A stretch of 64,000 nucleotides of DNA from an uncultured Methylococcaceae bacterium (GTDB lineage: Bacteria > Pseudomonadota > Gammaproteobacteria > Methylococcales > Methylococcaceae): assembly GCA_903857165.1 (NCBI GenBank), contig CAIODU010000219.1, positions 5,172 through 69,171 of the forward strand. The letters are read 5' to 3'. Both the position numbers and the translations under genes were made by a program. The notes beneath the pieces were generated by a model. It was not told the DNA's origin. It saw nothing but the letters and a program-made list of their open reading frames with translations, and did not search any database. This document shows positions 1 to 64,000 of this stretch, one piece after another; the first letter of the stretch is position 1, and each line of letters starts with the position of its first letter.

Positions 1-332
1 AATAATGGAAACTTTTCAGTAATGACCCGTCCATAGTCAATCGTATTTGGATAAGACGGCAGGGCATTCAGATCGTCATCATCAAGCAATGATTTGTCTC
101 TCAGAATCTCCAGGCTAAGTAACAAAGGGTTTCCAGCCATTGCAGAAAAACACATATACGGGGAGTCTCCATACCCTGTAGGCCCAAGCGGAAGCACCTG
201 CCAAAGCCGCTGCCCGCCCGCAGAGAGAAAATCCACGAAAGAAAAAGCTTCGGGCCCTAAGTCTCCGATGCCAAAACGGCTTGGCAGGGAGGTCGGATGC
301 AACAAAATTCCGCTGGATCGAGAGAATGGCAT
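1..332 (-). CDS. malQ: 4-alpha-glucanotransferase (GH77 amylomaltase), N-terminal part; the gene runs off the left edge of the window
   Basis: My own minus-strand translation from the ATG (complement of 330-332) reads MPFSRSSGILLHPTSLPSRFGIGDLGPEAFSFVDFLSAGGQRLWQVLPLGPTGYGDSPYMCFSAMAGNPLLLSLE..., a typical GH77 N-terminus. An in-frame TAA lies 9 codons upstream of the ATG. It is absent from the ORF track because no stop codon lies inside the window. Confidence 0.8.
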   Translation of the reverse strand, partial: MPFSRSSGILLHPTSLPSRFGIGDLGPEAFSFVDFLSAGGQRLWQVLPLGPTGYGDSPYMCFSAMAGNPLLLSLEILRDKSLLDDDDLNALPSYPNTIDYGRVITEKFPL

Positions 333-596
333 ATTGAATACGTCGAGGTGAGGTGTTTAGTCAGTCGTAAAAAAGTGTCCATGTCAAACTTAGGAATACT
401 GACAAAAAAGTTGATTAAATAAAATCAATGCAGGAAATTATAAATTATCGTGAACCACTGATAATGACTAGGATTTCAGCAATTCACCCTATAAAAACAT
501 AACCACAGGGACAAAAAAGAGTGTTCGCCCCAGTCACTTTCGCAAACCATCCATGGCGCGGTCATTATCCGCGCCACAAAAAAATAAAAGTGGATA

Positions 597-1940
597 TTAC
601 TGTTTTTTATCGCGTGCAAAATGCAACTGCTGGCCAAGTGCTTCAGGAGTCACCAGCACCACGCCCCCCGGGCTGACGTAAAAGCGCTTGGCGTCTTCTT
701 CGGGATTTTCCCCGATCACAGTATTCGGCTCAATGATACAACCTTTGTCGATAATCGCCTTGGTAATCCTGCAGCGGCGACCGATGGTGACATTGGGCAG
801 GATCACCGAATCTGTCATCTTGGTGAATGAGTTCACCCGCACGTTGGAAAACAGCAGGGAACGTTTAATTTCAGAACCTGAAATGATGCATCCCCCGGAC
901 ACCATGGAATCCACGGCATAACCGCGTCGGTCCTCGTCGTCGAAAACAAACTTGGCCGGCGGAGTCTGGGCTTGGTAAGTCCAAATCGGCCAGGTGGTGT
1001 CGTAAAGATTGAGTTCCGGGTTGACATTGATGAGTTCCATGTTCGCCGACCAGTAACTGTCAACCGCGCCCACATCACGCCAGTAAGACTGCGCACCGCT
1101 TTGCCCATCGCGGAATGGATAGGCGTAAACGCGGCAACTCTCGATGATCCTGGGAATGATATCCTTGCCGAAGTCGCGACTCGAACCTTCCATGTCAGCG
1201 TCTATGATGAGTTGATCGAACAAGAATTGGGTGTTGAAAATATAAATCCCCATGGACGCCAGAGCCTTGTCCGGCTGGCCCGGCATGGTGGGCGGATTGG
1301 CCGGTTTTTCCACAAACTGACGGATGCGCTGTTCACCGTCAACCCCCATCACGCCGAATTCCTTGGCCTCTTCCAGCGAAACTTCCATGCAGCCTATGGT
1401 CAGGTCGGCCTGATTTTCAACATGCTCGGCCAACATCAGGCCGTAATCCATCTTGTAGATGTGATCGCCAGCCAGGATCAACACGTATTCCGAACCGCGC
1501 TGCCGCAAAATGTCCAGATTTTGGTATACGGCATCGGCGGTGCCGGCGTACCAGGCATCCTCCGCCACGCGTTGCTGTGCCGGGATGATATCGACAAACT
1601 CACCCAGTTCCGCACGCAAAAAGCCCCATCCCTGCTGGATATGGCGAATCAACGAGTCGGCCTTGTATTGCGTCAGGACGCCTATCCGGCGGATGCCGGA
1701 ATTGAGGCAATTGGACAGTGGAAAGTCTATAATGCGGAACTTGCCTCCGAAAGGTACCGCTGGCTTGGCACGCCATTCAGTGAGATTTTGAAGACGGGAA
1801 CCTCGCCCCCCGGCGAGAATTAGTGCCAGCGTATTCCGGGTCAATACGCTAACGAAACGGGAATGATGGGATTCTGACACGATCAATCTCCTGAAGTGAT
1901 TATTTAAGGACATACAACCGGGGTACAAATTTGTTAACAT
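597..1940 (-). CDS. glgC: glucose-1-phosphate adenylyltransferase
   Basis: Carries [12 protein letters not shown]...[34 protein letters not shown] and a hexapeptide-repeat C-terminus. The start is uncertain: ATG at 1940 or ATG at 1913. Confidence 0.95.
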
Positions 1941-1997
1941 GTCCCCGGAATTTATCGGCGATGGCGACCGCCATTCTACTACCAGAGGTCAAACAAA

Positions 1998-4322
1998 GTG
2001 AACTCGAACGAAACACAATTTGCAACAAAACAAAATTTGGGGCCAATTGGCTTGGACCCGGAGCTTCAACGAATCCTTGATGCCCGCCATCACGACCCCT
2101 TTTCCGTACTCGGCAGGCATCGTGACCAGGGCAAAGAAATCATCAGGGTTTTGTTGCCGCTGGCGGAGTCCGTCAGAATCAGCGGCAGCGGCCTGCAAAT
2201 GGAACGCTTGACCGGGACCGATTTGTTCCAGTACGCCATCCAGCCGGGCGACAAAATCGATGATCACTTCGGCTTGGACTGGATTGACAAATCTGGCGAC
2301 AACCATGCCCATCTCGATCCTTACACATTCCCGCCGCAATTGAAGGATTTCGACATCCATCTGTTCTGCGAGGGCAAGCATTGGCATGTTTATCGCCTCC
2401 TGGGTGCCCATCCGCATAGCGTCGAGGGGGTCGACGGCGTGTTGTTCGCCACTTGGGCGCCCAACGCCGAGCGGATTAGCGTGGTAGGCGACTTCAACGG
2501 CTGGGATGGCCGCAGCCATCCCATGCGTGTCCGTGGCGGCAGCGGTGTTTGGGAATTGTTCATCCCCGGGTTCGGCCCCGGACTGAACTACAAATACGAA
2601 ATTCGCAATCGTCAACTCGGCACCATCCACCTGAAAGTCGATCCTTACGGCCAACGCTTCGAACTGCGTCCGCAGAACGCGTCAATCACCGTTCCCAAGG
2701 ATGACTTCAGTTGGGGCGACCAACAGTGGATTGAAGGCCGTAAACAAAGCGACTGGATGCATGATCCGCTATCCATCTACGAGATTCACCCTGGTTCCTG
2801 GCGGTTCGATAGTGACGGCGAATTTTTGAACTACCGCGAAATGGCCGTGCAACTGGTCGATTATGTGAAGGAACAGGAATTTACCCACATTGAGCTGATG
2901 CCAATCACCGAACACCCCTTGGACGCTTCCTGGGGCTATCAGACGACTGGCTACTTTGCGCCTACTGCCCGCTTCGGCAAGCCCGATGATTTCCGTTATT
3001 TCGTCGATTATTGCCACAGCCACGGCATTGGCGTCATCCTAGACTGGGTGCCTGCCCACTTCCCCAAAGATGCGCATGGCCTGGCCCGCTTCGACGGCAC
3101 CGCGATGTATGAACATGAGGACCCCAGGTTAGGCGAGCACCGCGATTGGGGTACATTGATTTACAACTTCGGTCGCAACGAGGTAAAAAACTTTCTGATT
3201 GCCAGCGCCGTATTTTGGCTGGAGGAATTCCACATCGACGGTTTGCGCGTCGATGCCGTGGCCTCCATGCTCTACTTGGATTATTCCCGTGATCCCGGCG
3301 ACTGGATTCCCAACAAATACGGCGGCAACGAAAATCTGGAAGCCATCGCCTTCCTGCGCGAACTCAACACCGTCACCCACCAGTTGCATCCCGGCACCAT
3401 GATCATGGCGGAGGAATCGACTGCATGGCCACAGGTGACCCGGCCGACTTGGACGGGAGGACTGGGGTTCACGATGAAATGGAACATGGGCTGGATGCAC
3501 GACACTTTGCAATACATGAGCAAGGATCCCATCCACCGCCACTACCATCACGACCAGCTTACCTTCGGCCTGCTCTACGCCTTCACCGAAAATTTCATTC
3601 TTCCCTTCTCCCACGACGAGGTGGTGCACGGCAAAGGTTCCATGCTGGACAAGATGCCCGGCGACGAATGGCGCAAGTTTGCCAACCTAAGGCTGCTCTA
3701 CACCCTGATGTTCACCTATCCCGGCAAGAAATTGCTGTTCATGGGTTGCGAATTCGGCCAAGGAACGGAGTGGAACCACGCACAGGCACTCGATTGGTAC
3801 GTACTGGAATATCCCATGCACCGTGGCCTAAAGAAGCTGCAAGCCGACGTGAACCGTCTTTATCGCGACACCAAGGCGTTGCACCGGCATGACTTCGACC
3901 CGAAAGGATTCGAATGGATCGACTGCCACGATGCCCCGCAATCGGTTTTGAGCTACATTCGCCGCGCCGGTGACGAGTTTGCGGTGGTCATTTTAAATTT
4001 CACCCCCGTTCCGCGTCCGAATTACCGCATCGGCGTTCCTGAAGCCGGGGTTTATTTGGAAATGTTCAACTCGGATTCCGAATACTACGGCGGTAGCAAC
4101 ACTGGCAACTGGCAATTGAATGCCGAGGAAAAGGAATGGATGGGGCGCCCCTACTCGATTGTCCTGACCCTCCCGCCCTTGGCCGGCATCGTGTTGACCC
4201 TCAAGCCCGAGGTTAAGGAATCGGCATCCGTGGTAGTGGAGGCAACCCCCGAAACGAGTAAAAGCCTGGAAATGGCCGACACGGTTGAAAGCGAAGTATC
4301 CGGGCCGGAAAACGACGTATGA
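1998..4322 (+). CDS. glgB: 1,4-alpha-glucan branching enzyme
   Basis: 774 aa with a GTG start. GH13 motifs are present: [47 protein letters not shown]. It has an acidic C-terminal tail beyond the catalytic domain. Confidence 0.95.
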
Positions 4323-5788
4323 AAAAAATCCTCTTCGTCACCAGCGAAGCCTACCCACTGATCAAAACCGGGGGGCTGGCCGATGTTTCCGGTAGCCTTC
4401 CCATCGCCTTGGATGCACTGGGCCAGGATGTCCGCATCGCCATGCCGGCCTATGCCGATTTGCTTTCCAGCCTGGGTGATTTGCCTAGCAAACGAATCAA
4501 CCAGGCCGGCGGGGCGGTCGAAATCTTCGAAACCAAGCTTCCGGGTACGTCCATCCCGGTTTGGCTGGTCTCCCATGAAGGCGCTTTCGACCGTTCTGGC
4601 AACCCCTACCTAGCCGGTGACGGCAAGTCTTGGCCCGACAATGCCGAGCGCTTTGCCCTGCTATGCAGGGTAAGCGTGGAAATCGCCATGAACCGGATGG
4701 GGTTCGGCTGGAAGCCGGAAATTGTCCATTGCAATGACTGGCAAACGGGCCTGATCCCGGCCCTGCTGGAGGACGAAGTTGACCGTCCGGCCACGGTCTA
4801 CACCATCCACAATTTGGCTTACCAAGGACTGTTCCCTCGTGAACTGTTCCGAAAGCTTGGTCTGCCGCAACGCTTTTGGTCTCCCAACTCGTTGGAGTTC
4901 TACGACCAACTCTGCTTCGTCAAGGGTGGCTTGGTTTACGCTGACCGCATCAACACAGTCAGCCCCAATTACGCGGTCGAAATCCAAGGCAAGGAATTTG
5001 GCTGCGGTATGGAAGGGCTATTGAGAGAGCGCAAAGAGCGGCTTAGCGGCATTATCAATGGCATTGACGAGGAAGCTTGGAACCCGGCCGCCGACCCCCT
5101 GATACCCAATCCTTTTGGCTTGGGCGGCATGGCCGGCAAGGAGATGAACAAGGCCACGCTGCAGCAACGCTTCAACCTAGCCGTGGACAAGGAGATCGCG
5201 GTCATCGCCATGGTGGGCAGGACGGTGCAGCAAAAAGGGATCGACTTGGTCATTGAGGCCCTACCCAAGCTCATGGACTTGCCTCTGCAGTTGGCGATAC
5301 TGGGCAGCGGTGAGAAAAAATACGAACAAACCCTCAAACACTGGAACAGCCTTTACCCAGACCGCATCGCGCTTAAATTGGGTTACGACGAACCGTTGGC
5401 CCACCTCATCGAAGCAGGTTCCGACCTGTTCCTGATGCCTTCACGGTTTGAACCCTGCGGGCTCAACCAAATGTACAGCCAACGCTACGGCACCGTGCCT
5501 ATCGTCCGTTGCGTGGGGGGGCTGGCCGACACGGTGGAGGATGCCAGCCCGTCCAACTTGGAGCAAGGCCGGGCCAGTGGGGTGGTCTTCCATGAAGCCA
5601 GCGCCGAAGCCCTGTTGCAAGCCATCATGCGAGCGTTGGATCTTTACAAGCTGAAACCGCAGTGGAGGAAAGTCCAAAGAACCGGCATGAAAAAAGACTT
5701 TTCCTGGAAACAAAGCGCTAAAAAATACTTGGATTTGTATGGTTTGGCCGTGCAAGACCGTCAAGGCAAGGGCAACAGGACGGCATAG
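4319..5788 (+). CDS. glgA: glycogen synthase (ADP-glucose type)
   Basis: N-terminus [23 protein letters not shown] is the KTGGL motif. Also carries a GT5 C-terminal region ([16 protein letters not shown]). ATGA overlap with the glgB stop codon. Confidence 0.95.
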
Positions 5789-6097
5789 GCTTTTTGATGC
5801 GTCCCACTTTGAAGCGCCCGTCGTTTCGGTTAACCATCGACACCGACTGTCCCGCTGCTGGCATTGCGATATTTTCGTAATTTCAAAGCCGGCTCCACTT
5901 GATTCCGCGTGCAGAATGGGCGACACTGTGCGATGCTTTTCCGTTCCGTTCAATAACTTCAACAATGATTCCCGACGCAGCGGATGGCATTGAATCTGAT
6001 AATGTCCAACGCTCTTCGCGCTCACGACGGCGCGAGAGAATTTCCCAAGGGTGCCGCCAAGCCCCCTTGTTTACGCTGAAAAACGAGAGAGGCGACA

Positions 6098-6565
6098 ATG
6101 AGAAAAAAATTTCCCAGGGAAGTATTGCATTCAAAGGCAGAATGGAAGAAGGTGAATATCAACATGCATGGGGAATTGGAGCCGCCCAGACTGGAGCTGA
6201 GTTATTTGAAAGGTGCCACCCATAGCGCCAAGCCCTTTGATCTTCCTGACAATTTGAAGTCGGTGAACTCCCACGAAATAAAGGAGTTCATTGAGCTTCA
6301 TACAATCACCAAAATCATGCTTTCCGGCCATTTGGAAAATCCGGGCAGCGAAAACCCTCACGGGTTCATCGAGTACGAAATCGATGACGGGGGAATGGAT
6401 ATCATCCTTTATCGTGTCAACGGCGAGCCGCAAACCAAGCATGTCACCATCAGGATTGAGGAGGTCCACCATTTCAACAACCATGACAACAAATGGGTTT
6501 ACAATGAACTGGAGGATCTGATCGAGGCAACCGGACTGATCAAACACAAGGCGGCGGTGGCTTAA
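6098..6565 (+). CDS. hypothetical protein (no family recognised)
   Basis: 155-aa ORF with a GAGAGG Shine-Dalgarno 5 nt upstream of the ATG. It ends 23 nt before the next gene, in a stretch that looks more AT-rich than glgA and aguA. Confidence 0.45.
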   Translation: MRKKFPREVLHSKAEWKKVNINMHGELEPPRLELSYLKGATHSAKPFDLPDNLKSVNSHEIKEFIELHTITKIMLSGHLENPGSENPHGFIEYEIDDGGMDIILYRVNGEPQTKHVTIRIEEVHHFNNHDNKWVYNELEDLIEATGLIKHKAAVA

Positions 6566-6588
6566 GCAATCCTTAGGAGGAAATCCAC

Positions 6589-7248
6589 ATGACCGATGAA
6601 GAATTGAAAGCATTAGTCGCAAGCCTGGCCATAGACCGAAAAGAGATGAGCGAACTGCAACAGAAACAACATAGGGAAATGGAAGAACAGCGCGATAGGC
6701 GACAAAGGGAGTTGGAAGAGCAGGGCAAAAAGCATCAACAGGAGATGGAAGTGCAACGAAAGGAAGATCAAGAAAGGAAGAAAGAATTCGATCAAATGAT
6801 CAGGGATCTGGGTAAGCAAATAGGTGGTTTGGGCGAGAAATGGGGCAGCTTCACTGAGGGGCTGGCTTTGCCGTCGATGCAGAAAATATTACAGGAAAAA
6901 TTCAAAATGGAAGTCATCAGCCCCAGTGTGCGCGTCAGCAAGCAAGGCCAGCATATGGAAATCGACGTGCTAGCCTACGCCAACAGCGACATCAACGAGG
7001 CTTACGTGGTGGAAGTGAAGAGCCATGCGAGGGAAGAAGCCATCGAACAACTGCGCAAAATTCTGGAACGCTTCCGCCAGTTTTTCCCCGAACACAGAGA
7101 TAAAGCGGTTTACGGCATCTTGGCCGCAGTGGATATGACACCCGGACTGCGGGAGCGCGTTTTGAAGTCGGGTTTCTATGTGGCGCGGATTCACGATCAA
7201 GTCTTCGAGTTGGACGTGCCCGCCAATTTCAAGCCGAAGGCATATTAG
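6589..7248 (+). CDS. coiled-coil protein with a C-terminal PD-(D/E)XK-like nuclease fold (DUF3782-like architecture)
   Basis: Strong AGGAGG RBS. The N-terminal ~75 aa are a charged heptad-rich region (EMEEQRDRRQRELEEQGKKHQQEMEVQRKEDQERKKE). The C-terminal part carries MEIDVLAYA...AYVVEVKSH, which fits a D...(D/E)xK nuclease signature. Confidence 0.55.
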   Translation: MTDEELKALVASLAIDRKEMSELQQKQHREMEEQRDRRQRELEEQGKKHQQEMEVQRKEDQERKKEFDQMIRDLGKQIGGLGEKWGSFTEGLALPSMQKILQEKFKMEVISPSVRVSKQGQHMEIDVLAYANSDINEAYVVEVKSHAREEAIEQLRKILERFRQFFPEHRDKAVYGILAAVDMTPGLRERVLKSGFYVARIHDQVFELDVPANFKPKAY

Positions 7249-7440
7249 GCCGAACAGGTACGCATCATGGGGCTACAAGGACAAGTCTACGCTTCCGACA
7301 CCATGGTTCCCTACCAAAGGCCCAATCCATTACGACAAAGCCCGCCCTTGAATTTAGAATGCGGATGTTGGCAGTAAGTTGTCCTTATCTGGGTTTTGCC
7401 GTTAGAATGGCACATCATCCACGATTTATGACCCGCACCT

Positions 7441-8487
7441 GTGACCTTAAACAACCCGCTTAACCTCCCCCCCGAATGGGCCGGACAATCCGCCGTTTTA
7501 CTTGCCTGGCCCAAGGGCGATGGCGGTTTCAGCCCATGGCTGCCAGAAGTTGAAGACAGCTACGAAGCCATCGCCACGGCTATTGCCCGACGGGAACGGC
7601 TTATCATCGCCTGTTGGGATGAAGCGCTGCGCCAACGCGTTGCCAAACGGCTGAAACCTTATCTCGCATCGATCAGCTTGGTGATAATCCCTTACGACCT
7701 TGAGTGGGTCCGCGATACCGCCCCGCTCGCCGTGGAAACCGGCCAGCGTGCCAAACTGCTGAATTTTCGTTTTAACGGATGGGGAAATAAATATGAGCAT
7801 GGCAACGACGCGGCGCTTGCCAAAAACTTGCATAACACCGGCATCTTTGGCAAAACGCATATGGAATCAGTGGACTTTGTATTGGAAGGTGGCAGTTTGG
7901 AAACCGACGGCGAAGGCACTTTGCTCACCACCACCCGCTGCCTGCTGAATCCCAACCGCAACCCCAGTCTCAACCAAGCCCAGATCGAAGGGCAATTATT
8001 AAGCTTCTTCGGCCTGAAGCGGGTGCTTTGGCTCCATCATGGACAGGCCGAAGGCGATGACACGGATGCCCATGTGGACACGCTGGCACGGTTCTGTTCG
8101 CCCGACACGATCACCTACACCGCATCCGACGACCCAAAAGACCCCATGCACACGGAACTTAAAGCCATGGAGAATGAATTGAAGGCGCTGAAAACGGTTG
8201 ATGGCAAACCCTACAGGCTGGTGCCTTTGCCCGTCCCCAAACCGATCCTAAGCGAAGAGGGTGACCGATTGCCCGCCACCTATGTCAATTTCCTGATCAT
8301 CAACGGTGCAGTGCTGGTTCCGCTTTACGATGACCCGGAGGACGCAAACGCTTTCTGCCGTCTGTCGGAATGCTTTCCTGATCGGGACATTATCGGCATC
8401 CCCGCAACCCCATTGATTCGCCAATATGGGAGCATCCACTGCATGACCCTGCAATTTCCAAAATCCGTCACCGTGGCTGAAGCATGA
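7441..8487 (+). CDS. aguA: agmatine deiminase
   Basis: GTG start. Motifs: LPPEWAGQSAVLLAWP, WVRDTAPL, EGGSLETDGEGTLLTT, HVDTLARF, and C-terminal GSIHCMT with the catalytic Cys. Confidence 0.9.
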   Translation: MTLNNPLNLPPEWAGQSAVLLAWPKGDGGFSPWLPEVEDSYEAIATAIARRERLIIACWDEALRQRVAKRLKPYLASISLVIIPYDLEWVRDTAPLAVETGQRAKLLNFRFNGWGNKYEHGNDAALAKNLHNTGIFGKTHMESVDFVLEGGSLETDGEGTLLTTTRCLLNPNRNPSLNQAQIEGQLLSFFGLKRVLWLHHGQAEGDDTDAHVDTLARFCSPDTITYTASDDPKDPMHTELKAMENELKALKTVDGKPYRLVPLPVPKPILSEEGDRLPATYVNFLIINGAVLVPLYDDPEDANAFCRLSECFPDRDIIGIPATPLIRQYGSIHCMTLQFPKSVTVAEA

Positions 8488-9371
8488 ACAAAACCCTCAC
8501 CGTCGCCCTCGTCCAGCAGGCCTGCGGCGCAGCACGGGAAGACAACCTGGCCGAGTCGGCCAAGCACATCAGGCTGGCCCAAGCGCTAGGCGCTGAATTG
8601 GTTTTGTTGCCGGAACTGCACCTTGGGCCGTATTTTTGCCAAGTGGAAGACACCGCCAACTTCGATCTAGCCGAACCGATTCCCGGCCCCACCTGCGAGG
8701 AACTAGGCCAGTTAGCCAAGGAATTGGGCGTGGTCATCGTGGCATCATTGTTCGAGCGTCGCGCACCGGGTCTGTATCACAACACCGCCGTCGTGATGGA
8801 AAAGGATGGCAGCCTTGCCGGCAAGTACCGCAAGATGCATATCCCGGATGATCCAGGGTTTTACGAAAAATTTTATTTCACCCCCGGGGACATCGGCTTC
8901 AAACCCATTCAAACCTCAGTGGGAAAACTGGGCATTTTGGTTTGTTGGGATCAATGGTATCCTGAAGCAGCAAGGCTGATGGCGCTGGCCGGGGCGGATC
9001 TGTTACTCTACCCCACGGCCATCGGTTGGAGCCACGAAGACACGGAGGCTGAGCGGCAACGCCAACTCGATGCCTGGATAACCATACAGCGCGGTCATGC
9101 AGTCGCCAACGGGTTGCCGGTGTTGTCCTGCAACCGCATCGGCCACGAACCCGATCCCAGCCCCAATAGTCAAGGCATCCAGTTTTGGGGCAATAGCTTC
9201 GTGGCGGGTCCGCAAGGCGAATTCCTTGCCCATGCCGACGGCAAGGAATGCAAAGTGATTATTGTAGAGCTTGATCTTCAGCGTTCGGAGGATGTGCGCA
9301 GAATATGGCCTTTCCTACGCGACCGGCGCATTGACGAATACGGCGGGTTGGTGAAGCGGTTTTTGGATTAA
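8484..9371 (+). CDS. aguB: N-carbamoylputrescine amidase (nitrilase superfamily)
   Basis: LPELHLGPYFC, YRKMHIPDDPGFYEKFYFTPG and VCWDQWYPEAAR give the Glu/Lys/Cys triad context. 4-nt overlap with aguA. Confidence 0.9.
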   Translation: MNKTLTVALVQQACGAAREDNLAESAKHIRLAQALGAELVLLPELHLGPYFCQVEDTANFDLAEPIPGPTCEELGQLAKELGVVIVASLFERRAPGLYHNTAVVMEKDGSLAGKYRKMHIPDDPGFYEKFYFTPGDIGFKPIQTSVGKLGILVCWDQWYPEAARLMALAGADLLLYPTAIGWSHEDTEAERQRQLDAWITIQRGHAVANGLPVLSCNRIGHEPDPSPNSQGIQFWGNSFVAGPQGEFLAHADGKECKVIIVELDLQRSEDVRRIWPFLRDRRIDEYGGLVKRFLD

Positions 9372-9398
9372 CTTGGGCTAACGCAACAAACAGACACC

Positions 9399-10451
9399 AT
9401 GAACAAGCGAAAATTCGAACGCGATCCAGACGATAAGATAATCTCCGGCGTATGCGGGGGACTGGCCCGCTACTTTGGCATCAGTTCCAGGCTCATCCGC
9501 TTTCTGTTCTTCATCTCGGTTTTCTTCAGTTTCAGCCTGACCTTCTGGGTTTATATCCTGTTTTGGCTGATCGCCCCGATGCGACGCTCCACCCGTGAAA
9601 AACTGTCCAGGGACATGCGCAAAAAGGCACGGAATCTGGATAAGTTGGTCGAGGATACCTGTGCGCGTTCCAAGCTTCCTGAACTGACTTCCCGATTGAA
9701 CAATATCCATGACATTATCGAATCCCTTCTGCCGGAACTGGAGAGCAGGTCCATCAGCCGGGAACCGGGATTGCTTCCCGTGTTTGAAGCCGCTTTCGTG
9801 CATTTGCCTGAACTGTTGGAAAACTTTCTCCGGTTGCCCGCAAACTACGCGCAGGGACAAGCCATTACCGGTATCAAGACAGCGCAAGACCATTTATCCG
9901 ACGAATTGCAGCAGTTGGAAAGGACGCTGGTCAATGTCACCAAGGGGCGGTATGGACAGAAATTCGCCAAATCCGCCGACGCGCTGGATGGTTTTAGCAC
10001 CCGTTACGAAGACGATCCGACCACACCGTTCAGGTTGAAACTGGAATCATTGCAAAGCCGGGTGGCGGGCCGCTTGGATGCGGAGGCGACGGCCAAGATC
10101 GAAAACATCAAAAACTCCCTGTTGGCCGCATTGGGCCGGCTGATGCAAACCGTCGATGGTGCGGACGTCAACCTCTACAATGTCCGGCAGATCGCCTTGG
10201 AGTATCTGCCGAACACGGTGGACAAATACCTGGCCCTACCGCAGGGCCTGGCCGATAACGAGCCATTGTCGCAAGGTAAAACCGCACAGGCCGCGTTTCA
10301 CGAACAATTGAACGTCTTGGATGGTGCGTTGACCCGCATGGTCACCAGCCTTTATCAGGAAGATGCCCAAGGATTGTTTGTGCATGGGCATTTTCTGCGC
10401 GACAAATTCATCGACGGGCAACTTGAATGGATGGGCGATGGGAAGCCATAG
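9399..10451 (+). CDS. PspC domain-containing membrane protein
   Basis: N-terminus DDKIISGVCGGLARYFGISSRLIRFLFFISVFF is a PspC domain followed by a TM helix. The C-terminal region is long and helical. Confidence 0.75.
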   Translation: MNKRKFERDPDDKIISGVCGGLARYFGISSRLIRFLFFISVFFSFSLTFWVYILFWLIAPMRRSTREKLSRDMRKKARNLDKLVEDTCARSKLPELTSRLNNIHDIIESLLPELESRSISREPGLLPVFEAAFVHLPELLENFLRLPANYAQGQAITGIKTAQDHLSDELQQLERTLVNVTKGRYGQKFAKSADALDGFSTRYEDDPTTPFRLKLESLQSRVAGRLDAEATAKIENIKNSLLAALGRLMQTVDGADVNLYNVRQIALEYLPNTVDKYLALPQGLADNEPLSQGKTAQAAFHEQLNVLDGALTRMVTSLYQEDAQGLFVHGHFLRDKFIDGQLEWMGDGKP

Positions 10452-10565
10452 CCCGGATGGGGCTTGGGTAATCCGGGGATATCTGATCCGCAAACTTCCC
10501 ACATTCCGCCGCGCCCCCCGCGGGCCACATCCAATCCCCATCCGATCCGGCGATTTGAGAGAGTG

Positions 10566-11519
10566 ATGGCGTTATCGTCCTTGGAAATCTGCGCCGGTGC
10601 CGGTGGGCAGGCATTGGGCTTGGAGTTGGCTGGTTTTGACCACGTTCGCCTAGTTGAGATTGAACCGCCCGCCTGTGCGACACTGCGCCTGAACCGTCCA
10701 GACTGGAATGTGGTCGAAGGCGACCTGCGGCTGTTTGATGGCACTCCTTTCAGAGGCATAGACTTACTGGCCGGTGGCGTCCCCTGCCCGCCGTTTTCCA
10801 AAGCCGGCAAGCAATTGGGTTCCGACGATGACCGGGACTTGTTCCCCGAGGCGATTCGCCTGGTCGATGAATGCCGGCCCCAAGCCGTGATGCTGGAGAA
10901 TGTGCGCGGCTTGCTGGATGCCGTGTTTGGCGATTACCGGAACAAAGTCGAAAAACAACTCATCAAGCTCGGCTACAAACCGGGTTGGAAACTGCTTAAT
11001 GCTTGCGACTACGGGGTTTCCCAACTTCGCCCGCGCGTGGTGTTTGTCGGCATTCGCAAAGACTTGGTCGACAAGTTTGAATGGCCGGAACCGCTCAAAA
11101 TACCGCCTCCCACCGTGGGCGAGCTGCTCTACGACCTGATGAAAACCAATGGTTGGCGGGGTGCCGAACGTTGGCGCGAACAAGCCAATATGATCGCCCC
11201 CACGCTGGTCGGCGGGTCGAAGAAACATGGCGGGCCAGATCTTGGGCCCACCCGCTCACGGCAAGCTTGGGCAGCCTTGGGTGTTGACGGCCTCGGCGTA
11301 TGGGATGATGCCCCGCCGCGTGATTTCGTCGGCATGCCGCGGCTGACGACCCGCATGACGGCCCGTATCCAGGGTTTCCCTGATGATTGGGAATTCTTTG
11401 GCAAAAAAACCCCGGTTTACCGCCAAATCGGCAATGCCTTCCCCCCACCCGTCGCCGCTGCCGTGGCGAGGAACATATTCGCCGCCCTGAGTGTCAGGCG
11501 CAGCTTCAAGGTGGCCTAA
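10566..11519 (+). CDS. DNA (cytosine-5)-methyltransferase, type II R-M
   Basis: C5-MTase motifs in order: I LEICAGAGGQALG, IV GVPCPPFS, VI ENVRGL, VIII QLRPRVVFVG, X GNAFPPPV. The track ORF starts at 10464, but the conserved N-terminus begins at the ATG at 10566. Confidence 0.9.
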   Translation: MALSSLEICAGAGGQALGLELAGFDHVRLVEIEPPACATLRLNRPDWNVVEGDLRLFDGTPFRGIDLLAGGVPCPPFSKAGKQLGSDDDRDLFPEAIRLVDECRPQAVMLENVRGLLDAVFGDYRNKVEKQLIKLGYKPGWKLLNACDYGVSQLRPRVVFVGIRKDLVDKFEWPEPLKIPPPTVGELLYDLMKTNGWRGAERWREQANMIAPTLVGGSKKHGGPDLGPTRSRQAWAALGVDGLGVWDDAPPRDFVGMPRLTTRMTARIQGFPDDWEFFGKKTPVYRQIGNAFPPPVAAAVARNIFAALSVRRSFKVA

Positions 11520-12382
11520 TGACGGCATCGACCGAATTTGCCTTGGCCCGCAAGGCATTTCACAAGCAATTGTTGGAAACCGTCCTGACACTCAGCGCCG
11601 CCGGGGTCGCCAGCAACGCCGACAAAGACAACCGGGCCAGTGTCGCGATAGCGGCAGGCATTGCCCGCCTGCTGGAAGCGGAAACCCAAGCCGAGCGCCT
11701 GGCCGGGCAAACCTCGGGCAACCGCTTTGAGGATGCCTGTGCGGGCTTCGTCCGTGGCACATTCAGCAAGCTCACCCACTTGCGACCCGGTTTGTGGGAT
11801 GTCCATCAGGTTACCGGGCGCAACCGCCTGGAAATTGCCAAATACGAGCAATTCGCCCATCTTGTCGCCTTGGACGAGGCCGCAAGGGCAAACCCGGCCT
11901 TGGCCGCAGCGCTAGGCAGCGATTACACCATCACGCCTGATGTGGTCGTCGTCCGCCACAGGGAACCGGACGATGCCATCAACGCAAATGCGCCGCTGGT
12001 GGATGGCAGCATTGCCCGTCATGCCAGCTTGCGCGAAGCCAGCGGCGGCGGGCCGCTGCTCCATGCCAGCATTTCCTGCAAATGGACTATCCGCAGTGAC
12101 CGCGCCCAGAACGCCCGATCCGAAGCCTTGAACTTGATCCGCAACCGCAAGGGGCATCTCCCTCATATCATGGTGGTGACAGCGGAACCGACACCCTCCC
12201 GCCTCGCCTCGATTGCCTTGGGCACCGGCGACATAGATTGCGTCTACCATTTTGCCCTGTACGAGTTGCAAGAATCCCTGCAACACTTGAACATGGACGA
12301 TGCCGCCGACATGCTGGCAGTGATGGTGGACGGCAAAAGGCTCAAAGACATATCCGATTTGCCGCTGGATTTGGCGGTTTGA
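11519..12382 (+). CDS. type II restriction endonuclease, NgoMIV family
   Basis: ATG at 11519 overlaps the MTase stop (TAATG). Long stretches match my memory of R.NgoMIV: PGQTSGN.FE, GRNRLEIAKYEQFAHL, AAALGSDYTITPDVVV, LLHASISCKWTIRSDRAQNARSEALNLIRNRKGHLPHIMVVTAEPTPSRLASIALGTGDIDCVYHFALYEL, KRLKDISDLPLDLAV. Confidence 0.8.
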   Translation: MTASTEFALARKAFHKQLLETVLTLSAAGVASNADKDNRASVAIAAGIARLLEAETQAERLAGQTSGNRFEDACAGFVRGTFSKLTHLRPGLWDVHQVTGRNRLEIAKYEQFAHLVALDEAARANPALAAALGSDYTITPDVVVVRHREPDDAINANAPLVDGSIARHASLREASGGGPLLHASISCKWTIRSDRAQNARSEALNLIRNRKGHLPHIMVVTAEPTPSRLASIALGTGDIDCVYHFALYELQESLQHLNMDDAADMLAVMVDGKRLKDISDLPLDLAV

Positions 12383-12489
12383 CAAGGCTAAAAGAACTTT
12401 GACTAAGGAATCATCCCCTTCAACAGGCTTGCCTTGTGCGGCTAGGATTGCAACAATCCCACTATTCATAACGATCAAAGGCCCAACTC

Positions 12490-13926
12490 ATGACTTCTCC
12501 TCAAGACACTTCTTCTTCAGAACTCCACGCCGAAGTCCTTGTCCTCGGTGGTGGCCCCGGCGGCTACACGGCTGCTTTCCGAGCGGCTGACCTGGGCAAA
12601 AAAGTCGTGCTGGTGGAGCGTTACCCGGTATTGGGCGGCGTCTGCCTCAATGTCGGCTGCATTCCGTCGAAGGCGCTGCTGCACCTCGCCCACGTCATCC
12701 ACAGTGCGGAAGAAGCGGCGGCTTTCGGGGTCAGTTTTGGTCACCCGGAAATCGACCTGGACAAGATACGCGATTGGAAAAACAACCGTGTAGTCAAAAT
12801 GCTGACCACAGGCCTAAGCGGCCTTGCCAAACAACGCCAAGTCACGGTGCTGACCGGCGAAGGGCGTTTCACCTCCGACAAAACTTTAAGCGTCACTGCG
12901 GCGGAAGGCGAAAAAACTGTCCGATTTGATAATGCCATCATTGCCGCCGGCTCCCAACCGACGAAGATTCCTGTCTTCCCCAATGATGACCCGCGCCTGA
13001 TGGACTCGACCGGCGCATTGGCACTGGCCGACATCCCCGGCAGGTTGCTAATTGTCGGCGGCGGCATCATCGGGCTGGAAATGGCGAATGTTTACCATGC
13101 ATTGGGTTCTAAAATCACCGTTGTCGAATTGATGGACCAACTCATCCCCGGTTGCGATGCGGACTTGGTCAAGCCTTTGCATCAGCGCATCGCCAAACAG
13201 TACGAGAATATTTTCCTGAAGGCCAAAGTGACTAAAATCGAGTCACAGGACGAAGGGCTGAAAGTCTATTTTGAAGGCGAAGGCGCACCGGAATCCGATG
13301 TGTTCGACCGCGTGTTGGTGGCGGTGGGCCGCAGACCCAACGGCAAGCTGATAGGCGCGGAAGCCGCCGGCGTGACGGTGAACGAGGCGGGTTTCATTCC
13401 GGTGGACGACCGCCAGCGCACCAACATCCCGCATATTTACGCCATCGGCGACATCGTCGGCAACCCGATGTTGGCGCACAAAGCCACCCATGAGGCCAAG
13501 GTCGCGGCGGAGGTCATTGCGGGCCATCATTCCGCGTTCCAAGCCCTGACCATCCCCTCCGTCGCCTACACCGACCCGGAACTGGCTTGGATGGGCATGA
13601 CCGAAACCGCCGCCAAGGCGCAGGGCATCGAATATGAAAAAGCCACTTTCCCCTGGGCGGCCAGTGGCCGCGCCTTGGGTACGGGCCGTCGCGAGGGCTT
13701 GACCAAGATTCTGGTGGACAAGGAAACCAAGCGCATCCTCGGTGCCGGCATCGTCGGACCCAACGCCGGCGAACTCATCGCCGAAGCGGTGTTGGCCTTG
13801 GAAATGGGTGCGGATGCGGAGGACATCAGTTTGACGATCCACCCCCACCCCACCCTGTCGGAAACCTTCGCGTTTGCGGCGGAGATGATCGAGGGTTCGA
13901 TTACGGATATTTATGTGAAGAAATAA
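12490..13926 (+). CDS. lpd: dihydrolipoyl dehydrogenase (E3)
   Basis: GGGPGGYTAAFRAADLG (FAD), redox-active GGVCLNVGCIPSKALL, GGGIIGLEMA (NAD), and C-terminal HPHPTLSE. Confidence 0.95.
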   Translation: MTSPQDTSSSELHAEVLVLGGGPGGYTAAFRAADLGKKVVLVERYPVLGGVCLNVGCIPSKALLHLAHVIHSAEEAAAFGVSFGHPEIDLDKIRDWKNNRVVKMLTTGLSGLAKQRQVTVLTGEGRFTSDKTLSVTAAEGEKTVRFDNAIIAAGSQPTKIPVFPNDDPRLMDSTGALALADIPGRLLIVGGGIIGLEMANVYHALGSKITVVELMDQLIPGCDADLVKPLHQRIAKQYENIFLKAKVTKIESQDEGLKVYFEGEGAPESDVFDRVLVAVGRRPNGKLIGAEAAGVTVNEAGFIPVDDRQRTNIPHIYAIGDIVGNPMLAHKATHEAKVAAEVIAGHHSAFQALTIPSVAYTDPELAWMGMTETAAKAQGIEYEKATFPWAASGRALGTGRREGLTKILVDKETKRILGAGIVGPNAGELIAEAVLALEMGADAEDISLTIHPHPTLSETFAFAAEMIEGSITDIYVKK

Positions 13927-13940
13927 ATCATCAACATAAG

Positions 13941-13977
13941 CAAGACCGACTCGGTTTTAAAAACCGAGTCGGTCTTG
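13941..13977 (+). terminator. perfect 17-bp stem hairpin downstream of lpd
   Basis: CAAGACCGACTCGGTTT-TAA-AAACCGAGTCGGTCTTG begins 15 nt after the lpd stop. Only a weak T-tract follows. Confidence 0.45.
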
Positions 13978-13998
13978 ATATCCTCCAAGGAAACCGTC

Positions 13999-14217
13999 AT
14001 GTTAAGAGAAATCATCCGTCCAACACAAAATCGTATCGTTTTGGAATTGCCGGACGAATATGTCAATCAAGACATCGAAGTTTTGGCGTTTCCTGTGTAT
14101 GAAGGGAAATCTATCACCCACCCGGCTGAGAACCAATACCCGTTGCGTGGGAAACCCTTGAGTTACCAACAACCTTTTGATGGCGTGGCCGTGGAAGATT
14201 GGGAGGTATTGCCTTGA
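13999..14217 (+). CDS. putative antitoxin partnered with the PIN toxin
   Basis: 72 aa from the ATG at 13999, with AAGGA 7 nt upstream. The track start at 13975 lies inside the lpd hairpin. The stop overlaps the toxin start (TTGA). No antitoxin family recognised. Confidence 0.55.
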   Translation: MLREIIRPTQNRIVLELPDEYVNQDIEVLAFPVYEGKSITHPAENQYPLRGKPLSYQQPFDGVAVEDWEVLP

Positions 14218-14609
14218 TAGTTCTGGACACCCACACATGGATTTGGTGGGTGCATGGCGATTCGCAATTACCTCAAACAGATGCCGATTTCATCAAGCGG
14301 CATGAATCGGATGCCATTGGCGTGAGTGCCATCTCCTGTTGGGAACTGGCAAAACTATATCAATATCAACGGATAAACCTACCCTGTGAGCTTTCCGAAT
14401 GGCTTGACTTGGCACTGAACTACCCCGGCCTTAGGCTGTTGCCTTTGACTCCTGCGATTGCGATGGAATCTACCCTCCTACCCGGTATCTTTCACCGTGA
14501 CCCCGCCGATCAAATCATTGTAGCAACGGCAAGAATCCATGACTGCCCCTTGGTGACACAGGATGCCAAGATACTGGCTTATCCTCATGTAAAGAAACCA
14601 GCTTCGTAG
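14214..14609 (+). CDS. vapC: PIN-domain ribonuclease toxin (VapC family)
   Basis: IVLDTHTWIWW..., SAISCWELA, DPADQIIVATARIHDCPLVTQD give the PIN acidic residues. The likely start is TTG at 14214, preceded by GGGAGG. Confidence 0.8.
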   Translation: MIVLDTHTWIWWVHGDSQLPQTDADFIKRHESDAIGVSAISCWELAKLYQYQRINLPCELSEWLDLALNYPGLRLLPLTPAIAMESTLLPGIFHRDPADQIIVATARIHDCPLVTQDAKILAYPHVKKPAS

Positions 14610-14643
14610 GTCGGGTTTGGCGCACACTGGGAAATTTATGCGC

Positions 14644-14739
14644 GGCGGGGATTGCAACCCCGCCGATAACGTTTCGTGCCAGCCCCAAAGCCAGAGGCAA
14701 GGCACAAAACGTTACGGACGGGATTACAAATCCCGTCCG
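14644..14739. repeat. three consecutive stem-loops downstream of vapC
   Basis: The three hairpins are GGCGGGGattgcaaCCCCGCC (14644-14664), TAACGTTTCGTGCC...GGCACAAAACGTTA (14667-14714) and CGGACGGGAttacaaaTCCCGTCCG (14715-14739). Confidence 0.5.
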
Positions 14740-14818
14740 GCTCCAGAACTGTTGGAGCAGGAAAACAGAAGGTCGGAATAATTTGGGTTCCGTTCCCTTT
14801 TCTATCGCATGGGCAAGC

Positions 14819-15040
14819 CTTCAGATGGCTTATGAGAGGCAAGCCATAACCTAAGATTGGCTGCATAAGGCTATGGAGAGGATTCATCAAGCAAACGAAA
14901 TCCTTCACAAGCCCAATGAGAAGCTTAATAAGTTAAATGAAAGGGTTTTCAAGCCAAACGATAGGGATCATCATTCATGTGAGAACCTTCACAAGGCCAT
15001 AGAAAGTGTTTATATGGCAAACGAGAGGCTTCACAAGCAG
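14819..15040 (+). repeat. degenerate tandem array of about 10.5 units of 21 nt
   Basis: Example units: CTTCAGATGGCTTATGAGAGG, CTGCATAAGGCTATGGAGAGG, CTTCACAAGCCCAATGAGAAG, CTTCACAAGGCCATAGAAAGT, GTTTATATGGCAAACGAGAGG. One frame reads as heptads (LHKxNEx) but is broken by a TAA at 14852-14854. Confidence 0.75.
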
Positions 15041-15107
15041 TAGGTCGGCATCCCCATGCCGACAACAGACTTGTTTATTCTTTGGCGGCAAAGGGTTGCC
15101 GCCCTAC
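15040..15107. repeat. REP doublet (REPIN) of the GTAGG-headed family
   Basis: GTAGGTCGGCATCCCCATGCCGAC, a 20-nt spacer, then GGCGGCAAAGGGTTGCCGCCCTAC. These are two inverted hairpins with GTAGG/CCTAC outer ends. Confidence 0.8.
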
Positions 15108-15139
15108 TACTAAACCTTTTGTGCGCCGTAACCCGATAG

Positions 15140-18124
15140 CTAAACAACAGGGGCAGAACACAACACCACACGGAAGCCGAGGTTGCAGTTGCGGTCGCCG
15201 GGTCGATACCCGAAGCGGACGGCACAACGGGCGCCGTCTTGAAGGCTGCGCCAAGAACCGCCCCGCACGACCCGGTCCGCTTCGCCTTCCATGCCCTTCC
15301 GTTCCGGCTGGTCATATTCATTCAAACACCATTCCCAGACATTGCCCGCCATATCCAGTGCGCCAAAGGGTGATCGGCCTTGCGGATATAGGCCGACCGC
15401 CGAAGTTTGCTTCAAATAGTGCGGCCCGGCATAGTCATAAGTTTCGTTGATGTTGGCATAGCCTAATTGGAACTGCCCCCAAGGAAACTCAAGCTTCTCA
15501 GTCCCTCGCGCCGCCTTCTCCCATTCCTGTTCGGTGGGCAGTCGGACCTCGCAACCTAAACCATATGAAAGCCAGCGACAAAAAGCCACCGCATCAAACC
15601 AACGCACTGTCTCACGCGGATGATTCGAGTAATCCCATGTTGGTTCTTCGGGCTGATCAAACCTTCTCGCCAATCCCTCCCACCACTGAGGGTTGCTGTA
15701 GCCTTCAGCATCGTCGATGAAGGCTTGAAACTGGCAATGGGTCACCGGATAACGGGCGATATGGAAGCCAGGTAGCGTCAGCATTTCCCCGTCTTGAAAG
15801 ATGAACGGCCCGGCGGGCACTTCCACCCAGTCAATATCGGGAATAGGTCGGCGAAGCTTGGAATCGTAACGCAAGGCGACACCGGGGCGATTGTCTAGTG
15901 GTACACCATCCAAAGTCAGCATAGCCAAAGCGCGACCGAAAGCGGCTCTGGCTTCGGGTTCCGGGTCACGCTCAAGATCGGTCAGTATCCAATCCTGCCG
16001 TAATTGCCCCAATGTTTCATTGGGTGTCAGTGCGCCACTATTGAGTATGCATTGCACGGTAACTTCGGGCTGTGCTTGTTTCAACCAGTCGATGACCGGC
16101 GTACAATTGGCGGCATAAAACCCGGCCAGTAGCACGGCGGATTCTTCCCAGCTTGTGCGTTCCCAAGCATTCGGCCAGCGTCTTTCCGCTGGTAATTCGC
16201 CGCGTTCTAAACGTGAACGCAGAACTCTTGCGGTGAAATACTCTTGCAGTAATTGGTGGGTGAAGCGCACCTCGCGCTCGCCCACGTCCAGCAGGCTGGC
16301 GGCGGAGGCACGATATAACAGGCTGTCTTCCACCCATTCGGCAGCGTCCGCCCGTGACAACACGGTGAAGGCTTCGGTGTTGTCGTACTTGGACTTTCGC
16401 CGGGATTGCAAGGCCCACGCCAGATTTTCCAATGCCGCCAACAGAGCCTCGCCTTCTGTTGTGGTGCGCCATTCCTCTGTGTCTTCTGCTAGATGTTCGC
16501 GTAGCAGCAGCACCTGTACGAAACCGTCGAACAACGAGGCCCGGTTGGCGGGCAATTCGCCTGAACCGATATACACTTGGGTCAACATGTACAGCAAATA
16601 GGGATTGCCGGCCAACCACATCAGGCTGCGCGGGTCATGCACCGCCTTGCGCCAAATCTGGTCTTGTCTACCGCTGGTATTATCATAAATATTCGGATCT
16701 GATTTTGGCACGTCCTGTGCCGACCAGAACAACGCCCAATCTGCCCCGGCTTTCTGCCAAACCCGCCACACCTCACGCACTGGGTCGCCGCCGGCCAGCC
16801 GCCAGAACAAATTCTCGCCGAGTTCCCTGCCCCTTTCCTGAATATCATGTTGAGCGTAGGGCGGCAATCCTTTGCCGCCATCAACTTCCGAGTTACATTC
16901 GTCGGCATTGGGATGCCGACCTACCAAACTGTTGTTTTGCGGCCCATTCACCCGGATTCCGCCAGAGGCTCCATCCGGGCTACTTTGCTCTATCGTCGCA
17001 CTCAGGTAAGCAGTGACAAAATCGAGGATACGCGGCGGGTCCAAGGGTCGGATGGTGACGGTGTCCAGCCCTAAATCCAATGCGCCGGTGTAGTCCAATT
17101 CGCGGCAACTCACCAATGCCGGCAAGTCTTTATTATTTTCCAAGAACGATTTGGCCAAGTCCGCTTTCGCCGCTCGATCAGTGAAGGGGACTTCGTTCAG
17201 CCCGTCCAGCAGCAACACGGTTCGCCGGGTTTTAAGCAGCGGCTCCAGATAATCGCCCAGTTCTCCTAATTCGCGCTCGACAAAGGCCTGGAGAGGCTCA
17301 TCAGACGTCCATTTGCCAAGCCGGATCAGCAGCGGCAACGGGGCCGACGGGTCGGCTAGCGCATGGTCTGCGGCGTCCCGCGCCAGCTTCCATAACGTAG
17401 TGGTTTTCCCCGCCCCCGGCTCGCCCAATAGCGCGGCACGGCGCACCTCGCCGAAGACCACCATAATATCGTCATAACTACGCGGCTGTTTTGGCGGCTC
17501 GTCGGCGTGGGCGGTGATCCGGCACAAATGGCGGAATTCCGGGCGCATGACCACAGAAGGCAAAGGGGCCGACGCTTGGCTTTTGGCACTCACCTTGGCG
17601 ACCCCGGCCATGGGTGTGTACAACTCGGTATGCACCAGTTCGCCCAACTGCAAACGGCGAAGATAGGCCAGTTCGGCTTGCCTTTGCTTGCTTTCGGTGG
17701 GTGTCGGGGTTATTACGGGTTTGGGCAACGAAGCCAACAAGCGGGTCAAGCCAGTGTCATAGTCAGGTTCAATCGGGATGGCTTGGCGGTCGGCCATGTA
17801 CCAAGGCAGTAGGCAGCCCTTGGTCAGCAGGGGAATGATGGGTTTGCCGAGTTGTTTCGCATGAAGGAATTCCAGCCGTACCCATTCGCTGCGGTTGGCG
17901 GCTTCCGTCACCAAGGTGACAACGGCATAAGCCCGTTCCAAGCCCTCGGCGATGGCTTTAATCCAAACCTCTCCGCCGGGGATGTCAGTGGTATCCAACC
18001 AACACGGATGGCCGGCCTGTTCCAAATCGTCCAGCAGCCGGTCCGCTATGGCGCGGTCGGTGCGGGAATAACTCAGAAATACCACCGGGCCAGTGGTGTT
18101 GGTTGGTCGGGCAGCAATTTTCAT
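15140..18124 (-). CDS. STAND NTPase: N-terminal TIR domain, NACHT P-loop NTPase, helical region, C-terminal FGE/SUMF1-fold (formylglycine-generating-enzyme-like) domain
   Basis: 994 aa. TIR: VVFLSYSRTDRAIADRLLDDLEQAGHPCWLD...NRSEWVRLEF, with the putative catalytic Glu at aa 85. Walker A is GEPGAGKT (aa 234-241) and Walker B is TVLLLDGLNE (aa 302-311). The FGE fold spans aa ~763-992 (RYPVTHCQFQAF, RLPTEQEWEKAARG, GALDMAGNVWEW, RVVRGGSW, LGFRVV). Confidence 0.9.
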   Translation of the reverse strand: MKIAARPTNTTGPVVFLSYSRTDRAIADRLLDDLEQAGHPCWLDTTDIPGGEVWIKAIAEGLERAYAVVTLVTEAANRSEWVRLEFLHAKQLGKPIIPLLTKGCLLPWYMADRQAIPIEPDYDTGLTRLLASLPKPVITPTPTESKQRQAELAYLRRLQLGELVHTELYTPMAGVAKVSAKSQASAPLPSVVMRPEFRHLCRITAHADEPPKQPRSYDDIMVVFGEVRRAALLGEPGAGKTTTLWKLARDAADHALADPSAPLPLLIRLGKWTSDEPLQAFVERELGELGDYLEPLLKTRRTVLLLDGLNEVPFTDRAAKADLAKSFLENNKDLPALVSCRELDYTGALDLGLDTVTIRPLDPPRILDFVTAYLSATIEQSSPDGASGGIRVNGPQNNSLVGRHPNADECNSEVDGGKGLPPYAQHDIQERGRELGENLFWRLAGGDPVREVWRVWQKAGADWALFWSAQDVPKSDPNIYDNTSGRQDQIWRKAVHDPRSLMWLAGNPYLLYMLTQVYIGSGELPANRASLFDGFVQVLLLREHLAEDTEEWRTTTEGEALLAALENLAWALQSRRKSKYDNTEAFTVLSRADAAEWVEDSLLYRASAASLLDVGEREVRFTHQLLQEYFTARVLRSRLERGELPAERRWPNAWERTSWEESAVLLAGFYAANCTPVIDWLKQAQPEVTVQCILNSGALTPNETLGQLRQDWILTDLERDPEPEARAAFGRALAMLTLDGVPLDNRPGVALRYDSKLRRPIPDIDWVEVPAGPFIFQDGEMLTLPGFHIARYPVTHCQFQAFIDDAEGYSNPQWWEGLARRFDQPEEPTWDYSNHPRETVRWFDAVAFCRWLSYGLGCEVRLPTEQEWEKAARGTEKLEFPWGQFQLGYANINETYDYAGPHYLKQTSAVGLYPQGRSPFGALDMAGNVWEWCLNEYDQPERKGMEGEADRVVRGGSWRSLQDGARCAVRFGYRPGDRNCNLGFRVVLCSAPVV
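16856..16924. repeat. REP doublet (REPIN) inserted in frame inside the TIR-NACHT coding sequence
   Basis: GTAGGGCGGCAATCCTTTGCCGCC, 21 nt, then GTCGGCATTGGGATGCCGACCTAC. The element is 69 nt, which equals codons 401-423 (VGRHPNADECNSEVDGGKGLPPY). It has the same architecture as the intergenic copy at 15040-15107. Confidence 0.85.
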
Positions 18125-18137
18125 GATGAGGCAAAAC

Positions 18138-18507
18138 GTTAAACTTTAGTCCGTCATTCCTGCCGGGAAGCAGGACAAATCGGCAGGATAGCCGATTTGC
18201 ACGGCTCCACCGCCCGAAGGGTGAGGGACAAGGATGTCCCGAATGCATCCTGTCAAAAGGGCGTGAAACTAGAGTTAGCCACTCACCTTTAATCACCGAT
18301 GTTACGCACTCGTCGGCAAAGGGTTGCCGACCTACGGCGGTTGTGGCCATTCCAGCCACCTAGACCGTAGGGCGGCAACCCTTTGCCGCCAACGGTTTAG
18401 GTTTGGCTGCGCGTAACATCAGTTAACCATGTATTCATGCATGGACAAGTTACCATCCATGGCACTGGATTCCGGCAGTCCATGCCGGAATGACGGCTTA
18501 ACTTTAC
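18138..18507. repeat. ~370-bp repeat-dense block bounded by ~21-bp imperfect inverted repeats
   Basis: GTTAAACTTTAGTCCGTCATTCC (18138-18160) pairs with GGAATGACGGCTTAACTTTAC (18487-18507). The interior contains several hairpins and the element at 18298-18420. Confidence 0.5.
18298..18420. mobile_element. MITE-like 123-bp element with 10-bp terminal inverted repeats
   Basis: GATGTTACGC...GCGTAACATC, followed by AGTTAA. The interior carries two GTAGG-family REPs (18312-18335 and 18367-18390). Confidence 0.5.
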
Positions 18508-18532
18508 AGCATCCATCTATTTTCCCCCATTA

Positions 18533-18991
18533 TCATCCCGAAAAATACCCCTCCAAATACTCCCTCCGAAAATCAAAAATCGCCTGTAACCGGGAACGGA
18601 CAAACAAGGCATGGACTACCCCGCCCAGCCAACCCCACGGCATGACATAATGGACGATGTCCTCCATTTCAACGCCGCCCTCCACTTCGCGAAACCGGTG
18701 CAGATGATGCCAGAAGCGGTAGGGGCCGAGGCGCTGCTCGTCAACAAACTGGCGCAAGCGTATCACATGCTTTATTTCGGTCACCCAAACCATCGGGATG
18801 CCGGCCACGGCGGCGATGCGGTAGGTGATGATTAGGCCGGGGTAAATTTCCTCGGGGACTGGCGAGGTGATGCGGAAGTTTAGAAACGCCGGGGTGATTT
18901 GTTCCAAGTTGGCGGGTGTGGAGAAAAACGGCCAAGCCTGTTCCAAGGTGATGGGCAACACCTGCCTGCGCGTCAGGGTGTATATCTTCAT
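18533..18991 (-). CDS. SRPBCC-fold (cyclase/dehydrase-like) protein
   Basis: MKIYTLTRRQVLPITLEQAWPFFSTPANLEQITP...FVDEQRLGPYRFWHHLHRF is typical of this small ligand-binding family. The start is taken at the ATG at 18991. Confidence 0.75.
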   Translation of the reverse strand: MKIYTLTRRQVLPITLEQAWPFFSTPANLEQITPAFLNFRITSPVPEEIYPGLIITYRIAAVAGIPMVWVTEIKHVIRLRQFVDEQRLGPYRFWHHLHRFREVEGGVEMEDIVHYVMPWGWLGGVVHALFVRSRLQAIFDFRREYLEGYFSG

Positions 18992-19086
18992 TATAAAAAG
19001 CCTTCTGTAACTACAGGGCAATGCTGTCGACACGCAACGTAGGCCGGAATAAGCCTGCCTCAGTGGGCGTTTCCGGCAAACTGACA

Positions 19087-19212
19087 GATGTTACGCAGTC
19101 GGGTGGATTAGATGCGCACAGTAACCCACGGATAACATCCCTTCAAGGGATGTTATCCGTACTTTCATGGCAACCCACCAACAACAGCCTGCAAGTGGCA
19201 TCGCGTAACATC
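19087..19212. mobile_element. second MITE-like element (126 bp) with the same termini
   Basis: GATGTTACGC...GCGTAACATC, followed by AGTTAA. The interior differs from the first copy and carries the GATAACATCCC palindrome. Confidence 0.5.
19128..19160. repeat. 33-nt perfect palindrome, same family as those flanking the RAYT gene
   Basis: ACGGATAACATCCCTTcAAGGGATGTTATCCGT. Confidence 0.8.
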
Positions 19213-19247
19213 AGTTAAGAACAAGACAAATTCAGCCAGGGTGGGAA

Positions 19248-19760
19248 TCAAAAAGGGATATCGTCGTCGAAGCCGTCATCCGAACCCTTCCCATGGGCTG
19301 GCTCGGGTTGGCGCATGGGTTCCTGCGGGGCGCTATAACGATCCTGGTCGTAGCGCGAAGTGGGGGCAGGTTGCGGGGCAGGGGCGTAGTTGCTGCTGGG
19401 CCTTGGCGCATTGGATGATTCGCCCGCACGGTCGAGCATCTGCATTTCATCGCCCAATATCTCAGTGGTGTAATGCTTGACACCCTCTTTTTCGTATTGA
19501 CGGGTCTGGAGTCTTCCTTCTATGTAAATTTTGGAACCCTTCTTGAGATATTCACCTGCGATTTCTGCAAGGCGTCGGTAGAAGACCACCCTATGCCATT
19601 CCGTGCGCTCTTGCGGTTGGCCGGTGTTTTTATCCTTCCAAACTTCGCTGGTGGCAATGCTAAGATTCGTCACAGCCTCTCCGTTGGTCATGTAACGTAC
19701 CACCGGGTCAGCCCCGAGGTTGCCGATCAATATCACTTTATTTACGCCGCGACTTGCCAT
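19248..19760 (-). CDS. ssb: single-stranded DNA-binding protein
   Basis: OB-fold N-terminus [19 protein letters not shown]...TEWHRVVFY, a Pro/Gln-rich linker and the acidic tip DDDIPF. Confidence 0.95.
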
Positions 19761-19922
19761 GGTATGAATTTTCTCCGTTGCCGGGTTGATTGGGGGGGTT
19801 GCTTAAGGCACATGATAGCGAAACCGCAGTGTAAAAGGGAAGACTGCTGCCAAGTTAGACTTCCCCAAGCCCTGTCCAATGCTTATTCGGTGATTTCCAA
19901 TAATGAATCCACCAAAAGAATC

Positions 19923-19991
19923 GTCCACGAAAAACACGAAAGGCACGAACGAATCTTGCTGTTGTTCGTGATTTTCGTGTCTTTCGTGGAC
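19923..19991. repeat. long imperfect hairpin (28-nt arms) built from 9-nt CACGAAANN sub-repeats, followed by a T-run
   Basis: GTCCACGAAAAACACGAAAGGCACGAAC, a 13-nt loop, then GTTCGTGATTTTCGTGTCTTTCGTGGAC, then TCTATTTTTTTT. It lies 46 nt downstream of the AAA ATPase stop. Confidence 0.7.
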
Positions 19992-20036
19992 TCTATTTTT
20001 TTTCTACGGATCAGATTCTTCATGGGATGCTTTTTC

Positions 20037-21167
20037 TCAGGAATCACCTTCGTCGTCCGGTCCGAGGGTGAATTCATCCAGCCAGTTCTCCAGCGTTTCC
20101 GTGTCGAGTCGGTGGGTGATGGATTGACCTTCAGGCTTTTCGATGGTGATGACGTTTTCCGGCGTGTCGATGAATTCCTCCACAAGCAAATCAGAGTGAG
20201 TTGATACGATTAACTGAGTCCGTTGCGAGGCATCGCGCAACAATTCCGCCAGGGCAGGCATCATTTCGGGGTGTAGGCCTAGTTCCGGTTCCTCAATGCA
20301 AATCAAAGGGGGCGGAACGGGATGGCAAAGTATTGCCAACAGGCAAAGGAAACGCAGTGTGCCATCCGACATGATTGCGGTTGGAATCAGGAAGCCCGCT
20401 TCCTTGATGGATATTTGCGCAACACCCTCGACAAAATTGACATTGATATCCTCCGTATTGGGAAGAAGAGTACGGAGATGCCCCAAAATTTTCTTTTTGG
20501 TTTCGGGCGCGTTGCAGAGCAAAGACAGGATTGCGCCGAGGTTTTCAAAGTTTTCGGAGAGGAAATCTTCCGTCAAGCCTTGATTGTCGGGGATGCGCAG
20601 CGGGCAAAGTGCCCCAAATGTCCAATCCCGGTAAATGCGAATTTTGCCGAATGCTTCCCCTAACCAGGAGATTTCCGGATATGCCTCCGTATTTTTGCGC
20701 TGTGCCAATATGGATAGCTCGGTGTTGATGTCTTCCCGTTTTAACTGCCGCCGGCCACTTTTCACATTGATGACCGGCGCGCCTTTTTGATAGGCAAAGT
20801 AGAAATAGGATTTTCCGTGGCCCACATCGGGATGCTCGTTTTCTATGCGTTCGTCGGTCAGTTGGAAATTTTGGTTGCTGGCAGTGAATTCCAGCCAATA
20901 GCGCAGGTTTCTGGAACCGACGGGGCAATTAATCACCGCTTCCAACCGGACGATAGGGTGATTTTTATGTCCTTGCCATAGCCAGCCCAGTGGCAGGGGG
21001 GCGGGTTGGCTCTTAGTTGCCGACTGCAACAGTCTGACGCACTCGATAAGATTGGACTTTCCACTACCGTTGGGACCGACAAGGATATTGAGTGGTGCCA
21101 GTTCGATAGGCGGTTGATCCTCGCCAAAAGAGAGGATGTTTTTAGGATTGATACTGGTAATAAGCAT
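20037..21167 (-). CDS. ABC/SMC-like AAA ATPase (AAA_21/AAA_15-type) with no adjacent partner gene
   Basis: Walker A VGPNGSGKSN, signature-like MSDGTLRFLCLLAIL, Walker B LICIEEPELGLHP, and STHS. Confidence 0.8.
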   Translation of the reverse strand: MLITSINPKNILSFGEDQPPIELAPLNILVGPNGSGKSNLIECVRLLQSATKSQPAPLPLGWLWQGHKNHPIVRLEAVINCPVGSRNLRYWLEFTASNQNFQLTDERIENEHPDVGHGKSYFYFAYQKGAPVINVKSGRRQLKREDINTELSILAQRKNTEAYPEISWLGEAFGKIRIYRDWTFGALCPLRIPDNQGLTEDFLSENFENLGAILSLLCNAPETKKKILGHLRTLLPNTEDINVNFVEGVAQISIKEAGFLIPTAIMSDGTLRFLCLLAILCHPVPPPLICIEEPELGLHPEMMPALAELLRDASQRTQLIVSTHSDLLVEEFIDTPENVITIEKPEGQSITHRLDTETLENWLDEFTLGPDDEGDS

Positions 21168-21357
21168 ATGATTATGCGGGTGGCCTTAGGATGGGCTGTT
21201 TTGGGTTGACATGCGGATAGTGTGTGAACGCCGAAGGCTTATTGGCACACTTACAATTTATTTACCCTACGAATTTGTAAAACCCCGTATTATAGCGATA
21301 ACGCCTAGACTATTGCTAGCGTGCCCAGCCTTGCACCTTTGCGTAGAACATAATACA

Positions 21358-21386
21358 TTGTTTTTGTTGCTTTAATTAGTTATAAT
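21358..21386 (+). promoter_or_regulatory. sigma70-like promoter candidate upstream of the FKBP gene
   Basis: TTGTTT, 17 nt, then TATAAT. It lies ~95 nt upstream of the ATG at 21482. Confidence 0.3.
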
Positions 21387-21481
21387 GGAATTCCTTGAGT
21401 CATCCGGATTTCGGTGCAGCCTACGGTTTAACCCTATTGGCGAGGGTGGCCTTTTTTAATTTCTGAAGAGTTGACGATGCT

Positions 21482-21943
21482 ATGGGCAAGAAAATTTTAA
21501 TTAAATTGGTTTTGGCAATGTTTTTATTAAGTTGGTTGTGCGGTTGCTCCAAAGTCGACACTGGGGAGAACTTAAAGGCTGGCGAGTCATTTTTGGCGGA
21601 AAATCGGACAAAGGAAGGCGTGGCAACCACGCCGAGTGGCTTGCAGTACCAAGTCTTGAACGAGGGCAACGGCCGGAAGCCTATTGCAACAGATAGCGTC
21701 ACCGTAAATTACAAGGGTTCGTTGATTGATGGAAAGGCATTCGATAGCGGTGAAAAGATCACTTTCCCTTTGAACGGTGTCATTCCTGGCTGGATCGAAG
21801 GCTTGCAGTTGATGAAAGAAGGGGCGAAATACCGCTTCTTTATTCCGTCCTCGCTCGCTTATGGCGAAAGTGGCGAGGCGCGTGTCATCCCTCCCAACGC
21901 CGCGCTGATTTTTGAGGTGGAATTGGTCAAGGTCAATCGTTGA
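21482..21943 (+). CDS. FKBP-type peptidyl-prolyl cis-trans isomerase, lipoprotein
   Basis: Lipobox-like LSWLCGC. FKBP core: [12 protein letters not shown]...[17 protein letters not shown]...[29 protein letters not shown]. Confidence 0.9.
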
Positions 21944-21971
21944 AGCGTTTTGTTCCGGCAAGAGACATGTC

Positions 21972-22397
21972 ATGGTGACAAGCAACGAAGAATTGGCCAG
22001 GGTTGTCAAAAGTTTGGGACTGGCAGGGATAAGGCGGCATATTTTTCTGTGCTGCGACCAGACAAAACCGAAATGCTGCAACAAGGAGCGAGGGCTAGAG
22101 TCTTGGGATTACCTTAAGAAACGAATCAAGGATTTGAGGCTTGAAGGTGTCTTGGGGCTTTTTCGCACCAAGGCTAATTGCCTTCAGGTTTGTGCCTCTG
22201 GCCCTGTCGCCGTGGTCTATCCAGAAGGGGTTTGGTATCACTCGTGTACACCTGAAGTCCTCGAACGGATCATAAACGAACATTTAATAGGCGGATGTCC
22301 GGTCGAAGACTTTGTCATTGCATTGAGGCAGGATAGGGACTTGGAACCCCGCCCGGTTGATTTGACCAATGACCACGATATCATGGGTGGCTTTTAA
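21972..22397 (+). CDS. thioredoxin-like [2Fe-2S] ferredoxin-domain protein
   Basis: [14 protein letters not shown]...[20 protein letters not shown]. The in-frame ATG at 21972 avoids overlap with the FKBP gene. Confidence 0.6.
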
Positions 22398-22410
22398 CTT
22401 GCCCCGCAGG

Positions 22411-23523
22411 CTAGTTTTCCCTTGATGGAGTGACACACTGGTTGCCACCCAACGACACCGCATGGTTGAGATTAATGCGTGCGCGGTTAATCAATGTCTT
22501 CATTTCATCTTTTGTGTCTGCCGACACGATGCCGATGCTGGCTTTAAAAAACACCTTGCCGGTTTCCATTGCCGGGCAATCGAACTCCTTGCCGGCAATG
22601 GTTTTCCTGAGGCTTTCGGCATGGGCGTAGGCATCTTCCTGCGATAAATTCTGAAGGATGCAGGCAAATTCGCTGTCGCCGAAGCATGCGGTAATATTCC
22701 GTAAATCCAAAGATGATTCGATAAGTTCACCTAGTTTTCCTTGCAGCAATCTGGTTTGTTTTTCCCCAATTACGGTTTTCATGGCCTCCAAGCCTTCTAT
22801 TTCAATCAATAATAGAAATTGCTGTGAAGGTTTGAACAGGCCTAGTTTGATGGTGCGTTTATAAGTGCGCTCAAACCCGCGATAGTTCAGTAACCCAGTA
22901 ACCGGTTCGATGAGTTCTGACATTTCCATATCGATCTGATTATTTTGAATCGCCACCAAGATAAAACGGATTCTCCAGTGAATAATTATCGTCAATATTA
23001 ACGCAGGTGTCAGAACGCTGGCGTATAGAATTACGGGAAAGTTAAAAGTGAAGGGTATGCCAACAGCAAAAGGAATTGCAGTCAGTCCAACGCACCCTAG
23101 TGTATTATAATTAAACGGGAAGACAATACAAAACAGAACTGTTCCGAGAAAAAAATACAGAAACTGGCCCACTCCAGCTTTCAGTCCACCGTCGAGTCCA
23201 TTGAGTAGGAGTATTAATAATATCTCGCAGAGTGCCAGAGACAAATAGGCAACTGCATAGTTAAGGTATAGTGATTTTGAAAGCCACTTAAGCAAAGCTG
23301 AAAACAGCAATACCGCCAGTATTCCGCCACGGTAAAGGATGGACTTTAATGTGAAGTCAGCATCTAATGCCCAATCTCCACTCATGAAAATGGTTCCTAG
23401 CAGGGCAAATATTATCGTTTGCCTGACGGAAGCCAAGTGGTTCTCGAAAAATATTCTAGACCTCGTGTTTTGCCTAGCTTGTCGATTGGAACTGGCAAAC
23501 ATCTCGGAAATGCCTATACTCAC
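22411..23523 (-). CDS. membrane-anchored GGDEF-domain protein with a degenerate active-site motif
   Basis: The N-terminal ~200 aa are multi-TM. The C-terminal part has the GGDEF fold (GLLNYRGFE...LLLIEIEGL...), but the signature reads FGDSEF instead of GGDEF. Confidence 0.8.
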   Translation of the reverse strand: MSIGISEMFASSNRQARQNTRSRIFFENHLASVRQTIIFALLGTIFMSGDWALDADFTLKSILYRGGILAVLLFSALLKWLSKSLYLNYAVAYLSLALCEILLILLLNGLDGGLKAGVGQFLYFFLGTVLFCIVFPFNYNTLGCVGLTAIPFAVGIPFTFNFPVILYASVLTPALILTIIIHWRIRFILVAIQNNQIDMEMSELIEPVTGLLNYRGFERTYKRTIKLGLFKPSQQFLLLIEIEGLEAMKTVIGEKQTRLLQGKLGELIESSLDLRNITACFGDSEFACILQNLSQEDAYAHAESLRKTIAGKEFDCPAMETGKVFFKASIGIVSADTKDEMKTLINRARINLNHAVSLGGNQCVTPSREN

Positions 23524-23587
23524 AAATATCCTCCTAGCTGTGTTAAGTTACATTCGTTGCAAAAAAAATTCACAGATATATGTTCTC

Positions 23588-25978
23588 TTATAATCGTGGT
23601 TGAACAAAGGAGCCCCTCCTTGCCAAGCTTTGTCCGATATTCCCGTTTGGCTTTTGATGGCTTCGCGGGCGTGGCAGTTTCAATTGCGCAGGGTCTTGTG
23701 CGAGCAATGTGAACATTAACAGAAAAAACAAAAAAATCACTCGCGGCACATCGTATAAGGTTCCGATCAAGCCAACCGAAAAGAAACCCATTAATGAGGA
23801 GAGCAGGGTAAGGGCGAATAGTTCGCCACGAAGGGCCTGGCGTAAGCCAGAAGTCAGGACGTAAAGGTTTAGGGCAAGGAAAGCGATGATCCCCAGCAAG
23901 CCCTGTTCGAAATACACGTTCACCCAAAGGTTCTTGATGTGCAGCGGCAAGTGGGCATGGTCAGACGTTGGGAACCAGTTATCCAAGCCGTTTTCAAATC
24001 GTCCGTTAGTCACATGATCCTCCCCGTAACGATCCATGAGTTTAATATTGTCGATGTCGATGAAATTAATGGGCAGATTATTTACGCCTTGCGGGTTGTA
24101 AACAAAATGGGTGAGGCGCAGCACCAAGGGCCGCCTACCGAGCCTAAACCCGTCACCAATATTACCGATGTTGAATTCCCAATCCAAATGTTGCCATTGG
24201 CCTTCCTTGACTGCCCGGGAGGTGGATATGCAATCGGAGTCCCAGGGGACGATGATGTTGCGCCTGCACACGCTGATGTCCAACGAGCCTATGTTGTTAG
24301 CCTTGGCTTTTACTTCTAGCGAGAGTTTGTATGGCTGGCCCGCCTCCAGATTGACCCGCTGGCCCATAGCCAAATCCATACTATTGCTGAGTCTTAGATA
24401 GGTGTTAGTGTCGTCTTCATGGAGTGCCGCGATACTGGATTTTTCCGTTTCATTTCCCCACAGGTAAGAGCGTGGGAACGCGCCTAAGCCCATGCCCAAG
24501 GCCAAAATATCCCATTCCGAACCCATTAAACCGATGGCATGTTGCCAATGTTCAAATCGACCGCCAAAATCGTCATGGGTAGTGGTGAAACGGCTTTTCA
24601 TGTAGCTGCTTGATAAAGCGGGTACGCAAACGGCAATCAGGGTGACGGCAAAAGTCAAACTGATGCCCAGTTCGCGTAGACTGAATACCTCGCGCACCCG
24701 GTTACCGATGAATATGCCCGAAAACAGCAGACAAAGTGCAAGAGGCAGGCTGATTGCCAATGACTCGGCAAATCCGTTGCTAACCCATTTTGAGGTCAAC
24801 AGACCTCGCATCATCAAGGCAAATCCGGCTAAAAACAGGAAGGCCATCAACACCGCACGTAAATCGCGGCGCAGTAGTTTCAGAAAACTCAGCAATATGG
24901 CACCACCGAATATTCCTAAAACTGCGATCAACGTATAATAGCCTCCTTTCCCGTATGTCATTGCGCCTATTCCAACTACCGTCAATAATATGATCGGTAT
25001 GGGCCAAGCATCCTTGCCAGAGACTTTGCTGCGAATGTTGCGTTTGGCGTAGAGCAAAGCGAATGTCAATAGGGAAACTCCTACGGCTATATAGGTGCCT
25101 CGCGAAAATGTGACCAAAGCGGAATATAACCCGGAGGACAGTGCAATAGTTCCTATACCCATTTCCCAACGCGATCTCGCTGCCACCATCAGGGCCAAGG
25201 CAAATGGCCAAGTCAAGGCAATGTAACCATCAACCGCTTCACCCCCCGTATGCATTTCTGAAAACAGTGCGGTAATTCGATAATCGGTACTGAAATCCGT
25301 CAGGCTTTGCACTTTAGCATAAATACTGTCTCCATAGATCAAATCACTCAATACTCCGCGTTCCCAAAGCACGGCAACACCCATGCCAATCAGACCAATG
25401 GCAACCCCGACAACTAACTGACGGCGTGCAAGCTCCCGGTCCAAAGTAAACGCACTTAACACAGATGGGATTAATAATACGGCCCAAAACAATGCTTTGC
25501 TTACCCGCAGCGCATTGTAATGGCTGTAATAACTGCTGAACGCATTGGCGTCAACGGCGGCAAGGGGCAATAGGCCCCGCAGTGTGGCTATGCAATGGGT
25601 GGTGAGGAAAAAAGCGACTAAAAGCCAGGGGACTAAAGCAAATCGAGGGCGTGAGGACGTACTGAAGTCTCCGTGCCATAGCGAGGAAGCCAAGGTGACC
25701 CAAATAAAGAAATCAAAATCTTCAAGGAAAAACCGCCCGCTCCAAGGCGCTAGGTTTACCATAGGCAAAATGATAGGGATGGCCGCTAGCCAAATCGAAG
25801 GCAAAATGATCAAACACAGGGCATAGGCGGTTAGAAGCAGAGTTAATAAAACACGAGCGAAAGGGTAATCGGCAACGCAATAGGCTGTAATGGATATGAC
25901 AGCCAGTGCAAGCAAGCGTTGGAAGACTAGCGACGGAAGTGCGATAGCCGGTTTTGGTTTTACTGTCCGGGTAACCAT
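23588..25978 (-). CDS. large polytopic membrane protein, O-antigen ligase/polymerase-like (Wzy_C-type), with an internal soluble beta-rich domain
   Basis: Many TM helices, and a ~180-aa hydrophilic insert (LRLSNSMDLAMGQRVNLEAGQPYKLSLEVKAKANNIG...). The start is set at the ATG at 25978 because the longer track ORF overlaps the K+ channel gene. Confidence 0.5.
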   Translation of the reverse strand: MVTRTVKPKPAIALPSLVFQRLLALAVISITAYCVADYPFARVLLTLLLTAYALCLIILPSIWLAAIPIILPMVNLAPWSGRFFLEDFDFFIWVTLASSLWHGDFSTSSRPRFALVPWLLVAFFLTTHCIATLRGLLPLAAVDANAFSSYYSHYNALRVSKALFWAVLLIPSVLSAFTLDRELARRQLVVGVAIGLIGMGVAVLWERGVLSDLIYGDSIYAKVQSLTDFSTDYRITALFSEMHTGGEAVDGYIALTWPFALALMVAARSRWEMGIGTIALSSGLYSALVTFSRGTYIAVGVSLLTFALLYAKRNIRSKVSGKDAWPIPIILLTVVGIGAMTYGKGGYYTLIAVLGIFGGAILLSFLKLLRRDLRAVLMAFLFLAGFALMMRGLLTSKWVSNGFAESLAISLPLALCLLFSGIFIGNRVREVFSLRELGISLTFAVTLIAVCVPALSSSYMKSRFTTTHDDFGGRFEHWQHAIGLMGSEWDILALGMGLGAFPRSYLWGNETEKSSIAALHEDDTNTYLRLSNSMDLAMGQRVNLEAGQPYKLSLEVKAKANNIGSLDISVCRRNIIVPWDSDCISTSRAVKEGQWQHLDWEFNIGNIGDGFRLGRRPLVLRLTHFVYNPQGVNNLPINFIDIDNIKLMDRYGEDHVTNGRFENGLDNWFPTSDHAHLPLHIKNLWVNVYFEQGLLGIIAFLALNLYVLTSGLRQALRGELFALTLLSSLMGFFSVGLIGTLYDVPRVIFLFFLLMFTLLAQDPAQLKLPRPRSHQKPNGNIGQSLARRGSFVQPRL

Positions 25979-26015
25979 GCCTTGGGTTTGTTTGATGTTC
26001 ACGCGAAGACGGGCA

Positions 26016-26489
26016 TCATTCCATTTGAGGGTTGCTGGTTTCATTGGCGGGGTTGCTTGATTCATGCGGCCGGCCGGCTTCCAACTGGTCGAGTCTTGCA
26101 TGCAAGCGTTTGAGTTCTTCGAGAATCTGGCTTTCATCCCTTGCCATCCCGCCCATGTCGCGTCCAATGAGAACAGTGGAAAAGATCGCGGTCAGCAAGG
26201 CAAGCACGGCCAAACCGAACAAAATCAACAAGCATGCCAAAGTTCGCCCAAAGAAAGAGGTCGGTACCACATCGCCGTAACCGACATGGGTCATGGTTAC
26301 CCAAGCGTACCACACTCCGTCCGAAAATGAGTGAACATTCGGGTCAATGAGAAAAACCACAAAGCCAAATAAGAGTGAGATGCCCATGGCGAAAAAGAGT
26401 ACATAACCGAGGCTCTTTTGCTTCAACATTTCAGTTTTAAGACTTTGAAGCCATGTCATGGCATTTTGCAGAAATAGACTGTTCATCAT
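26016..26489 (-). CDS. two-TM potassium channel (KcsA-like pore) with a C-terminal coiled coil
   Basis: The selectivity filter is TMTHVGYGD, between two TM helices. Confidence 0.8.
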   Translation of the reverse strand: MMNSLFLQNAMTWLQSLKTEMLKQKSLGYVLFFAMGISLLFGFVVFLIDPNVHSFSDGVWYAWVTMTHVGYGDVVPTSFFGRTLACLLILFGLAVLALLTAIFSTVLIGRDMGGMARDESQILEELKRLHARLDQLEAGRPHESSNPANETSNPQME

Positions 26490-26525
26490 GCGTTATCCCT
26501 TTTTAGTTGTTCAAGAGGTTGGAGT

Positions 26526-28742
26526 TCAAATTGAATTATAATTGTTTTTTGGAAGGCTAATCAATGAAAACAATCTCCTAGGAATAAAACGGCTACAGAA
26601 CCCCAGTATCAAGGCCATTTTGAACCTCCGGGTGACACGATTGAGCGATAGATAGCCATTCCATATCCTCGACCAATTTTTTTCCGCCATGGCAGTTCCG
26701 CCCAAAGACAAAACCCCGTCCATGTATAACTGGATTGCTTCGCATGCCACGGCAGCATGACCGCCGGCAAGGTTGTCAATGGAAAGGTGCAGCGTAACGA
26801 TGAGCGGGTTGATCTTCCAATAACGCAACTCCTCCGCCAAGTGCATATACCCCCCCCCAAGCCCGCTCAATTCGATAGCCAGGTTAAGGCCGAGTATTTC
26901 GGGAAGATACGTTCCCGGGAACTGGGAGATGGCAAGAAGGTAGCTGGGCAAGTCAAAGGATGCATCGAGAAAATCAGGATGACAGGCGAAATCCATGGTT
27001 TCAGTCGATGGCAGTTCAATTGCCAATTCATTGAGCAAGTCGCGATAAATTTTGGGATGGTTCCATTCGACGATTCCCTCCCCCAATTCCTCCGCATAAA
27101 TTCGGTATAGGAGACGCTGAAGGCGTTGGCCCTGATGCACCGCTTCTCCCATGTGCTGCAACCAGCAACCATCGACAAGAATGGCCGGGGCAAACTGGCG
27201 TATGCCCCAGATGAACTCTTCCCGGCGCAATGTTGGCGGTGCTTGAAGCGGTTTGTATTTGGCAATCTCCACTTCGTGAATTTGCACTATGCGCTCCGCA
27301 AAGTCAGCCGGGGAGTAATCAAACAATCGCTGATTAAGCGGGCCTATGCGATGCCTGGCGAGGAATGCGCGGGACAAGACTTGATCCACACGCCGTTGTG
27401 CCAGGGAAAGGGTCGAAGTTTGCGTGTCTTCGTTGATCAATAAATTGAACAGGCCACGGTTGTCGATACGGCCAAACACTGGAAGGGTGAGGGATCGGTT
27501 CAGGCGGAAGTTCGCCATCCCGTTGCACCCGGCATTCTCCGGTTTTTTCCGCTCCCTCGGGTGGGGAAAAGCTAGCATTCCCGCGCTCGCCGAAAAGGGA
27601 TGATGCGCAGGGTGTAGCCCATCGGTGACAGTGGCCCCCGCCACGGCTGCCTTATGCCAGTCATCCGCCTCATCCAACCAAGCGTTAATCAAATCCAACT
27701 CATCCCCATCGAATACGCCGAACATCGGTCCGCCAAAACGGGTCATTCGGTCGAACGGGCGATGGCCCTTTTCGCCTTTGACATAAATGGAAGAGGCGAA
27801 GGCATCGAGGAAGCCAGATGCGTCAAAGGGCGACTCGGCAAACCATTCTTCCAATGCCCGACCGCCCAATTCAACCCCTGCATGATAACCACGCGCGAGC
27901 CGCAGTTTGCGGCGGAAAATTAAAGCCACTCCTTCCACCGGCGATACGCTTCTATCGGCAAAGGTTTGCAAGTCGCTTAAGTAGCGGGCTTCATGATTGT
28001 TATACAAGGCGAAACCCTTACATAGCCTAGGCCATTCCTCGCTATCGACGGCAAAGGCTTGCAATGCGCCTTCGCATTGTCCGGTCATGGTTGTCAGGAT
28101 GGCATCACGCCTAGGTGTAGGCAGGGCTGGCAGTCTCCATGGCGATACGCTTTTCGCATAAGCCAAGGTGAACCCCAATGTCTCCGGGAAAAAGCTCGAC
28201 GAACGCAATCCAAGCGCCAATTGCAGACTGGCGAAATGTAGCGCCGACGCCCCAACGCGAAGGTTATGGGCAAAGCACCATGCCGATGCCTCTGGCATGC
28301 CAATTTGGCAATTGTTCAGCCAACCACGATAGGCAAAGGCAGGGGAATCCGACTCATCCTTGCCAAGCAGCGTCAGATAGCAGGCGAATAATTTATTGAC
28401 AGGTTCCCTGTGTCCGTTGGCGGCAACAGCCACTGACTGCAACCAAGCCCCTTCCAGCAGGGCCAATGGGGCATGGAAGGCAATCAAATCAGCATTGTTG
28501 CCGGGTCCGGGTTTGGGGAAATCGGTCAACCCTGGGATTTCTGCTGTCCCATCCATGGCCGTGCCGGTTTGGTCAGGGTGACAGCCCAACGCCGAACCCG
28601 CTGGAGTATCGGCTAACAGGCGCAGCAACCATTCCTTTGCGCCGGCCAAGGTTTCCGGGTTTTCCCGGGCGTTGGCCAAACGATGGAACCATTCGCGCAG
28701 TGACGCTTCTTCTCCCACGATGGGCATGAATTTTCCACTCAT
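26526..28742 (-). CDS. tandem heme-oxygenase-like (iron-containing redox enzyme, Haem_oxygenas_2-type) protein
   Basis: 738 aa. The C-terminal half carries IYAEELGEGIVEWNHPKIY (E-x6-H), LAIELSG, and HLSIDNLAGGH (H-x3-D-x5-H). The N-terminal half shows similar helical spacing but lacks the E-x6-H element. Confidence 0.6.
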   Translation of the reverse strand: MSGKFMPIVGEEASLREWFHRLANARENPETLAGAKEWLLRLLADTPAGSALGCHPDQTGTAMDGTAEIPGLTDFPKPGPGNNADLIAFHAPLALLEGAWLQSVAVAANGHREPVNKLFACYLTLLGKDESDSPAFAYRGWLNNCQIGMPEASAWCFAHNLRVGASALHFASLQLALGLRSSSFFPETLGFTLAYAKSVSPWRLPALPTPRRDAILTTMTGQCEGALQAFAVDSEEWPRLCKGFALYNNHEARYLSDLQTFADRSVSPVEGVALIFRRKLRLARGYHAGVELGGRALEEWFAESPFDASGFLDAFASSIYVKGEKGHRPFDRMTRFGGPMFGVFDGDELDLINAWLDEADDWHKAAVAGATVTDGLHPAHHPFSASAGMLAFPHPRERKKPENAGCNGMANFRLNRSLTLPVFGRIDNRGLFNLLINEDTQTSTLSLAQRRVDQVLSRAFLARHRIGPLNQRLFDYSPADFAERIVQIHEVEIAKYKPLQAPPTLRREEFIWGIRQFAPAILVDGCWLQHMGEAVHQGQRLQRLLYRIYAEELGEGIVEWNHPKIYRDLLNELAIELPSTETMDFACHPDFLDASFDLPSYLLAISQFPGTYLPEILGLNLAIELSGLGGGYMHLAEELRYWKINPLIVTLHLSIDNLAGGHAAVACEAIQLYMDGVLSLGGTAMAEKNWSRIWNGYLSLNRVTRRFKMALILGFCSRFIPRRLFSLISLPKNNYNSI

Positions 28743-30490
28743 GTTGCCTCCGGTTTGGCGAACAGCCAGTCGCCGATGATTAATAGGTCAAGCCCGCTGG
28801 TCATGAAAACGGCCACTGCATCCTCCACCGAATGGACTATGGGTTTGCCCATGACGTTGAAGCTGGTGTTCAGCAAGAGGGGTATCCCCGTTTCTTGGTG
28901 GAAGGCCGTGAGCAAGCGGTGAAATGCCGGGTTCCACTCCTGTTTGACGGTTTGCAAACGTCCTGTCCCATCGACATGAACCACGGCAGGGACTCGTGCC
29001 GCCGCCTCGGGGCGGAAACGCAGGGCTTGCTCCATGTAAGGGGTCTCCCGGTAATCCTCAAAATATTCATGGCCATATTCATGCAGGATGGAAGGTGCGA
29101 AGGGGCGGTAATCCTCGCGGAATTTAACGCGGTCGTTGATTCTCGACTTCATGCCAGGATCGCGGGGGTCGGCGAGGATGGAGCGATTACCCAGTGCACG
29201 GGGACCGAATTCGGCCCGTCCTTGCACCCATCCAACCAATTTGCCCTGGGCCAGCAGACGGGCGGTTTCCTCACAAATCGTTCCGGGTAAATGGCGGACA
29301 TCCATCCCTGCGGAAAATCGCACCAAGCGTGCCAGCGCCTCGTCGGAAAATTTGGAACCCAAATACGCCGACATGGGAAAAGACGAACTCGGAAAGTATT
29401 TTCGCTCGCGGGCAAAAGCCAGCCATGCCGCACCCAAGGCTGTGCCATCGTCCGCCGGGGCAGGGGGTATGTACAATTTGCTGAAACGGGTTTTGCTGGC
29501 GATTTGTCCGTTGAACGAGGAGTTAAGCGCACAACCACCCGCCAGGGCCAAATTTTCACTTGGATAATTGTCATGGAAGTTTGCCAGGATTTCAGTCATG
29601 ATTTGGGCAAAATAATATTGCCCAGTGTAAGCCAGGTCGGCCGCCCTCTCTGCGGGGTCGGATGTCGGCCTGCGTTTTTTCTCCAACCCGGCCAAGGCGG
29701 GGAACAATCGACCTTGCGGATGTTCCAAATCCAGGCCGCGTACAGACAATATGTTTTTCAGCAGCTTATAAACCTCCTCGTCGAACCGGCCATAGGGGGC
29801 CAGACCCATGACTTTCCATTCTTCACCCTGCATCCAGTCAAATCCACACAATGCGGTGATGTGCATGTAATATAGTCCCAGGCTGCCAAGGCCGCGTGAT
29901 TCGTGGAGGCGTTCGAGTTTTCCGTTGCGGAATCGGTAGAAACACATTGAACCGTTTTCGCCATAGGAATCCACCACGGCACAGGCAGTTTCGCTGAAGG
30001 GACTGGCGAAACAGGCCGAGGCCGCGTGGGTGTCATGATGGTCGAAATCGCGGAATTCAACCGGGCAAGACGAGTACTGTTCGCCGAGAAGGCGGGTCAG
30101 GTTCAAACCTCCGCGGGCAAGGCTAAGGCGATTGCATGCCATCATGTGGTGGATTTGGCGATTGTCCAAGGGTGATCCCAGTCGCTTGAATCCCTGCCGA
30201 TTGAGTCCTCCCGCACTTAGCAGACCCAGCGCTGACGCGATTCTCTCATACCATGGCCTTTTCTTGCGCCAACTGAAGGCAAGCACGAAGCGTCCGGCAT
30301 CGGGGCAGAATTCACGCAGCAGTCCAGGCAGTCTGGAGGGGATGTCCGGTTCGCAATTGATGGCCCGCTTGTATTGCAGATACCGTTCGCCCGCTTCGGC
30401 AAAGAGGGGGATGCCGTTTTCATCGACGATGGCGATTGCCGGATCGTGGTAAGTCACTCCTAAGCCGATGTAATAGGTTTTCACGGCCAT
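28739..30490 (-). CDS. carbamoyltransferase (NodU/CmcH/TobZ family)
   Basis: YIGLGVTYHDPAIAIVDENG, FDHHDTHAASA, LALAGGCALNS, RAEFGPRALGNRSILADP, LLNTSFN. ATGA overlap with the downstream gene. Confidence 0.9.
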   Translation of the reverse strand: MAVKTYYIGLGVTYHDPAIAIVDENGIPLFAEAGERYLQYKRAINCEPDIPSRLPGLLREFCPDAGRFVLAFSWRKKRPWYERIASALGLLSAGGLNRQGFKRLGSPLDNRQIHHMMACNRLSLARGGLNLTRLLGEQYSSCPVEFRDFDHHDTHAASACFASPFSETACAVVDSYGENGSMCFYRFRNGKLERLHESRGLGSLGLYYMHITALCGFDWMQGEEWKVMGLAPYGRFDEEVYKLLKNILSVRGLDLEHPQGRLFPALAGLEKKRRPTSDPAERAADLAYTGQYYFAQIMTEILANFHDNYPSENLALAGGCALNSSFNGQIASKTRFSKLYIPPAPADDGTALGAAWLAFARERKYFPSSSFPMSAYLGSKFSDEALARLVRFSAGMDVRHLPGTICEETARLLAQGKLVGWVQGRAEFGPRALGNRSILADPRDPGMKSRINDRVKFREDYRPFAPSILHEYGHEYFEDYRETPYMEQALRFRPEAAARVPAVVHVDGTGRLQTVKQEWNPAFHRLLTAFHQETGIPLLLNTSFNVMGKPIVHSVEDAVAVFMTSGLDLLIIGDWLFAKPEAT

Positions 30491-30535
30491 TGGGATATTT
30501 TGTCAACACATTGGAAGGAATAATTTGTAAGAGCC

Positions 30536-31666
30536 ATGACCAGTTCCCCGCTAAGCATCGGAAGGGTTTCCGCTTTCGTAAATCTTGGGTTGGCCCGCGT
30601 CGTGCGAATCTGGGCCGAGCGTCTATTGTGTTTCATTTTGCCACTTTCCACATTCCTTTTTTTGTCCACAGCCCCCCATGCCTGGGATGCCGCGTTATTG
30701 TGGACTTTGCCAGTCTGGCTGTGCATCGCTGCCGATTACTTCAGCCCTGCCGACCGCAGCATGCCGAAACCTTGTGTGATTGAATGGTTATTGGACGCCC
30801 GTGTTTATGTTTTGTTCGCCTTGCAAATCGCCAACATTGTTTTGTTGCTGGAAGTGTCTAGCCGACTGGCGTGGGGAACACCGTTCGATTTTGCCACGAG
30901 CGCGGCCAACATCGTTGCCCTGCGCACCCTGGTTGGGACAAGTTCCTGTTGCTCAGGGATAGCCGTCGCCCACGAATTGCTCCACCGCCAGTCGAAACAT
31001 TTGCGCTGGATGGGTAGAATACTGCTTTGGACGGTATGTTACGACCATTTTGCGTTGGAACACGCCCACGGCCATCATCGCAGGGTGGGAACTTCCGCCG
31101 ACCCCGCGACGGCCCGCCATGGCGAAAACTTCGCCAGTTTTTTCAAACGTTCGGTTACCGGCCAGTGGGCCAATGCTTGGCGGTTGGAGAGGCAAAGGCT
31201 GCAACGGCATGGAGGGCTTGGGCTGTCATTGCGCCACCGTGTGCTGCATGGGGTGGCGATAGAACTGGTTTTGCTGGTTCTGATAATGGGGCAATACGGT
31301 TTCGTCGCGCTGATTATGTTTATTTATCAGGCCGTGGTTGCCGTGCGGATGCTGGAGGCGGTCAATTATCTTCAGCATTGGGGATTGACCCGCCAGGGTT
31401 CCAGATTGGCTGGCAATTGTGCCTGGGCCACCGACTCTTGGTTCACGCTGCACACCTTCATTGGCCTGTCGCGCCATGCCGACCACCACACCCACGCCGG
31501 CAAACCCTGCTATCGCTTGCGTCATCGCAGTGAATGCCCAAAGCTCCCACACGGCTATTTTTTTATGTTCATTATGATCCGTCTGTTCAACGCCCGTTAC
31601 ATCGAGATTGCCAGCCAGCAGTTGAGCGAAAAAAAACTCGGTCGGTTCCATTGCGGCCAAGCCTGA
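30536..31666 (+). CDS. AlkB-type integral-membrane di-iron hydroxylase (fatty acid desaturase superfamily)
   Basis: His boxes HELLHR, EHAHGHH, NYLQHWGL and LSRHADHH appear in the AlkB order, with multiple TM helices. It is divergent from the carbamoyltransferase gene across a 45-bp gap. Confidence 0.8.
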   Translation: MTSSPLSIGRVSAFVNLGLARVVRIWAERLLCFILPLSTFLFLSTAPHAWDAALLWTLPVWLCIAADYFSPADRSMPKPCVIEWLLDARVYVLFALQIANIVLLLEVSSRLAWGTPFDFATSAANIVALRTLVGTSSCCSGIAVAHELLHRQSKHLRWMGRILLWTVCYDHFALEHAHGHHRRVGTSADPATARHGENFASFFKRSVTGQWANAWRLERQRLQRHGGLGLSLRHRVLHGVAIELVLLVLIMGQYGFVALIMFIYQAVVAVRMLEAVNYLQHWGLTRQGSRLAGNCAWATDSWFTLHTFIGLSRHADHHTHAGKPCYRLRHRSECPKLPHGYFFMFIMIRLFNARYIEIASQQLSEKKLGRFHCGQA

Positions 31667-31799
31667 ACTTGGATTATTTTTACATCAATGACATTCAATT
31701 TTTTCGATAGGCCGGATTGCCATTGGCAGAAATTTTTTAATTTGCCACAATAGGCGGATAAAGCATGCGAACCCAGTCACTATTGGAGAAAGAACTATA

Positions 31800-32807
31800 A
31801 TGAATCCACACCCATTCCACCACGGCAAAGTTTTTATCGCGGGTCTTTTGGCACTTGCGTTTGCCAGCCCTGCCTGGGCCGGCCTGCATAAATGTGTGGA
31901 CGAAAAAAACCGTACCTATTATCAGGATAAGCCCTGCCAAGAAATGATGGCGACGAGATTGCCAAACAGCTTGGCAACAATGGGGGCAAAAGAAGAAAAT
32001 CGGGCTTTTTTTTGGAAGGCGACGGGGGGGAAGGGAACGTTCTATTTGCTAGGTTCCTTGCATTTTGGTGCAAAATCCCCGATTAACTTGCCGCAAATGG
32101 TCACCAAAGCCTTCAACGAAGCGGATGTGTTGGTGGTGGAGGCGGATATCGAAACGGTAAGCGGCAAGGAAATGGCCCGTGTGACTCGAGGCAAAGGCCT
32201 CTATGCCGACAACGGCAAGCTCGAAGACCATATCAAGCCGGTCACTTGGAAAAAGACGGTGGAGATTGCCAACAAAGTGGGGTTCGACGAGGAAGCCTTA
32301 CATCCGCTTAAACCGTGGCTTGCCACCTTCACCCTGACTAACCAGTCGTTCAAACAGCAGGGTTACACGGCGGAATTTGGCATAGACAACCTATTGATTC
32401 AGCGAGCCCAAGGCAAAAAGCCCGTTATGGAATTGGAGAGCATAGAGGCTGAAATCGATTTGATTGACCAATTTTCAGACCAAGAACAGGAGCAAATGCT
32501 GCTTCAGACCTTGAAACGGCTATCCCAAGGGGCCGATTATCATAAGGACATTATTAATGCCTGGGAGGAGGGTGACGCGGAAGCAATGGACTTGAGCGTC
32601 CGGCAAAGCTTCGATCCTGGGCCGTTAGGTTCCAAACTGTACAAGACATTCCTGCTCGACCGCAATGAAAGGATGGCCAACAGGCTGGTGGATTTGGCGA
32701 ATGATGGCCGGACTTATTTCGTCGTGGTGGGTGCCGACCATCTGGGCGGTGAAAAAGGCATCCTGAAATTGCTTGCCCAAAAGGGCTATTCAATCACCCA
32801 GCCCTGA
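31800..32807 (+). CDS. secreted TraB/GumN family protein with an N-terminal DUF4124-like segment
   Basis: Signal peptide, then HKCVDEKNRTYYQDKPC, then FFWKATGGKGTFYLLGSLHFG...VVGADHLGGEKGIL. Confidence 0.7.
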   Translation: MNPHPFHHGKVFIAGLLALAFASPAWAGLHKCVDEKNRTYYQDKPCQEMMATRLPNSLATMGAKEENRAFFWKATGGKGTFYLLGSLHFGAKSPINLPQMVTKAFNEADVLVVEADIETVSGKEMARVTRGKGLYADNGKLEDHIKPVTWKKTVEIANKVGFDEEALHPLKPWLATFTLTNQSFKQQGYTAEFGIDNLLIQRAQGKKPVMELESIEAEIDLIDQFSDQEQEQMLLQTLKRLSQGADYHKDIINAWEEGDAEAMDLSVRQSFDPGPLGSKLYKTFLLDRNERMANRLVDLANDGRTYFVVVGADHLGGEKGILKLLAQKGYSITQP

Positions 32808-32887
32808 TTGGCGGGGGCGGTTTTTAACCACGACAGAATGAAGCCGGCAGCGCGGTTAAAAACCGCTCCCATAATAAAGCACCGGCT

Positions 32888-33892
32888 TCAACCCCCGGTC
32901 GCGCTCATATGGCGGAATATGACCGGCTTTTCCGTGAGGTCAAACTCATGCTTTTCTGGCTTGATACGCATAGCCTCGACGATGGCGGTTTTAAGCTTGC
33001 CAACATCATTGGGGTTGCCCCGCAACACCCGTTTCAAATCCACTGAATGCTCGTTGCCTAGGCATAATAGCAAACGGCCTTCCGCCGTCAGCCGGACACG
33101 GTTGCAGTCCCCGCAAAAGTTGTGGCTGTGGGGGGAGATGAAACCGACTTTTGTATCCGATCCTGCGACGCGAAAATAACGGGATGGCCCGCCCGTGTTG
33201 GCGGTGTCGGGCAACAGGGTGAAACGCCGTTCCAGATCGGCCCTGATTTGGTCGCTTGAATAATATTCCTCGGCGCGGTCATGGGAGTCAACCACGCCTA
33301 AGGGCATTTCCTCGATAAAGCTTATGTCAATCCGCTTGGCGACGGCAAACTCCACCAAGTTGCCTATCTCTTGATGATTCCGGTTTTTCAGTATCACGGC
33401 ATTGAGTTTGATGCGCTGGAAACCGGCGGCCATCGCCGCATCAATGCCCCGCAGCACGGTGTTCAAGTCGCCCACCCGCGTCATCTGCTTGAATAGCGTT
33501 GCATCCAAGGTGTCCAGGCTGATATTGATGCGTTTGATGCCACACGCTTTCATTTCCCCGGCCATGGTTTCCAATTGCGAGCCGTTGGTGGTCAGCACCA
33601 ATTCACGCAAGCCCTCCATGCGGCCAATTTTCCTCAGTAAATCCATGGCCCCCTTGCGCACCATCGGCTCGCCGCCAGTGATGCGAATCTTGTCCACGCC
33701 CAATCCCACAAACGCCCGGCAGACCGTCTCGATCTCTTCCAAGGTCAGAATTTGCCCCCTAGGCAGGAAGGTCATGTCCTCGCTCATGCAATAGATGCAA
33801 CGGAAATCGCAGCGGTCGGTGATGGAAACACGCAGATAATTGACGATCCGCCCAAAGCGGTCAATGAGCAGGGGAGGGGGGTTGGTAGTCAT
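32888..33892 (-). CDS. moaA: GTP 3',8-cyclase (molybdenum cofactor biosynthesis)
   Basis: YLRVSITDRCDFRCIYCM is the radical-SAM CxxxCxxC motif. The C-terminal motif is FCGDCNRVRLTAEGRLLLCLG. The start is taken at the ATG at 33892. Confidence 0.92.
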   Translation of the reverse strand: MTTNPPPLLIDRFGRIVNYLRVSITDRCDFRCIYCMSEDMTFLPRGQILTLEEIETVCRAFVGLGVDKIRITGGEPMVRKGAMDLLRKIGRMEGLRELVLTTNGSQLETMAGEMKACGIKRINISLDTLDATLFKQMTRVGDLNTVLRGIDAAMAAGFQRIKLNAVILKNRNHQEIGNLVEFAVAKRIDISFIEEMPLGVVDSHDRAEEYYSSDQIRADLERRFTLLPDTANTGGPSRYFRVAGSDTKVGFISPHSHNFCGDCNRVRLTAEGRLLLCLGNEHSVDLKRVLRGNPNDVGKLKTAIVEAMRIKPEKHEFDLTEKPVIFRHMSATGG

Positions 33893-33987
33893 GTTGATGC
33901 CAAGTCCAAAGGTACAAGTTGCCTTATTCTTACATGTTTGGACGATCTGTCCAAGCTGGAGTTGCAAATAGTTGGACGGTTAGGCCA

Positions 33988-35082
33988 CTATTCACCCTCC
34001 CGTTTTTTTGATGTGTTATCTTTGACACCGATGTCTCTAAGAAAATCGAGGACTGACTTTGCGGCCAGTTCGTAACCCCTGATTCCAAAGTGAGTGTCAT
34101 TCGGGAGATAAACATCCTTTTCCCCGACAGTGATCGCATTGTTCAAAAGAATATCAAGCCTTGGAATGTTAATATTTTTTTCAACCATATTTTGAACAAT
34201 ATTTTCATAATCATGACTATCAGGATTAGCTATGTATTGTCGGTAAGCACTACTTTTATCAGGGATTGACATTAACATAAAAAGAGTGTTCCCATTGGAT
34301 TGTATTGAGTTTTGCAGACTTAATGCCGAACACAAAGTTTTGTCCAAGTAACTGCTATTCCATAATTTACCATCAAACCATGTGCGTAACAAGAGAATGC
34401 GATCACTTTTTTTGTTAGAAAAAAGATCATCCCTAGTTAATAAGAAACTTTTAACTTTTGAATAGTCATCACTAAATAGATATCGCATAAAAGTATTTTT
34501 GAGATAAATAAAAGCATATTTAAAGTTTATATCTGAGAATGGTAAATCTATATTCCGAGTTTTTTCCAAAAAAGGAATGGTTTTTTCAGTATACTTAACT
34601 TTCCAATAAAGTTTAGATTTTTCAATTTCAGTTTTATTACAGACAAAATTTGTAATTAACAATCTATTTTGGAATGCACCCTCGCCAGTCTCAAAAATGA
34701 ATATTCTTGGAGGCTTACTTTTAAAAATAGGATTATTTAAAATATCTTCAAGAGGAGTTTCGTCCCAGTACAATGTGAGAAAAGTCAAGCCAGTCTTTTC
34801 AGATATGAATGATTGCCATAGTTCAGCTTTGGAGAAGGAATCGCCATAGACCACTATGTCATAATATTGATCATAACTTTTATGATTCAAGGATGGGTTA
34901 GCCAGAAACTTTTGTGGGCTTGTCCACCCGAAGTCACGTTCAGAGTACCCTCCCATCCTTGTCAAGTTGCCGTCAATCGGTTGGATATACAGTGCTGTGA
35001 ATACTAATACCGTTATCCCTGATAAAATCAGGATTATTAGTAATAGTAAATAATTCCTTGATGCAGATGTTTCAATCTTCAT
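33988..35082 (-). CDS. AlgJ/AlgX-like (SGNH-like) accessory protein of an MBOAT O-acyltransferase
   Basis: N-terminal TM anchor, VVYGDSFS and LPNDTHFGIRGY motifs, located immediately downstream of the MBOAT gene. AT-rich. Confidence 0.45.
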   Translation of the reverse strand: MKIETSASRNYLLLLIILILSGITVLVFTALYIQPIDGNLTRMGGYSERDFGWTSPQKFLANPSLNHKSYDQYYDIVVYGDSFSKAELWQSFISEKTGLTFLTLYWDETPLEDILNNPIFKSKPPRIFIFETGEGAFQNRLLITNFVCNKTEIEKSKLYWKVKYTEKTIPFLEKTRNIDLPFSDINFKYAFIYLKNTFMRYLFSDDYSKVKSFLLTRDDLFSNKKSDRILLLRTWFDGKLWNSSYLDKTLCSALSLQNSIQSNGNTLFMLMSIPDKSSAYRQYIANPDSHDYENIVQNMVEKNINIPRLDILLNNAITVGEKDVYLPNDTHFGIRGYELAAKSVLDFLRDIGVKDNTSKKREGE

Positions 35083-35104
35083 AAATTTTATGGGTTTTAC
35101 AGGT

Positions 35105-36685
35105 TCAGAATTGATAATACAAAAATTCACTGGATTTTGTGATGTATACCAAGCCAATAAGTGCTATTGTCGCAATACAGACAGACCAAACTGGGTTGGG
35201 TTCCCAGAGTATTTTCGTTACGCTGTTTTTATCTCCACGATATGAGTTTAATGCCGGAAAGTACTTCCCCATGATTTGCTGTGTGTTTGGCATGAACCAT
35301 ATCAGAAACCCAAGATATGACACCATTTTAATCGCGTCCGAATTAAAACCAGTGTCAGACACCCTGGAGTTTAGGTTTTTGAATGAAACTCCAAGGGCGG
35401 AAATAACTGGTTCAAGCGAACCAAATAGGTACTGCCATTCCACAGGCAACGCTATGCCATTTAATCCTAACATTCCCTTGGCCATAAGGATTGCCCCGTT
35501 AAGGTCTTGCGTCCTAAAAAAGGCGATTGAAAAAATAAACGCAGCCATGGTCAATGCGCAACCCATGAAGCGGCCCAGCCAAGTTGACCGCCTCATATCC
35601 TGCCCCAAACTGCGGCGTATATTTCGCCAAATATGGTTGACTGTCAGGTAGAAACCATGGAGTGCACCCCAGATCAAATAATTCCATCCAGCACCATGCC
35701 ATAAACCACCGACCAACATGGTTAGGCTAAGGTTCAACATGAGCCGCCATGATTTTTGCCTGCCATGGCTTAACGGGGTGTAAACATAGTCGCGCAGAAA
35801 ACGGGATAACGTCATATGCCAACGCCGCCAGAATTCAAAGATATTAACGGCTTTGTATGGGGAATGAAAATTTAGTGGTAGCTTAATTCCAAATAGGAGA
35901 GAACCTCCAATAGCCATGTCAGAGTAACCTGAAAAGTCGAAATATAACTGAAATATATAACAGATTCCACCTAGCCATGCCTCAAAAAAAGTTAACGCCT
36001 GTCCCTTCGCCGCAAATGCGAAGAATGTTACTGCGTAGGGGGCTATGCCATCAGCCAAAACGGTTTTTTTGAACAAACCAATAAAAAAAACAGTGATTCC
36101 AACCGCTATATAATCTAGATTTGGTTTATAAATTGATTCTTGGGAGAATTGTGGGATTATTTCTTTATGATGTAGAATAGGCCCAGCGATCAAATGTGGG
36201 AAATATGTGATAAAAAGAGCATAATGTGTAAAGTTATAATCTTGTATTTCGCCTCGATATGCATCAACCAAAAAAGCTATTTGCGTAAAGGTAAAAAAGG
36301 AAATGCCAAGAGGGAGGATAATCTCTCCTAAATTCCAATTTGTCCCAACCAGCGTATTAACATTTTCCATGAAAAAATTAGCATATTTATAATAGCCAAG
36401 TAGGGACAAGTCAACTATCAAACCTGTGAGTAATAAAGTCCTGCAAAGACCGCTTTTAACCCTTTGTTGTTTCGCACTTACTATTCCAGCACCTATGGCA
36501 TAATTAAAAATTATTGAACCTACAAGCAATGGAATATAATGTGGATTCCACCAACCATAGAAAAATAACGACGCGACTACGAGCCATGAAGAAGCAAATC
36601 GCTGGCTAAACCTCCCGATGCTAAAGAATATTACTAAAGTGATAGGGAGAAATAAAAAAATAAAGGGATAGGAATTAAATAGCAT
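35105..36685 (-). CDS. MBOAT family O-acyltransferase (AlgI/DltB-like)
   Basis: MLFNSYPFIFLFLPITLVIFF..., FWRRWHMTLSRFLRDYVY, GLWHGAGWNYLIWG (conserved His). Confidence 0.9.
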   Translation of the reverse strand: MLFNSYPFIFLFLPITLVIFFSIGRFSQRFASSWLVVASLFFYGWWNPHYIPLLVGSIIFNYAIGAGIVSAKQQRVKSGLCRTLLLTGLIVDLSLLGYYKYANFFMENVNTLVGTNWNLGEIILPLGISFFTFTQIAFLVDAYRGEIQDYNFTHYALFITYFPHLIAGPILHHKEIIPQFSQESIYKPNLDYIAVGITVFFIGLFKKTVLADGIAPYAVTFFAFAAKGQALTFFEAWLGGICYIFQLYFDFSGYSDMAIGGSLLFGIKLPLNFHSPYKAVNIFEFWRRWHMTLSRFLRDYVYTPLSHGRQKSWRLMLNLSLTMLVGGLWHGAGWNYLIWGALHGFYLTVNHIWRNIRRSLGQDMRRSTWLGRFMGCALTMAAFIFSIAFFRTQDLNGAILMAKGMLGLNGIALPVEWQYLFGSLEPVISALGVSFKNLNSRVSDTGFNSDAIKMVSYLGFLIWFMPNTQQIMGKYFPALNSYRGDKNSVTKILWEPNPVWSVCIATIALIGLVYITKSSEFLYYQF

Positions 36686-36846
36686 ACTTATCTACGGTTG
36701 TCTTAAGGTAAAATCGTCTGTTTGATTGTTGTTTTTTGAAATCCAAAAGCTTGGAGGCGCATCATCTGGGTAGCCAACAAGGGCAGAAGCTAATGACGGA
36801 TACCCCCAGATGTTGGAATATTATTATCCCCTTCCGTAAATCACGT

Positions 36847-38514
36847 CTATTGTACTCCCTGCATTCCCTTAGGCAATTTTAAGATAAAGACAGGGTCTTT
36901 TTCTTTTTTTACTCCGGATTTAGGTGGATTCTTGGCTTTTTGCTGGTCTATCCAACTTAAAGGTTGGCTGGGTTCGGCCTTGGCGGGTTTGTTCGGATCA
37001 GGCTTGTTGATTTTTGCCGGTTCGGCAGTGGCCGGTTTGGCCGTATCAAGCTTGACCGGTTTTATCGGTTCGGCAGTGGCCGGTTTGGCCGTATCAAGCT
37101 TGGCCGGTTTTGCCGGTTCGGCTTTATCCTCTTTCTTCGGCACTGGGGCAGCGACTGGTTTTGGCGGGACATAATCCTTAGCGGGTTTGACAATTTCACT
37201 TTTTGTGTTGAAATCCGCCAACAGGGCGTTCTGGGCTTTGCGGGCGGTTTGCTCTTGAGTGAATGGGCCACCAACGACTTGGTAACGCTGGTTTCTGGCG
37301 ACGGTGTAGGCCGGGATTCTCGGCCCTAAATGGTTCATTTGCGCCGCCAGTTTCTTGGCCCTGTATTCGTCCTCGGATTCCATGGTGCGAATGAACCAGC
37401 CGGACTTGCCCCGTTCTGCCTTTTCAGGCTGGCCGAACAATTGGCCGGGGCGTTCCAATGGGGCGGCGGCGGCAACGATCTCTTTAAGGCTAGGGGTGTT
37501 TTCAAAAATCGGTGTAGGGATGCCACGATTTTGTTTGAGTACCCCCTCGACTTTAGGCCAGTCTATTTTGTGCTGCGATTGCTTGGCGATGCGTTGGATC
37601 TCATCCATGATCTTCTTTTTTTCCACTGCGGCATCCACTTCCTCGTAAGGCTCATGGGCTTCCAGGTAGGGCTCGCCATTCAGCCAACCCAATAAATAGG
37701 GCTGGTTGACGATTAGGACAGGTGTTTTGGCTGGAATGTCCCGAAAGGCAAGCGCTATGTCTTCGGGATACAGTCGTATGCAGCCGTTGCTGGCGCGTAG
37801 GCCAATGCTAAAGGGTTTGTTCGTGCCGTGGATGAGATAGCTTGCCTTGCTCAAATACAAGGCAAAATCGCCCAATGGGTTGTCTGGTCCGGGTGGGACT
37901 ATCGGAGGGAGCGGGTCGCCTTGTTCCGCATGGGTTTTGCGGATGGAGTCCGGCACATACCAAGTCGGATGTTGCATCTTGCGGGCCACCGCCATCATCC
38001 CCAAGGGGGTTGAACGGCCCTCCCGACCTATGCCGATGGGCCAAGTCATCAATGCGGGTTGCTTGCCGGGTTTGAAATAAAACAGCCGCATGGTGGCCAC
38101 ATTGATGACCACACCCTCGCGCTTGGCATTCGGCAAGGTGAATTGCATCGGCAAAATGGCACGGGTGCCGGGTTGCGGAACCCAGATGTCCACGCCGGGA
38201 TTGGCGTCGACGATGTGCTGGTAACCCAAGCCAAAATGGCGTGCAATATCCAGCAGAGTGTCGCCTTCACGCAGGGGTACGACCGCCAAACGACCGACTA
38301 GGCTGTCCTTCCCATTTAGTTGGAAATTATGGTCTTGGATAGCCTCAGCCGTTGCCGGGACGGCCACCGGTTGTTCGGGTTCGCCCCAAAAATCAACCAG
38401 TGGCGGCGGATTGTAAGGGTTGACCCTGTTCATTTCGGCACAGCCGGAAAGCAAACCGACGAGCAGTAACAAACAGTGCAATCTGCCCCATTCAGTAAAA
38501 AAGATTGGGATCAT
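36847..38514 (-). CDS. L,D-transpeptidase with LysM, YkuD and SPOR-like domains and a Pro/Ala/Lys repeat tail
   Basis: LysM: REGDTLLDIARHFGLGYQHIVDANPG. YkuD: YLIHGTNKPFSIGLRASNGCIRL. SPOR-like: WFIRTMESEDEYRAKKLAAQM...YQVVGGPF. Confidence 0.85.
   Translation of the reverse strand: MIPIFFTEWGRLHCLLLLVGLLSGCAEMNRVNPYNPPPLVDFWGEPEQPVAVPATAEAIQDHNFQLNGKDSLVGRLAVVPLREGDTLLDIARHFGLGYQHIVDANPGVDIWVPQPGTRAILPMQFTLPNAKREGVVINVATMRLFYFKPGKQPALMTWPIGIGREGRSTPLGMMAVARKMQHPTWYVPDSIRKTHAEQGDPLPPIVPPGPDNPLGDFALYLSKASYLIHGTNKPFSIGLRASNGCIRLYPEDIALAFRDIPAKTPVLIVNQPYLLGWLNGEPYLEAHEPYEEVDAAVEKKKIMDEIQRIAKQSQHKIDWPKVEGVLKQNRGIPTPIFENTPSLKEIVAAAAPLERPGQLFGQPEKAERGKSGWFIRTMESEDEYRAKKLAAQMNHLGPRIPAYTVARNQRYQVVGGPFTQEQTARKAQNALLADFNTKSEIVKPAKDYVPPKPVAAPVPKKEDKAEPAKPAKLDTAKPATAEPIKPVKLDTAKPATAEPAKINKPDPNKPAKAEPSQPLSWIDQQKAKNPPKSGVKKEKDPVFILKLPKGMQGVQ
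36971..37122. repeat. 48-nt tandem repeat (3 units, the first degenerate) inside the L,D-transpeptidase 3' region
   Basis: GGTTCGGCAGTGGCCGGTTTGGCCGTATCAAGCTTG(A/G)CCGGTTTT(A/G)(T/C)C occurs at 37019 and at 37067. It encodes KP(A/V)KLDTAKPATAEP(I/A) repeats. Confidence 0.7.
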
Positions 38515-39353
38515 GGTTTAGTCTTGTGTGGCTTAATGTTTTCTCGCGGTTTTTGGCCTGCTTGGTTAGCTGGAGACTTTCCTGCTGGAGCTTTGGCCCG
38601 TAAAGAAGGCATTTTCTCCGGTTTGTCGACTGGCTTCTGTTGCAGTGATTTCATTTTCGGTTTTTCTGCGGTGCGGGCAGGTTTATCATCGGCCTTCGCC
38701 GTGGCCACATCGGCCTTGGGCTCGGGCGGGTTCCCAAGACCGGCAGTGGCCGCTTCAAAGGCTTTTTCATCTTGTTCGGCCCTGAGTTTGCGGGTTTCGC
38801 CCATCAGCCGAAGTGCTTCATCCCTTTCCCCCGGGGTGAGTTCTTCCTCCAGGCTTTTCCGTCCCTTGGCGGCTTCCTTGTTGCCCTGTTCCTCAGCCAT
38901 GGTGTACCAATAAAACGCCAAAGCGCGATTTTTGACCATGCCATCGCCTGCGGCATAAAGCGAGCCGAGGATGGATTGGGCGCTGGTTTCGCCCGAATCC
39001 GCGGCTTTTTGGAACCAACGAGCTGCCTCCGTCGTATCTTTTGGAATGCCCAGGCCATAAAAGTAGAGGATGCCCAACTTGGTTTGCGCCATGCGCTCGC
39101 CTTGATCGGCGGCCTTCAGATACCAGTGCTGGGCTAAATGATAATTTTGTTCCACCCCCAAGCCTTTCATATAAAGATTGCCAAGGTTGACTTGTGCCGC
39201 GGCATTGCCCTTATCCGCCAAGGGTTTGAAGTTTTCAAACGCAGCAGGGTAATCCCGGCGGACGATGGCAAGAATACCCGCTTGAAAGTCTGCGTATGCG
39301 CTGACTGAGGCAAACATTGCAGTGGCAAGAAAAAAATGTCGGAAATATTTCAC
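38511..39353 (-). CDS. Sel1-repeat (TPR-like) secreted protein
   Basis: Signal peptide, then repeated units of A.W..KAA.QG...AQ..LG.LY..G.GV.. Confidence 0.85.
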   Translation of the reverse strand: MKYFRHFFLATAMFASVSAYADFQAGILAIVRRDYPAAFENFKPLADKGNAAAQVNLGNLYMKGLGVEQNYHLAQHWYLKAADQGERMAQTKLGILYFYGLGIPKDTTEAARWFQKAADSGETSAQSILGSLYAAGDGMVKNRALAFYWYTMAEEQGNKEAAKGRKSLEEELTPGERDEALRLMGETRKLRAEQDEKAFEAATAGLGNPPEPKADVATAKADDKPARTAEKPKMKSLQQKPVDKPEKMPSLRAKAPAGKSPANQAGQKPRENIKPHKTKP

Positions 39354-40342
39354 GATGAACCCACTTGCAAAATAATCTTGCCGATATGCGTCCCGCTTTC
39401 CATCAAATGATGTGCGGCAGCCGCCGCCTCCAAATTGAAAACAGCATGGACAACCGGTTTGACATCCCCCGCTTCAAGCTTGGGCCAGACATGCTCCAGC
39501 AAGCCACGGGCGATCTGGGCTTTTTCAGCCACGCTGCGGGGGCGCAGGGTGGAACCGGTGACAGTAAGGCGTTTGAGCATGATGGGAGCCAAGTTAATTT
39601 GTGTTTTTGAACCGTTCTGGGCGGCGATTTGAACCAATCGGCCATCCTGGGCCAGACAGGACAGATTGCGTTGCAAATAATCGCCGCCGACGATGTCCAA
39701 GATCACATCTACGCCGCGATCCTGAGTTATGACCAAAACAACGGCGACAAAATCCTGTTCCCGATAATTGATGGCGTTGGCATCCAAGGATTCGCAAAAG
39801 AGACGTTTCTCCTCGGTTCCCGCCGTGGCAAAGACTGTGCAGCCAAATGCTCGGGCCAATTGTATCGCAGCCACACCGATGCCGCTGGTTCCGCCATGGA
39901 TTAGCAAACTCTCCCCAGGCTGCAATTTCCCCCGCACGAAAACATTGGCCCAAACCGTGAAAAAAGTTTCCGGCAGCGAGGCGGCTTGAATCCAATCCAA
40001 GCCCTTGGGGATAGGCAGGCACAAGGGTGCAGCCGCAACGCAATATTCCGCATAGCCGCCTCCGGTGACCAATGCGCAAACTTCATCCCCCAGTCGCAGG
40101 GCTGAGATGCCATGGCTAAGGGCTACGACTCTACCGGCGATCTCCAGCCCAGGAATGTCCGAGGCGTTGGGTGGCGGTGGATAGATCCCCTTTCTTTGCA
40201 TGACATCAGGACGGTTGACCCCGGCGGCTTCCACTTGGATCAACACTTCGCCCGGGCCAGGGTTGGGGATTGGCCGTCGGCAGGGCTTCAGCATGTCCGG
40301 CCCGCCGAAGCCTGTGATTTCGGTGGCGGTCATTAAATTCAT
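39350..40342 (-). CDS. qor: NAD(P)H:quinone oxidoreductase (zinc-independent MDR, PIG3/Qor type)
   Basis: GEVLIQVEAAGVNRPDVMQRKGIYPPPP, LIHGGTSGIGVAAIQLA. 4-nt overlap with the Sel1 gene. Confidence 0.88.
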   Translation of the reverse strand: MNLMTATEITGFGGPDMLKPCRRPIPNPGPGEVLIQVEAAGVNRPDVMQRKGIYPPPPNASDIPGLEIAGRVVALSHGISALRLGDEVCALVTGGGYAEYCVAAAPLCLPIPKGLDWIQAASLPETFFTVWANVFVRGKLQPGESLLIHGGTSGIGVAAIQLARAFGCTVFATAGTEEKRLFCESLDANAINYREQDFVAVVLVITQDRGVDVILDIVGGDYLQRNLSCLAQDGRLVQIAAQNGSKTQINLAPIMLKRLTVTGSTLRPRSVAEKAQIARGLLEHVWPKLEAGDVKPVVHAVFNLEAAAAAHHLMESGTHIGKIILQVGSS

Positions 40343-40432
40343 TGAGTCGACTATGACCTAAAATTTATCAGGGAACGGAGATTTAAAGCGGAAACAGGTG
40401 GCAAGGTCAAGTTTTTGGATTGCGCGGGCCGG

Positions 40433-40482
40433 CAGGGCGGCAACCCTTTGCCGCCATCCGTTGGCTTGGGTTTGCCAACCTA
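40433..40482. repeat. GTAGG-family REP doublet (degenerate head)
   Basis: AGGGCGGCAACCCTTTGCCGCC, 5 nt, then GTTGGCTTGGGTTTGCCAACCTAC. Confidence 0.65.
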
Positions 40483-40616
40483 CACGCCACGGCATTATTC
40501 TGGGATTATATACCCAACACCGCTATTTTCGGCATTTGCGGTGTTCCAATTCTACAAATTGCCATCTCCATGGCGTAAAATAATGGCGTTCGTTAATTCA
40601 GCCACCCTGAACCGCC

Positions 40617-41408
40617 ATGCTCGAAGCACTTGCCCAGATCGTCAGAACCGCCGCCCGCGAAGAATTGCTCCCCCTCTTCGCCGAAGCCGAACGGCGTTAC
40701 AAACCCGACGGGAGCATTGTCACCGATGCAGACTTCGCAATGCAGCGGCGTATGACAGTCGAATTGGCGACCCTTGCGCCACAATACCGGCTGTTGGGTG
40801 AAGAAATGACCGGCGATGAGCAAAGCGAATTGCTCGATTCGAGCGAGGGTGGATTGTGGTGCCTGGACCCTCTGGACGGGACGAGCAACTTTGCCAGCGG
40901 GGTTCCGTTTTTTTCCGTGTCATTGGGTTTGCTGATCGAACGCAAGCCCTATTTAGGATTGGTCTACGATCCAATTCGCGACGAATGCTTCACGGCAATC
41001 AAAGGCCAAGGCAGCAGACTGAACGGCAAGCCTTTGCCATGCGGACCGGTGGGGCTGCCTTTGCGCAAAGTCATTGCCGTGGTTGATTTCAAGCGACTTT
41101 CGCCGCAATTGGCAGGCGCATTGGTTTCGCGCCCACCGTATAGTTCGCAGCGAAACTTTGGCTCGGTGGCTTTGGAATGGTCATGGCTGGCGGCAAGGCG
41201 ATTTCAAGTGTATTTGCACGGCAGACAAATGCTGTGGGACTACGCAGCCGGGGCGTTAATCCTGTCCGAGGCGGGAGGTTGCGTGGAAAACCTCCATGGC
41301 GAACCGATTTTTTCCCCGCAACTGCAACCCAGTTCTGCCGTGGCAGCCTGTGACCCTATTCTTTTTGCGGATTGGAAAAACTGGTTGGACAGTCACAAAT
41401 CGCCGTGA
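40617..41408 (+). CDS. inositol monophosphatase family protein
   Basis: LLGEEM...WCLDPLDGTSNFASGVPFFSVSLGL...WDYAAGALILSEAGG. Confidence 0.85.
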   Translation: MLEALAQIVRTAAREELLPLFAEAERRYKPDGSIVTDADFAMQRRMTVELATLAPQYRLLGEEMTGDEQSELLDSSEGGLWCLDPLDGTSNFASGVPFFSVSLGLLIERKPYLGLVYDPIRDECFTAIKGQGSRLNGKPLPCGPVGLPLRKVIAVVDFKRLSPQLAGALVSRPPYSSQRNFGSVALEWSWLAARRFQVYLHGRQMLWDYAAGALILSEAGGCVENLHGEPIFSPQLQPSSAVAACDPILFADWKNWLDSHKSP

Positions 41409-41688
41409 ACACACTTAAGGACTGTTACGGGAATGCCTTAGCCGCATGGCCTTTAGACCACCAAAGCTCACTGTAAGGACACCCTGCAACGGGGATTTTA
41501 TCTCTCGATAACCGCCCAAGGAGAATTTTTTCGCCGAGTAACGGCATAGGCTTTTGGAAATATACCCCATGTCCATGTAAAATGCCCCCTCACAAGCCGG
41601 ATTCCATTTTGCGCATCGTCGGCAACCGATGATGCGTTGATGTCCCGTCCCCTAACAATTTACAGACCTGATGTAGGAAACCATAAAG

Positions 41689-42012
41689 ATGACTTTCGTA
41701 GTGACCGAAAATTGCATTAAGTGCAAATTCACTGATTGCGTGGATGTTTGCCCCGTCGATTGTTTTCACGAAGGGCCGAATTTCCTCGTGATTGATCCCG
41801 ACGAATGCATTGATTGTTCCCTTTGCGAGCCGGAATGCCCGGCCCATGCGATCTATTCCGAAGATGAAGTCCCGACTGACCAGCAGCAGTTCATCGAACT
41901 CAACAAAGATTTGGCGAAAATCTGGCCGGTCATCACCGAGGTCAAAGCGCCATCGTCCGATGCCGAAGAATGGAAGGATAAAAGCGGAAAATTAGAATAC
42001 CTGGAACGATGA
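41689..42012 (+). CDS. fdxA: 7Fe ferredoxin ([3Fe-4S][4Fe-4S], Azotobacter type)
   Basis: [51 protein letters not shown]. Confidence 0.92.
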
Positions 42013-42383
42013 AACTCCAGCAACTACGCTATATTTAGGAAATTACCCGGCATGAAGTCAATGTGTCTGCCACGGCGGACAACCTAGGTACATCCCAACC
42101 CGGCATCAGCAAGCAATGACGGATGCTGGATGACGAGTCGGGTGTGCCGATTTTCGCCCGCAACGGGAAACATCTGTCCGAAATTACGGATGTAGGGAAG
42201 TTAATTGTCGCCATTGCCGGGGAAATCCCCGGCTGTGCGCAGGACATCAAAAAAATCGCCCAAGATCACTTCGCCTTTTCGCACCCGCATTTGACGTAGG
42301 ACATTATCCATGCAGCCCTCGGGCTCAGGGAAAGGCATGAAGCCGAAGAACTGTTTAAGCAAATTCCATTGCCAGTCCGGTAG
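42009..42383 (+). pseudogene. cysB: decayed CysB/Cbl-type LysR-family regulator: three in-frame stops and loss of the effector-binding domain
   Basis: A single frame reads [121 protein letters not shown]. It aligns to the CysB N-terminal HTH and then jumps to the CysB C-terminal ~40 aa. Confidence 0.8.
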
Positions 42384-42508
42384 TATTGTTTTCCCGATTT
42401 TATCGGCTACCGATAGGCAAGCTGACGGCTGTCATTTCAGAGAAACCGGGCAATTAAAGACGGTCGAATCATTGGCTAAGGCAATCGGGGAAGCGCGTTA
42501 AAAACCTC

Positions 42509-43924
42509 TTATATTTTCCAAACCTTCCGCCAATAATAATAAGGTATCCCTGCTGCAAGGATCACAAGCCCTACAAGGGCATGTCTGCGTTCCTCTGGAT
42601 TCATCAATAAGGTTATAATGAAGCCAATGGCAACAATGATGAATAAGGCAGGGGTGAACGGGTATCCACCACAACGATAAGGCCGGGCTAGGTTGGGCCG
42701 GGTGAATCTTAAGCGATACACCGCCGCGACGGTCAGGCAGTAAAATAAGAAACTGTCAAAGACGACAAAGGAAGTGATATCGTGAAACTTTTCCAGATAA
42801 AGTACAATAAATACCGCCCAAATCGCCTGAGTCCAAATGGCTATCGTTGGCGTCCCGTATTTCGGGTGTACCCAATTTAATGCTTGCGGAACCAGATTGT
42901 CCTCGGCCATGGCATAGAAGGCACGGGTGGAAGACAGCATATTCGGATTTGCCGCACCTAAAATGGAAATCGCAACCAACAAGGTCAGATAATCTGCAAC
43001 CTGCGGTGAAAATATCCGAGCCACCGTGAGATAGGGTACTTGTTGGTTCGCCCCTATGGGCAGTCCGCGCATTTCCTGAAATGGCACCCAATACATATAA
43101 ATGGCATTGATGGCGGTGTAGATGGTAATGACAACGAGCATTCCCGCAATCAAACCCAGAGGCAAATTGCGCTCAGGCCGTTTCAATTCTGCGGAATTGA
43201 ACGGCAATTGATACCAGCCTTCATACGCCCAGAAAATGCCAATGAAAGCAGTTAGCACACCGGCGATATTCAATTCTGCGGGTGGGTTTGCCACAGATAG
43301 GATGGCATGGGTATCGCCATGCTTGGAAACCAGTAACCCGCCAATCACAATCAACCCCAGTGAACCCAGTTTGGCAAAGGTCGATAGATTTTGCAGTATC
43401 GCGCCAAACATCACGCCGAAGTGATTGACTAAGGCGAGCAAGAGGATCATCACCGAAGCAACTATGGAAGGCATCAGGGTATGGGCTTGACTTATCGAAG
43501 GATCGAGATGGAAAACTGGCAATAGATATTCAGCGAAGGCGGTGGACAAAGCCGCCATGGTACCGCTATTGATCCCCCAAAAAAATACCCAGCCGAATAG
43601 AAAAGCGACTTCTTCCCCCCAAGCTTCGCGCAGAAACACATATTGTCCGCCCGCTTCGGGGAACATCGCCCCCAATTCGGCATACGCAAAGGCACCGCAT
43701 AAGCAAACTAAACCAAGGACGAACCACAATGAGAATATCCAGGCGACCGAAGGCAGGCTTTGGGCGATGATTAACGGTTTCAAAAAAATCCCCGAACCGA
43801 TAACCGCGCCTGCAGTTATCGAGATTGCGCTAGTAAGGCCCAGTCGGCGCTGAAGATGGCCAGGATGTGATTGCATAGTTTCAAATGGAAAAAGTAATGT
43901 CATGGATGAATTGTGCCGGGCCAA
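42509..43924 (-). CDS. APC-superfamily amino acid permease
   Basis: 471 aa with ~12 TM helices and the typical N-terminal GAVIGSGIFLKP motif. Confidence 0.85.
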   Translation of the reverse strand: MARHNSSMTLLFPFETMQSHPGHLQRRLGLTSAISITAGAVIGSGIFLKPLIIAQSLPSVAWIFSLWFVLGLVCLCGAFAYAELGAMFPEAGGQYVFLREAWGEEVAFLFGWVFFWGINSGTMAALSTAFAEYLLPVFHLDPSISQAHTLMPSIVASVMILLLALVNHFGVMFGAILQNLSTFAKLGSLGLIVIGGLLVSKHGDTHAILSVANPPAELNIAGVLTAFIGIFWAYEGWYQLPFNSAELKRPERNLPLGLIAGMLVVITIYTAINAIYMYWVPFQEMRGLPIGANQQVPYLTVARIFSPQVADYLTLLVAISILGAANPNMLSSTRAFYAMAEDNLVPQALNWVHPKYGTPTIAIWTQAIWAVFIVLYLEKFHDITSFVVFDSFLFYCLTVAAVYRLRFTRPNLARPYRCGGYPFTPALFIIVAIGFIITLLMNPEERRHALVGLVILAAGIPYYYWRKVWKI

Positions 43925-43936
43925 GGGCGATTGCCG

Positions 43937-43962
43937 GAAATGCCCGTTTGGGCGGGCATTTC
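43937..43962 (-). terminator. 10-bp-stem hairpin downstream of the GT2-GtrA gene
   Basis: GAAATGCCCG-tttggg-CGGGCATTTC. No clear U-tract. Confidence 0.3.
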
Positions 43963-44000
43963 GACTACACTCAAGACAGGCTTATTCCGGCCCACTCTTA

Positions 44001-45107
44001 CTAATTTTCATCCACCTGTTTGAATGTCCAGTAAGAATTGAGGAAATAATTAAGCAGGGTGGCCGGAATGATGCCGACTAACTGATGTAACTGGGGGGGT
44101 ACTTCTGGGAAGAATATTGACAAGGCCACAAAGGTTCCATAGCTTACGCCTAGTGCAAGAAAAGAGACGGCATTGAATTTCAAACCCCGGATTCTTGCCC
44201 GGTCTTTGGTCTTGCGCCAGCGAAATGTCCAGAAGTTATTCAGCAGAAAGTTGGAAATTATGGATATTTCGATAGCCATCGGGGATGCTATATATTTGTT
44301 TATCCCTGCGGTAAGGAATAGCGTGAAGAAACCTAGGTTGACCACTACACCCGAAGCACCGACGACGGCAAACTTGAGAAAGGTCTTCAGACTGTCGAAG
44401 CGAATCCACCAGGCATTGAGGATAAATTCAATGATGTCTTTCACCCCAAGTTTAGACTCACCTTCAGTCCGGTCTATGAAATCAACCGGTATTTCAGTAA
44501 TGCTGGCTTTGAGCACCAACGCTTGGTGCAGAAGCGCGACTTGAAACGCATAGCCTTTCACACCCAATTCAGAAAAGTCAATATTGCGCAAAATCGATGC
44601 GCGAATCGCCCGAAAACCCGCAGTGCAATCTTGGACATGATAAAGTCCGGCAAGGTATCTTGCCACTATATTGCCAAATTTTGAATTTAACCGACGGCGA
44701 ACCCCCCATTCTTTTGGTATGCTGCCGCCTAGGACATAACGACTGCCAATGACAAAGTCGGCACCTTTGTCGATCTCTGCCATCAGTCTCGGCACATCCT
44801 CGGGTTTGTGAGAAAAATCCGCATCCATTTCAAAAACCACGTCGGCATCCAAGTTTTCCATGGCATGGGCAATGCCTCTGGTGTAGGCAACCCCCAGTCC
44901 AGCCTTTTCACCCGTCAACAAATGTACGTTATTGAAGCGTGATTGTAATTTCTTCACTTCCCCGGCAGTTCCATCCGGGGAGTTGTCATCAACGACAAGG
45001 ATGTGCATGTCGTGCGTCATCCCAGAAAACCGGTATTGCAAGGCATGGATGAGACGTACTATATTTTTACTTTCATTGTAAGTTGGAATTATAATTATTG
45101 CTTTCAT
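44001..45107 (-). CDS. family-2 glycosyltransferase (polyprenyl-phosphate sugar synthase-like) fused to a GtrA-like membrane domain
   Basis: IIIPTYNESKNI...VVDDNSPDGT...FEMDADFSH, then 4 TM helices with the GtrA-type FAVVGASGVVVNLG. Confidence 0.85.
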   Translation of the reverse strand: MKAIIIIPTYNESKNIVRLIHALQYRFSGMTHDMHILVVDDNSPDGTAGEVKKLQSRFNNVHLLTGEKAGLGVAYTRGIAHAMENLDADVVFEMDADFSHKPEDVPRLMAEIDKGADFVIGSRYVLGGSIPKEWGVRRRLNSKFGNIVARYLAGLYHVQDCTAGFRAIRASILRNIDFSELGVKGYAFQVALLHQALVLKASITEIPVDFIDRTEGESKLGVKDIIEFILNAWWIRFDSLKTFLKFAVVGASGVVVNLGFFTLFLTAGINKYIASPMAIEISIISNFLLNNFWTFRWRKTKDRARIRGLKFNAVSFLALGVSYGTFVALSIFFPEVPPQLHQLVGIIPATLLNYFLNSYWTFKQVDEN

Positions 45108-45544
45108 GATATAATGGTTACTTTCTGAACTTTAAATAATATATACTGTAAGTTAATCTCAAAAGAATATAACACTACCGCCCAACTCGCAGCCATCACA
45201 CAAATGATGAAGTGACCTATTAAGTCGATGTGTCTTTTCACAAAATGCATTTTTTGCTCATGGTAAGAAAGAATGTCTAAACGCTGTTTATATTATCACA
45301 TACAGTCGCGATTTCAAGATATGGCAAAATATGTTAATTTGATTGTCCAAAATTTGTTGTGCTTTACGTTGACATACGCGGTCGAGCCGGGTCCGAAATC
45401 CACTCATGCACTGCCGCGTCTCAACCGCATAAGCCTGTTCAATGGCCGGTTATGGTGTGCGTTCCCGTCAGAAGTCTTCAATAGGCCTGTCCGTCCGCCC
45501 GTGCGCCTTTTGATTTCATCCACCCCTTCCGGCACTGCATCCCG

Positions 45545-46012
45545 TTGCGTTTTCTAGGCACAATGGTTAATGCCTACATCGGGAAAGTCGGGTCGCGTGC
45601 GAACCTAGGGCAAGGCCGCCCCGCGTACCGGTGGAAAACTAACGAGGTGGTGTTCGTGGCAGAGTTGACGCAAGCCGAATTGGAGCTTCTGCTAAAGCGT
45701 TTGGCCGAACTCACCGAACCCAAGGAAGACCGCGTACAAATATTCATGCTGCATGATTTTTCCAACCCATGGGGTTGGGGCATTTGGTGTCGATGGGTCA
45801 AGCCTGCGTGGTGTGATGCGATGCGGCGATATGTGTTGAACAGCCCGGCGCTGACGGATTATGGCGTGTGGCGTTTCGCCGGGCCGATTGCCCCGGAAGT
45901 CGCCCGCGCCTGGGCGCAAGCAGGCCTTGTTTCGGCCGTGGGCCATGAGGGCCGGCGCAATTGTTGGGCGGTGTTTTACGCCAACCCGTGCCGGCGGACC
46001 GGGCGCGGTTGA
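45545..46012 (+). CDS. hypothetical ORF, possibly the first segment of a frameshift-disrupted gene
   Basis: 155-aa ORF in a visibly GC-rich patch. Natural-looking peptide continues in the +2 frame (PVPADRARLTLEAGDLALVLRVLERL) and then in a further frame (TVLDLSSLEGIGWQLGLLTRMG). Confidence 0.3.
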   Translation: MRFLGTMVNAYIGKVGSRANLGQGRPAYRWKTNEVVFVAELTQAELELLLKRLAELTEPKEDRVQIFMLHDFSNPWGWGIWCRWVKPAWCDAMRRYVLNSPALTDYGVWRFAGPIAPEVARAWAQAGLVSAVGHEGRRNCWAVFYANPCRRTGRG

Positions 46013-46447
46013 CGCTGGAGGCGGGCGACCTAGCCCTAGTGTTGCGCGTGCTGGAACGCCTTGCCGGAGGCCACGGTGCTGGATCTGTCGAGCCTGGAGG
46101 GCATCGGCTGGCAGCTTGGGCTGTTAACGCGCATGGGGTGAGGCGGAAATGGCGAACGCGAGTACGGACGTGGCAATCCAGAAACTGTGCGACGAATTGA
46201 ACGAGACGGAAAGCCTGTTTCCCCAGACCAATCCAAGACTGATTCTGGAAGTGGGATATTCGTAGAATCCTAGGGATCAGGTGTTCCGACCTTGTTGTTG
46301 TCCATCGGCGTTTGCGGGTGGCCGGTAAACCGCGCAACGGCCCGGTCGTGCTGGTATCGCCAGTAGCGTCTTCCATTTAAGCTGGAGGTGTCCCTGCTTG
46401 GTCAGCGGGGCAATGCCGAGATCGGCATTGTGGAATTCCCTTGGCAT

Positions 46448-46487
46448 CAAAGCAAAACCCCGGCCGGACTTGCGTCCGACCGGGGTT
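46448..46487 (-). terminator. rho-independent terminator of the lpp-like gene
   Basis: On the minus strand: AACCCCGGTCGGAC-gcaa-GTCCGGCCGGGGTT followed by TTTGCTTTG. It begins ~37 nt after the stop. Confidence 0.6.
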
Positions 46488-46523
46488 CCGAATACTTCCA
46501 ACAGGGCTCTCACCCAGTGGGAA

Positions 46524-46793
46524 TTACTTCTGCATGTGATGCTTGAAGCCAGCGTTCAACTTGGCATCGACATCGGCAGCCGTCCTGTTAGCGGTGGCAT
46601 TAGCCGCTTTCGCGGTGGACTCGGCTGACTGGGCGGTGGAAAGTGCTTCATCGGCGGTGCTCTTCACAGAGGAGACTTCAGCCTTCAGACCGTCAATTTG
46701 AGTCTGAAGAGCGGTGATGTCGCTCTTGGATGCACAGCCTACAGTCAGGCCAGCGGAGAGGAGAATTACTGCGAGCTTGGTAGCTTTCATCAT
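46524..46793 (-). CDS. lpp: Braun-type major outer-membrane lipoprotein homologue
   Basis: MMKATKLAVILLSAGLTVGCASK (lipobox), an alanine-zipper coiled coil, and a C-terminal Lys (...HHMQK). Compare E. coli Lpp: MKATKL...LLAGC...YRK. Confidence 0.8.
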   Translation of the reverse strand: MMKATKLAVILLSAGLTVGCASKSDITALQTQIDGLKAEVSSVKSTADEALSTAQSAESTAKAANATANRTAADVDAKLNAGFKHHMQK

Positions 46794-46915
46794 ACGTTTT
46801 TTTCCTTTCTATCATGAAAGATTAAACAATAACATCTAGCCCAAAAGGGATAGACGGGACCCAGTGCATATCTTGCCGTAAAATCGTTGCGTTTTCCACT
46901 ATTATTTTACCATTT

Positions 46916-49185
<2,270 letters not shown>

Positions 49186-49195
49186 GCCCGAAGTA

Positions 49196-49218
49196 GGGGC
49201 GGGTTCCAAACCCGCCCC
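49196..49218. repeat. GC-rich hairpin immediately after pgm
   Basis: GGGGCGGGttccaaaCCCGCCCC, preceded by GTA. Confidence 0.5.
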
Positions 49219-49265
49219 CAACCCCAATTTGTGACGGGTTTGGAACCCAACCCAACCTCAACAGG

Positions 49266-49760
49266 CTACAAAAACTTCCAATCCTTGATCATAGCCGCCT
49301 GACCTTTGAATGCCCCCGTCCTTGGCTGGATGACGTTCCATACCACCGTGTGTTCAATGAGGAAGCGCCGCCCGTGCCGGCCAATTCTGATCCCGCTGTA
49401 ATCGTCTATGAATCCATGGCTTTCAACTTCATCGAGAACCTGCTGGCGTTCGGCCTGTGCCACCGGTTCGACCGATTTGCGCGAAGGCAGGGCAGTCAGG
49501 TCTTCCCAACTCATCGCAAACAGGCTCAAAGCGGTCTGGTTGGCATAGTTGAAAATTGGGTCTTTGGCCGTGTCATGTGAAAGCACCGCGAAGGGCGCAT
49601 GGAATAGATAGCGGGCCGCATCTTCGTCGCTCATCCGGGTGGCGACCAGCGCTCGCCCCGTCCAGTGGTGGAAACTGTGGCGCAGCAGGGCGACATGCTG
49701 GCTTAGAAAATTGTTTTCTTCTGAGGGTAAAGGGATTTTGCCCATACGCTTTGATTCCAC
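49266..49760 (-). CDS. MEKHLA-domain (PAS-like) protein
   Basis: LLRHSFHHWTGR...FAVLSHDTAKDPIFNYANQTALSLFAMSWEDLTALPSRKS...GFIDDYSGIRIGRHGRRFLIE..VWNV. Confidence 0.7.
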   Translation of the reverse strand: MESKRMGKIPLPSEENNFLSQHVALLRHSFHHWTGRALVATRMSDEDAARYLFHAPFAVLSHDTAKDPIFNYANQTALSLFAMSWEDLTALPSRKSVEPVAQAERQQVLDEVESHGFIDDYSGIRIGRHGRRFLIEHTVVWNVIQPRTGAFKGQAAMIKDWKFL

Positions 49761-49790
49761 TTAACTAATGTTACTCAACCGCTTGTAGCG

Positions 49791-49843
49791 GTAGGGAGGC
49801 AACCCTTTGCCGCCACCGCGTCGGCATGGGGAGGCCAGCCTAC
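49791..49843. repeat. GTAGG-family REP doublet abutting lpxD
   Basis: GTAGGGAGGCAACCCTTTGCCGCC, 5 nt, then GTCGGCATGGGGAGGCCAGCCTAC. The CTA of the terminal CCTAC is the complement of the lpxD TAG stop codon (49840-49842). Confidence 0.7.
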
Positions 49844-50904
49844 TTAGTCCCGGTCAATTCCGCAACCTTTTTCTCCAGTTTTTTCAGCCGCGACCACATT
49901 TCCGCGAGCTTGGGCATGATCGCGATGTTTTTCAGGTATTGTTGCAGAGGCTGGGTCGGACCCCCTGCATACATGCCGGGTTCTTTGATGCTGCGGTTGA
50001 TGCCCGCCCGGTGCAGTAAAACCGAGTCGCTGGCGACGGTGACATGGTCGAGTACGCCAGTCTGGCCCGAGGCGATCACCCGCTTCCCAAACTTACTGGA
50101 ACCGGAAATGCCGGTGTGGGCGCAGAGGATGCAATCCTCGCCGATATCGACATTATGGCCGATGTGGCACAACGCATCGACGATGACACCGGAACGGATG
50201 ATGGTGGCACCGTAAGTGGCGCGGTCAATGGTGGTGTTGGCCCCGATGACGACCCGATCCTCGATGATTACCTTTCCGGTATGCGGTATGCGATAATTGC
50301 GGCGTTTTTCGTCTTGGGCAAAACCGAATCCTTCCGACCCAATGACGCAACCGGCCTTGAGCATGACGTGGGCACCGATTTCACAGCCTTGGCTGACCAC
50401 GCAGCCGGGATGCACGACAGTTCCTTGGCCGATGCGGGCATTGTTTTCGACCACGGCATTGGCCATCAACACGACCCCATCCCCCAATTCAACATTTGCC
50501 CCAACGACCACGCCGGGGCCGATGACCGCGTCATCAGGAATTTGAACGCTGGGGTGGATCACAGACGAAGGGTGAATGCGTGGCCATTCCGTGTGGTAAT
50601 AGTCGCGGTCGTCATAAGCCTGCTTGACCAAGGCAGTAGCCAACCTGATGTTCTCTGCCAACAGGATGGCGAGGCCCGCCTCTCCTTGCAGTTCAGCGGC
50701 AATGGCTTTGTTGGTAATGACGGCGGCGGGTTTGCGTTCTAGCACCAAGGGCAAAAATTTGGCGTTATCGACAAAAACCAAATCGCCCCCGGCACAGTCA
50801 TCAATGGGGGCGAAGCGGCTGATGGCATTATCCGGGCCTCGGTGGTCAAAAATGAGCCCCTGCCCCTTGAAGCGTTGTAAAATTTCCGATGCTTTCAAAT
50901 TCAT
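49840..50904 (-). CDS. lpxD: UDP-3-O-(3-hydroxyacyl)glucosamine N-acyltransferase
   Basis: N-terminal uridine-binding region followed by a long run of hexapeptide repeats (IGPGVVVGANVELGDGVVLMANAVV...). Confidence 0.92.
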   Translation of the reverse strand: MNLKASEILQRFKGQGLIFDHRGPDNAISRFAPIDDCAGGDLVFVDNAKFLPLVLERKPAAVITNKAIAAELQGEAGLAILLAENIRLATALVKQAYDDRDYYHTEWPRIHPSSVIHPSVQIPDDAVIGPGVVVGANVELGDGVVLMANAVVENNARIGQGTVVHPGCVVSQGCEIGAHVMLKAGCVIGSEGFGFAQDEKRRNYRIPHTGKVIIEDRVVIGANTTIDRATYGATIIRSGVIVDALCHIGHNVDIGEDCILCAHTGISGSSKFGKRVIASGQTGVLDHVTVASDSVLLHRAGINRSIKEPGMYAGGPTQPLQQYLKNIAIMPKLAEMWSRLKKLEKKVAELTGTK

Positions 50905-51178
50905 GGCTAATCACAGTTGAAGTTGTCTATATCAAGCCAGCATACCTGTTCCTAGCGGACTAGGGAAGATTTGACAGGGATTGGATCGCCACAATCGAAG
51001 ATATCCCCCTCTTGGCAGGCTTTCATGCCTGAGCGCATGTGCTGGAAAATTGTATAATGATCGGGCTTAAGCGGCTGCGGATTCTTTTGGATTGTCAAAC
51101 TGACTGCGGCGGCAATTACTTGGCTGATGCCAGGCAATGTAAAAAAATTTATGAACACCTATCTTAAATATCGGAGTC

Positions 51179-51388
51179 ATGGCGATGAAGACAGTATTGA
51201 GCGTCAAGGGCATGAAATGCGGCGGATGCGAGACCACGGTGCGCGAGGCGGTGAAGTCCTGCGCGGGCGTGACCGATGTCAAGCCGAGTTTTAAAGAAAA
51301 CACAGTGGAAATCGAATACGAAGAGGGCAAAGCCGACTTGGAAGCCATCGGCAAAGCCATTTCCTCCAAAGGGTTTCAAGTTGGCTAG
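51179..51388 (+). CDS. heavy-metal-associated (CopZ-like) metallochaperone
   Basis: 69 aa. [13 protein letters not shown] is the MxCxxC motif, within a ferredoxin-like fold. Confidence 0.8.
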
Positions 51389-51486
51389 ATGAAAAGGCCA
51401 GGCAAACAGGCATTCGATTGCAAAGCCATGGCTGGCACCTAGTCGGCAATTGGGCAACAAAAACAATAAATCAACAGGCGACACTT

Positions 51487-52464
51487 ATGAAAACACCGAT
51501 ACACATTGCCGTGACGGGGGCGGCAGGACAAATTAGCTACGCCCTGATATTCCGTATCATTGAGGGCGATCTGGCCGGTCAGGATCAGCCAGTGGTGCTG
51601 CATCTGTTGGACATACCCGCCGCGATGAAGGACTTGGAGGGGATACGGATGGAAATGGAGGATTTCGCCTCTCCGCTTTTGGCTGGCGTGGTCAGCACCG
51701 ACGACCCCAAAGTAGCCTTTGAAAATGCCGACATCGCCTTCTTAGTGGGAGCCCGCCCACGCGGTCCGGGCATGGAAAGGCAAGACCTGCTATCCGTCAA
51801 CGCGGAAATATTCTCGGTGCAGGGCCTCGCCTTGAACGAGATGGCCCACCCAGGCGTCAAGGTGCTGGTGGTCGGCAATCCGGCGAACACCAATGCGTTG
51901 ATCGCTGCGAAAAACGCCCCCAATCTCTCCACTAGAAGCTTTTCGGCAATGACTCGACTGGATCACAACCGGGCCGTGAGTATGTTGGCCACCCGTTGCG
52001 GCTGTTCCGTCGCCGACATCCGCCAAATGATCATTTGGGGGAATCACTCCTCCACGCAGTACCCCGATTTGCACCATGCCCTTGTCAGGGGCAAACCTGC
52101 GCTGGAAGGTGTTGAAGAAGACTGGTTCCACGGGCCTTTCATTTCCGCCGTGCAGAAGCGCGGGGCCGAGGTCATTGCCATGCGCGGCAAGTCCAGCGCC
52201 GCCTCCGCCGCCAATGCCGCGTTGGAACACATGCGCAGTTGGATTATGGGCACACCGGAAGACGATTGGGTCAGCATGGCGGTCTACAGCGACGGCAGTT
52301 ACGGCATTGCCGAGGGGCTGATGTACTCGTTCCCGGTCAGGATTCGCGACGGCGACTATGAAATCGTGCAAGGTTTACCCATCGACGCTTTTAGCCTGGA
52401 GCGGATGCGGCTGACCGAAAAGGAGTTGTTGATGGAGAAGGAGATGGTGAAGCATTTGTTTTAA
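51487..52464 (+). CDS. mdh: malate dehydrogenase
   Basis: [52 protein letters not shown]. The start is taken at the ATG at 51487. Confidence 0.93.
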
Positions 52465-52485
52465 GGGATGGCATATCCCGTGTCC

Positions 52486-52518
52486 AGCGATAACATCCCT
52501 TGAAGGGATGTTATCGCT
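52486..52518. repeat. 33-nt perfect palindrome flanking the 3' side of the RAYT gene
   Basis: AGCGATAACATCCCTTgAAGGGATGTTATCGCT. Confidence 0.85.
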
Positions 52519-52526
52519 TTTTACCG

Positions 52527-53096
52527 CTACTCGACCAAACAATACTTAATGGAACTGTCATCCTCATACTTCACCTGATGGAAGGTTTCAAAGGCTTTTA
52601 GGCTACCAAATAAACCCAATACTTCCTCGCGCTTTAACCGACTGGGTGATGGGCTAAAAAATGCCCGATAGCCACTATACCGCCACATTCCGGGTTCCTG
52701 AACCAAGCCGTGATGGACTGGATTGCGGTGGATATAACGAATCAGGCATGCCAGATGTGCATCGGTTTCTACCCGCAAATGCTTGGGATGCTCCTGAAAC
52801 AAACTGCCCCGCCGTCCCTCCTGCCTGTTGATCGCCTGCGTGTAGGCAATCGCAAGCCGCCGCCAGTGCTCCATGGAAGTGCCGTCAGCCTTAGTGTGGA
52901 CACGCAACAGAAAATGAAAGTGGTTGGGGATGAGGCAGTAAGTCCAAACATCGAAATGCCCATCCAAATACTCGCCCCATTTTCGCAGAAAATAAGCATA
53001 ATTGCGGTCTTGGTAAAACAAGCGGTCGTCTTGGCTATTTGCCCGGTTGAAGAAATGATAAAACTCGCCGGGGACGAAGGGGGCGGAAGCGATCAT
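52527..53096 (-). mobile_element. REP-associated tyrosine transposase (RAYT; IS200/IS605-like Y1 HuH enzyme)
   Basis: 189 aa. FYHFFNRANS, HUH motif CLIPNHFHFLLRV, and C-terminal YIHRNPVHHGLV with the catalytic Tyr context. Flanked on both sides by the same palindrome. Confidence 0.8.
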
Positions 53097-53121
53097 CGGC
53101 CTTGCTCCTTTATGTCAATAA

Positions 53122-53154
53122 ACAGATAACATCCCTTGAAGGGATGTTATCTGT
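53122..53154. repeat. 33-nt palindrome flanking the 5' side of the RAYT gene
   Basis: ACAGATAACATCCCTTgAAGGGATGTTATCTGT. Confidence 0.85.
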
Positions 53155-53216
53155 CAAGCATTATTTCTGGCTTATTAATATTCGCCCGTTGGCAGGGGCA
53201 GACTGCATCGCGGGGT

Positions 53217-53264
53217 AAGAAAAAGAGGGTTTCACGCAACGGCGCAACGACGCAACGTGAAAAG
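53217..53264 (+). repeat. direct repeat A bracketing the NACHT-FGE gene
   Basis: AAGAAAAAGAGGGTTTCACGCAACGGCGCAACGACGCAACGTGAAAAG, built from 8-nt CGCAACGN sub-repeats. Confidence 0.7.
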
Positions 53265-53301
53265 CAAGAGCGCAAAGGGAAAAAGCACAAAGGACAAAGG
53301 G

Positions 53302-56300
53302 CTATAATGCCCTGGCAAGCCGGAAACCCTGGTTGTAGAAGGCCCCATCGGTCGTGATCCTGTTACGGTAGGCCGAACGGAGGTACTGCGGGACGTAGTA
53401 CCACGAACCGCCCCGAACCACCCGGCGACTGTCCCCGCCGTCCTCCCAGGCGGAACCGTCGCCGGGGGCACCCTGGTAATCATCATGCCAGCGGTCTTGC
53501 ACCCATTCCCAAGCATTGCCCGCCATATCAGATAGCCCAAACCCATTGGGCCGTTTTTCCCCGACCGGATGGGTCGTGCCTTGGGAATTATTAGAAAACC
53601 AAGCATAGTTATCCGCGTCCGCGACCGATTCCCCCCAGAAAAACTGGCTGGTGCTGCCTGCCCGCACGGCGTATTCCCATTCCGCTTCTGTTGGCAAGCG
53701 ACCGCCCGCCCAGTGTGCAAACCGGCAGGCGGCGTTCCAGTCGATGCCGACGACCGGTTGACGGGCTTGATTAAAGCGCCGGTCGGCCCAGTATTTTGGT
53801 TGTTTTTCTTTTGGGTGGGCTTGCAGGAAAAGCGCATACTCTTCATTGGTGACCGGGTAGCGGCCTAAGTGGAAAGGGCGGATTTCAACCGCGTGCGCAG
53901 GGCGTTCGCTGTCATTCCCCTCGCCTTCGGCTGAACCCATCATGAAGCGCCCGCCGGGGATCAGGATCAGTTCCACTCCGCCGTTGGAGATGCGCGGGAC
54001 AGCGACATCTTTCCAACTTTGTTCAAAGCTGAGTAAATTTTCGAAAAAACGGTGGTTTATCGTTTCGGCCAACGGCTCCATCGTATCCGGTGCCAGCCGA
54101 TCCAAAACTCGTATTGCCGCCGCTTGATTCGCAAACAGAACAGTATAATTGCCGGGTTCTTGCCGGAGAAATTCCACAAACGGGATTGGCGAAAATTCAG
54201 CGGCTTCTTCTAGAATTAAATCCAGAAACGCGCTGTCGTCGGCAAAGCGGGCTTGCTTGAGTGCTTCGGTCATGAACGGCGCGAACAAAGACGGGTTGCC
54301 TTGTGCCAGCAGCAACAAGATGACCTCGTTCCACCAACTTTCGCCATAATGCGCGGCCAGTTCGGACAATGTATCGCGCTTGCCGCCATCCAGTGCTTCG
54401 GCTAAGGCTAGGCGGCGCAACTCGCAAGCGGCAAGGTATTCCTGAAAGCCTAAATGCATGAAGCCATAAACCCCATGGCTCCAACCGGTCAACAAACCGC
54501 TTTCGTCGCGGAGGGTCTGCAAGAATTGCCGGGCATCGCCGTTTCGCCATTGCGTGGCTTTTAGGGCCGGTTCCAGCACCGGGGCCAGTTCTTCGGCAGT
54601 GGCACGGGTGCGTTTGTCCTCGCCATGCAGCCATAGCGCCACAGGTTGCAAGGCGCGTCGGCCAGTTTGCGCGGGGATACTGACCAACAGGCTTCTGCCT
54701 TGCCCGATGGATTTATGTTGTCGCCAGAGTTCCAGCAATACGGCTATGCACTCGTCGTAAAGCTCGTGCCGCCCTTTGGGTAAAATGCCGCCCCGGTCAC
54801 GATGCACCAGGCAAAGATTCGCCAACAGCAAGGGGTTGCGGGTCATCTCAGCCATGCGAGTAGAGCGGGAGTCCGGTTCCCGCAGCCGTTCGACCAACTC
54901 TGCGGCTTTTTCGGTCGCCTTGATTGCGCCGGAGGGTCCGGGTGTGAGTCCAGTCTCCACCGCCTTGTACCAGTTGCGGATGAAGCTTTCCGATTGTTCT
55001 TGGGTCATGGGCCGCAGATGCAGTTCCAAAAAGCCCGCATCCATGAGGCTGTCTTCGTCATATCCGGCAAACCGGCAAGTCACCACGGCAGTGCAAGCGG
55101 GCAACGCTTGGACCGCGCTTTTGATCCATTCGGCGACTTTGGCGCGTTGCTTGGCGTCGCTGACTTCGTCCAGACCGTCGAACAATAGCAGCAAGCGGCC
55201 CCGTTCCAACAACCGCTTGCCAAAGCCTTGCGGCATATTCAGGTGAGGGCTGTCCAAGGTCTTTTCGATGAAAGCGTCCAAGCCGTGGTCCAAATCCTCC
55301 AACTCGCGCAGTGGCAGGAACACCGGCAGCAGATCGTCGGGTAGGCCCAGCCAGTCCGGGCCTTGCCGCAAACAGGCCAGCAACAGCCGCTTCAAATGGG
55401 TGGTCTTGCCCGAACCGGGGTCGCCCAGAATGACGAGGTTATGCCGCTTGCGGGCATGAGCCTCGCGGAAGGCGTCGATGAGGGCGATCTCGGCGGAGCC
55501 ATGACTGCCTAGCTTGGCCTCGGCGTCGGCGGCATCGGCAAACAGGCAAGCGCCCGTCCCGCGCAAATCGACACTGGCTTGCAGCGGGACATACAATTCT
55601 TCCAAGTCGATGGGTACTCGCAGCCTAGTTTTGAAACCGGCCAGCGGGATTTCCTTGTGTTGATTCTCCATGACTTCGCAATAGCGATTTAATTCCGGTT
55701 CCAGGCCAGCGGGTTCGGGCTTGGTTGCGGGTGCAGTGTTGCCGCCAAGCTGTTGTTTACGCCAATCATGCAAGGCTTGGTAGACCATTACATTGAGTTT
55801 GCTTTCCTCAAAGAGTCCGGGCATCTGATCTTCACGGAACTTAGCCTTGAAGTCATCAAGCTTGTCCCGTTTGGCCCCTCGCCCCTTGCCTTGATCAAAA
55901 TCTTTGTCGGGGTCCACCCGAACCGATGCAGCAATCTCAAACATCAACCTAGGCCGCCCGGCCAACTTGGCGGCGTCATATTCCAGTTCGGTGATGGAGA
56001 ATTCCAGGCCATCGGGTATCCAGCCGTAGCGATGGGCGATGATGCCCAGAAATACATCACATTCCCGCGCTTGCCGCTCGCATTCTTCTACGGTGGTGTT
56101 GGCGCTGGCGGCGAAGCGCTCCATGCCGACCGGCAGCATTTTGGCACGGATAATGGCATCTTCGACTAGCTTGCGCCGCTCCTCGTTGTCGAGAAAGGTG
56201 CTGGAAATAAAGACGGTAACGGGCAGGTTGGAAGGCGGGCTAACACCTAGCGGGGAATCTTTCGTGTTACGATGCAATGGGTTCATGACGATGGGTTGGA

Positions 56301-56367
56301 GTGCCTTAGTGCCAAAAATGAAATCGCCCAAGCAGGTGCTGGAGGGTGAATTGTAATTTAAAAACAT
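53302..56367 (-). CDS. STAND NTPase: N-terminal DUF4062-like (TIR-like fold) domain, NACHT NTPase, helical region, C-terminal FGE/SUMF1-fold domain
   Basis: DUF4062-like: VFISSTFLDNEERRKLVEDAIIRAKMLPVGMERF...CDVFLGIIAHRYGWIP. Walker A is ILGDPGSGKTT (DNA ~55399-55428) and Walker B is LLLLFDGLDEV. FGE fold: LIPGGRFMMGS, RYPVTNEEYALF, RLPTEAEWEYAVRAG, GLSDMAGNAWEW, RVVRGGSW, QGFRLA. The track ORF extends to 56619 through REP hairpins. The likely start is the ATG at 56367 or at 56286. Confidence 0.88.
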   Translation of the reverse strand: MFLNYNSPSSTCLGDFIFGTKALQPIVMNPLHRNTKDSPLGVSPPSNLPVTVFISSTFLDNEERRKLVEDAIIRAKMLPVGMERFAASANTTVEECERQARECDVFLGIIAHRYGWIPDGLEFSITELEYDAAKLAGRPRLMFEIAASVRVDPDKDFDQGKGRGAKRDKLDDFKAKFREDQMPGLFEESKLNVMVYQALHDWRKQQLGGNTAPATKPEPAGLEPELNRYCEVMENQHKEIPLAGFKTRLRVPIDLEELYVPLQASVDLRGTGACLFADAADAEAKLGSHGSAEIALIDAFREAHARKRHNLVILGDPGSGKTTHLKRLLLACLRQGPDWLGLPDDLLPVFLPLRELEDLDHGLDAFIEKTLDSPHLNMPQGFGKRLLERGRLLLLFDGLDEVSDAKQRAKVAEWIKSAVQALPACTAVVTCRFAGYDEDSLMDAGFLELHLRPMTQEQSESFIRNWYKAVETGLTPGPSGAIKATEKAAELVERLREPDSRSTRMAEMTRNPLLLANLCLVHRDRGGILPKGRHELYDECIAVLLELWRQHKSIGQGRSLLVSIPAQTGRRALQPVALWLHGEDKRTRATAEELAPVLEPALKATQWRNGDARQFLQTLRDESGLLTGWSHGVYGFMHLGFQEYLAACELRRLALAEALDGGKRDTLSELAAHYGESWWNEVILLLLAQGNPSLFAPFMTEALKQARFADDSAFLDLILEEAAEFSPIPFVEFLRQEPGNYTVLFANQAAAIRVLDRLAPDTMEPLAETINHRFFENLLSFEQSWKDVAVPRISNGGVELILIPGGRFMMGSAEGEGNDSERPAHAVEIRPFHLGRYPVTNEEYALFLQAHPKEKQPKYWADRRFNQARQPVVGIDWNAACRFAHWAGGRLPTEAEWEYAVRAGSTSQFFWGESVADADNYAWFSNNSQGTTHPVGEKRPNGFGLSDMAGNAWEWVQDRWHDDYQGAPGDGSAWEDGGDSRRVVRGGSWYYVPQYLRSAYRNRITTDGAFYNQGFRLARAL

Positions 56368-56402
56368 AGTCCCAAGGGGATGCGCCCTAGCTGTAGTGGC
56401 GA

Positions 56403-56450
56403 GAGAAAAAGACGGTTTCACGCAACGACGCAACGGCGCACCGTAAAATT
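56403..56450 (+). repeat. direct repeat B bracketing the NACHT-FGE gene
   Basis: GAGAAAAAGACGGTTTCACGCAACGACGCAACGGCGCACCGTAAAATT. By my manual alignment about 40 of 48 positions match repeat A, and both copies are in the same orientation. Confidence 0.7.
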
Positions 56451-56507
56451 CGTTAAAATGCCTGTACAAAATAACATTGCCTGAATGAAGTCTCCATACA
56501 CCCCTCT

Positions 56508-56606
56508 GGTTCCCACGCTCCAGCGTGGGAACCGGTTTTGCCCCGCTCCAGCGGGTATGCGGCGCTGAAGCGCCTAAATCTGCATTCCCACGCTGGAACG
56601 TGGGAA
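56508..56606. repeat. cluster of four small hairpins between the NACHT gene and ccmD
   Basis: GGTTCCCACGCtccaGCGTGGGAACC, CCGCtccaGCGG, GGCGCtgaaGCGCC, TTCCCACGctggaaCGTGGGAA. Confidence 0.7.
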
Positions 56607-56622
56607 CGAGGTCACTCAAACC

Positions 56623-56793
56623 ATGTCCCTAGAACAATTTTTCTCCATGGGCGGTTACGCCTTTTACGTTTGGACCGCCTACGCGGTAGCCTTCGCGATC
56701 CTGATTTTCAACTTGGTTTTGTCCTTGCGCCGTAAAACGGAGGTGCTAAAGAGCATCGAACGACTGTTCAAATTGGAGAGGCCCAGACCATGA
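56623..56793 (+). CDS. ccmD: heme exporter protein D
   Basis: 56 aa, too short for the ORF track: MSLEQFFSMGGYAFYVWTAYAVAFAILIFNLVLSLRRKTEVLKSIERLFKLERPRP. ATGA overlap with ccmE. Confidence 0.8.
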   Translation: MSLEQFFSMGGYAFYVWTAYAVAFAILIFNLVLSLRRKTEVLKSIERLFKLERPRP

Positions 56794-57245
56794 CACCACG
56801 CCAACGCCGCATGGTTTTAGTCGGGCTGATTCTGGCCGGGGTGGCCGGGGCGGTATTTTTGGCCCTCACCGCTTTCCAAAAGAATCTGCTGTATTTTTAC
56901 ACGCCCAGCCAAGTGGCTTCGGGCGAGGCACCCAAGGATTATACTTTCCGCGTCGGCGGTTTGGTGGTCAAAGGCAGTGTCAAACGCTCCGAAGGCATCG
57001 CCGTCCGTTTCGATGTCACCGACGGCGTAGCCACCGTGCCGGTGGTTTTCACCGGCATCTTGCCCGACTTGTTCCGCGAGGGCCAAGGCATTATCTCCAT
57101 TGGCAAAATGACCGGGCAGGGCGTGTTTGAAGCCTCTGAGGTGCTGGCCAAGCATGACGAAAACTACATGCCGCCGGAAGTGGGCGATGCCTTGAAAAAA
57201 AGCGGCCAACTGCCGCCCGAAGCCTATAAGGATTATCAGAAATGA
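56790..57245 (+). CDS. ccmE: cytochrome c-type biogenesis heme chaperone
   Basis: N-terminal TM anchor, an OB-fold, and the heme-binding LAKHDENYMPPEV (H-x3-Y). Confidence 0.93.
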   Translation: MTPRQRRMVLVGLILAGVAGAVFLALTAFQKNLLYFYTPSQVASGEAPKDYTFRVGGLVVKGSVKRSEGIAVRFDVTDGVATVPVVFTGILPDLFREGQGIISIGKMTGQGVFEASEVLAKHDENYMPPEVGDALKKSGQLPPEAYKDYQK

Positions 57246-59224
57246 TCGCCGAACTCGGACATTTTTCCTTGGTGATGGCCTTGATGATGGCCTTGATACA
57301 AGCCATCTTCCCCTTGTGGGGCGCACATCGGGGTGACTATTTGTGGATGTCGATGGCGAAGCCAGCGGCGCGTTCGCAGTTTTTGTTTCTGTTGACGGCT
57401 TTTGTTTGTCTAGCCACTGCTTTCGTCACCAACGACTTCTCGGTGTTGTATGTGGCCGAGCATTCCAACAGTTCGTTGCCTTTGTACTACCGCATCACGG
57501 CAGTATGGGGAGCGCATGAAGGTTCGATGTTGCTGTGGGCTTTTATCTTAGGGCTGTGGACTTTCGCAGTGACCTTGTTCAGCCGGTCTTTAAGCGAAGA
57601 AATGCTGGCCCGAGTCTTGGGCGTGATGGCATTGACCAGCATCGGCATCGAGTTGTTCATCCTGTTCACCTCCAACCCGTTTGACCGCATCATGCCGGCC
57701 CCGTTGGATGGCAATGACATGAACCCGCTGTTGCAAGATTTCGGCATGACCATCCACCCGCCCATGCTGTACATGGGCTATGTGGGCCTGAGCGTGGCGT
57801 TTAGTTTTGCCATTGCCGCCTTGTTGGGCGGTTCTTTGGATTCGGCTTGGGCGCGTTGGTCGCGGCCTTGGACTTTGGTGGCGTGGATATTCCTCACCTT
57901 TGGCATAACCCTGGGTTCGTGGTGGGCCTACTACGAACTCGGTTGGGGCGGCTGGTGGTTTTGGGACCCAGTGGAAAACGCCTCGTTCATGCCGTGGTTG
58001 GTGGCGACGGCTTTGCTGCATTCGTTGGCAGTCACGGAGAAGCGCGGCGCGTTTAAAGCTTGGACGGTTTTGCTGGCTTTGTTTGCATTCTCCCTGAGTT
58101 TGCTCGGTACTTTCTTGGTGCGTTCCGGTGTGTTGACCTCGGTCCATGCCTTCGCGACCGACCCGACTCGCGGCCTGTTCATCTTGGTATTCCTTGGTGT
58201 GGTGGTCGGCGGTTCGCTGGTGCTGTATGCGATTCGCGCACCGATGGTGAAGGACAACGCCCGCTTCGACTTCGTCTCCAAGGAAAATTTGCTGCTGTTG
58301 AACAACATCTTGCTGGTCACCGCCTCGGCGAGTATCCTGCTTGGAACGCTTTACCCGTTGGTGCTGGACGCGCTCGGTTTGGGCAAGATATCAGTCGGTT
58401 CGCCGTATTTCACTGCCGTGTTTGCGCCGGTAATGGCCCCGATGTTCCTGTTGGCTGGCATTGCGCCCATGTTTGCTTGGCGACAGGCCGACATTTCCAG
58501 CATTTTCAGGCGGATGTGGCCGGTTTTCGTGGCCTCTTGGATTTTGGGCATAGGCTTGGTCGCGGTGTTTTTCAAGGCTGACGACATCAAAGCCATGGCC
58601 GGTTTGGGCATGGCGATTTGGTTGGCTGCCGGAGCGTCACTGTCGCTGTATTCCCGTGTGAGTCTGCGGGCCAATGTGTGGGAAGGTTTGCGTAGCCAGT
58701 CGCCTAGCGTTTATGGCATGACTTTCGCCCATCTGGGCGCGGCGGTGTTCTTGGTCGGCGCGGTGCTGTCCAACCAATATAGCGTGGAGAAAATCGTCCG
58801 CCTTGCACCGGGGGAGTCCGCTGAAATTGGTGGCTATAGTTTCAAATTCATCGGCGTTAACGAAGTCCCCGGCCCCAACTACCGCGCCAAAGAAGGCAAT
58901 TTCCAAGTATTCAAGGGTGATAGGCAGATCGCCGAACTGAAGCCGCAAAAGCGGTTTTACAAAGTCCAGCGCAATACCATGACCGAGGCGGCGATTGATC
59001 CCAGTTTGCTGCGCGATTTGTATGTGGCCTTGGGCGAACCGATGGACAAGGGGGCATGGACCGTCCGCGTCTATGTCAAACCCTTCATCCGTTGGATTTG
59101 GCTGGGGGGTTTGTTCATGATGGCGGGAGGGCTGTGTTCTGTGTCTGACCGGCGTTATCGCTTGGCATCGTCTGTGCGGCGCGAGTTGGTTGGATCGGCT
59201 GAGGTGGCGGCGAAGAGGGCGTGA
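57242..59224 (+). CDS. ccmF: cytochrome c heme lyase subunit
   Basis: 660 aa, polytopic, with the WWD region WGGWWFWDPVENASFMPW. Confidence 0.95.
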   Translation: MIAELGHFSLVMALMMALIQAIFPLWGAHRGDYLWMSMAKPAARSQFLFLLTAFVCLATAFVTNDFSVLYVAEHSNSSLPLYYRITAVWGAHEGSMLLWAFILGLWTFAVTLFSRSLSEEMLARVLGVMALTSIGIELFILFTSNPFDRIMPAPLDGNDMNPLLQDFGMTIHPPMLYMGYVGLSVAFSFAIAALLGGSLDSAWARWSRPWTLVAWIFLTFGITLGSWWAYYELGWGGWWFWDPVENASFMPWLVATALLHSLAVTEKRGAFKAWTVLLALFAFSLSLLGTFLVRSGVLTSVHAFATDPTRGLFILVFLGVVVGGSLVLYAIRAPMVKDNARFDFVSKENLLLLNNILLVTASASILLGTLYPLVLDALGLGKISVGSPYFTAVFAPVMAPMFLLAGIAPMFAWRQADISSIFRRMWPVFVASWILGIGLVAVFFKADDIKAMAGLGMAIWLAAGASLSLYSRVSLRANVWEGLRSQSPSVYGMTFAHLGAAVFLVGAVLSNQYSVEKIVRLAPGESAEIGGYSFKFIGVNEVPGPNYRAKEGNFQVFKGDRQIAELKPQKRFYKVQRNTMTEAAIDPSLLRDLYVALGEPMDKGAWTVRVYVKPFIRWIWLGGLFMMAGGLCSVSDRRYRLASSVRRELVGSAEVAAKRA

Positions 59225-59434
59225 CCCGTTCAGTAGCATGGCAGCGCCCGGTTTCTCGTCTACTGCCAAGAAGCCTTGGGCGTTCTGCCGGCCCAAGGGG
59301 ACTTTGCCGACGAGTTGCGCATTTACGCCGTGGCCGATACCCGTGAACGGGCGGAATCAATCGTTAAATTAACCATACAATTGCCTGATGGAATTTTACG
59401 CGCTCTGGAACATCAGGCTCCTGCAAATCTATAA

Positions 59435-60079
59435 TTAGAAATATGTTCTGCTGATAAAATGATATAAGTTGATTATTAAATCACTTACAAATTCTATTTT
59501 AAATAGAATAAGAATAGCAAACAACAAAATACAAGAAATTATTAACAGCGATTTTAATATTTTTGAACTTGAATCTGGTTGATTTTCCGTTATTGATGGA
59601 TAATCACGGAAATTGTTATTTGAGTATTGTGATTTCTGTTCAAATACAGAAAGTGATTGATTTAATGAAAGTTTGTGTTTTTTAAACGTAAAATTCTTGT
59701 GTGCAAAATAGCTAACCATGACAGAAATAACCGTAACCAGTGCTTGGGCTACTAGGACTTTTGTTTTAAATTGACCAACCAATAAAGACATACCAGCAAG
59801 GCTTAATAAAAGTGTGCCAAGAGTGGTAATATTGAAGCGGATAAATTCAAAAAAAACGGAGCCATTTGTCCGAAACACTAAATGCTTCTGGGAAATAAAA
59901 GCATTGGTAACCGCTATAATATGTGATATTACTACAAGTATAAGGTAATGTAGTTTATCCCCTAACGTCTGATACAAGATTACAAAGGTCAAATAGCCAA
60001 ATGCTGTATTATAAGCACCAACTATTAGGAAGCGATAATGCTCGATATTCCAGATAAATTTCTTAAACGTGTTCCTCAC
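59435..60079 (-). CDS. GtrA-family membrane protein with an extended C-terminus
   Basis: YRFLIVGAYNTAFGYLTFVILY...ISQKHLVFR. GTG start overlapping the upstream GT2 stop (GTGA). AT-rich. Confidence 0.7.
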   Translation of the reverse strand: MRNTFKKFIWNIEHYRFLIVGAYNTAFGYLTFVILYQTLGDKLHYLILVVISHIIAVTNAFISQKHLVFRTNGSVFFEFIRFNITTLGTLLLSLAGMSLLVGQFKTKVLVAQALVTVISVMVSYFAHKNFTFKKHKLSLNQSLSVFEQKSQYSNNNFRDYPSITENQPDSSSKILKSLLIISCILLFAILILFKIEFVSDLIINLYHFISRTYF

Positions 60080-61041
60080 TTCTTGCTATCATCTTGAGGG
60101 TCGAAATTTGTATCGAAGTTCACCCTTTCTTTCTCAATAACCAAGGGTCTTTTAAGCACTTGGGTATGGATGGCGGCCACATATTCTCCAAGAATACCAA
60201 TGAAAAAAAGCTGTACGGATGCCAAAAAGAACACACCAATAAGGACAGGAGCAGCACCTGCCTGGAACATATCCCAATAAATAAACTTAAGAATCGCATA
60301 GACCAACGATACCGCAAGACTAACAAGTCCCAAAGCAAATCCAGCCATTGCCGCTAGGCGAATCGGGATTTTACTATGACTGGTGATGCCTAGCATGGCA
60401 ATGTCATACAAGGTATAGAAATTGTTTTTGGTAATACCCCTAATCCTTTTGGGTTGAATATATTCGATCTGCGCCACTGGAAAACCCAATTCAGAGATCA
60501 AGCCACGGAAGTAGGGATAAGGATCATCCAGTTTTCGAGTGACTTCAATGACTTTTCGGTCATACAGACCAAAACCAGTATAATTCTGTATCACAGGTAC
60601 ATCTGATATCTTGGCTATCAGCCTGTAATAGGAACGGCGAATCAAAAACATCAACGGAGTTTCAAGGCTTTTTGGCTTGACACCTACAACGACATCATAA
60701 CCTTCCTCCCATTTTGCAATAAAGTCGCTTATTAGTTCGGGAGGGTCTTGTAAATCCGAAGCCATACAGATAACAGCATCCCCGCTTGCTTGCAGTACCG
60801 CATGCATCGGAGAACGAATGTGTCCAAAATTTCGGACATTGACTATTAGTTTGACACGAGTGTCTTTCGCAGCAAGTTTCTTAATTAACTCAACAGTCTT
60901 GTCTGTGGAAGCGTTGTCGATGAATAGGTGTTCATAATTATACTGAGGTAATTTTGAGAACACTGTATGGATTTGATGATAAAGAGAATCTATATTTTCT
61001 TCCTCGTTAAAGCAGGGAGTTACTATGCTAATCAGTTTCAT
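60076..61041 (-). CDS. family-2 glycosyltransferase (polyprenyl-phosphate glycosyltransferase, GtrB/ArnC-like)
   Basis: ISIVTPCFNEEENI, FIDNASTDKT, ICMASDLQDPPE, and two C-terminal TM helices. The start is taken at the ATG at 61041. Confidence 0.88.
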   Translation of the reverse strand: MKLISIVTPCFNEEENIDSLYHQIHTVFSKLPQYNYEHLFIDNASTDKTVELIKKLAAKDTRVKLIVNVRNFGHIRSPMHAVLQASGDAVICMASDLQDPPELISDFIAKWEEGYDVVVGVKPKSLETPLMFLIRRSYYRLIAKISDVPVIQNYTGFGLYDRKVIEVTRKLDDPYPYFRGLISELGFPVAQIEYIQPKRIRGITKNNFYTLYDIAMLGITSHSKIPIRLAAMAGFALGLVSLAVSLVYAILKFIYWDMFQAGAAPVLIGVFFLASVQLFFIGILGEYVAAIHTQVLKRPLVIEKERVNFDTNFDPQDDSKK

Positions 61042-61143
61042 TATAATCCACAATTGACGTTATCAATAAATATTTGTTAGAGACTATTGGTGGCAAAGGG
61101 CTACCGACCAACTGGCTAGGCGAATAGCCGGACCATCACTGCC

Positions 61144-61167
61144 GTAGGTCGGCAACCCATTGCCGAC
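61144..61167. repeat. GTAGG-family REP
   Basis: GTAGGTCGGCAACCCATTGCCGAC. A degenerate partner (GGTGGCAAAGGGCTACCGACC) lies ~45 nt upstream. Confidence 0.7.
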
Positions 61168-61207
61168 GTGTGCGTTTCGCCAAATGTTAATGGTTTGGTG
61201 CGAAAAA

Positions 61208-62164
61208 TCAGTTAATCAAAGCATTAACAGTAAATCGTATTGCACTGGGTAAGTCAATCTTAATCTGCAAACCAAGTTTATTTTTTGCTTTATCAATGGA
61301 GGGGACATATCTGTCAATTATTGCTTCAGTAATCATAGGTAGATTAGTTTTCACACCAAATTCTTGCGCAACTAAAACAGCCAAATCTCTGATCGATATA
61401 GCATCGTCTGATCCTAAGTTATAAATTGGGCAATCTGGTTTGGCATCCGAGGCAATTGTCAACAGCCATTCCGCTAAATCATCAGCATGCATATAGCTTC
61501 TAACTACCTGATGCTGTGCCTTGACTGTGATAGCCCTTCCACAAAGACCATCTTCAATGAAGTTGCCTATTGCAAAATGTTGATTTCGTGGTAGCCACGG
61601 ACCCACAAATGCGAAGCATCTGGCAATACTCACTGACAAGCCATGCCGTACCCCCAAATCAATGATTGCGCGTTCTGCCTCGCGTTTCGCAAAGGTATAG
61701 TCACGCTTATTTTCCGGTAAATTTTCAATGGCACCAAATGCATAAGATTCTGGTATTTTCAATAAATTATCAGGTTGCACACCGTAGACAGCACCGGAAC
61801 TAACATATAAGATACTGCTGTGAGCGTGAAATTTAGGGGCAAGCCGACAATAGTTATAAGTGGCAGCCTGTATATTTCTTCGCTCTTCAAGTGGCCGTGT
61901 CATATATTGAGCGGCATCAGTGGAAGCCGCTGCATGTATAATCAAGTCAGCGTCGGGTAAACTATCGACGATGCCAATGTCAGCAGATATGAGTTCAACT
62001 CTGGGTGATAGCAACTCAGATGCCTCCTGTCTTAGACATTCAGCATTACGCGACATGGCTATCACACGTTCCACTTCCCAGGCATCCAACCTCCCTCTTC
62101 GAAACGAATCCAAAATGGATTTGCCAAAGAATCCAGTGCCGCCTATGACTAAGAGAGTTTTCAA
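61208..62164 (-). CDS. NAD-dependent epimerase/dehydratase (extended SDR)
   Basis: MKTLLVIGGTGFFGKSI (GxxGxxG) and YTFAK (YxxxK). Confidence 0.85.
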   Translation of the reverse strand: MKTLLVIGGTGFFGKSILDSFRRGRLDAWEVERVIAMSRNAECLRQEASELLSPRVELISADIGIVDSLPDADLIIHAAASTDAAQYMTRPLEERRNIQAATYNYCRLAPKFHAHSSILYVSSGAVYGVQPDNLLKIPESYAFGAIENLPENKRDYTFAKREAERAIIDLGVRHGLSVSIARCFAFVGPWLPRNQHFAIGNFIEDGLCGRAITVKAQHQVVRSYMHADDLAEWLLTIASDAKPDCPIYNLGSDDAISIRDLAVLVAQEFGVKTNLPMITEAIIDRYVPSIDKAKNKLGLQIKIDLPSAIRFTVNALIN

Positions 62165-62201
62165 AATTGTTTTAAATCAAAGGTAAGGTATATTATAAGT
62201 A

Positions 62202-62849
62202 TTAATTTGGGATAAAAATTTCGATTAGATTGTTAAGGTCGTCAATTATATATGAAGTCTTAGTTATATCTACACCATCATCATAGCCTTTAGAAAAAAA
62301 AATAAAAGGGATATGAGCAGCAATTGACGCATCTTGGTCAACAGAGCTATCACCTACAAATACCGCTACGTTTGCTGATATTCCTAGATTTAGCAGAATA
62401 AACTCCAATGGTTCTGGATTTGGCTTTGAGTTTTCAACAGTATCACCGCCAACAACAATACTAAAGTAATCAATCAAGCCTGTCTCCATTAATACTTTAT
62501 TGCATAGAAACTCAGGCTTATTGGAACATATTGCCAACTTGAAGCCATGTAAATAAAGCCTATTAACGACGGTAACTGCGCCTGAAAATAATGAATCATG
62601 GGGTGTGTTCAATTCCCGGTAACGTTTGCGGAACTCATTCAGTAGAATAGTCGAATCATTATTCCCTGCACCCATAGCCCTATTGACAAGTTCTAAAGCC
62701 CCTAAACTTATCCAATTCCGGTAATTATGGATGGATAAAGCTTGCATTCCTACCTCAATGCGCATCGAATTAAAAATCTCACCGATTAATGGGGCAGTGT
62801 CGATAAGAGTGCCATCAAGATCAAATAAAATAGCCTTAGCTTCCAGCAT
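62202..62849 (-). CDS. HAD-superfamily phosphatase (phosphoglycolate phosphatase-like)
   Basis: AILFDLDGTLIDT (DxDxT), ICSNK, VGDSSVDQD. Confidence 0.85.
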   Translation of the reverse strand: MLEAKAILFDLDGTLIDTAPLIGEIFNSMRIEVGMQALSIHNYRNWISLGALELVNRAMGAGNNDSTILLNEFRKRYRELNTPHDSLFSGAVTVVNRLYLHGFKLAICSNKPEFLCNKVLMETGLIDYFSIVVGGDTVENSKPNPEPLEFILLNLGISANVAVFVGDSSVDQDASIAAHIPFIFFSKGYDDGVDITKTSYIIDDLNNLIEIFIPN

Positions 62850-62890
62850 TAGTTAGCAGTTTGACAGTAAATATTCAGGGGAAATCATAG

Positions 62891-63970
62891 CTAGATAGCG
62901 TATAACACGGAATCAAAGCTAGAATTGAAATGACCACGGATATAGAATTTATATCCAATATTCCAACTTTCCAGCAATAAAGGAATATTCCAGATATCAT
63001 CGGGTCTGTGATACAAACTCAGCGCCAGTCTGGGCTTGTATGTGGTTATTGTAGACTTCGCTCCATGCAATGCATCAATTTCCCCTCCCTCAACATCCAT
63101 CTTAATAAGGTTGGGAGCAAAGCGTGGCATGACATCATCAATGCGGACCATTTGAACCGAAACACCACCTTCCTTAACTTGGTGGCTTCCCTCGCCTGAG
63201 CCTGCGTCAAAATTAACCAAACAATTTCTTGAAGATACACCGCAAGGTAGAAATACATGGTCAATATCTGGAAACTTTACTGTTAACTGTTCAAAGTTTT
63301 CTGGATCAGGCTCAAATGCAAGGATTGCCTCAATGTCATATCCACGAGCAAGTAGTAATTCAATCGTGTCACCATTATAGGCACCACAATCCAAAAAACG
63401 TAATGGATTTGAACATCTTGGCAAGTCTTGCGGAACATATTGATTGGCAGTATCTGGAATGGGTAACAGGGAATAGTCACCAGTCATCCTGAAATTCAAT
63501 ATAGAATCTAACCAATGTTCACTTTCATTATCTGCCAAAATGCCATAAAGTTTCTGTATTTCATGTTGACCTTCAAGAATTATCGATCTCGGTGACAACC
63601 AATATCTAAAATTCTTGTCATCGGAGAAAGCATTGGCATAATCTACCATGGTTAAAACTGATGAAAAGCCATAACTTGATAGATGTTTAATAAGGGGAGA
63701 CATCACTACATCCCGGTTATGCACTGCAACTAACAGGTCAAAATTACATGGATTAAAATTTATTAAAAATTGATCTAGCGTAAGTATGGGCTTATCCAAG
63801 TAGGATTGACCATCACTAGCACTCTGATCAACAAAAGCAACGATTCGTCGACCTTGATGTGTAAGATATTCAGCTATTGCTTTACCTGTATTGCCAGCAC
63901 CATAAATAACGAGTGGATTACTGAACTCTTCAAATCTAGATTTATTAAATATATCCTGAATATTGATCAT
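62891..63970 (-). CDS. FkbM-family methyltransferase with an N-terminal Rossmann-like extension
   Basis: VIYGAGNTGKAIAEYL, then FLDCGAYNGDTIE...AFEPDPENF...KMDVEGGEIDAL. Confidence 0.8.
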   Translation of the reverse strand: MINIQDIFNKSRFEEFSNPLVIYGAGNTGKAIAEYLTHQGRRIVAFVDQSASDGQSYLDKPILTLDQFLINFNPCNFDLLVAVHNRDVVMSPLIKHLSSYGFSSVLTMVDYANAFSDDKNFRYWLSPRSIILEGQHEIQKLYGILADNESEHWLDSILNFRMTGDYSLLPIPDTANQYVPQDLPRCSNPLRFLDCGAYNGDTIELLLARGYDIEAILAFEPDPENFEQLTVKFPDIDHVFLPCGVSSRNCLVNFDAGSGEGSHQVKEGGVSVQMVRIDDVMPRFAPNLIKMDVEGGEIDALHGAKSTITTYKPRLALSLYHRPDDIWNIPLLLESWNIGYKFYIRGHFNSSFDSVLYAI

Positions 63971-64000
63971 TTGTCAGAGTCCACGGTCGAGGATTAATTG

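Follow-up and report, generated by a model that had tools for sequence, protein, structure and literature searches.

The window, that is, the whole 64-kb stretch of DNA analysed here, contains at 15140..18124 on the minus strand a complete gene that begins with an ATG start codon and encodes a single-chain STAND protein of 994 amino acids with TIR, NACHT and FGE/CLec domains. The exact protein is on record, with identical copies on three metagenome contigs, and its 431 homologues (E <= 1e-10) come from Proteobacteria, Chloroflexota, Acidobacteriota and Planctomycetota. An initial annotation of this DNA had recognized the open reading frame and its three domains, and the Pfam scores for TIR_2, NACHT and FGE-sulfatase, all above the gathering thresholds, bear this out. 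The TIR domain (residues 15–130; 17735..18082, minus strand) is matched by TIR_2 with an E value of 1e-22 and partially by TIR-effector models of NCBIfam and PADLOC, the PADLOC matches to the 994-aa protein being restricted to partial ones with SAVED_TIR, Aga_TIR and ThsB, with no bNACHT or Avs model matched beyond the TIR domain; a weak sequence match to Cat1, a CRISPR-associated TIR protein (9mud), was also found. Within this domain the motif SEWVRLEF holds the putative catalytic residue Glu85 (codon 17870–17872), whose conservation across 87 homologues is at least 90% and which we take to be the counterpart of Glu642 in the DWVHKE motif of SARM1. The NACHT nucleotide-binding domain (residues 229–381; 16982..17440, minus strand) carries a Walker A motif, GEPGAGKT (17402–17425, including Lys240), and a Walker B motif, LLLDGLNE (17192–17215), and residues Lys240, Asp307, Gly308, Asn310 and Glu311 are invariant in the homologue alignment (87 homologues for Lys240, Asp307 and Glu311). 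All three motifs had been quoted in the initial annotation and were found at the residues it gave. The Pfam NACHT match extends over residues 229–329 (E 4.4e-7) and its 30.3 bits barely exceed the cut-off of 26.7, because the match is truncated by an insertion described below.

The NACHT domain is followed by the helical and winged-helix arm of the module (residues 422–735; 15920..16861, minus strand), recognized from invariant columns, helices in the model and matches to NLRs. The arm includes the motif FTHQLLQEYF (His623), which is invariant among homologues, and the NCBIfam EruA NACHT model gives a partial match across residues 499–648. In the AlphaFold2 model of the whole protein (pLDDT 87.1, pTM 0.84), the NACHT region was matched by Foldseek to the animal NLRs NOD2 (4e-9), NLRC4 and NAIP5, with RPP1 also appearing. 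The model, the Foldseek matches and the invariant motif agree that the fold of a NOD module is present, consisting of a nucleotide-binding domain and then a helical/winged-helix arm with a conserved histidine.

At the C terminus lies an FGE-sulfatase/C-type-lectin-fold (FGS) domain (residues 751–990; 15155..15874, minus strand), to which the Pfam FGE-sulfatase family matches at residues 782–987 (E 3.4e-45). Its sequence matches in the PDB are to ToxD, pFGE, FGE, EgtB and TvpA, and the FGE-fold structures retrieved with the predicted model are ToxD, CalU17, TvpA and PvdO, in agreement with the fold first proposed. The domain is classed as non-catalytic. It had been claimed that neither catalytic cysteine of FGE is retained, and aligning the protein with human FGE (1y1e) by HMMER gives the same answer, Cys336 corresponding to a three-residue gap and Cys341 to Gln962; the equivalent positions fall in a block that is hypervariable among homologues. 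As read from its sequence, then, the gene is an intact bacterial NLR-like gene of immune type, encoding a predicted TIR effector, a NACHT switch and a putative non-enzymatic FGE/lectin-fold sensor.

The last ~37 residues of the protein (residues 951–987, RVVRGGSWRSLQDGARCAVRFGYRPGDRNCNLGFRVV; 15164..15274, minus strand) are hypervariable among orthologues that are otherwise 60–77% identical. To place this region, we compared 44 species-representative loci of relatives with a complete C terminus and at least 3 kb of downstream sequence. A reverse transcriptase of a diversity-generating retroelement (DGR) was detected within 10 kb in 22 of them (tblastn with a reverse transcriptase probe from one relative), a template repeat with no fewer than 80% of its mismatches at adenines in 14, and a second variable-region-like copy in 26; in every relative where a DGR was detected, the reverse transcriptase lay no more than ~2.5 kb downstream of its target. 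One homologue (P0007), an EAD8-TIR-NACHT-FGE protein 59% identical to the 994-aa protein, is encoded in a cassette where a template repeat and two variable regions occur together with a reverse transcriptase that bears the motifs IGNLTSQ and YVDD; the mismatches of the two variable regions fall at template adenines in 12/12 and 17/19 cases. The peptide encoded by the templates of relatives, RGGSWNNN..NAR...RNNN.P.NRNNN.GFRV, keeps one common register, and the query varies at its Asn positions. Template repeats from 13 relatives share their register with the query region, the repeat of the relative L003 aligns at the DNA level to window positions 15158–15274, and most variable codons of the query have the form NNC, which AAC templates would be expected to yield. 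Taken together, these comparisons of sequence identify the C-terminal ~37 residues of the FGE domain as a DGR variable region, the feature for which this family is chiefly known. The initial annotation had not noticed it.

No DGR was found to accompany the gene itself. In the 64-kb window the best tblastn match to a DGR reverse transcriptase was no better than E = 2, and no template repeat was detected by blastn with a word size of 7; nor was either element found in the adjoining flanks (right side, 10 kb; left side, ~5.7 kb), so that ~80 kb of the genome was covered altogether. A pattern scan of JGI metagenomes for the variable region yielded only two orthologous contigs bearing it, with identical variable regions, and no template repeat on the contigs that matched the pattern. 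The closest species-level relatives (L017 and L002) have no DGR either. There was also no variable-region diversity between related strains, the region being identical in the window and in the loci L083 and L084; these are three assemblies, possibly from related lakes or populations. The neighbouring lpdA gene is 5–10% diverged between strains that share the identical variable region, and in L084 the upstream part of the gene itself is 12% diverged. The last 368 nucleotides of the gene are 99.7% identical compared with ~88% for the remainder. Far from being the least conserved stretch of the gene, the variable region is the most conserved one. One allele shows 100% identity between strains that have diverged in the flanking genes, and the gene is under purifying selection (dN/dS 0.157 over 571 codons). 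This copy is apparently a DGR orphan, with a variable region fixed in this lineage.

An alternative explanation is that DGR activity on the variable region continues, with a reverse transcriptase and template repeat acting in trans from a remote site in the genome. The DGR serving STAND-FGS genes can indeed sit elsewhere in the genome (Kaur 2021, PMC8195603), the register and NNC codon pattern of the variable region are intact, and our view of this genome spans ~80 kb. We nevertheless regard continued diversification as unlikely, given the single variable-region sequence shared by three assemblies, one of them from a strain whose gene is otherwise 12% diverged, the lack of a template repeat in the JGI metagenomes that hold the orthologous locus, the proximity of the reverse transcriptase in all relatives with a detected DGR, and the lack of a DGR in the closest relatives.

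The gene is bordered and interrupted by repeated elements. A REP doublet lies directly past the stop codon (15040..15107, plus strand), and a self-complementary palindromic REP pair, an inverted repeat with 61087–61175, lies upstream of the gene (18304..18392). The same element as that at 15040–15107 occurs in frame within the coding sequence (16856..16924, minus strand), where it encodes VGRHPNADECNSEVDGGKGLPPY and is predicted to fold as two hairpins (z = -4.8). It is contained in a lineage-specific insert of ~44 amino acids (16850–16981) that is absent from most orthologues. The insert falls in a predicted disordered loop (pLDDT <50 for residues 393–416 in the AlphaFold2 model), and its site is a linker in which other orthologues carry different in-frame inserts. 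In a sister strain, the orthologue consists of three fragments (652, 207 and 129 amino acids), with an insertion of ~124 nucleotides at window position ~15504; its disruption by insertions indicates that the gene is dispensable in some strains. Reverse transcriptase remnants of only 60–124 amino acids in several relatives show, in addition, that such DGR cassettes do decay. It could be argued from the in-frame REP doublet, the fragmented orthologue and these remnants that the gene is a decaying relic without current function, left behind after loss of the DGR and now being colonized by REP/MITE elements. We find this improbable, since the 994-aa frame is intact, all catalytic and structural residues invariant in the family are retained, the dN/dS value is low at the figure given above, and the REP insert occupies a predicted disordered loop at a linker that tolerates other in-frame inserts in orthologues. 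Moreover, the occurrence of a wholly identical allele beside diverged flanking genes suggests recent spread rather than neglect.

The gene is solitary between the housekeeping genes lpdA and ssb. The initial annotation had placed it between a toxin–antitoxin module and repeat-rich DNA, and a PIN/antitoxin pair at 13975–14609 and the flanking REP-like repeats correspond to that description. Within 6 kb are an NgoMIV-type restriction–modification system, this PIN toxin–antitoxin pair and a HEC-01A ATPase. The proposed association with defence genes fared less well among homologues: at 23 species-level loci, the recurrent genes within 5 kb were those for another STAND-FGS protein and for the reverse transcriptase of a DGR, and no enrichment of other known defence systems was found, so that evidence for a defence island is weak and comes, for the window gene, from its own restriction–modification, PIN and HEC-01A neighbours. 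The window also contains a second STAND-FGS gene (53302..56367, minus strand), which encodes a DUF4062-NACHT-FGE protein of 1021 amino acids according to Pfam, has its exact protein on record, and possesses a variable-region-like C terminus of its own with an NNC-rich block of codons. This gene had been described as a domain-swapped paralogue of the first. The shared architectural class stands, whereas recent paralogy does not: at ~29–30% identity in the NACHT and FGE parts, the two proteins are distant members of the same class.

We consider it probable that the 994-aa protein is a germline-encoded, NLR-like sensor of one specificity with a TIR effector, derived from a DGR-diversified ancestor. 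The host is a Methylococcaceae bacterium close to Candidatus Methylumidiphilus, in which the DGR would be gone or remote and the variable region fixed, making the protein now a germline-encoded receptor with a single specificity. Our working hypothesis is that the last ~37 residues form the binding face of the C-terminal lectin-fold sensor, the tip of which may bind a foreign, probably phage-derived, molecule or a guarded host molecule. Binding would release autoinhibition of the NACHT ATPase, allowing nucleotide exchange and presumably oligomerization. Activation of TIR domains through induced proximity is established for RPP1 and ROQ1. The TIR domains clustered in this way would form active NAD+-cleaving sites around Glu85, NAD+ depletion or a nucleotide signal would follow, and the infected cell would stop growing, a putatively anti-phage outcome. 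More tentatively, we suggest as one possibility that a sensor specificity first produced through DGR hypermutation has been hard-wired, in that the DGR was lost and one variable-region sequence was kept under purifying selection and now spreads between Methylumidiphilus strains through recombination of the 3' end of the gene, which encodes the sensor. The 99.7% identity of the last 368 nucleotides and the allele identical between strains with diverged neighbouring genes would fit such a spread.

Alternatively, the gene may encode a non-immune signalling STAND protein that responds to a ligand from the cell itself or from its environment, such as a glycan or a product of the cell envelope, with the TIR domain serving regulation or social cell death. 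The neighbourhoods of homologues devoid of other known defence systems would accord with such a role, as would the diverse ligands bound by FGE-fold domains (ToxD, CalU17, PorK) and a literature that ties such systems to bacteria that aggregate or are multicellular, and to 'conflict' broadly. We doubt this explanation, however, because the combination of TIR and NACHT domains with a conserved catalytic Glu is the signature of immune effectors across plants, animals and bacteria (Kibby 2022), the local context includes a restriction–modification system and HEC-01A, and the sensor is hypervaried by DGRs in relatives, implying an arms race against a ligand that changes. Far less credible still is an enzyme of the SUMF1/EgtB/PvdO family, as the NCBI names of homologues and the FGE-sulfatase Pfam match might suggest, since this identity is effectively refuted by the missing cysteine pair with its hypervariable surroundings, by scores of 47–67 bits against cut-offs of 360–500 for the NCBIfam SenA, EgtB, OvoA and PvdO equivalog models, matched only in the C-terminal FGE-fold part of the profiles, and by the absence of a DinB-like N-terminal iron domain from the 994-aa protein. 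The solved structures most closely related to that protein include those of pFGE, which is non-catalytic, and of TvpA, a DGR target. For members of this family, the NCBI name 'SUMF1/EgtB/PvdO family nonheme iron enzyme' misleads.

The germline-encoded receptor that we favour has a wider bearing. STAND-FGS proteins are widespread, and it has been proposed that they are the bacterial counterpart of antigen receptors that hypermutate. The present locus documents the end state of the family without a DGR, in which the gene is intact and evolves under purifying selection and several strains have one frozen variable region in common. With a single specificity and no retroelement needed, a DGR-less copy is the simplest to test experimentally. 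If the specificity is indeed hard-wired, a bacterial adaptive-like repertoire would have collapsed into an innate, germline-encoded NLR, and a fixed single sensor that needs no DGR would offer a practical entry point to the first FGS-sensor ligand.

The TIR-NACHT-FGE architecture is already known, and the locus adds no new one. STAND-FGS proteins with TIR or EAD8 N-termini have been reported repeatedly (Kaur 2020, PMC7159879; Kaur 2021, PMC8195603; Kibby 2022, 10.1101/2022.07.19.500537; Doré 2024, PMC10907252; a 2026 Nature survey), those with TIR N-termini in the eLife paper (Kaur 2021), and FGS has been placed among the sensors of 'antigen receptor type', of which two are listed (Kibby 2022). 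The receptor logic proposed here was predicted in earlier work (Kaur 2021, section 7; Kibby 2022, supplementary discussion; Doré 2024). The initial annotation held that the architecture had been described only in computational surveys; the literature searched agrees (Kaur 2021; Kibby 2022; Doré 2024), and no experimental phenotype, ligand or phage test was found there for any STAND-FGS member. CLec domains on STAND proteins are stated to have no experimental characterisation (Doré 2024, PNAS).

The closest comparison is with the STAND NTPase-FGS conflict systems (PMC8195603, PMC7159879), which share the same syntax of an N-terminal TIR, EAD8 or other effector or adaptor, a NACHT-clade STAND module and a C-terminal FGS domain, and which occur, as in the window, in at least two copies per genome with different N-termini. 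These systems often have a DGR nearby or elsewhere in the genome, whereas the window gene has none in ~80 kb and differs further in its fixed variable region, its lack of EAD8 and its in-frame REP insert. The DGR clade 5D loci, such as DGR 3 and DGR 6 of Thiohalocapsa PB-PSB1 (PMC10907252), have two STAND-CLec targets, and the same layout is seen in relatives of the query (L003, L007, L016, L018, L019, L029, L050 and others), where convergent STAND-CLec targets flank a template repeat and reverse transcriptase, with adenine-specific mismatches and in some cases TIR N-termini. In contrast, the window gene is solitary, without reverse transcriptase, template repeat or adjoining partner target, and its organism belongs to a planktonic methanotroph lineage and is not a known multicellular bacterium. 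The anti-phage bNACHT proteins (10.1101/2022.07.19.500537) resemble the 994-aa protein in having a NACHT core, an N-terminal effector and a C-terminal sensor; no mention of FGS in the text of that paper concerns an experiment. TvpA of Treponema denticola (PDB 2Y3C; sequence E 1e-8 to 1e-10, Foldseek E 3.5e-9) likewise has an FGE-type lectin fold with a variable region at the extreme C terminus, but it is a stand-alone variable protein, whereas here the fold shares one polypeptide with a TIR effector and an ATPase switch. Finally, plant TIR-NLRs (RPP1, PDB 7DFV) and animal NLRs (NOD2, NLRC4, NAIP5) share the tripartite logic of effector, NOD and sensor, although the sensor here is a single lectin-fold domain and not a set of LRRs, and the likeness does not imply common descent of the whole architecture.

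The STAND-FGS gene at 15140–18124 (minus strand), FGS denoting an FGE-sulfatase/C-type-lectin-fold sensor, is a single ORF with an ATG start encoding 994 aa, and Pfam supports all three expected domains in its product: TIR_2 (residues 15–130, E = 1e-22), NACHT (residues 229–329, E = 4.4e-7, slightly over the gathering score) and FGE-sulfatase (residues 782–987, E = 3.4e-45). The initial annotation, made from the sequence alone, had described one TIR-NACHT-FGE polypeptide of this length; that description is borne out, the TIR and NACHT motifs it quoted are found where it placed them, and the profile search and structure prediction it had proposed as checks both agree with it. In an alignment of 87 family sequences, Lys240 (Walker A), Asp307 and Glu311 (Walker B) and the winged-helix motif FTHQLLQEYF are invariant, and Glu85 of the TIR domain is at least 90 % conserved. 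With this alignment as input, AlphaFold2 gave a confident model (mean pLDDT 87.1, pTM 0.84), the C-terminal part of which was matched by Foldseek to the FGE-fold proteins ToxD (5e-13), CalU17, TvpA (3.5e-9; the variable protein of a diversity-generating retroelement, DGR) and PvdO, and the central part to NOD2 (4e-9), NLRC4 and NAIP5. Given the ORF, the Pfam domains, the motif conservation and these structural matches, the TIR-NACHT-FGE observation is confirmed well beyond chance. An exact copy of the protein is called on three public metagenome contigs, fragments at least 90 % identical to it carry the names of Candidatus Methylumidiphilus MAGs, and the nearest species-level locus, L017 from an uncultured Methylococcaceae bacterium, is 71 % identical.

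A sensor of FGE fold lacking catalysis had also been proposed, and this too holds: in the HMMER alignment with human FGE (1y1e), the catalytic Cys336 coincides with a gap of three residues and Gln962 lies opposite Cys341, such that neither position holds a Cys. Equivalog models for sulfoxide synthase, selenoxide synthase and PvdO match the FGE-fold part only, at 47–67 bits against cut-offs of 360–500. On both counts we rejected a SUMF1/EgtB/PvdO enzyme reading, and for the same reasons the NCBI name borne by the homologues, ‘SUMF1/EgtB/PvdO family nonheme iron enzyme’, is misleading. Judged by these alignments, the FGE fold of the query is not that of an enzyme.

The initial annotation had overlooked a DGR variable region in the gene (15164–15274, aa 951–987). 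When the query is compared with orthologues 53–77 % identical to it overall, a hypervariable C-terminal block, RGGSW-xxx-x-xx-ARCA-x-R-xxxx-P-xx-R-xxx-LGFR, stands between invariant flanks, a pattern that we read as the signature of a DGR variable region in an FGE-type C-type-lectin fold. Indeed, the homologue P0007, an EAD8-TIR-NACHT-FGE protein 59 % identical to the query, is encoded in a DGR cassette comprising a reverse transcriptase (RT) in which IGNLTSQ and YVDD, both DGR motifs, occur, a template repeat of 139 nt and two variable regions, each ending one of a convergent pair of NACHT-FGE genes; 12/12 and 17/19 of the template-to-variable mismatches fall at template adenines. A scan of homologues at one genome per species gave 79 loci, from Accumulibacter, other Gammaproteobacteria, Chloroflexota, Acidobacteriota, Planctomycetota and Leucothrix pacifica, 44 of which were evaluable (complete C-terminus and at least 3 kb downstream). 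A DGR RT lies within 10 kb in 22 of the 44 (six of these RTs being remnants of 60–124 aa only), a template repeat in which 80 % or more of the mismatches are adenine-specific is present in 14, among them Leucothrix (22/22), L016 (16/16) and L050 (18/18), and a second variable-region-like copy is found in 26. The template repeats of the relatives all encode one register, RGGSW-NNN-xx-N-AR-xxx-R-NNN-x-P-x-N-R-NNN-x-GFRV; the query sequence, RGGSW-RSL-QD-G-ARCA-V-R-FGY-R-P-G-D-R-NCN-L-GFRV, differs precisely where the templates encode Asn, and its variable codons are mostly NNC, as AAC templates would predict. Beside the target genes of L004, L006, L008, L024, L030 and L037, RT matches of 60–124 aa are all that is left, and the RT of L003 (13382–14468) is split by a frameshift; the DGR cassettes of this family therefore seem to decay repeatedly.

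The query copy itself is apparently an orphan. No template repeat was found in the 64-kb window, either by a repeat search (seed 11) or by blastn at word size 7 with the C-terminal regions of both FGE genes, these searches recovering only the conserved motif common to the two; matches to the L003 template repeat were likewise confined to the two variable regions, and tblastn with a composite DGR RT gave nothing in the window better than E = 2. Public contigs extend the view by a further 10 kb on the right and some 5.7 kb on the left; the genes there are of housekeeping type, sugar and glycogen genes among them, and neither RT nor template repeat is present. The nearest relatives, L017 and L002, are similarly devoid of both. 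A pattern built from the constant codons that border the first variable block retrieved from JGI metagenome contigs no template repeat and only two orthologous contigs, L083 and L084; it requires exact constant bases, such that a slightly divergent template repeat would escape it. The variable region is identical in the window and in both of these contigs, despite differences of 5–10 % in the adjacent lpdA. Identity between L084 and the window is 99.7 % over the final 368 nt of the gene (15140–15507) and about 88 % over the remainder, while a comparison of 14600–16300 with L083 reveals a mosaic in which the 3' part of the STAND gene and the downstream spacer are 100 % identical and lpdA and the neighbouring toxin–antitoxin genes 88–99 % identical per 100-nt block. 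The mosaic identity with both contigs suggests that the sensor-encoding end has recently recombined or spread among strains. On these comparisons the variable region is, from strain to strain, the best-conserved stretch of the gene, the reverse of what active diversification would give, and a dN/dS of 0.157 over 571 codons between the window gene and L084 indicates that the gene is under selective constraint. Of the four tests that define an active DGR target, three (template repeat and RT, over the window and its flanks, and population diversity) were negative for the query copy; we therefore file it as a DGR-derived orphan with an apparently fixed variable region, and not as an active target.

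Mobile repeats have also left their mark. The Pfam NACHT match is truncated because a lineage-specific insert of ~44 aa (16850–16981, minus strand) directly follows the nucleotide-binding domain. Its core is an in-frame REP doublet, GTAGGTCGGCATCCCAATGCCGAC ... GGCGGCAAAGGATTGCCGCC (16856–16924, minus strand), with two GC-rich hairpins encoding 23 residues; it is the same element as that at 15040–15107, in the intergenic region just 3' of the stop codon, and as other copies in the window, where GTAG-headed REP hairpins are scattered (15040–15107, 18304–18392, 40434–40462, 49788–49844 and 61087–61175). The insert falls in the sole long low-confidence loop of the AlphaFold2 model, residues 393–416, predicted to be disordered. 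Other orthologues carry different in-frame inserts in the same linker, that of L002 being a 44-nt palindrome, and in the sister strain represented by L084 the gene is broken into three ORFs, with an insertion of ~124 nt in the FGE domain at a junction near 15504. The locus is thus pressed by mobile repeats, with the window copy still intact. A 189-aa ORF at 52527–53096 (minus strand) has by eye the look of an IS200/RAYT-type Y1 transposase (FYHFFNRAN...HFHFLLRV); PADLOC returned no match for it. In the flank described initially as repeat-dense, inspection and self-blastn revealed that the spacer separating the STAND gene from the PIN toxin gene contains an array of some nine degenerate units of 21 nt (14860–15037), which Tandem Repeats Finder did not report because the copies are too divergent. 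The array overlaps a 56-aa ORF (14873–15043) of heptad-like character (ERIHQAN/EILHKPN...). Its conservation stops at the near-identical contigs L001, L083 and L084; L002 and L017 lack it. Elsewhere, within a 555-aa ORF (36847–38514, minus strand), 36962–37122 holds three tandem 65-nt units, 48-nt-spaced and 68–75 % identical.

A second gene of this kind, at 53302–56367, encodes DUF4062, NACHT and FGE domains (Pfam). Its description as a domain-swapped paralogue was overstated, and we rejected a recent origin of that sort, as the two genes are only 29–30 % identical. Two 45-nt direct repeats (53218–53262 and 56404–56448; 89 % identical), each a hairpin of the form TTTCACG...CGTGAAA, bracket this gene exactly, one just beyond the stop codon and one just ahead of the start; they may mark the limits of a cassette or represent a further REP family.

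Several genes of defence type lie within 6 kb of the query, with the housekeeping genes lpdA and ssb interspersed: a C5 cytosine methylase and NgoMIV-type type II restriction endonuclease upstream of lpdA (10464–12382, plus strand; PADLOC REase_II, E = 2.6e-125), the PIN toxin and antitoxin (13975–14609) that make up the toxin–antitoxin module noted initially beside the gene, and a 376-aa HEC-01A-type ATPase with AAA_21/AAA_15 matches (20037–21167, minus strand), a PADLOC candidate defence component (E = 4e-133). Around the homologues, a single pseudo-alignment of 136 ORFs drawn from 23 loci was scanned; the ORFs had been called crudely, as the longest of 130 aa or more, and small genes were therefore missed. 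In raw, uncontrolled counts, the Pfam families recurring within 5 kb were FGE-sulfatase (11), RVT_1 (10), NACHT (7), AAA_16 (6), TIR_2 (5), nSTAND1 (4) and EAD8 (4), which represent the DGR and partner STAND-FGS genes. Among the same ORFs PADLOC found nothing recurrent but RT, as cross-matches to many RT models. The defence-island argument is for these reasons weak, although L003 adjoins a gene with a Shedu SduA_C domain match and a SIR2-TPR gene, and the case for immunity rests on TIR-NACHT logic and the arms-race signature of the sensor.

The observations establish the identity of the domains, the conservation of their motifs, the selective constraint on the gene and the descent of the sensor tip from a DGR target, whereas ligand identity, oligomerisation, NADase activity and phage phenotype are inferred from what is established for NLRs and TIR effectors. 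On this basis, our working hypothesis for the most likely mechanism is as follows. At rest, the NACHT module would be closed and nucleotide-bound, with the lectin-fold domain packed on it. Binding of a ligand to the variable-region face of the lectin fold would allow nucleotide exchange and oligomerisation, gathering the TIR domains into active NADase sites around Glu85, and NAD+ depletion or production of a nucleotide signal would then stop the infected cell. Near the query gene no effector is evident that could act as partner to a TIR-made signal, and direct NAD+ depletion is therefore slightly favoured.

Kaur (2020; PMC7159879) introduced FGS domains, coupled to DGRs, as components of NTPase conflict systems, and STAND NTPase-FGS proteins have since been described with NACHT-clade NTPases, N-termini including TIR and EAD8, a DGR that may be close by or elsewhere, and several copies in one genome that differ in their N-termini (Kaur et al., 2021; PMC8195603, section 7), a description that the second gene at 53302–56367 fits. 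FGS is listed among the sensors of bacterial NACHT proteins as an ‘antigen receptor type’ (Kibby et al., 2022; 10.1101/2022.07.19.500537), and a 2026 Nature survey displays AlphaFold3 models of FGE-sulfatase sensors without further discussion (PMC13581612). In DGR clade 5D, STAND-CLec targets occur in twos, some of them with TIR, and the CLec domains of STAND proteins are described as experimentally uncharacterized (Doré et al., 2024; PMC10907252); the literature we searched yielded no experimental work on STAND-FGS proteins. Overall, the initial interpretation is supported in part, for its architecture and its non-catalytic sensor, with an anti-phage role as the putative function. A frozen, DGR-free copy under purifying selection offers a convenient handle on what FGS sensors recognize. 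In its architecture the query would not surprise a specialist, being a further member of a known, computationally defined STAND-FGS kind.

Follow-up and report, generated by a model that had tools for sequence, protein, structure and literature searches.

The coding sequence of a TIR-NACHT-FGE STAND NTPase from a Methylococcaceae bacterium contains, exactly in frame, a 69-nt pair of GTAG REP units of two subtypes (T1 and T2), which is probably a selfish element tolerated in a permissive loop of the encoded protein. The pair belongs to a REP family dispersed through the window (the whole 64-kb stretch of DNA analysed), is absent from the aligned orthologues of the host gene and is present at the same site in an independent assembly.

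Anatomy and reading frame of the 69-nt element

The preliminary description of this DNA had proposed a hairpin doublet at 16856-16924, and the sequence found there (GTAGGGCGGCAATCCTTTGCCGCC / ATCAACTTCCGAGTTACATTC / GTCGGCATTGGGATGCCGACCTAC) contains both inverted units as described. Each of the two units is 24 nt long and is composed of GTAG, a perfect 8-bp stem and a 4-nt loop. The in-frame, ORF-preserving location was also borne out, as the doublet fills codons 401-423 and is followed by 571 codons that are still open. In the coding orientation, one of the three frames of the doublet is open, and this is the frame in use; a single 24-nt unit corresponds to 8 codons and is free of stops in five of its six frames. 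The length of the intragenic doublet is a multiple of three (24 + 21 + 24), while none of the other four doublets in the window (68, 79, 52 and 53 nt) is divisible by three.

When folded as DNA, the 69-nt element gave -20.9 kcal/mol (z = -6.65). The coding-strand fold of the region (89 nt) contained two G+C-rich 8-bp hairpins (-32.6 kcal/mol, z = -2.87). A terminator scan detected no U-tract or terminator-like site at the element, and a search of the whole window against Rfam matched no families. A target-site duplication was not found at the junctions (AACAGTTTG, element, GCTCAACAT), which fits REP-type over MITE-type insertion without being diagnostic.

The REP family in the window and in related loci

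The window was searched for the family motif GTAGGNNGGCN8GCCNNC, with 100 shuffles as the control. Eleven units were observed against 0.30 expected, with a maximum of 3 in the shuffled sequences. Nine of these units are intergenic. Four dimers are head-to-head and one is tail-to-tail, and the head-to-head dimers always combine a T1 with a T2 unit across spacers of 5-21 nt. Kinship with the elements at 15040-15107, 40433-40482 and 49791-49843, as claimed earlier, was confirmed by the common motif, with units of one family at all of these positions. The intragenic doublet has the defining features of GTAG-type REPs, namely units of 20-40 nt in which an unpaired GTAG head precedes an imperfect palindrome (stem 5-13 bp, short loop), dispersed and mainly intergenic copies, and the formation of dimers. 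Its units are 0-1 base off family variants: the T2 unit is identical to copies in two other loci (L086 and L098), and the T1 unit has one mismatch, located in the loop.

The REP family is abundant in this Methylococcaceae lineage. Further copies were found in related loci (L001, L048, L055 and L085) and in 15 IMG/VR loci, and the density of 11 units in 64 kb seen here rises to as many as 11 in 13 kb in related loci. A 13-nt inverted repeat (18295-18307 / 18411-18423) brackets the dimer upstream of the host gene (18312-18390). Members of the same family also lie in frame in two phage tape-measure ORFs and one portal-MuF ORF, and the stems of the REP units in two orthologous tape-measure genes differ by a compensatory change. 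REP units at orthologous intergenic sites are 47/48 identical despite a gene dS of ~1. This identity suggests that something conserves or homogenises the REP hairpins and keeps a role as DNA or RNA conceivable. For the same reason, dating of the insertion by its near-consensus sequence was rejected.

The name REPIN, under which the element was introduced in the preliminary description, was not established. By definition, REPINs replicate as doublets, have conserved spacers and are accompanied by a cognate RAYT. Among 12 head-to-head dimers, spacer length clusters at 16-21 nt; spacer sequences are unrelated between loci and are conserved at orthologous positions only. No RAYT was found in a six-frame HUH-motif regex scan of the 64-kb window, and Y1_Tnp (PF01797) was absent from the Pfam results for 10 REP-adjacent ORFs.

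Table 1. Positions of the host gene, the in-frame element and its parts, and other REP elements of the window
Feature	Position	Strand	Remarks
Host gene, TIR_2 - NACHT - FGE-sulfatase STAND NTPase	15140..18124	-	994 aa, ORF intact; domains from Pfam
REP heterodimer, head-to-head, in frame, 69 nt	16856..16924	-	codons 401-423 (VGRHPNADECNSEVDGGKGLPPY), within the TIR-NACHT-FGE gene
REP unit, subtype T1, GTAG + GTCGGCAT CCCA ATGCCGAC	16901..16924	-	encodes VGRHPNAD
Spacer, 21 nt, GAATGTAACTCGGAAGTTGAT	16880..16900	-	encodes ECNSEVD; locus-unique; used as a probe, found L085
REP unit, subtype T2, GTAG + GGCGGCAA TCCT TTGCCGCC	16856..16879	+	coding-strand reading GGKGLPPY
Remnant of older, different GTAG REP dimer (element B): left unit and spacer, GTAGCCCGGATGGAGCCTCTGGCGGAATCCGGGTGAATGGGCCGCAAAAC	16934..16983	-	encodes about SSPDGASGGIRVNGPQN
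REP heterodimer, head-to-head	15040..15107	.	32 nt downstream of the host gene stop; same place in L085 and L048
REP dimer, tail-to-tail, 5' intergenic	18312..18390	.	same place in L001
REP doublet, intergenic, one unit degenerate	40432..40483	.	family motif
REP doublet, intergenic	49791..49843	.	terminal GTAG is the TAG stop of ORF 49840..50904(-)
REP unit, single, intergenic	61144..61167	+	family motif

The host gene and the loop that carries the insert

Pfam analysis of the host protein identified TIR_2 at residues 15-130 (1e-22) and NACHT at 229-329 (4.4e-07; 30.3 bits against a cut-off of 26.7) upstream of the insert, and FGE-sulfatase at 782-987 (3.4e-45) downstream of it. The order of TIR, P-loop NACHT with Walker A/B motifs and C-terminal sensor is that of an NLR-like NACHT-clade STAND. 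Foldseek matches comprised the NACHT modules of NOD2, NLRC4 and NLRP3 as well as FGE/ToxD/EgtB-type domains. Every family-invariant residue is kept (Walker A GxxGxGK at 234-240, D307/E311 and R341). In comparisons with four orthologues, dN/dS was ~0.15-0.22 on either side of the insert, a pairwise measure that mostly reflects the time before insertion; the flanking parts of the gene are under purifying selection. PADLOC matches covered the TIR domain only (residues 6-151), and a named anti-phage system was not matched. Since PADLOC recognises TIR only, the host gene itself is a candidate rather than a recognised defence gene. Collectively, the intact ORF, the retained motifs, the dN/dS of ~0.2 and the predicted disorder of the loop that holds the insert point to a putatively functional protein.

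In the AF2 model of the host protein (mean pLDDT 85.3), residues 382-421 form a coil that joins helix 363-381 to helix 422-444, and pLDDT drops below 50 over residues 385-416. These are the first two helices beyond the nucleotide-binding fold, and the insert is predicted to lie in the disordered loop that connects them. Measured motif to motif, this loop is ~86 aa long here. Of 96 homologues, 64 have a loop of 29-30 aa, and in the proteobacterial clade it measures 46 aa; nearly all of the 96 fall within 29-46 aa, and no other homologue among them has a loop that could accommodate the 23 residues. An unusually long linker (~120 aa, against ~50 aa in a paralogue) had been reported for this region. 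The expansion is real, but the TAYL-to-NPYLLYML stretch is mostly helical and conserved in all orthologues, so that the expansion is confined to one loop and the comparison with the paralogue was only partly apt.

The alignment of orthologues that had been suggested as a check was carried out, and the 23 residues of the insert were missing from 13 of 13 aligned orthologues, leaving the reading as an insertion in place. No orthologue above 85% aa identity was present in a set of 5.8 billion proteins or in the GTDB species genomes. L001, the closest orthologue that allowed a full comparison (85% aa identity), has a loop of a different composition. A precise empty-site demonstration was rejected, as there was no clean site with identical flanks and the nearest loops were patchworks of different palindromic elements. 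The precise limits of the insertion and the succession of events given here are therefore reconstructions.

Other palindromic elements in the loop

Next to the insert is the remnant of element B (Table 1), in which 43 of 50 bases match the left half of the intact element. Intact element B is an 81-nt, in-frame GTAG head-to-head dimer found in L004 and L005, and half of it is present in the window. A 44-nt palindrome, element C, was found in L001, L048, L004 and L005, and in the fetched loci it occurs inside orthologous genes only. A second palindromic insert site is present in L004 and L085. Across Methylococcaceae alleles, three or four different elements occupy one loop, and the alleles look mosaic between close relatives. 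Together, the other palindromes in orthologous loops and the half of element B beside the insert suggest that the loop is a permissive hot spot, at which elements recurrently land and are tolerated.

Outside these loci, the 20-nt core of element C was detected in four unrelated IMG/VR contigs; a reading of element C as a multicopy repeat was set aside. A stretch downstream of the insert that might be a remnant of the right half of palindrome C (AAAGGGGCAGGG versus CAAAGGGGGGCAGGGGGG) was discarded as speculation, the similarity being too short.

An independent contig with the same insert

Identical 69 nt at the same site, together with about 90 nt of coding sequence, were found in an independent JGI metagenome contig from a close relative (L085), the only other copy with the insert. 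The presence of the segment in this second assembly speaks against the assembly artefact that the preliminary description had considered. The gene copy in L085 has decayed to a pseudogene, carrying a nonsense codon, an insertion of ~130 nt and an IS; an IS66-family element lies 6-7 nt from the REP, and the contig ends 207 nt past the element. Since the sole other insert-bearing copy is a pseudogene, the gene in the window could be an intact-looking allele en route to decay.

Origin of the insert and alternative explanations

These data are consistent with a model in which a head-to-head REP pair landed, and then survived, in a permissive loop of an NLR-like gene. Element B would have arrived first and the newer REP pair beside it. 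Survival of the insert would have depended on a length divisible by three, a stop-free frame and a disordered loop that spares the domains. REPs and ISs are known to target palindromes and REPs, and this behaviour would explain the layering in the loop; we infer a preference for such targets here, and an insertion that was neutral for the host protein. The insert most likely has no dedicated protein function and represents selfish DNA that passed selection because it preserved the frame, and its main consequence is probably greater local instability. Of the three outcomes offered in the preliminary description, a tolerated scar fits the data best.

The hairpins might instead act in the mRNA, where they could, for example, block 3'-5' exonucleases, serve as an RNase III/E site or make ribosomes pause, and thereby set the level of the full-length receptor or of a stabilised 5' fragment comprising TIR and the nucleotide-binding fold. 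Both coding-strand hairpins are G+C-rich, the conservation of REP units at orthologous sites is far beyond neutral expectation, the stem change between the orthologous tape-measure genes is compensatory, and most REPs are thought to be RNA elements (PMC3733652). However, hairpins of 8 bp are routinely unwound by translating ribosomes, and a U-tract, a terminator-like site and an Rfam match are all absent at the element. Orthologues also lack the element, and the unrelated palindromes found in the same loop of other lineages argue for tolerance rather than for a specific RNA device. RNA-level regulation is thus improbable. There is a slighter chance that repeated capture of palindromes in the NACHT loop was selected as adaptive diversification, tuning autoinhibition or oligomerisation or evading phage inhibitors. 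Such selection would accommodate the three or four elements in one loop across alleles, the variation at the second site and the mosaic structure of alleles between close relatives, and STANDs with FGE-like sensors are associated with defence (PMC13581612). Against this, the sequence of the inserted peptides follows from the DNA palindromes, the predicted disordered loop lies in a helical domain beside the NTPase fold and not in the C-terminal sensor, only the TIR is recognised by PADLOC, and the insert-bearing sister copy is a pseudogene. Moreover, phage structural genes also contain in-frame units of this REP family, so that the pattern is not specific to immunity.

It is similarly doubtful that the loop is a selected landing pad, in which REP A, REP B and palindrome C were captured for receptor indel alleles and/or for mRNA hairpins that gate the full-length, potentially toxic TIR effector; if this were true, bacterial innate immunity would have recruited selfish REPs for diversification or regulation. 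Least probable of all is that no real insertion took place, the similarity being fortuitous, the assembly wrong or the gene already dead with an ORF that has stayed open by accident. Repeats can cause mis-joins in metagenome-type assemblies, and the L085 contig stops shortly after the element in a degraded gene copy. Chance is nevertheless excluded by the shuffles, 0 of 100 of which reached the observed motif counts. The unique spacer and both flanks run into conserved coding sequence, and the same 69 nt are joined to the same downstream coding sequence in the independent contig. A dead gene is difficult to reconcile with the open codons downstream, the complete set of invariant residues and the low dN/dS.

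Relation to known elements and receptors

In-frame intragenic REPs of the GTAG/CGTC type, mostly dimers encoding 20-30 aa, have been documented (PMC3733652; Di Nocera, De Gregorio & Rocco 2013, BMC Genomics 14:522). In that study, a minority of GTAG REP copies lay wholly in real genes, more than half of these were dimers, and they were read as probably neutral in loops or linkers; some REPs were found to insert inside palindromes (PMC3733652). REPs also serve as IS targets (PMC1525189). The earlier remark that REPs are classically extragenic thus overstated the surprise of an in-frame intragenic copy, since such copies are known (PMC3733652, PMC3184786).

The GTAG REPs of Di Nocera and colleagues resemble those described here in having GTAG followed by a short G+C-rich hairpin, in forming dimers in both orientations with 1-100 nt spacers, heterodimers being common, and in a GTAG that often provides the TAG stop of a neighbouring ORF, as at 49840 here. 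The 23 aa encoded by the present element fall within the 20-30 aa of their intragenic dimers. The present case differs in REP sequence family and in host lineage, Methylococcaceae being absent from the text of that paper (PMC3733652). It differs further in its host gene, a TIR-NACHT-FGE STAND where the paper stresses DNA-repair and replication genes, and in the layers of different palindromic elements within one loop across orthologues.

E. coli BIMEs and Pseudomonas REPINs share with the present family inverted REP pairs, a GTAG head outside the stem and a high copy density, and the alternation of Y and Z subtypes in BIMEs resembles that of T1 and T2. Unlike REPINs, with their conserved spacers and cognate RAYT, the dimers described here have differing spacers, and no RAYT was seen in the window. 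BIMEs and REPINs have been described as extragenic. Palindromic elements within genes include the RPEs of Rickettsia, which are typically located at surface-exposed positions. As relayed in PMC3184786 and PMC3733652, the work of Ogata et al. (2000, Science 290:347) describes RPEs as in-gene palindromic insertions. RPEs are, as here, selfish palindromes in frame in genes that stay functional, but they are about 105-146 nt long, belong to other sequence families (RPE-4, RPE-6 CGTC-type) and reside in reduced obligate intracellular genomes. The host protein itself resembles bNACHT/Avs-type STANDs (PMC13581612) in its succession of effector (TIR), NACHT NTPase and C-terminal FGE-like sensor, and differs in that PADLOC models match only its TIR domain.

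The element is a clean further example of tolerated in-gene REP insertion, a phenomenon that has already been described, and reveals no new mechanism. It illustrates how small palindromic selfish elements can become part of a protein without disrupting it, in this instance an NLR-like STAND NTPase. Annotation pipelines should accordingly not flag such genes as disrupted, and some loop segments in alignments and structural models of these receptors derive from repeats and have no family-wide meaning. Intragenic REPs also bring local fragility, as in the sister population represented by L085, where an IS66 lies beside the REP in a pseudogene. By their layering, the multiple elements map a site in a NACHT module that naturally tolerates insertions, and this could inform the construction of tagged or engineered bacterial NLRs.

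Results

The 69-nt family-A REP doublet (GTAGGGCGGCAATCCTTTGCCGCC - ATCAACTTCCGAGTTACATTC - GTCGGCATTGGGATGCCGACCTAC) occupies exactly codons 401-423 (VGRHPNADECNSEVDGGKGLPPY) of the host gene, the 994-aa ORF 15140..18124(-), whose product carries TIR_2 (residues 15-130), NACHT (229-329) and FGE-sulfatase (782-987) domains. In each 24-nt arm, a GTAG head is followed by a perfect 8-bp stem with a loop of 4 nt, and the arms are inverted with their GTAG heads pointing outward. Folding of the 69-mer as single-stranded DNA gave the expected pair of hairpins (-20.9 kcal/mol; z = -6.65), both of which also form in the mRNA strand. The window has 11 occurrences of the motif GTAGGNNGGCN8GCCNNC, where 0.30 would be expected; for the two unit consensus sequences the match counts were 7 and 5, with expectations of 0.03 and 0.00. 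The preliminary description of a REP doublet in frame in the TIR-NACHT coding sequence was therefore confirmed in every particular.

Table. REP doublets and single REP unit of the window
Feature	Window position
Head-to-head doublet	15040-15107
Head-to-head doublet (in host gene)	16856-16924
Tail-to-tail doublet	18312-18390
Head-to-head doublet	40432-40483
Head-to-head doublet	49791-49843
Single unit	61144-61167

At all loci, head-to-head dimers pair two unit subtypes, T1 (GTAGGT...GAC) with T2 (GTAGGG...GCC), across spacers of 5-21 nt. Spacer sequences bore no relation to one another from locus to locus, but orthologous sites (window 15040, L085 12365 and L048 13105, the latter two in related loci) had conserved spacers. 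In this, the doublets are closer to BIME-like heterodimers than to REPINs, whose sequence is conserved. A RAYT gene was not seen in the 64-kb window. At the 3' orthologous site, the REP units of the window and L048 were identical at 47/48 positions despite a gene dS of about 1. Thus, the units are conserved or homogenised, and the closeness of the intragenic copy to the consensus gives no date for it. The 5' tail-to-tail dimer is nested inside a 13-nt inverted repeat, ACCGATGTTACGC / GCGTAACATCAGT (18295-18423), and the sequence that follows it (GGTTTGGCTGCGCGTAACATCAGTTAACCA) resembles that after the single unit (GGTTTGGTGCGAAAAATCAGTTAATCA; region 61144-61215), a likeness that hints at a larger composite repeat including a REP.

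A REP unit of 24 nt spans eight codons and is stop-free in five of six frames, the sole closed frame being the one that reads the TAG of GTAG. Three of the six frames through the 69-nt doublet are stop-free, and among those in the coding orientation the frame in use is the sole open one. None of the other four doublets in the window has a length divisible by three. This is the outcome expected of a survivorship filter. At 49820-49843, the GTAG of a REP unit provides the TAG stop codon of ORF 49840..50904(-), which encodes a 354-aa LpxD-like hexapeptide-transferase and whose 3' end the REP overlaps by 4 nt.

The host protein has hundreds of full-length homologues, the closest of which are from Methylococcaceae MAGs (70-77% identity over the full length; 85% for two partial sequences). 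One related locus, L001 (GCA_026399135.1), is syntenic with the window across SSB, a small ORF and the TIR gene. By the preliminary description, orthologues with the same 23 residues but no REP family would have spoken against it; the residues were absent from all 13 aligned orthologues. In 96 homologues, the loop between the PLDxxRIxxF motif and LFWRLAG measured 29-30 aa in 64 cases and up to 46 aa in the proteobacterial clade. Three homologues had a loop of 57 aa and one of 81 aa; that of the window, at 86 aa, was the longest measured. An assembly artefact, also envisaged earlier, was not borne out. Scanning of JGI metagenome contigs with the doublet's unique 21-nt spacer recovered one contig, Ga0194049_1000046 (L085), collinear with the window at 95-99% identity, in which the identical 69 nt continue into the same coding sequence downstream. 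Thus, the element is no artefact of this one assembly. Its presence in L085 and absence from L001 (dS 0.47) indicate insertion after that split or loss in L001.

A confident AlphaFold2 model built on 56 homologues (mean pLDDT 85.3, pTM 0.81) placed residues 382-421 in a coil, with pLDDT below 50 for 385-416, between helices 363-381 (RILDFVTAYL...) and 422-444. From the standard STAND layout, we infer that the insert lies in the helical domain directly after the nucleotide-binding fold. Foldseek matches were NOD2, NLRC4 and NLRP3 for the central part and FGE/ToxD/EgtB-type domains for the C-terminus; PADLOC matched the TIR domain only. The protein keeps every family-invariant residue, among them Walker A, D307/E311 and R341. 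In pairwise comparisons with four orthologues, dN/dS was 0.17-0.20 for the part upstream of the insert; residues 430-650 gave 0.11-0.15 and residues 650-994 about 0.22. These data support past purifying selection on the host gene, with the insert in a tolerant loop, without thereby proving present function. STANDs with FGE-like sensors have been described as defence-associated (PMC13581612). Nearby are a VapC-type PIN toxin preceded by a small ORF (13975-14609) and an AAA_21 (AbiEii/OLD-like) ATPase adjoining SSB (20037-21167); a second STAND gene (DUF4062-NACHT-FGE-sulfatase; 53302-56367), 35 kb from the host gene, is without a REP.

The loop was compared at the DNA level between the window and the related loci L019, L001, L048, L004 and L005. 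That of L019 has no large insert, yet contains a hairpin with an 11-bp stem. L001 and L048 carry element C, a 44-nt near-perfect palindrome (AAATCCCCCCAACCCCCCTTTGCAAAGGGGGGCAGGGGGGATTT) encoding IPPTPLCKGGQGGF, and L004 and L005 carry element C plus element B, a second type of GTAG REP present as an in-frame head-to-head dimer of 81 nt (GTAGCCCGGATG...CATCCGGGCTAC). Directly upstream of the family-A doublet, the window retains element B in part, namely its left unit and spacer (16934-16983; 43/50 bases identical to L004), so that one disordered loop contains a complete REP dimer of one family and half a dimer of another. B-type units also occur at window 10448, L085 9755 and in L016. After the LRSRLE helix, several Methylococcaceae alleles (L004 2392-2536, L085, proteins P0001-P0004) have a second in-frame palindromic insert, with 22-nt arms that are 95% complementary and encoding ...WLGATKPVLSEVEGLALSVKASFDAPQ...; it is not in the window allele. 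The host-gene loop is a hot spot for palindromic elements.

In L085, the sequence on the coding-upstream side of the REP gives way after 6-7 nt to unrelated DNA, which lies at the contig end (14476-14652) and encodes the N-terminus of an IS66-family transposase, MQLSDHSLRQIDEAYLKRLGDEALRSLSSKLL (62.5% identity, E = 4e-4). A nonsense codon and an insertion of ~130 nt in the FGE domain make this gene copy a pseudogene. Since REPs are known IS targets (PMC1525189), the intragenic REP may have attracted an inactivating IS in the L085 population; alternatively, the junction might be a chimeric contig end. Identity between the window and L085 was about 100% over 14900-15499, about 85% with indels over 15500-16770 and 99-100% over 16771-16930, a mosaic suggestive of either recombination among diverged alleles or a metagenome consensus that is chimeric. 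About 2 kb of the window (10448-12437; ORFs 10464..11519 and 11387..12382) is absent in L085 (9755-9770); one breakpoint falls within a B-type REP unit (ATAGCCCGGATGGGGC...ATCCGGGG), and the junction shows short microhomology.

An IMG/VR scan with the unit pattern resulted in 15 loci (L086-L100; contigs 3300005979, 3300006000, 3300027495 and others) in Mu-like phage contigs, at densities reaching 11 units in 13 kb. Two orthologous tape-measure ORFs contain a single 24-nt unit in frame near the C-terminus (VGMGMPTY, VGKGLPTY), and these same-site units differ by a compensatory stem change (CAT/ATG versus CAA/TTG). A 48-nt tandem containing a REP unit is translated between Portal_Mu and Mu_F in a 1004-aa frame (portal_Mu-Mu_F-PBECR2).

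Discussion

The GTAG REP superfamily, with its head-to-head and tail-to-tail dimers, was defined by Di Nocera et al. 2013 (PMC3733652). In that work, some REPs were inserted within palindromes and GTAG was frequently the TAG stop of an adjoining ORF, the pattern matched at window 49840. More than half of the intragenic REPs of several species were dimers or groups encoding 20-30 aa, and were argued to be probably neutral and in flexible loops (PMC3733652). The RPEs of Rickettsia (Ogata 2000) have been reviewed alongside further in-frame repeats (PMC3184786). In-frame REP dimers in genes are already known, and the window case is a further example.

Three outcomes had been offered for the insert, namely a tolerated scar, allelic diversification and a regulatory hairpin in the mRNA. 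The interpretation as an in-frame insertion is supported and, among these outcomes, the kept frame, disordered loop and low dN/dS favour a tolerated scar, which we consider the probable state of the doublet. RNA-level regulation by its hairpins, which also fold in the mRNA strand, is unlikely. Adaptive diversification of the host gene through loop inserts, for which the variety of elements among alleles might speak, is slightly less likely still. An artefact, chance resemblance or dead gene is very improbable. The pseudogene state of the L085 copy speaks for this reading, and against it stand the identical 69 nt in two assemblies, the excess of motif matches and the intact invariant residues of the window protein.

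Two observations go slightly beyond the literature consulted: several palindromic elements are layered in one NACHT-module loop across alleles, and the same REP family is in frame in phage structural genes too.

What the first reader, a model, noticed from the sequence alone, without database searches (positions are those of the whole stretch)
26526..31666. Translationally coupled carbamoyltransferase and tandem HO-like di-iron protein, divergent from an AlkB-type hydroxylase: a candidate uncharacterised tailoring pathway
Seen in sequence: a NodU/CmcH/TobZ-type carbamoyltransferase (28739-30490) ends in ATGA, overlapping the start of a 738-aa protein made of two heme-oxygenase-like (Haem_oxygenas_2-type) halves. 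45 bp upstream, on the other strand, is a membrane di-iron hydroxylase with all four AlkB His boxes. Established knowledge: HO-like di-iron oxidases (SznF, UndA, BesC, CADD and relatives) perform N-oxygenation, C-C cleavage and desaturation. NodU-family enzymes O-carbamoylate sugars or hydroxyls. AlkB enzymes hydroxylate alkyl chains. Inference: the trio could hydroxylate, carbamoylate and oxidatively tailor a lipid or glycolipid. I know of no characterised pathway with this combination. Downstream on the same strand, separated by short gaps, are a K+ channel, a huge Wzy/O-antigen-ligase-like membrane protein and a degenerate GGDEF protein. That hints at an envelope-associated product.
Basis: partly seen in the sequence, partly recalled or inferred. 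Interest (0 to 1): 0.62.

Follow-up and report, generated by a model that had tools for sequence, protein, structure and literature searches.

The report
Methanotroph hydroxylase–carbamoyltransferase–diiron oxidase gene trio
Three neighbouring genes for a membrane hydroxylase, a carbamoyl-adding enzyme and an unusual two-part iron oxidase form a tightly conserved, expressed and unstudied unit found almost only in methane-eating gammaproteobacteria, so they probably make an unknown oxidised carbamate compound.

Summary
The window encodes an AlkB-type membrane di-iron hydroxylase (30536-31666, +). Forty-five bp away on the other strand lies a TobZ/NovN-type O-carbamoyltransferase (28739-30490, -). 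Its stop overlaps (ATGA) the start of a 738-aa protein built from two heme-oxygenase-like halves (26526-28742, -).

- **Di-iron site:** only the C-terminal half keeps the six-ligand site, invariant in 78/78 homologues. The N-terminal half is a degenerate duplicate.
- **Conservation:** among 80 genome loci holding the 738-aa protein, the carbamoyltransferase is adjacent in 63 and the AlkB-like gene in 47. They occur in three different arrangements, and nothing else is conserved.
- **Hosts:** almost all are Methylococcales methanotrophs, including Methylococcus capsulatus Bath, Crenothrix and USC-gamma.
- **Expression:** the genes are transcribed in culture and in a lake metatranscriptome.
- **Downstream genes:** the K+ channel, Wzy-like protein and GGDEF protein are lineage-specific. 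They do not support an envelope-associated product.

The substrate and product are unknown, and I found no literature on the trio. My best inference is hydroxylation, then O-carbamoylation, then oxidation of the carbamate, probably at its nitrogen. The nearest structural relatives are N-oxygenases (RohS, HrmI, SznF). A sister clade pairs the oxidase with an asparagine-synthetase-like enzyme and an AurF-like N-oxygenase. It is a new combination of known enzyme families, of moderate to high interest.

The parts
30536..31666 (+). AlkB-type integral-membrane di-iron monooxygenase (376 aa). His boxes: HELLH 30971-30985, EHAHGHH 31058-31078, NYLQHWG 31364-31384, RHADHH 31472-31489.
   Evidence: Pfam FA_desaturase 2e-24. 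PDB AlkB 8F6T E 2.6e-38 and 8SBB 1.5e-34 over residues 32-347. Nine His plus N277 are invariant in 47/47 module homologues. Coordinates were verified.
30491..30535 (.). 45-bp divergent intergenic region between the AlkB-like and CT start codons.
   Evidence: A lake metatranscriptome contig (29610-31010) and M. capsulatus RNA-seq contigs run across the equivalent region. No Fur-box-like site was found.
28739..30490 (-). TobZ/NovN/GdmN-type O-carbamoyltransferase (583 aa). It has a Kae1-like N-domain carrying HHDTH (30026-30040) and a YrdC-like C-domain.
   Evidence: Pfam Carbam_trans_N and Carbam_trans_C. PDB NovN 9S2T E 9e-74, GdmN 1e-66, TobZ 2e-63. The motifs HHxxH, GGCALNS, PADDG and EFGPRALGNRS are conserved in 59 homologues.
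28739..28742 (-). ATGA stop/start overlap coupling CT to the HDO.
   Evidence: The CT stop overlaps or abuts the HDO ORF in 41 of 42 cleanly called CT>HDO loci. RNA contigs span the junction in M. capsulatus.
26526..28742 (-). 738-aa two-domain heme-oxygenase-like (HDO) protein.
   Evidence: Pfam PF14518. AF2 model pLDDT 84.5, pTM 0.83. Foldseek top hits are the HDOs RohS, HrmI, SznF, FlcD, BesC and CADD. The family has 623 representatives at 50% identity with E<1e-30 among 1.84 billion proteins.
27645..28505 (-). N-terminal degenerate HO-like domain (about residues 80-366). It has no di-iron ligand set but keeps invariant H287 (27882-27884) and the FGGPMFGVF motif.
   Evidence: HHalign against the C-half gives probability 98.8%, E 8e-17. 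The positions equivalent to the ligands are not conserved. USC-gamma homologues keep only residues ~265-381 of this domain.
27474..27644 (-). Variable, probably disordered interdomain linker (about residues 367-423).
   Evidence: pLDDT <50. This is the length-variable region of the alignment.
26529..27335 (-). C-terminal catalytic HDO domain (residues 470-738). Ligands: E552 (27087-27089), H562 (27057-27059), E624 (26871-26873), H652 (26787-26789), D656 (26775-26777), H662 (26757-26759).
   Evidence: The six ligands are invariant in 78/78 homologues, with one E>D. D524, W527, E615 and N620 are also invariant. Spacing matches the 3His/3carboxylate HDO pattern described in PMC13108848. Codons were verified.

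Best explanation
The three genes form a self-contained, vertically co-inherited tailoring module of gammaproteobacterial methanotrophs. It most likely makes an oxidised O-carbamate on a hydrophobic metabolite.

**Shown**
- All three proteins retain the complete catalytic signatures of their families.
- They stay adjacent through three gene orders.
- CT and the HDO are translationally coupled and co-transcribed.
- The genes are expressed.

**Inferred, in decreasing certainty**
1. The AlkB-like enzyme uses O2 and an unidentified electron donor to hydroxylate a C-H bond of a membrane-soluble substrate.
2. The carbamoyltransferase turns carbamoyl phosphate plus ATP into carbamoyl-AMP and transfers the carbamoyl group to a hydroxyl, giving R-O-CO-NH2.
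3. The C-terminal di-iron domain of the 738-aa protein activates O2 and oxidises that product, most probably at the carbamate nitrogen. This would give an N-hydroxycarbamate, which is a hydroxamate-like, metal-binding group.
4. The ligand-less N-terminal duplicate serves as a scaffold, for example a pseudo-dimer partner or a docking surface for CT.

The substrate and the physiological role are unknown.
For: **Module integrity**
- CT is adjacent in 63 of 80 loci and AlkB in 47 of 80. Nothing else is conserved.
- Three arrangements occur: AlkB divergent from CT-HDO; CT-HDO-AlkB on one strand; HDO-CT.
- Pairwise-identity matrices of the three proteins correlate at r 0.84-0.93, Mantel p 0.001.

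**Catalytic competence**
- The invariant motifs are intact in all three proteins.
- Each has strong or consistent matches to solved structures.

**Coupling and expression**
- ATGA overlap in the window. Overlap or abutment in 41 of 42 loci.
- M. capsulatus RNA-seq contigs from four studies cover the trio, and some span the CT-HDO junction.
- A lake metatranscriptome contig lies over the CT and AlkB 5' ends.

**N-oxygenation inference**
- The top Foldseek hits are the N-oxygenases RohS, HrmI and SznF.
- In the sister clade the HDO sits next to an asparagine-synthetase-like enzyme, which also installs a -CO-NH2 group, and an AurF-like N-oxygenase.
- That gene pair goes with the hydroxamate in the actinonin and matlystatin clusters (PMC12130866).
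Against: - No substrate, product or phenotype is known.
- Foldseek E-values are weak (best 2.5e-3). Sequence similarity to any solved HDO is at noise level, so reaction type cannot be read from homology.
- In the sister clade an AurF-like enzyme is also present, so the HDO there need not be the N-oxygenase.
- USC-gamma genomes carry HDO-CT without a nearby AlkB, so the hydroxylase is not always required or lies elsewhere.
- Fifteen loci have the HDO without CT.
- No rubredoxin or other electron donor is linked.
- The reaction order is assumed, not shown.
Confidence: 0.4

Rival explanations
1. Hopanoid (bacteriohopanepolyol, BHP) side-chain tailoring. The two di-iron enzymes would add the extra C-30/C-31 hydroxyls of methanotroph penta- and hexa-functionalised BHPs. 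CT would make carbamoyl or 'methylcarbamate' BHPs.
For: - 35-O-carbamoyl BHPs exist, and the enzymes for BHpentol and BHhexol hydroxylation are unknown (PMC12583986).
- Methylcarbamate-amino-BHPs, tentatively assigned by MS, were found in all type I methanotrophs tested (PMC5100885).
- The module is nearly restricted to Methylococcales.
- By my own arithmetic, O-(N-methylcarbamoyl)-BHT is isomeric with the proposed methylcarbamate-aminotriol.
Against: - No shc or hpn gene lies near the trio in any of 80 loci.
- The known carbamoyl-BHP producers are alphaproteobacteria, which are absent from the listed 80 of 119 genome hits.
- Methylomonas and Methylotuvimicrobium make MC-BHPs but do not appear among named holders of the HDO.
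- A methylcarbamate as drawn lacks the carbamoyl nitrogen.
Confidence: 0.12
2. The module is the same, but the HDO does not oxygenate nitrogen. It would instead perform C-C cleavage, desaturation or decarboxylation in the manner of UndA or BesC, or C-hydroxylation, on the carbamoylated or AlkB-derived substrate.
For: - HDOs catalyse many reaction types (PMC13108848).
- BesC and CADD also appear among the fold matches.
- UndA (an HDO) and UndB (a membrane desaturase-like enzyme) both act on fatty acids (my own knowledge), as a hydrophobic substrate here would require.
Against: The best fold matches, and the only sequence-level motif match, are to N-oxygenases. The partner enzymes in both clades install terminal -CO-NH2 groups.
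Confidence: 0.2
3. The trio is the core of a secreted metal-binding compound (a siderophore- or chalkophore-like metallophore), not a membrane-lipid modification.
For: In Methylocaldum and one Methyloversatilis-labelled MAG the trio sits among other genes. These are a TonB-dependent receptor, a P450, a luciferase-like monooxygenase, a stand-alone adenylating enzyme, a GNAT-like protein, an EgtD-like methyltransferase and a MacB-type ABC exporter. HDOs build the copper-binding thiohydroxamate fluopsin C (my own knowledge; FlcD appears).
Against: That context occurs in 3 of 80 loci. In the window, in M. capsulatus and in most genomes the trio stands alone among housekeeping genes. No Fur-box-like site lies upstream of CT.
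Confidence: 0.12
4. The adjacency reflects inherited synteny only, and the three enzymes act in unrelated processes.
For: Most holders belong to one order, so shared ancestry inflates the conservation counts and the Mantel correlation.
Against: - Flanking genes turn over completely while the trio persists.
- AlkB has moved from one side of the pair to the other and stayed adjacent.
- The CT-HDO order is inverted in USC-gamma, yet the two genes remain adjacent.
- CT and the HDO are translationally coupled.
Confidence: 0.04

Closest known systems
TobZ / NovN / GdmN / NodU O-carbamoyltransferases
   Same: Same two-domain architecture (Kae1-like plus YrdC-like), the same conserved metal and nucleotide motifs, and E 1e-63 to 9e-74 against solved structures.
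   Different: Those enzymes act on sugars, aminocoumarins or ansamycins inside large antibiotic or Nod-factor clusters. This one sits in a three-gene unit with two di-iron oxygenases. NCBIfam NodU scores 173 bits against a cut-off of 1000, so it is not a NodU equivalog. The acceptor is unknown.
AlkB alkane 1-monooxygenase (Pseudomonas putida GPo1; Fontimonas AlkB-AlkG, PDB 8F6T/8SBB)
   Same: All four His boxes and E 2.6e-38 against the solved structure over the whole membrane domain.
   Different: There is no fused or neighbouring rubredoxin and no alkane-catabolic genes (alkG, alkH, alkJ, alkK). The hosts are obligate methanotrophs that do not grow on alkanes. A biosynthetic, not catabolic, role is inferred.
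HDO N-oxygenases RohS (9PFW), HrmI (9N1X) and SznF (6XCV)
   Same: Heme-oxygenase-like helical fold and a 3His/3carboxylate ligand set with SznF-like spacing. These are the best structural matches.
   Different: Sequence identity is 13-17%. This protein has a duplicated, ligand-less N-terminal HO-like domain (738 aa against about 300 aa) and no cupin domain. It is partnered with a carbamoyltransferase rather than acting on free amino acids or aminoimidazole.
Hydroxamate-forming pair of the actinonin/matlystatin clusters (asparagine-synthetase-like enzyme plus N-oxygenase)
   Same: The logic of first installing a terminal -CO-NH2 and then oxygenating its nitrogen. The sister clade of this HDO family carries exactly AsnB-like plus AurF-like neighbours.
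   Different: Here the -CO-NH2 would be a carbamate made by a TobZ-type enzyme. The candidate N-oxygenase would be an HDO rather than a ferritin-like AurF enzyme. None of this has been shown biochemically.
UndA / UndB terminal-olefin enzymes
   Same: An HDO and a membrane desaturase-family di-iron enzyme that both act on hydrophobic acyl substrates (my own knowledge).
   Different: UndA and UndB are alternative, unlinked enzymes for the same reaction. Here the two di-iron enzymes are linked with a carbamoyltransferase and presumably act in sequence.

Membership tests
TobZ/NodU/CmcH-type O-carbamoyltransferase | Kae1-like N-domain plus YrdC-like C-domain (Pfam Carbam_trans_N and Carbam_trans_C above the curated cut-offs) | tested here: met
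   105.6 bits (cut-off 24) and 239.8 bits (cut-off 27). Similarity to NovN, GdmN and TobZ structures at E 1e-63 to 9e-74.
TobZ/NodU/CmcH-type O-carbamoyltransferase | Conserved HxxxH metal motif and nucleotide/carbamoyl-phosphate motifs | tested here: met
   HHDTH (H151, H152, H155), GGCALNS, PADDG, EFGPRALGNRS and NTSFN are conserved in 57-59 of 59 homologues.
TobZ/NodU/CmcH-type O-carbamoyltransferase | ATP- and carbamoyl-phosphate-dependent transfer to a hydroxyl group | not testable with these tools
   Needs an enzyme assay. The acceptor is unknown.
AlkB membrane di-iron alkane hydroxylase | Four His boxes (HExxH, EHxxGHH, NYxxHxG, RHxxHH) supplying nine His | tested here: met
   HELLH, EHAHGHH, NYLQHWG and RHADHH. 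All His are invariant in 47/47 homologues.
AlkB membrane di-iron alkane hydroxylase | Homology to the AlkB membrane domain across its whole length | tested here: met
   8F6T E 2.6e-38 over residues 35-346; 8SBB E 1.5e-34.
AlkB membrane di-iron alkane hydroxylase | Accessory, not defining: a dedicated rubredoxin electron donor encoded nearby or fused | tested here: inconclusive
   No CxxCG...CPxC rubredoxin motif in any frame of the 64-kb window. No conserved small neighbour within +-10 kb in 80 loci. The rest of the genomes was not searched.
Heme-oxygenase-like di-iron oxidase/oxygenase (HDO) superfamily | Haem_oxygenas_2 profile match above the gathering score | tested here: met
   51.6 bits (cut-off 28.9) on residues 515-687 only.
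Heme-oxygenase-like di-iron oxidase/oxygenase (HDO) superfamily | 3His/3carboxylate ligand set on the core helices | tested here: met
   C-terminal domain: E552, H562, E624, H652, D656 and H662 are invariant in 78/78. The pattern is as described in PMC13108848.
Heme-oxygenase-like di-iron oxidase/oxygenase (HDO) superfamily | The same ligand set in the N-terminal half (needed for a 'tandem di-iron' protein) | tested here: not met
   The N-half is homologous to the C-half (HHalign 98.8%). The equivalent positions are L, S/P and A/K and are not conserved.
Heme-oxygenase-like di-iron oxidase/oxygenase (HDO) superfamily | HO-like helical fold similar to solved HDOs | tested here: met
   Foldseek probability 1.00 to RohS (TM 0.69 on the target), HrmI and SznF; also FlcD, BesC and CADD. 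E-values are modest (2.5e-3 to 0.1).
HDO N-oxygenase subclass (SznF/RohS/HrmI-like) | N-oxygenation of a substrate nitrogen; in SznF a fourth carboxylate ligand (3H/4C) | tested here: inconclusive
   These are the nearest folds. Invariant extra carboxylates D524 and E615 exist, but no residue-level structural alignment or model coordinates were available. Activity is not testable here.
Hopanoid (hpn) tailoring cluster | Genomic linkage to shc/hpn genes | tested here: not met
   None among the conserved or recurrent neighbours in 80 loci.
Metallophore biosynthetic cluster | Linked TonB-dependent receptor and exporter | tested here: not met
   Absent in the window and in M. capsulatus. Present only in 3 Methylocaldum-type loci.

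The most novel reading that the evidence does not exclude
The trio makes a previously unknown class of natural product: an N-hydroxycarbamate or further N-oxygenated carbamate on an alkyl or lipid scaffold. Gammaproteobacterial methanotrophs, which lack methanobactin genes, would use it as a membrane-associated or secreted metal (copper or iron) ligand. A more speculative variant is that O-carbamoylation of an N-hydroxy group activates a Lossen-type rearrangement to an isocyanate, and methanol then traps it to give the enigmatic methylcarbamate lipids of type I methanotrophs.
Probability: 0.1. Interest if true: 0.85.

Novelty: new variant of a known kind. Interest (0 to 1): 0.65.

Why it matters
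Methylococcales are the main biological methane filter in lakes, soils and sediments, and USC-gamma oxidises atmospheric methane. Few gene sets are nearly restricted to these bacteria, and those known (pMMO, specific hopanoids and sterols) have become key biomarkers or targets.

This trio is present in the model strain M. capsulatus Bath, is expressed, and encodes two O2-activating di-iron enzymes plus a carbamoyltransferase. That combination has no characterised precedent.

- Identifying its product could reveal a new lipid biomarker or metal-binding metabolite of methanotrophs.
- It could define a new HDO reaction on a carbamate.
- It could explain the role of a pseudo-enzyme HO-like domain.
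- The question is directly testable because genetic tools and RNA-seq data exist for M. capsulatus.

Tried and rejected
1. **Downstream genes as part of the operon.** Rejected. The K+ channel, the 859-aa membrane protein and the GGDEF protein co-occur with the trio only in the 4-5 closest loci. Small K+-channel-like genes recur next to the module in only 8 loci, from two subfamilies.
2. **Other conserved neighbours.** Clustering 1135 ORFs from 81 loci found none beyond the trio.
3. **Sequence-level link to a characterised HDO.** phmmer and two profile searches against PDB gave only E~0.06-0.1 to RohS over one helix.
4. **NCBIfam.** No family for the HDO or the AlkB-like protein, and NodU far below its cut-off.
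5. **Literature.** Searches used enzyme combinations, methanotroph terms, protein names and M. capsulatus accessions. They found nothing on the trio. The supplement of a M. capsulatus transcriptome paper had no hit.
6. **Fur-box scan upstream of CT in 59 loci.** The best matches had 6-10 mismatches of 19, so there is no signal.
7. **Rubredoxin motif scan of the window.** None found.
8. **Hopanoid link.** No hpn genes are nearby, and the distribution does not match that of MC-BHP producers.
10. **RNA evidence.** It rests on assembled contigs. Depths are crude, and DNA carry-over cannot be excluded.

Full report
**1. Observation**

The three ORFs exist exactly as described: 26526..28742(-) 738 aa, 28739..30490(-) 583 aa and 30536..31666(+) 376 aa. 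The carbamoyltransferase (CT) ends '...GCA ACA TGA', and the ATG of the next gene overlaps it as ATGA. The CT and AlkB-like start codons are 45 bp apart on opposite strands.

**2. The three proteins**

*Carbamoyltransferase.*
- It has both domains of the TobZ/NodU family: Carbam_trans_N 4.8e-30 and Carbam_trans_C 1.6e-71.
- It matches the solved O-carbamoyltransferases NovN (9e-74), GdmN (1e-66) and TobZ (2e-63).
- It is not a NodU equivalog: 173 bits against a cut-off of 1000.
- Its HHxxH metal motif and nucleotide motifs are conserved in 57-59 of 59 orthologues.

*AlkB-like protein.*
- It matches solved AlkB structures over its whole membrane domain: 8F6T 2.6e-38 and 8SBB 1.5e-34.
- It carries HELLH, EHAHGHH, NYLQHWG and RHADHH. 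All nine His are invariant in 47/47 orthologues.

*The 738-aa protein, a heme-oxygenase-like di-iron oxidase (HDO).*
- It hits Pfam Haem_oxygenas_2 only with residues 515-687.
- A profile-profile comparison of its two halves shows they are homologous: HHalign 98.8%, E 8e-17.
- The C-half keeps the 3His/3carboxylate set of HDOs. E552, H562, E624, H652, D656 and H662 are invariant in 78/78 homologues.
- The N-half has lost every equivalent ligand but keeps other invariant residues, namely H287 and FGGPMFGVF.
- The AlphaFold2 model is confident (pLDDT 84.5, pTM 0.83), with a disordered linker at about residues 367-422.
- Against the PDB the best fold matches are all HDOs. First come the N-oxygenases RohS, HrmI and SznF, then FlcD, BesC and CADD.
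- At sequence level the family is very remote from any solved HDO.
- It is a small family: 623 representatives at 50% identity with E<1e-30 among 1.84 billion proteins.

**3. Conservation**

A scan of 185,579 species-level genomes found 119 relatives of the 738-aa protein. The best 80 loci were examined.
- Almost all come from Methylococcales methanotrophs. These include Methylococcus capsulatus, Methylocaldum, Methylomagnum, Methylomicrobium, Crenothrix, Methylicorpusculum, Methylumidiphilus, Methylothermaceae and the USC-gamma lineage.
- A few come from Myxococcales/Polyangia, Kitasatospora and Halopolyspora.
- tblastn finds the CT adjacent in 63 loci and the AlkB-like gene adjacent in 47.
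- Clustering all 1135 neighbouring ORFs shows that nothing else is conserved.

The trio occurs in three orders:
- AlkB divergent from CT-HDO, as in the window, M. capsulatus and Methylocaldum.
- CT-HDO-AlkB on one strand, as in Crenothrix and Methylomicrobium.
- HDO-CT without a nearby AlkB, as in USC-gamma.

The CT stop overlaps or abuts the HDO ORF in 41 of 42 cleanly called loci. Pairwise identities of the three proteins co-vary (r 0.84-0.93, Mantel p 0.001), although shared species phylogeny contributes to that. The flanks turn over completely while the trio persists, and AlkB has changed sides while staying adjacent. This argues for functional coupling rather than frozen synteny.

**4. 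Expression**

The window derives from a lake-water metagenome.
- A lake metatranscriptome assembly contains a 1.4-kb contig (29610-31010) over the CT and AlkB 5' ends. It has the highest depth in the 13-kb region examined.
- For M. capsulatus, RNA-seq assemblies from four independent studies contain the whole trio. Contigs span the CT-HDO junction, and depth is moderate relative to the neighbours.
- These are assembled contigs, so quantification is crude and DNA carry-over cannot be excluded.

**5. What is not part of it**

The K+ channel, the 859-aa polytopic membrane protein and the MASE8-GGDEF protein follow the trio only in the four or five closest relatives.
- The membrane protein hits Wzy_C at E 0.0099, below the cut-off.
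- The GGDEF motif is degenerate and reads GDSEF.

The 'envelope-associated product' hint therefore has no comparative support. In M. capsulatus Bath the trio lies between ribonucleotide reductase/VanZ genes and a rotamase/BolA block.

**6. Informative variant contexts**

*(a) Methylocaldum and one Methyloversatilis-labelled MAG.* The trio is embedded among a TonB-dependent receptor, a P450, a luciferase-like monooxygenase, a stand-alone adenylating enzyme, a GNAT-like protein, an EgtD-like methyltransferase and a MacB-type exporter. This looks like a secreted-metabolite or metallophore cluster, but it occurs in only 3 loci.

*(b) Myxococcales and a metagenomic relative.* The HDO is followed by an asparagine-synthetase-like amidotransferase, an AurF-like di-iron N-oxygenase and a PLD-like protein. 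Asparagine-synthetase plus N-oxygenase genes are the pair whose presence goes with the hydroxamate warhead in the actinonin and matlystatin clusters (PMC12130866).

*(c) Actinobacteria.* The HDO sits in secondary-metabolite clusters. One has a PEP mutase plus a KAS III-like enzyme. The other has an O-methyltransferase plus three acyl-CoA-dehydrogenase-like flavoenzymes.

So this two-domain HDO family is a natural-product tailoring enzyme. Both of its recurrent partner enzymes, CT and the AsnB-like enzyme, install a terminal -CO-NH2 group.

**7. Mechanism**

*Shown:* there are three intact catalysts, CT and the HDO are tightly coupled, and the genes are co-inherited and expressed.

*Inferred:* the AlkB-like enzyme hydroxylates a hydrophobic substrate in the membrane. 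The CT converts carbamoyl phosphate and ATP to carbamoyl-AMP and O-carbamoylates a hydroxyl. The C-terminal di-iron domain then oxidises the carbamoylated product.

I favour attack on the carbamate nitrogen, giving an N-hydroxycarbamate, for two reasons. The nearest folds are N-oxygenases, and the sister clade shows the same logic of -CO-NH2 installation followed by N-oxygenation. This step is the least certain, at about 0.25. HDOs also cleave C-C bonds, desaturate and decarboxylate (PMC13108848). The ligand-less N-domain is most simply a structural partner. USC-gamma homologues keep only its second half.

**8. Rivals**

- *Hopanoid tailoring.* It is attractive on three counts. Carbamoyl-BHPs exist, and the C-30/C-31 hydroxylases are unknown (PMC12583986). 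Methylcarbamate-amino-BHPs were reported in all type I methanotrophs tested (PMC5100885). Against it, no hpn gene is linked in any locus. The known carbamoyl-BHP producers are alphaproteobacteria that are not among the listed hits. Methylomonas and Methylotuvimicrobium, which make MC-BHPs, do not appear among named holders of the HDO. That last absence is suggestive, not proven, because only 80 of 119 loci were listed and the protein search is word-indexed.
- *Metallophore role.* Only the Methylocaldum-type context supports it, and no Fur-box-like site was found.
- *Chance adjacency.* This is very unlikely.

**9. Comparison and novelty**

Each enzyme is a clear member of a known superfamily. 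Four things are new:
- The two-domain architecture, a degenerate HO-like domain fused to a catalytic one.
- Its obligatory pairing with a TobZ-type carbamoyltransferase.
- The further linkage to an AlkB-type hydroxylase with no alkane-catabolic context.
- The near-restriction to methanotrophic Gammaproteobacteria.

Ten kinds of literature query, including protein accessions of the M. capsulatus Bath homologues, returned nothing on this unit. I classify it as a new variant of known kinds, an uncharacterised tailoring module. It is of moderate to high interest because it is specific to an ecologically important guild, is expressed, and is testable in a genetically tractable model strain.

Noticed in passing
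window 15140-18124 (-) and 53302-56619 (-): Two large NLR-like proteins share a NACHT NTPase and a C-terminal FGE-sulfatase-like domain. One has an N-terminal TIR domain (994 aa) and the other has DUF4062 (1105 aa). They look like paralogous anti-phage or conflict-system sensors.
   Followed up: no
window 33988-36685 (-): A low-GC stretch (GC 0.38 against ~0.53 around it) encodes an MBOAT O-acyltransferase (35105-36685) overlapping an AlgX/SGNH-like protein (33988-35157). This is an AlgI/AlgX-type polysaccharide O-acetylation pair, probably acquired horizontally.
   Followed up: no
window 59435-63970 (-): A low-GC end of the window (GC 0.39-0.42) carries a glycosylation island: GtrA-like protein, GT2 glycosyltransferase, NAD-dependent epimerase, HAD hydrolase and an FkbM-type methyltransferase with a PglD-like N-domain.
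   Followed up: no
window 26016-26489 (-); L015 4299-4724, L016 7320-7745, L020 7541-8032: Small two-TM K+-channel-like (Ion_trans_2) genes lie next to the trio in two different arrangements and belong to two different subfamilies. One lies downstream of the HDO in the window clade. The other is divergent from CT in three Methylococcaceae MAGs. That makes 8 loci in all, which may be coincidence or a loose association.
   Followed up: partly
L045, L047, L049, L051-L053, L055, L061 (USC-gamma type), also L017 5194-6765 and L076: A ~555-aa protein with no Pfam match and a hydrophobic C-terminal half sits divergently next to HDO-CT in USC-gamma genomes, in the place AlkB occupies elsewhere. It also lies ~1 kb from CT in two Methylomicrobium/Methylicorpusculum loci, giving 15 loci in total.
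   Followed up: partly
L081 1264-7635; L063, L074, L075: A second conserved module is built around the same two-domain HDO: HDO, an asparagine-synthetase-like amidotransferase, an AurF-like di-iron N-oxygenase and a PLD-like protein. It occurs in Myxococcales/Polyangia and a metagenomic contig, and in L081 it lies next to an Lnt-like N-acyltransferase. It resembles hydroxamate-forming logic and is uncharacterised.
   Followed up: partly
L032 2003-21803 (Methylocaldum sp. GT1BB), L022, L078: An extended cluster surrounds the trio: TonB-dependent receptor, TerC, P450, luciferase-like monooxygenase, stand-alone adenylating enzyme, GNAT-like protein, 564-aa EgtD-like histidine-methyltransferase-domain protein and a MacB/FtsX ABC exporter. 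The record titles L032 a 5.3-Mb 'plasmid', which is probably a mislabelled chromosome.
   Followed up: partly
L070 7971-12058 (Kitasatospora sp.): A homologue of the two-domain HDO lies directly after a PEP phosphomutase and a KAS III-like gene, which suggests a role in an unknown phosphonate natural product.
   Followed up: no
window 29610-31010: A single metatranscriptome contig runs through the 45-bp divergent intergenic region into both CT and AlkB, and M. capsulatus RNA-seq contigs do the same. The two promoters must overlap the neighbouring coding regions, or the 5' UTRs overlap antisense. DNA carry-over is not excluded.
   Followed up: partly
window 31800-32807 (+) and 32888-33967 (-): A TraB/PrgY/GumN-family protein with an N-terminal DUF4124, together with MoaA, flanks the AlkB side of the trio. 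This holds in the window clade and in L028 only, 9 loci in all, so the synteny is lineage-specific.
   Followed up: yes
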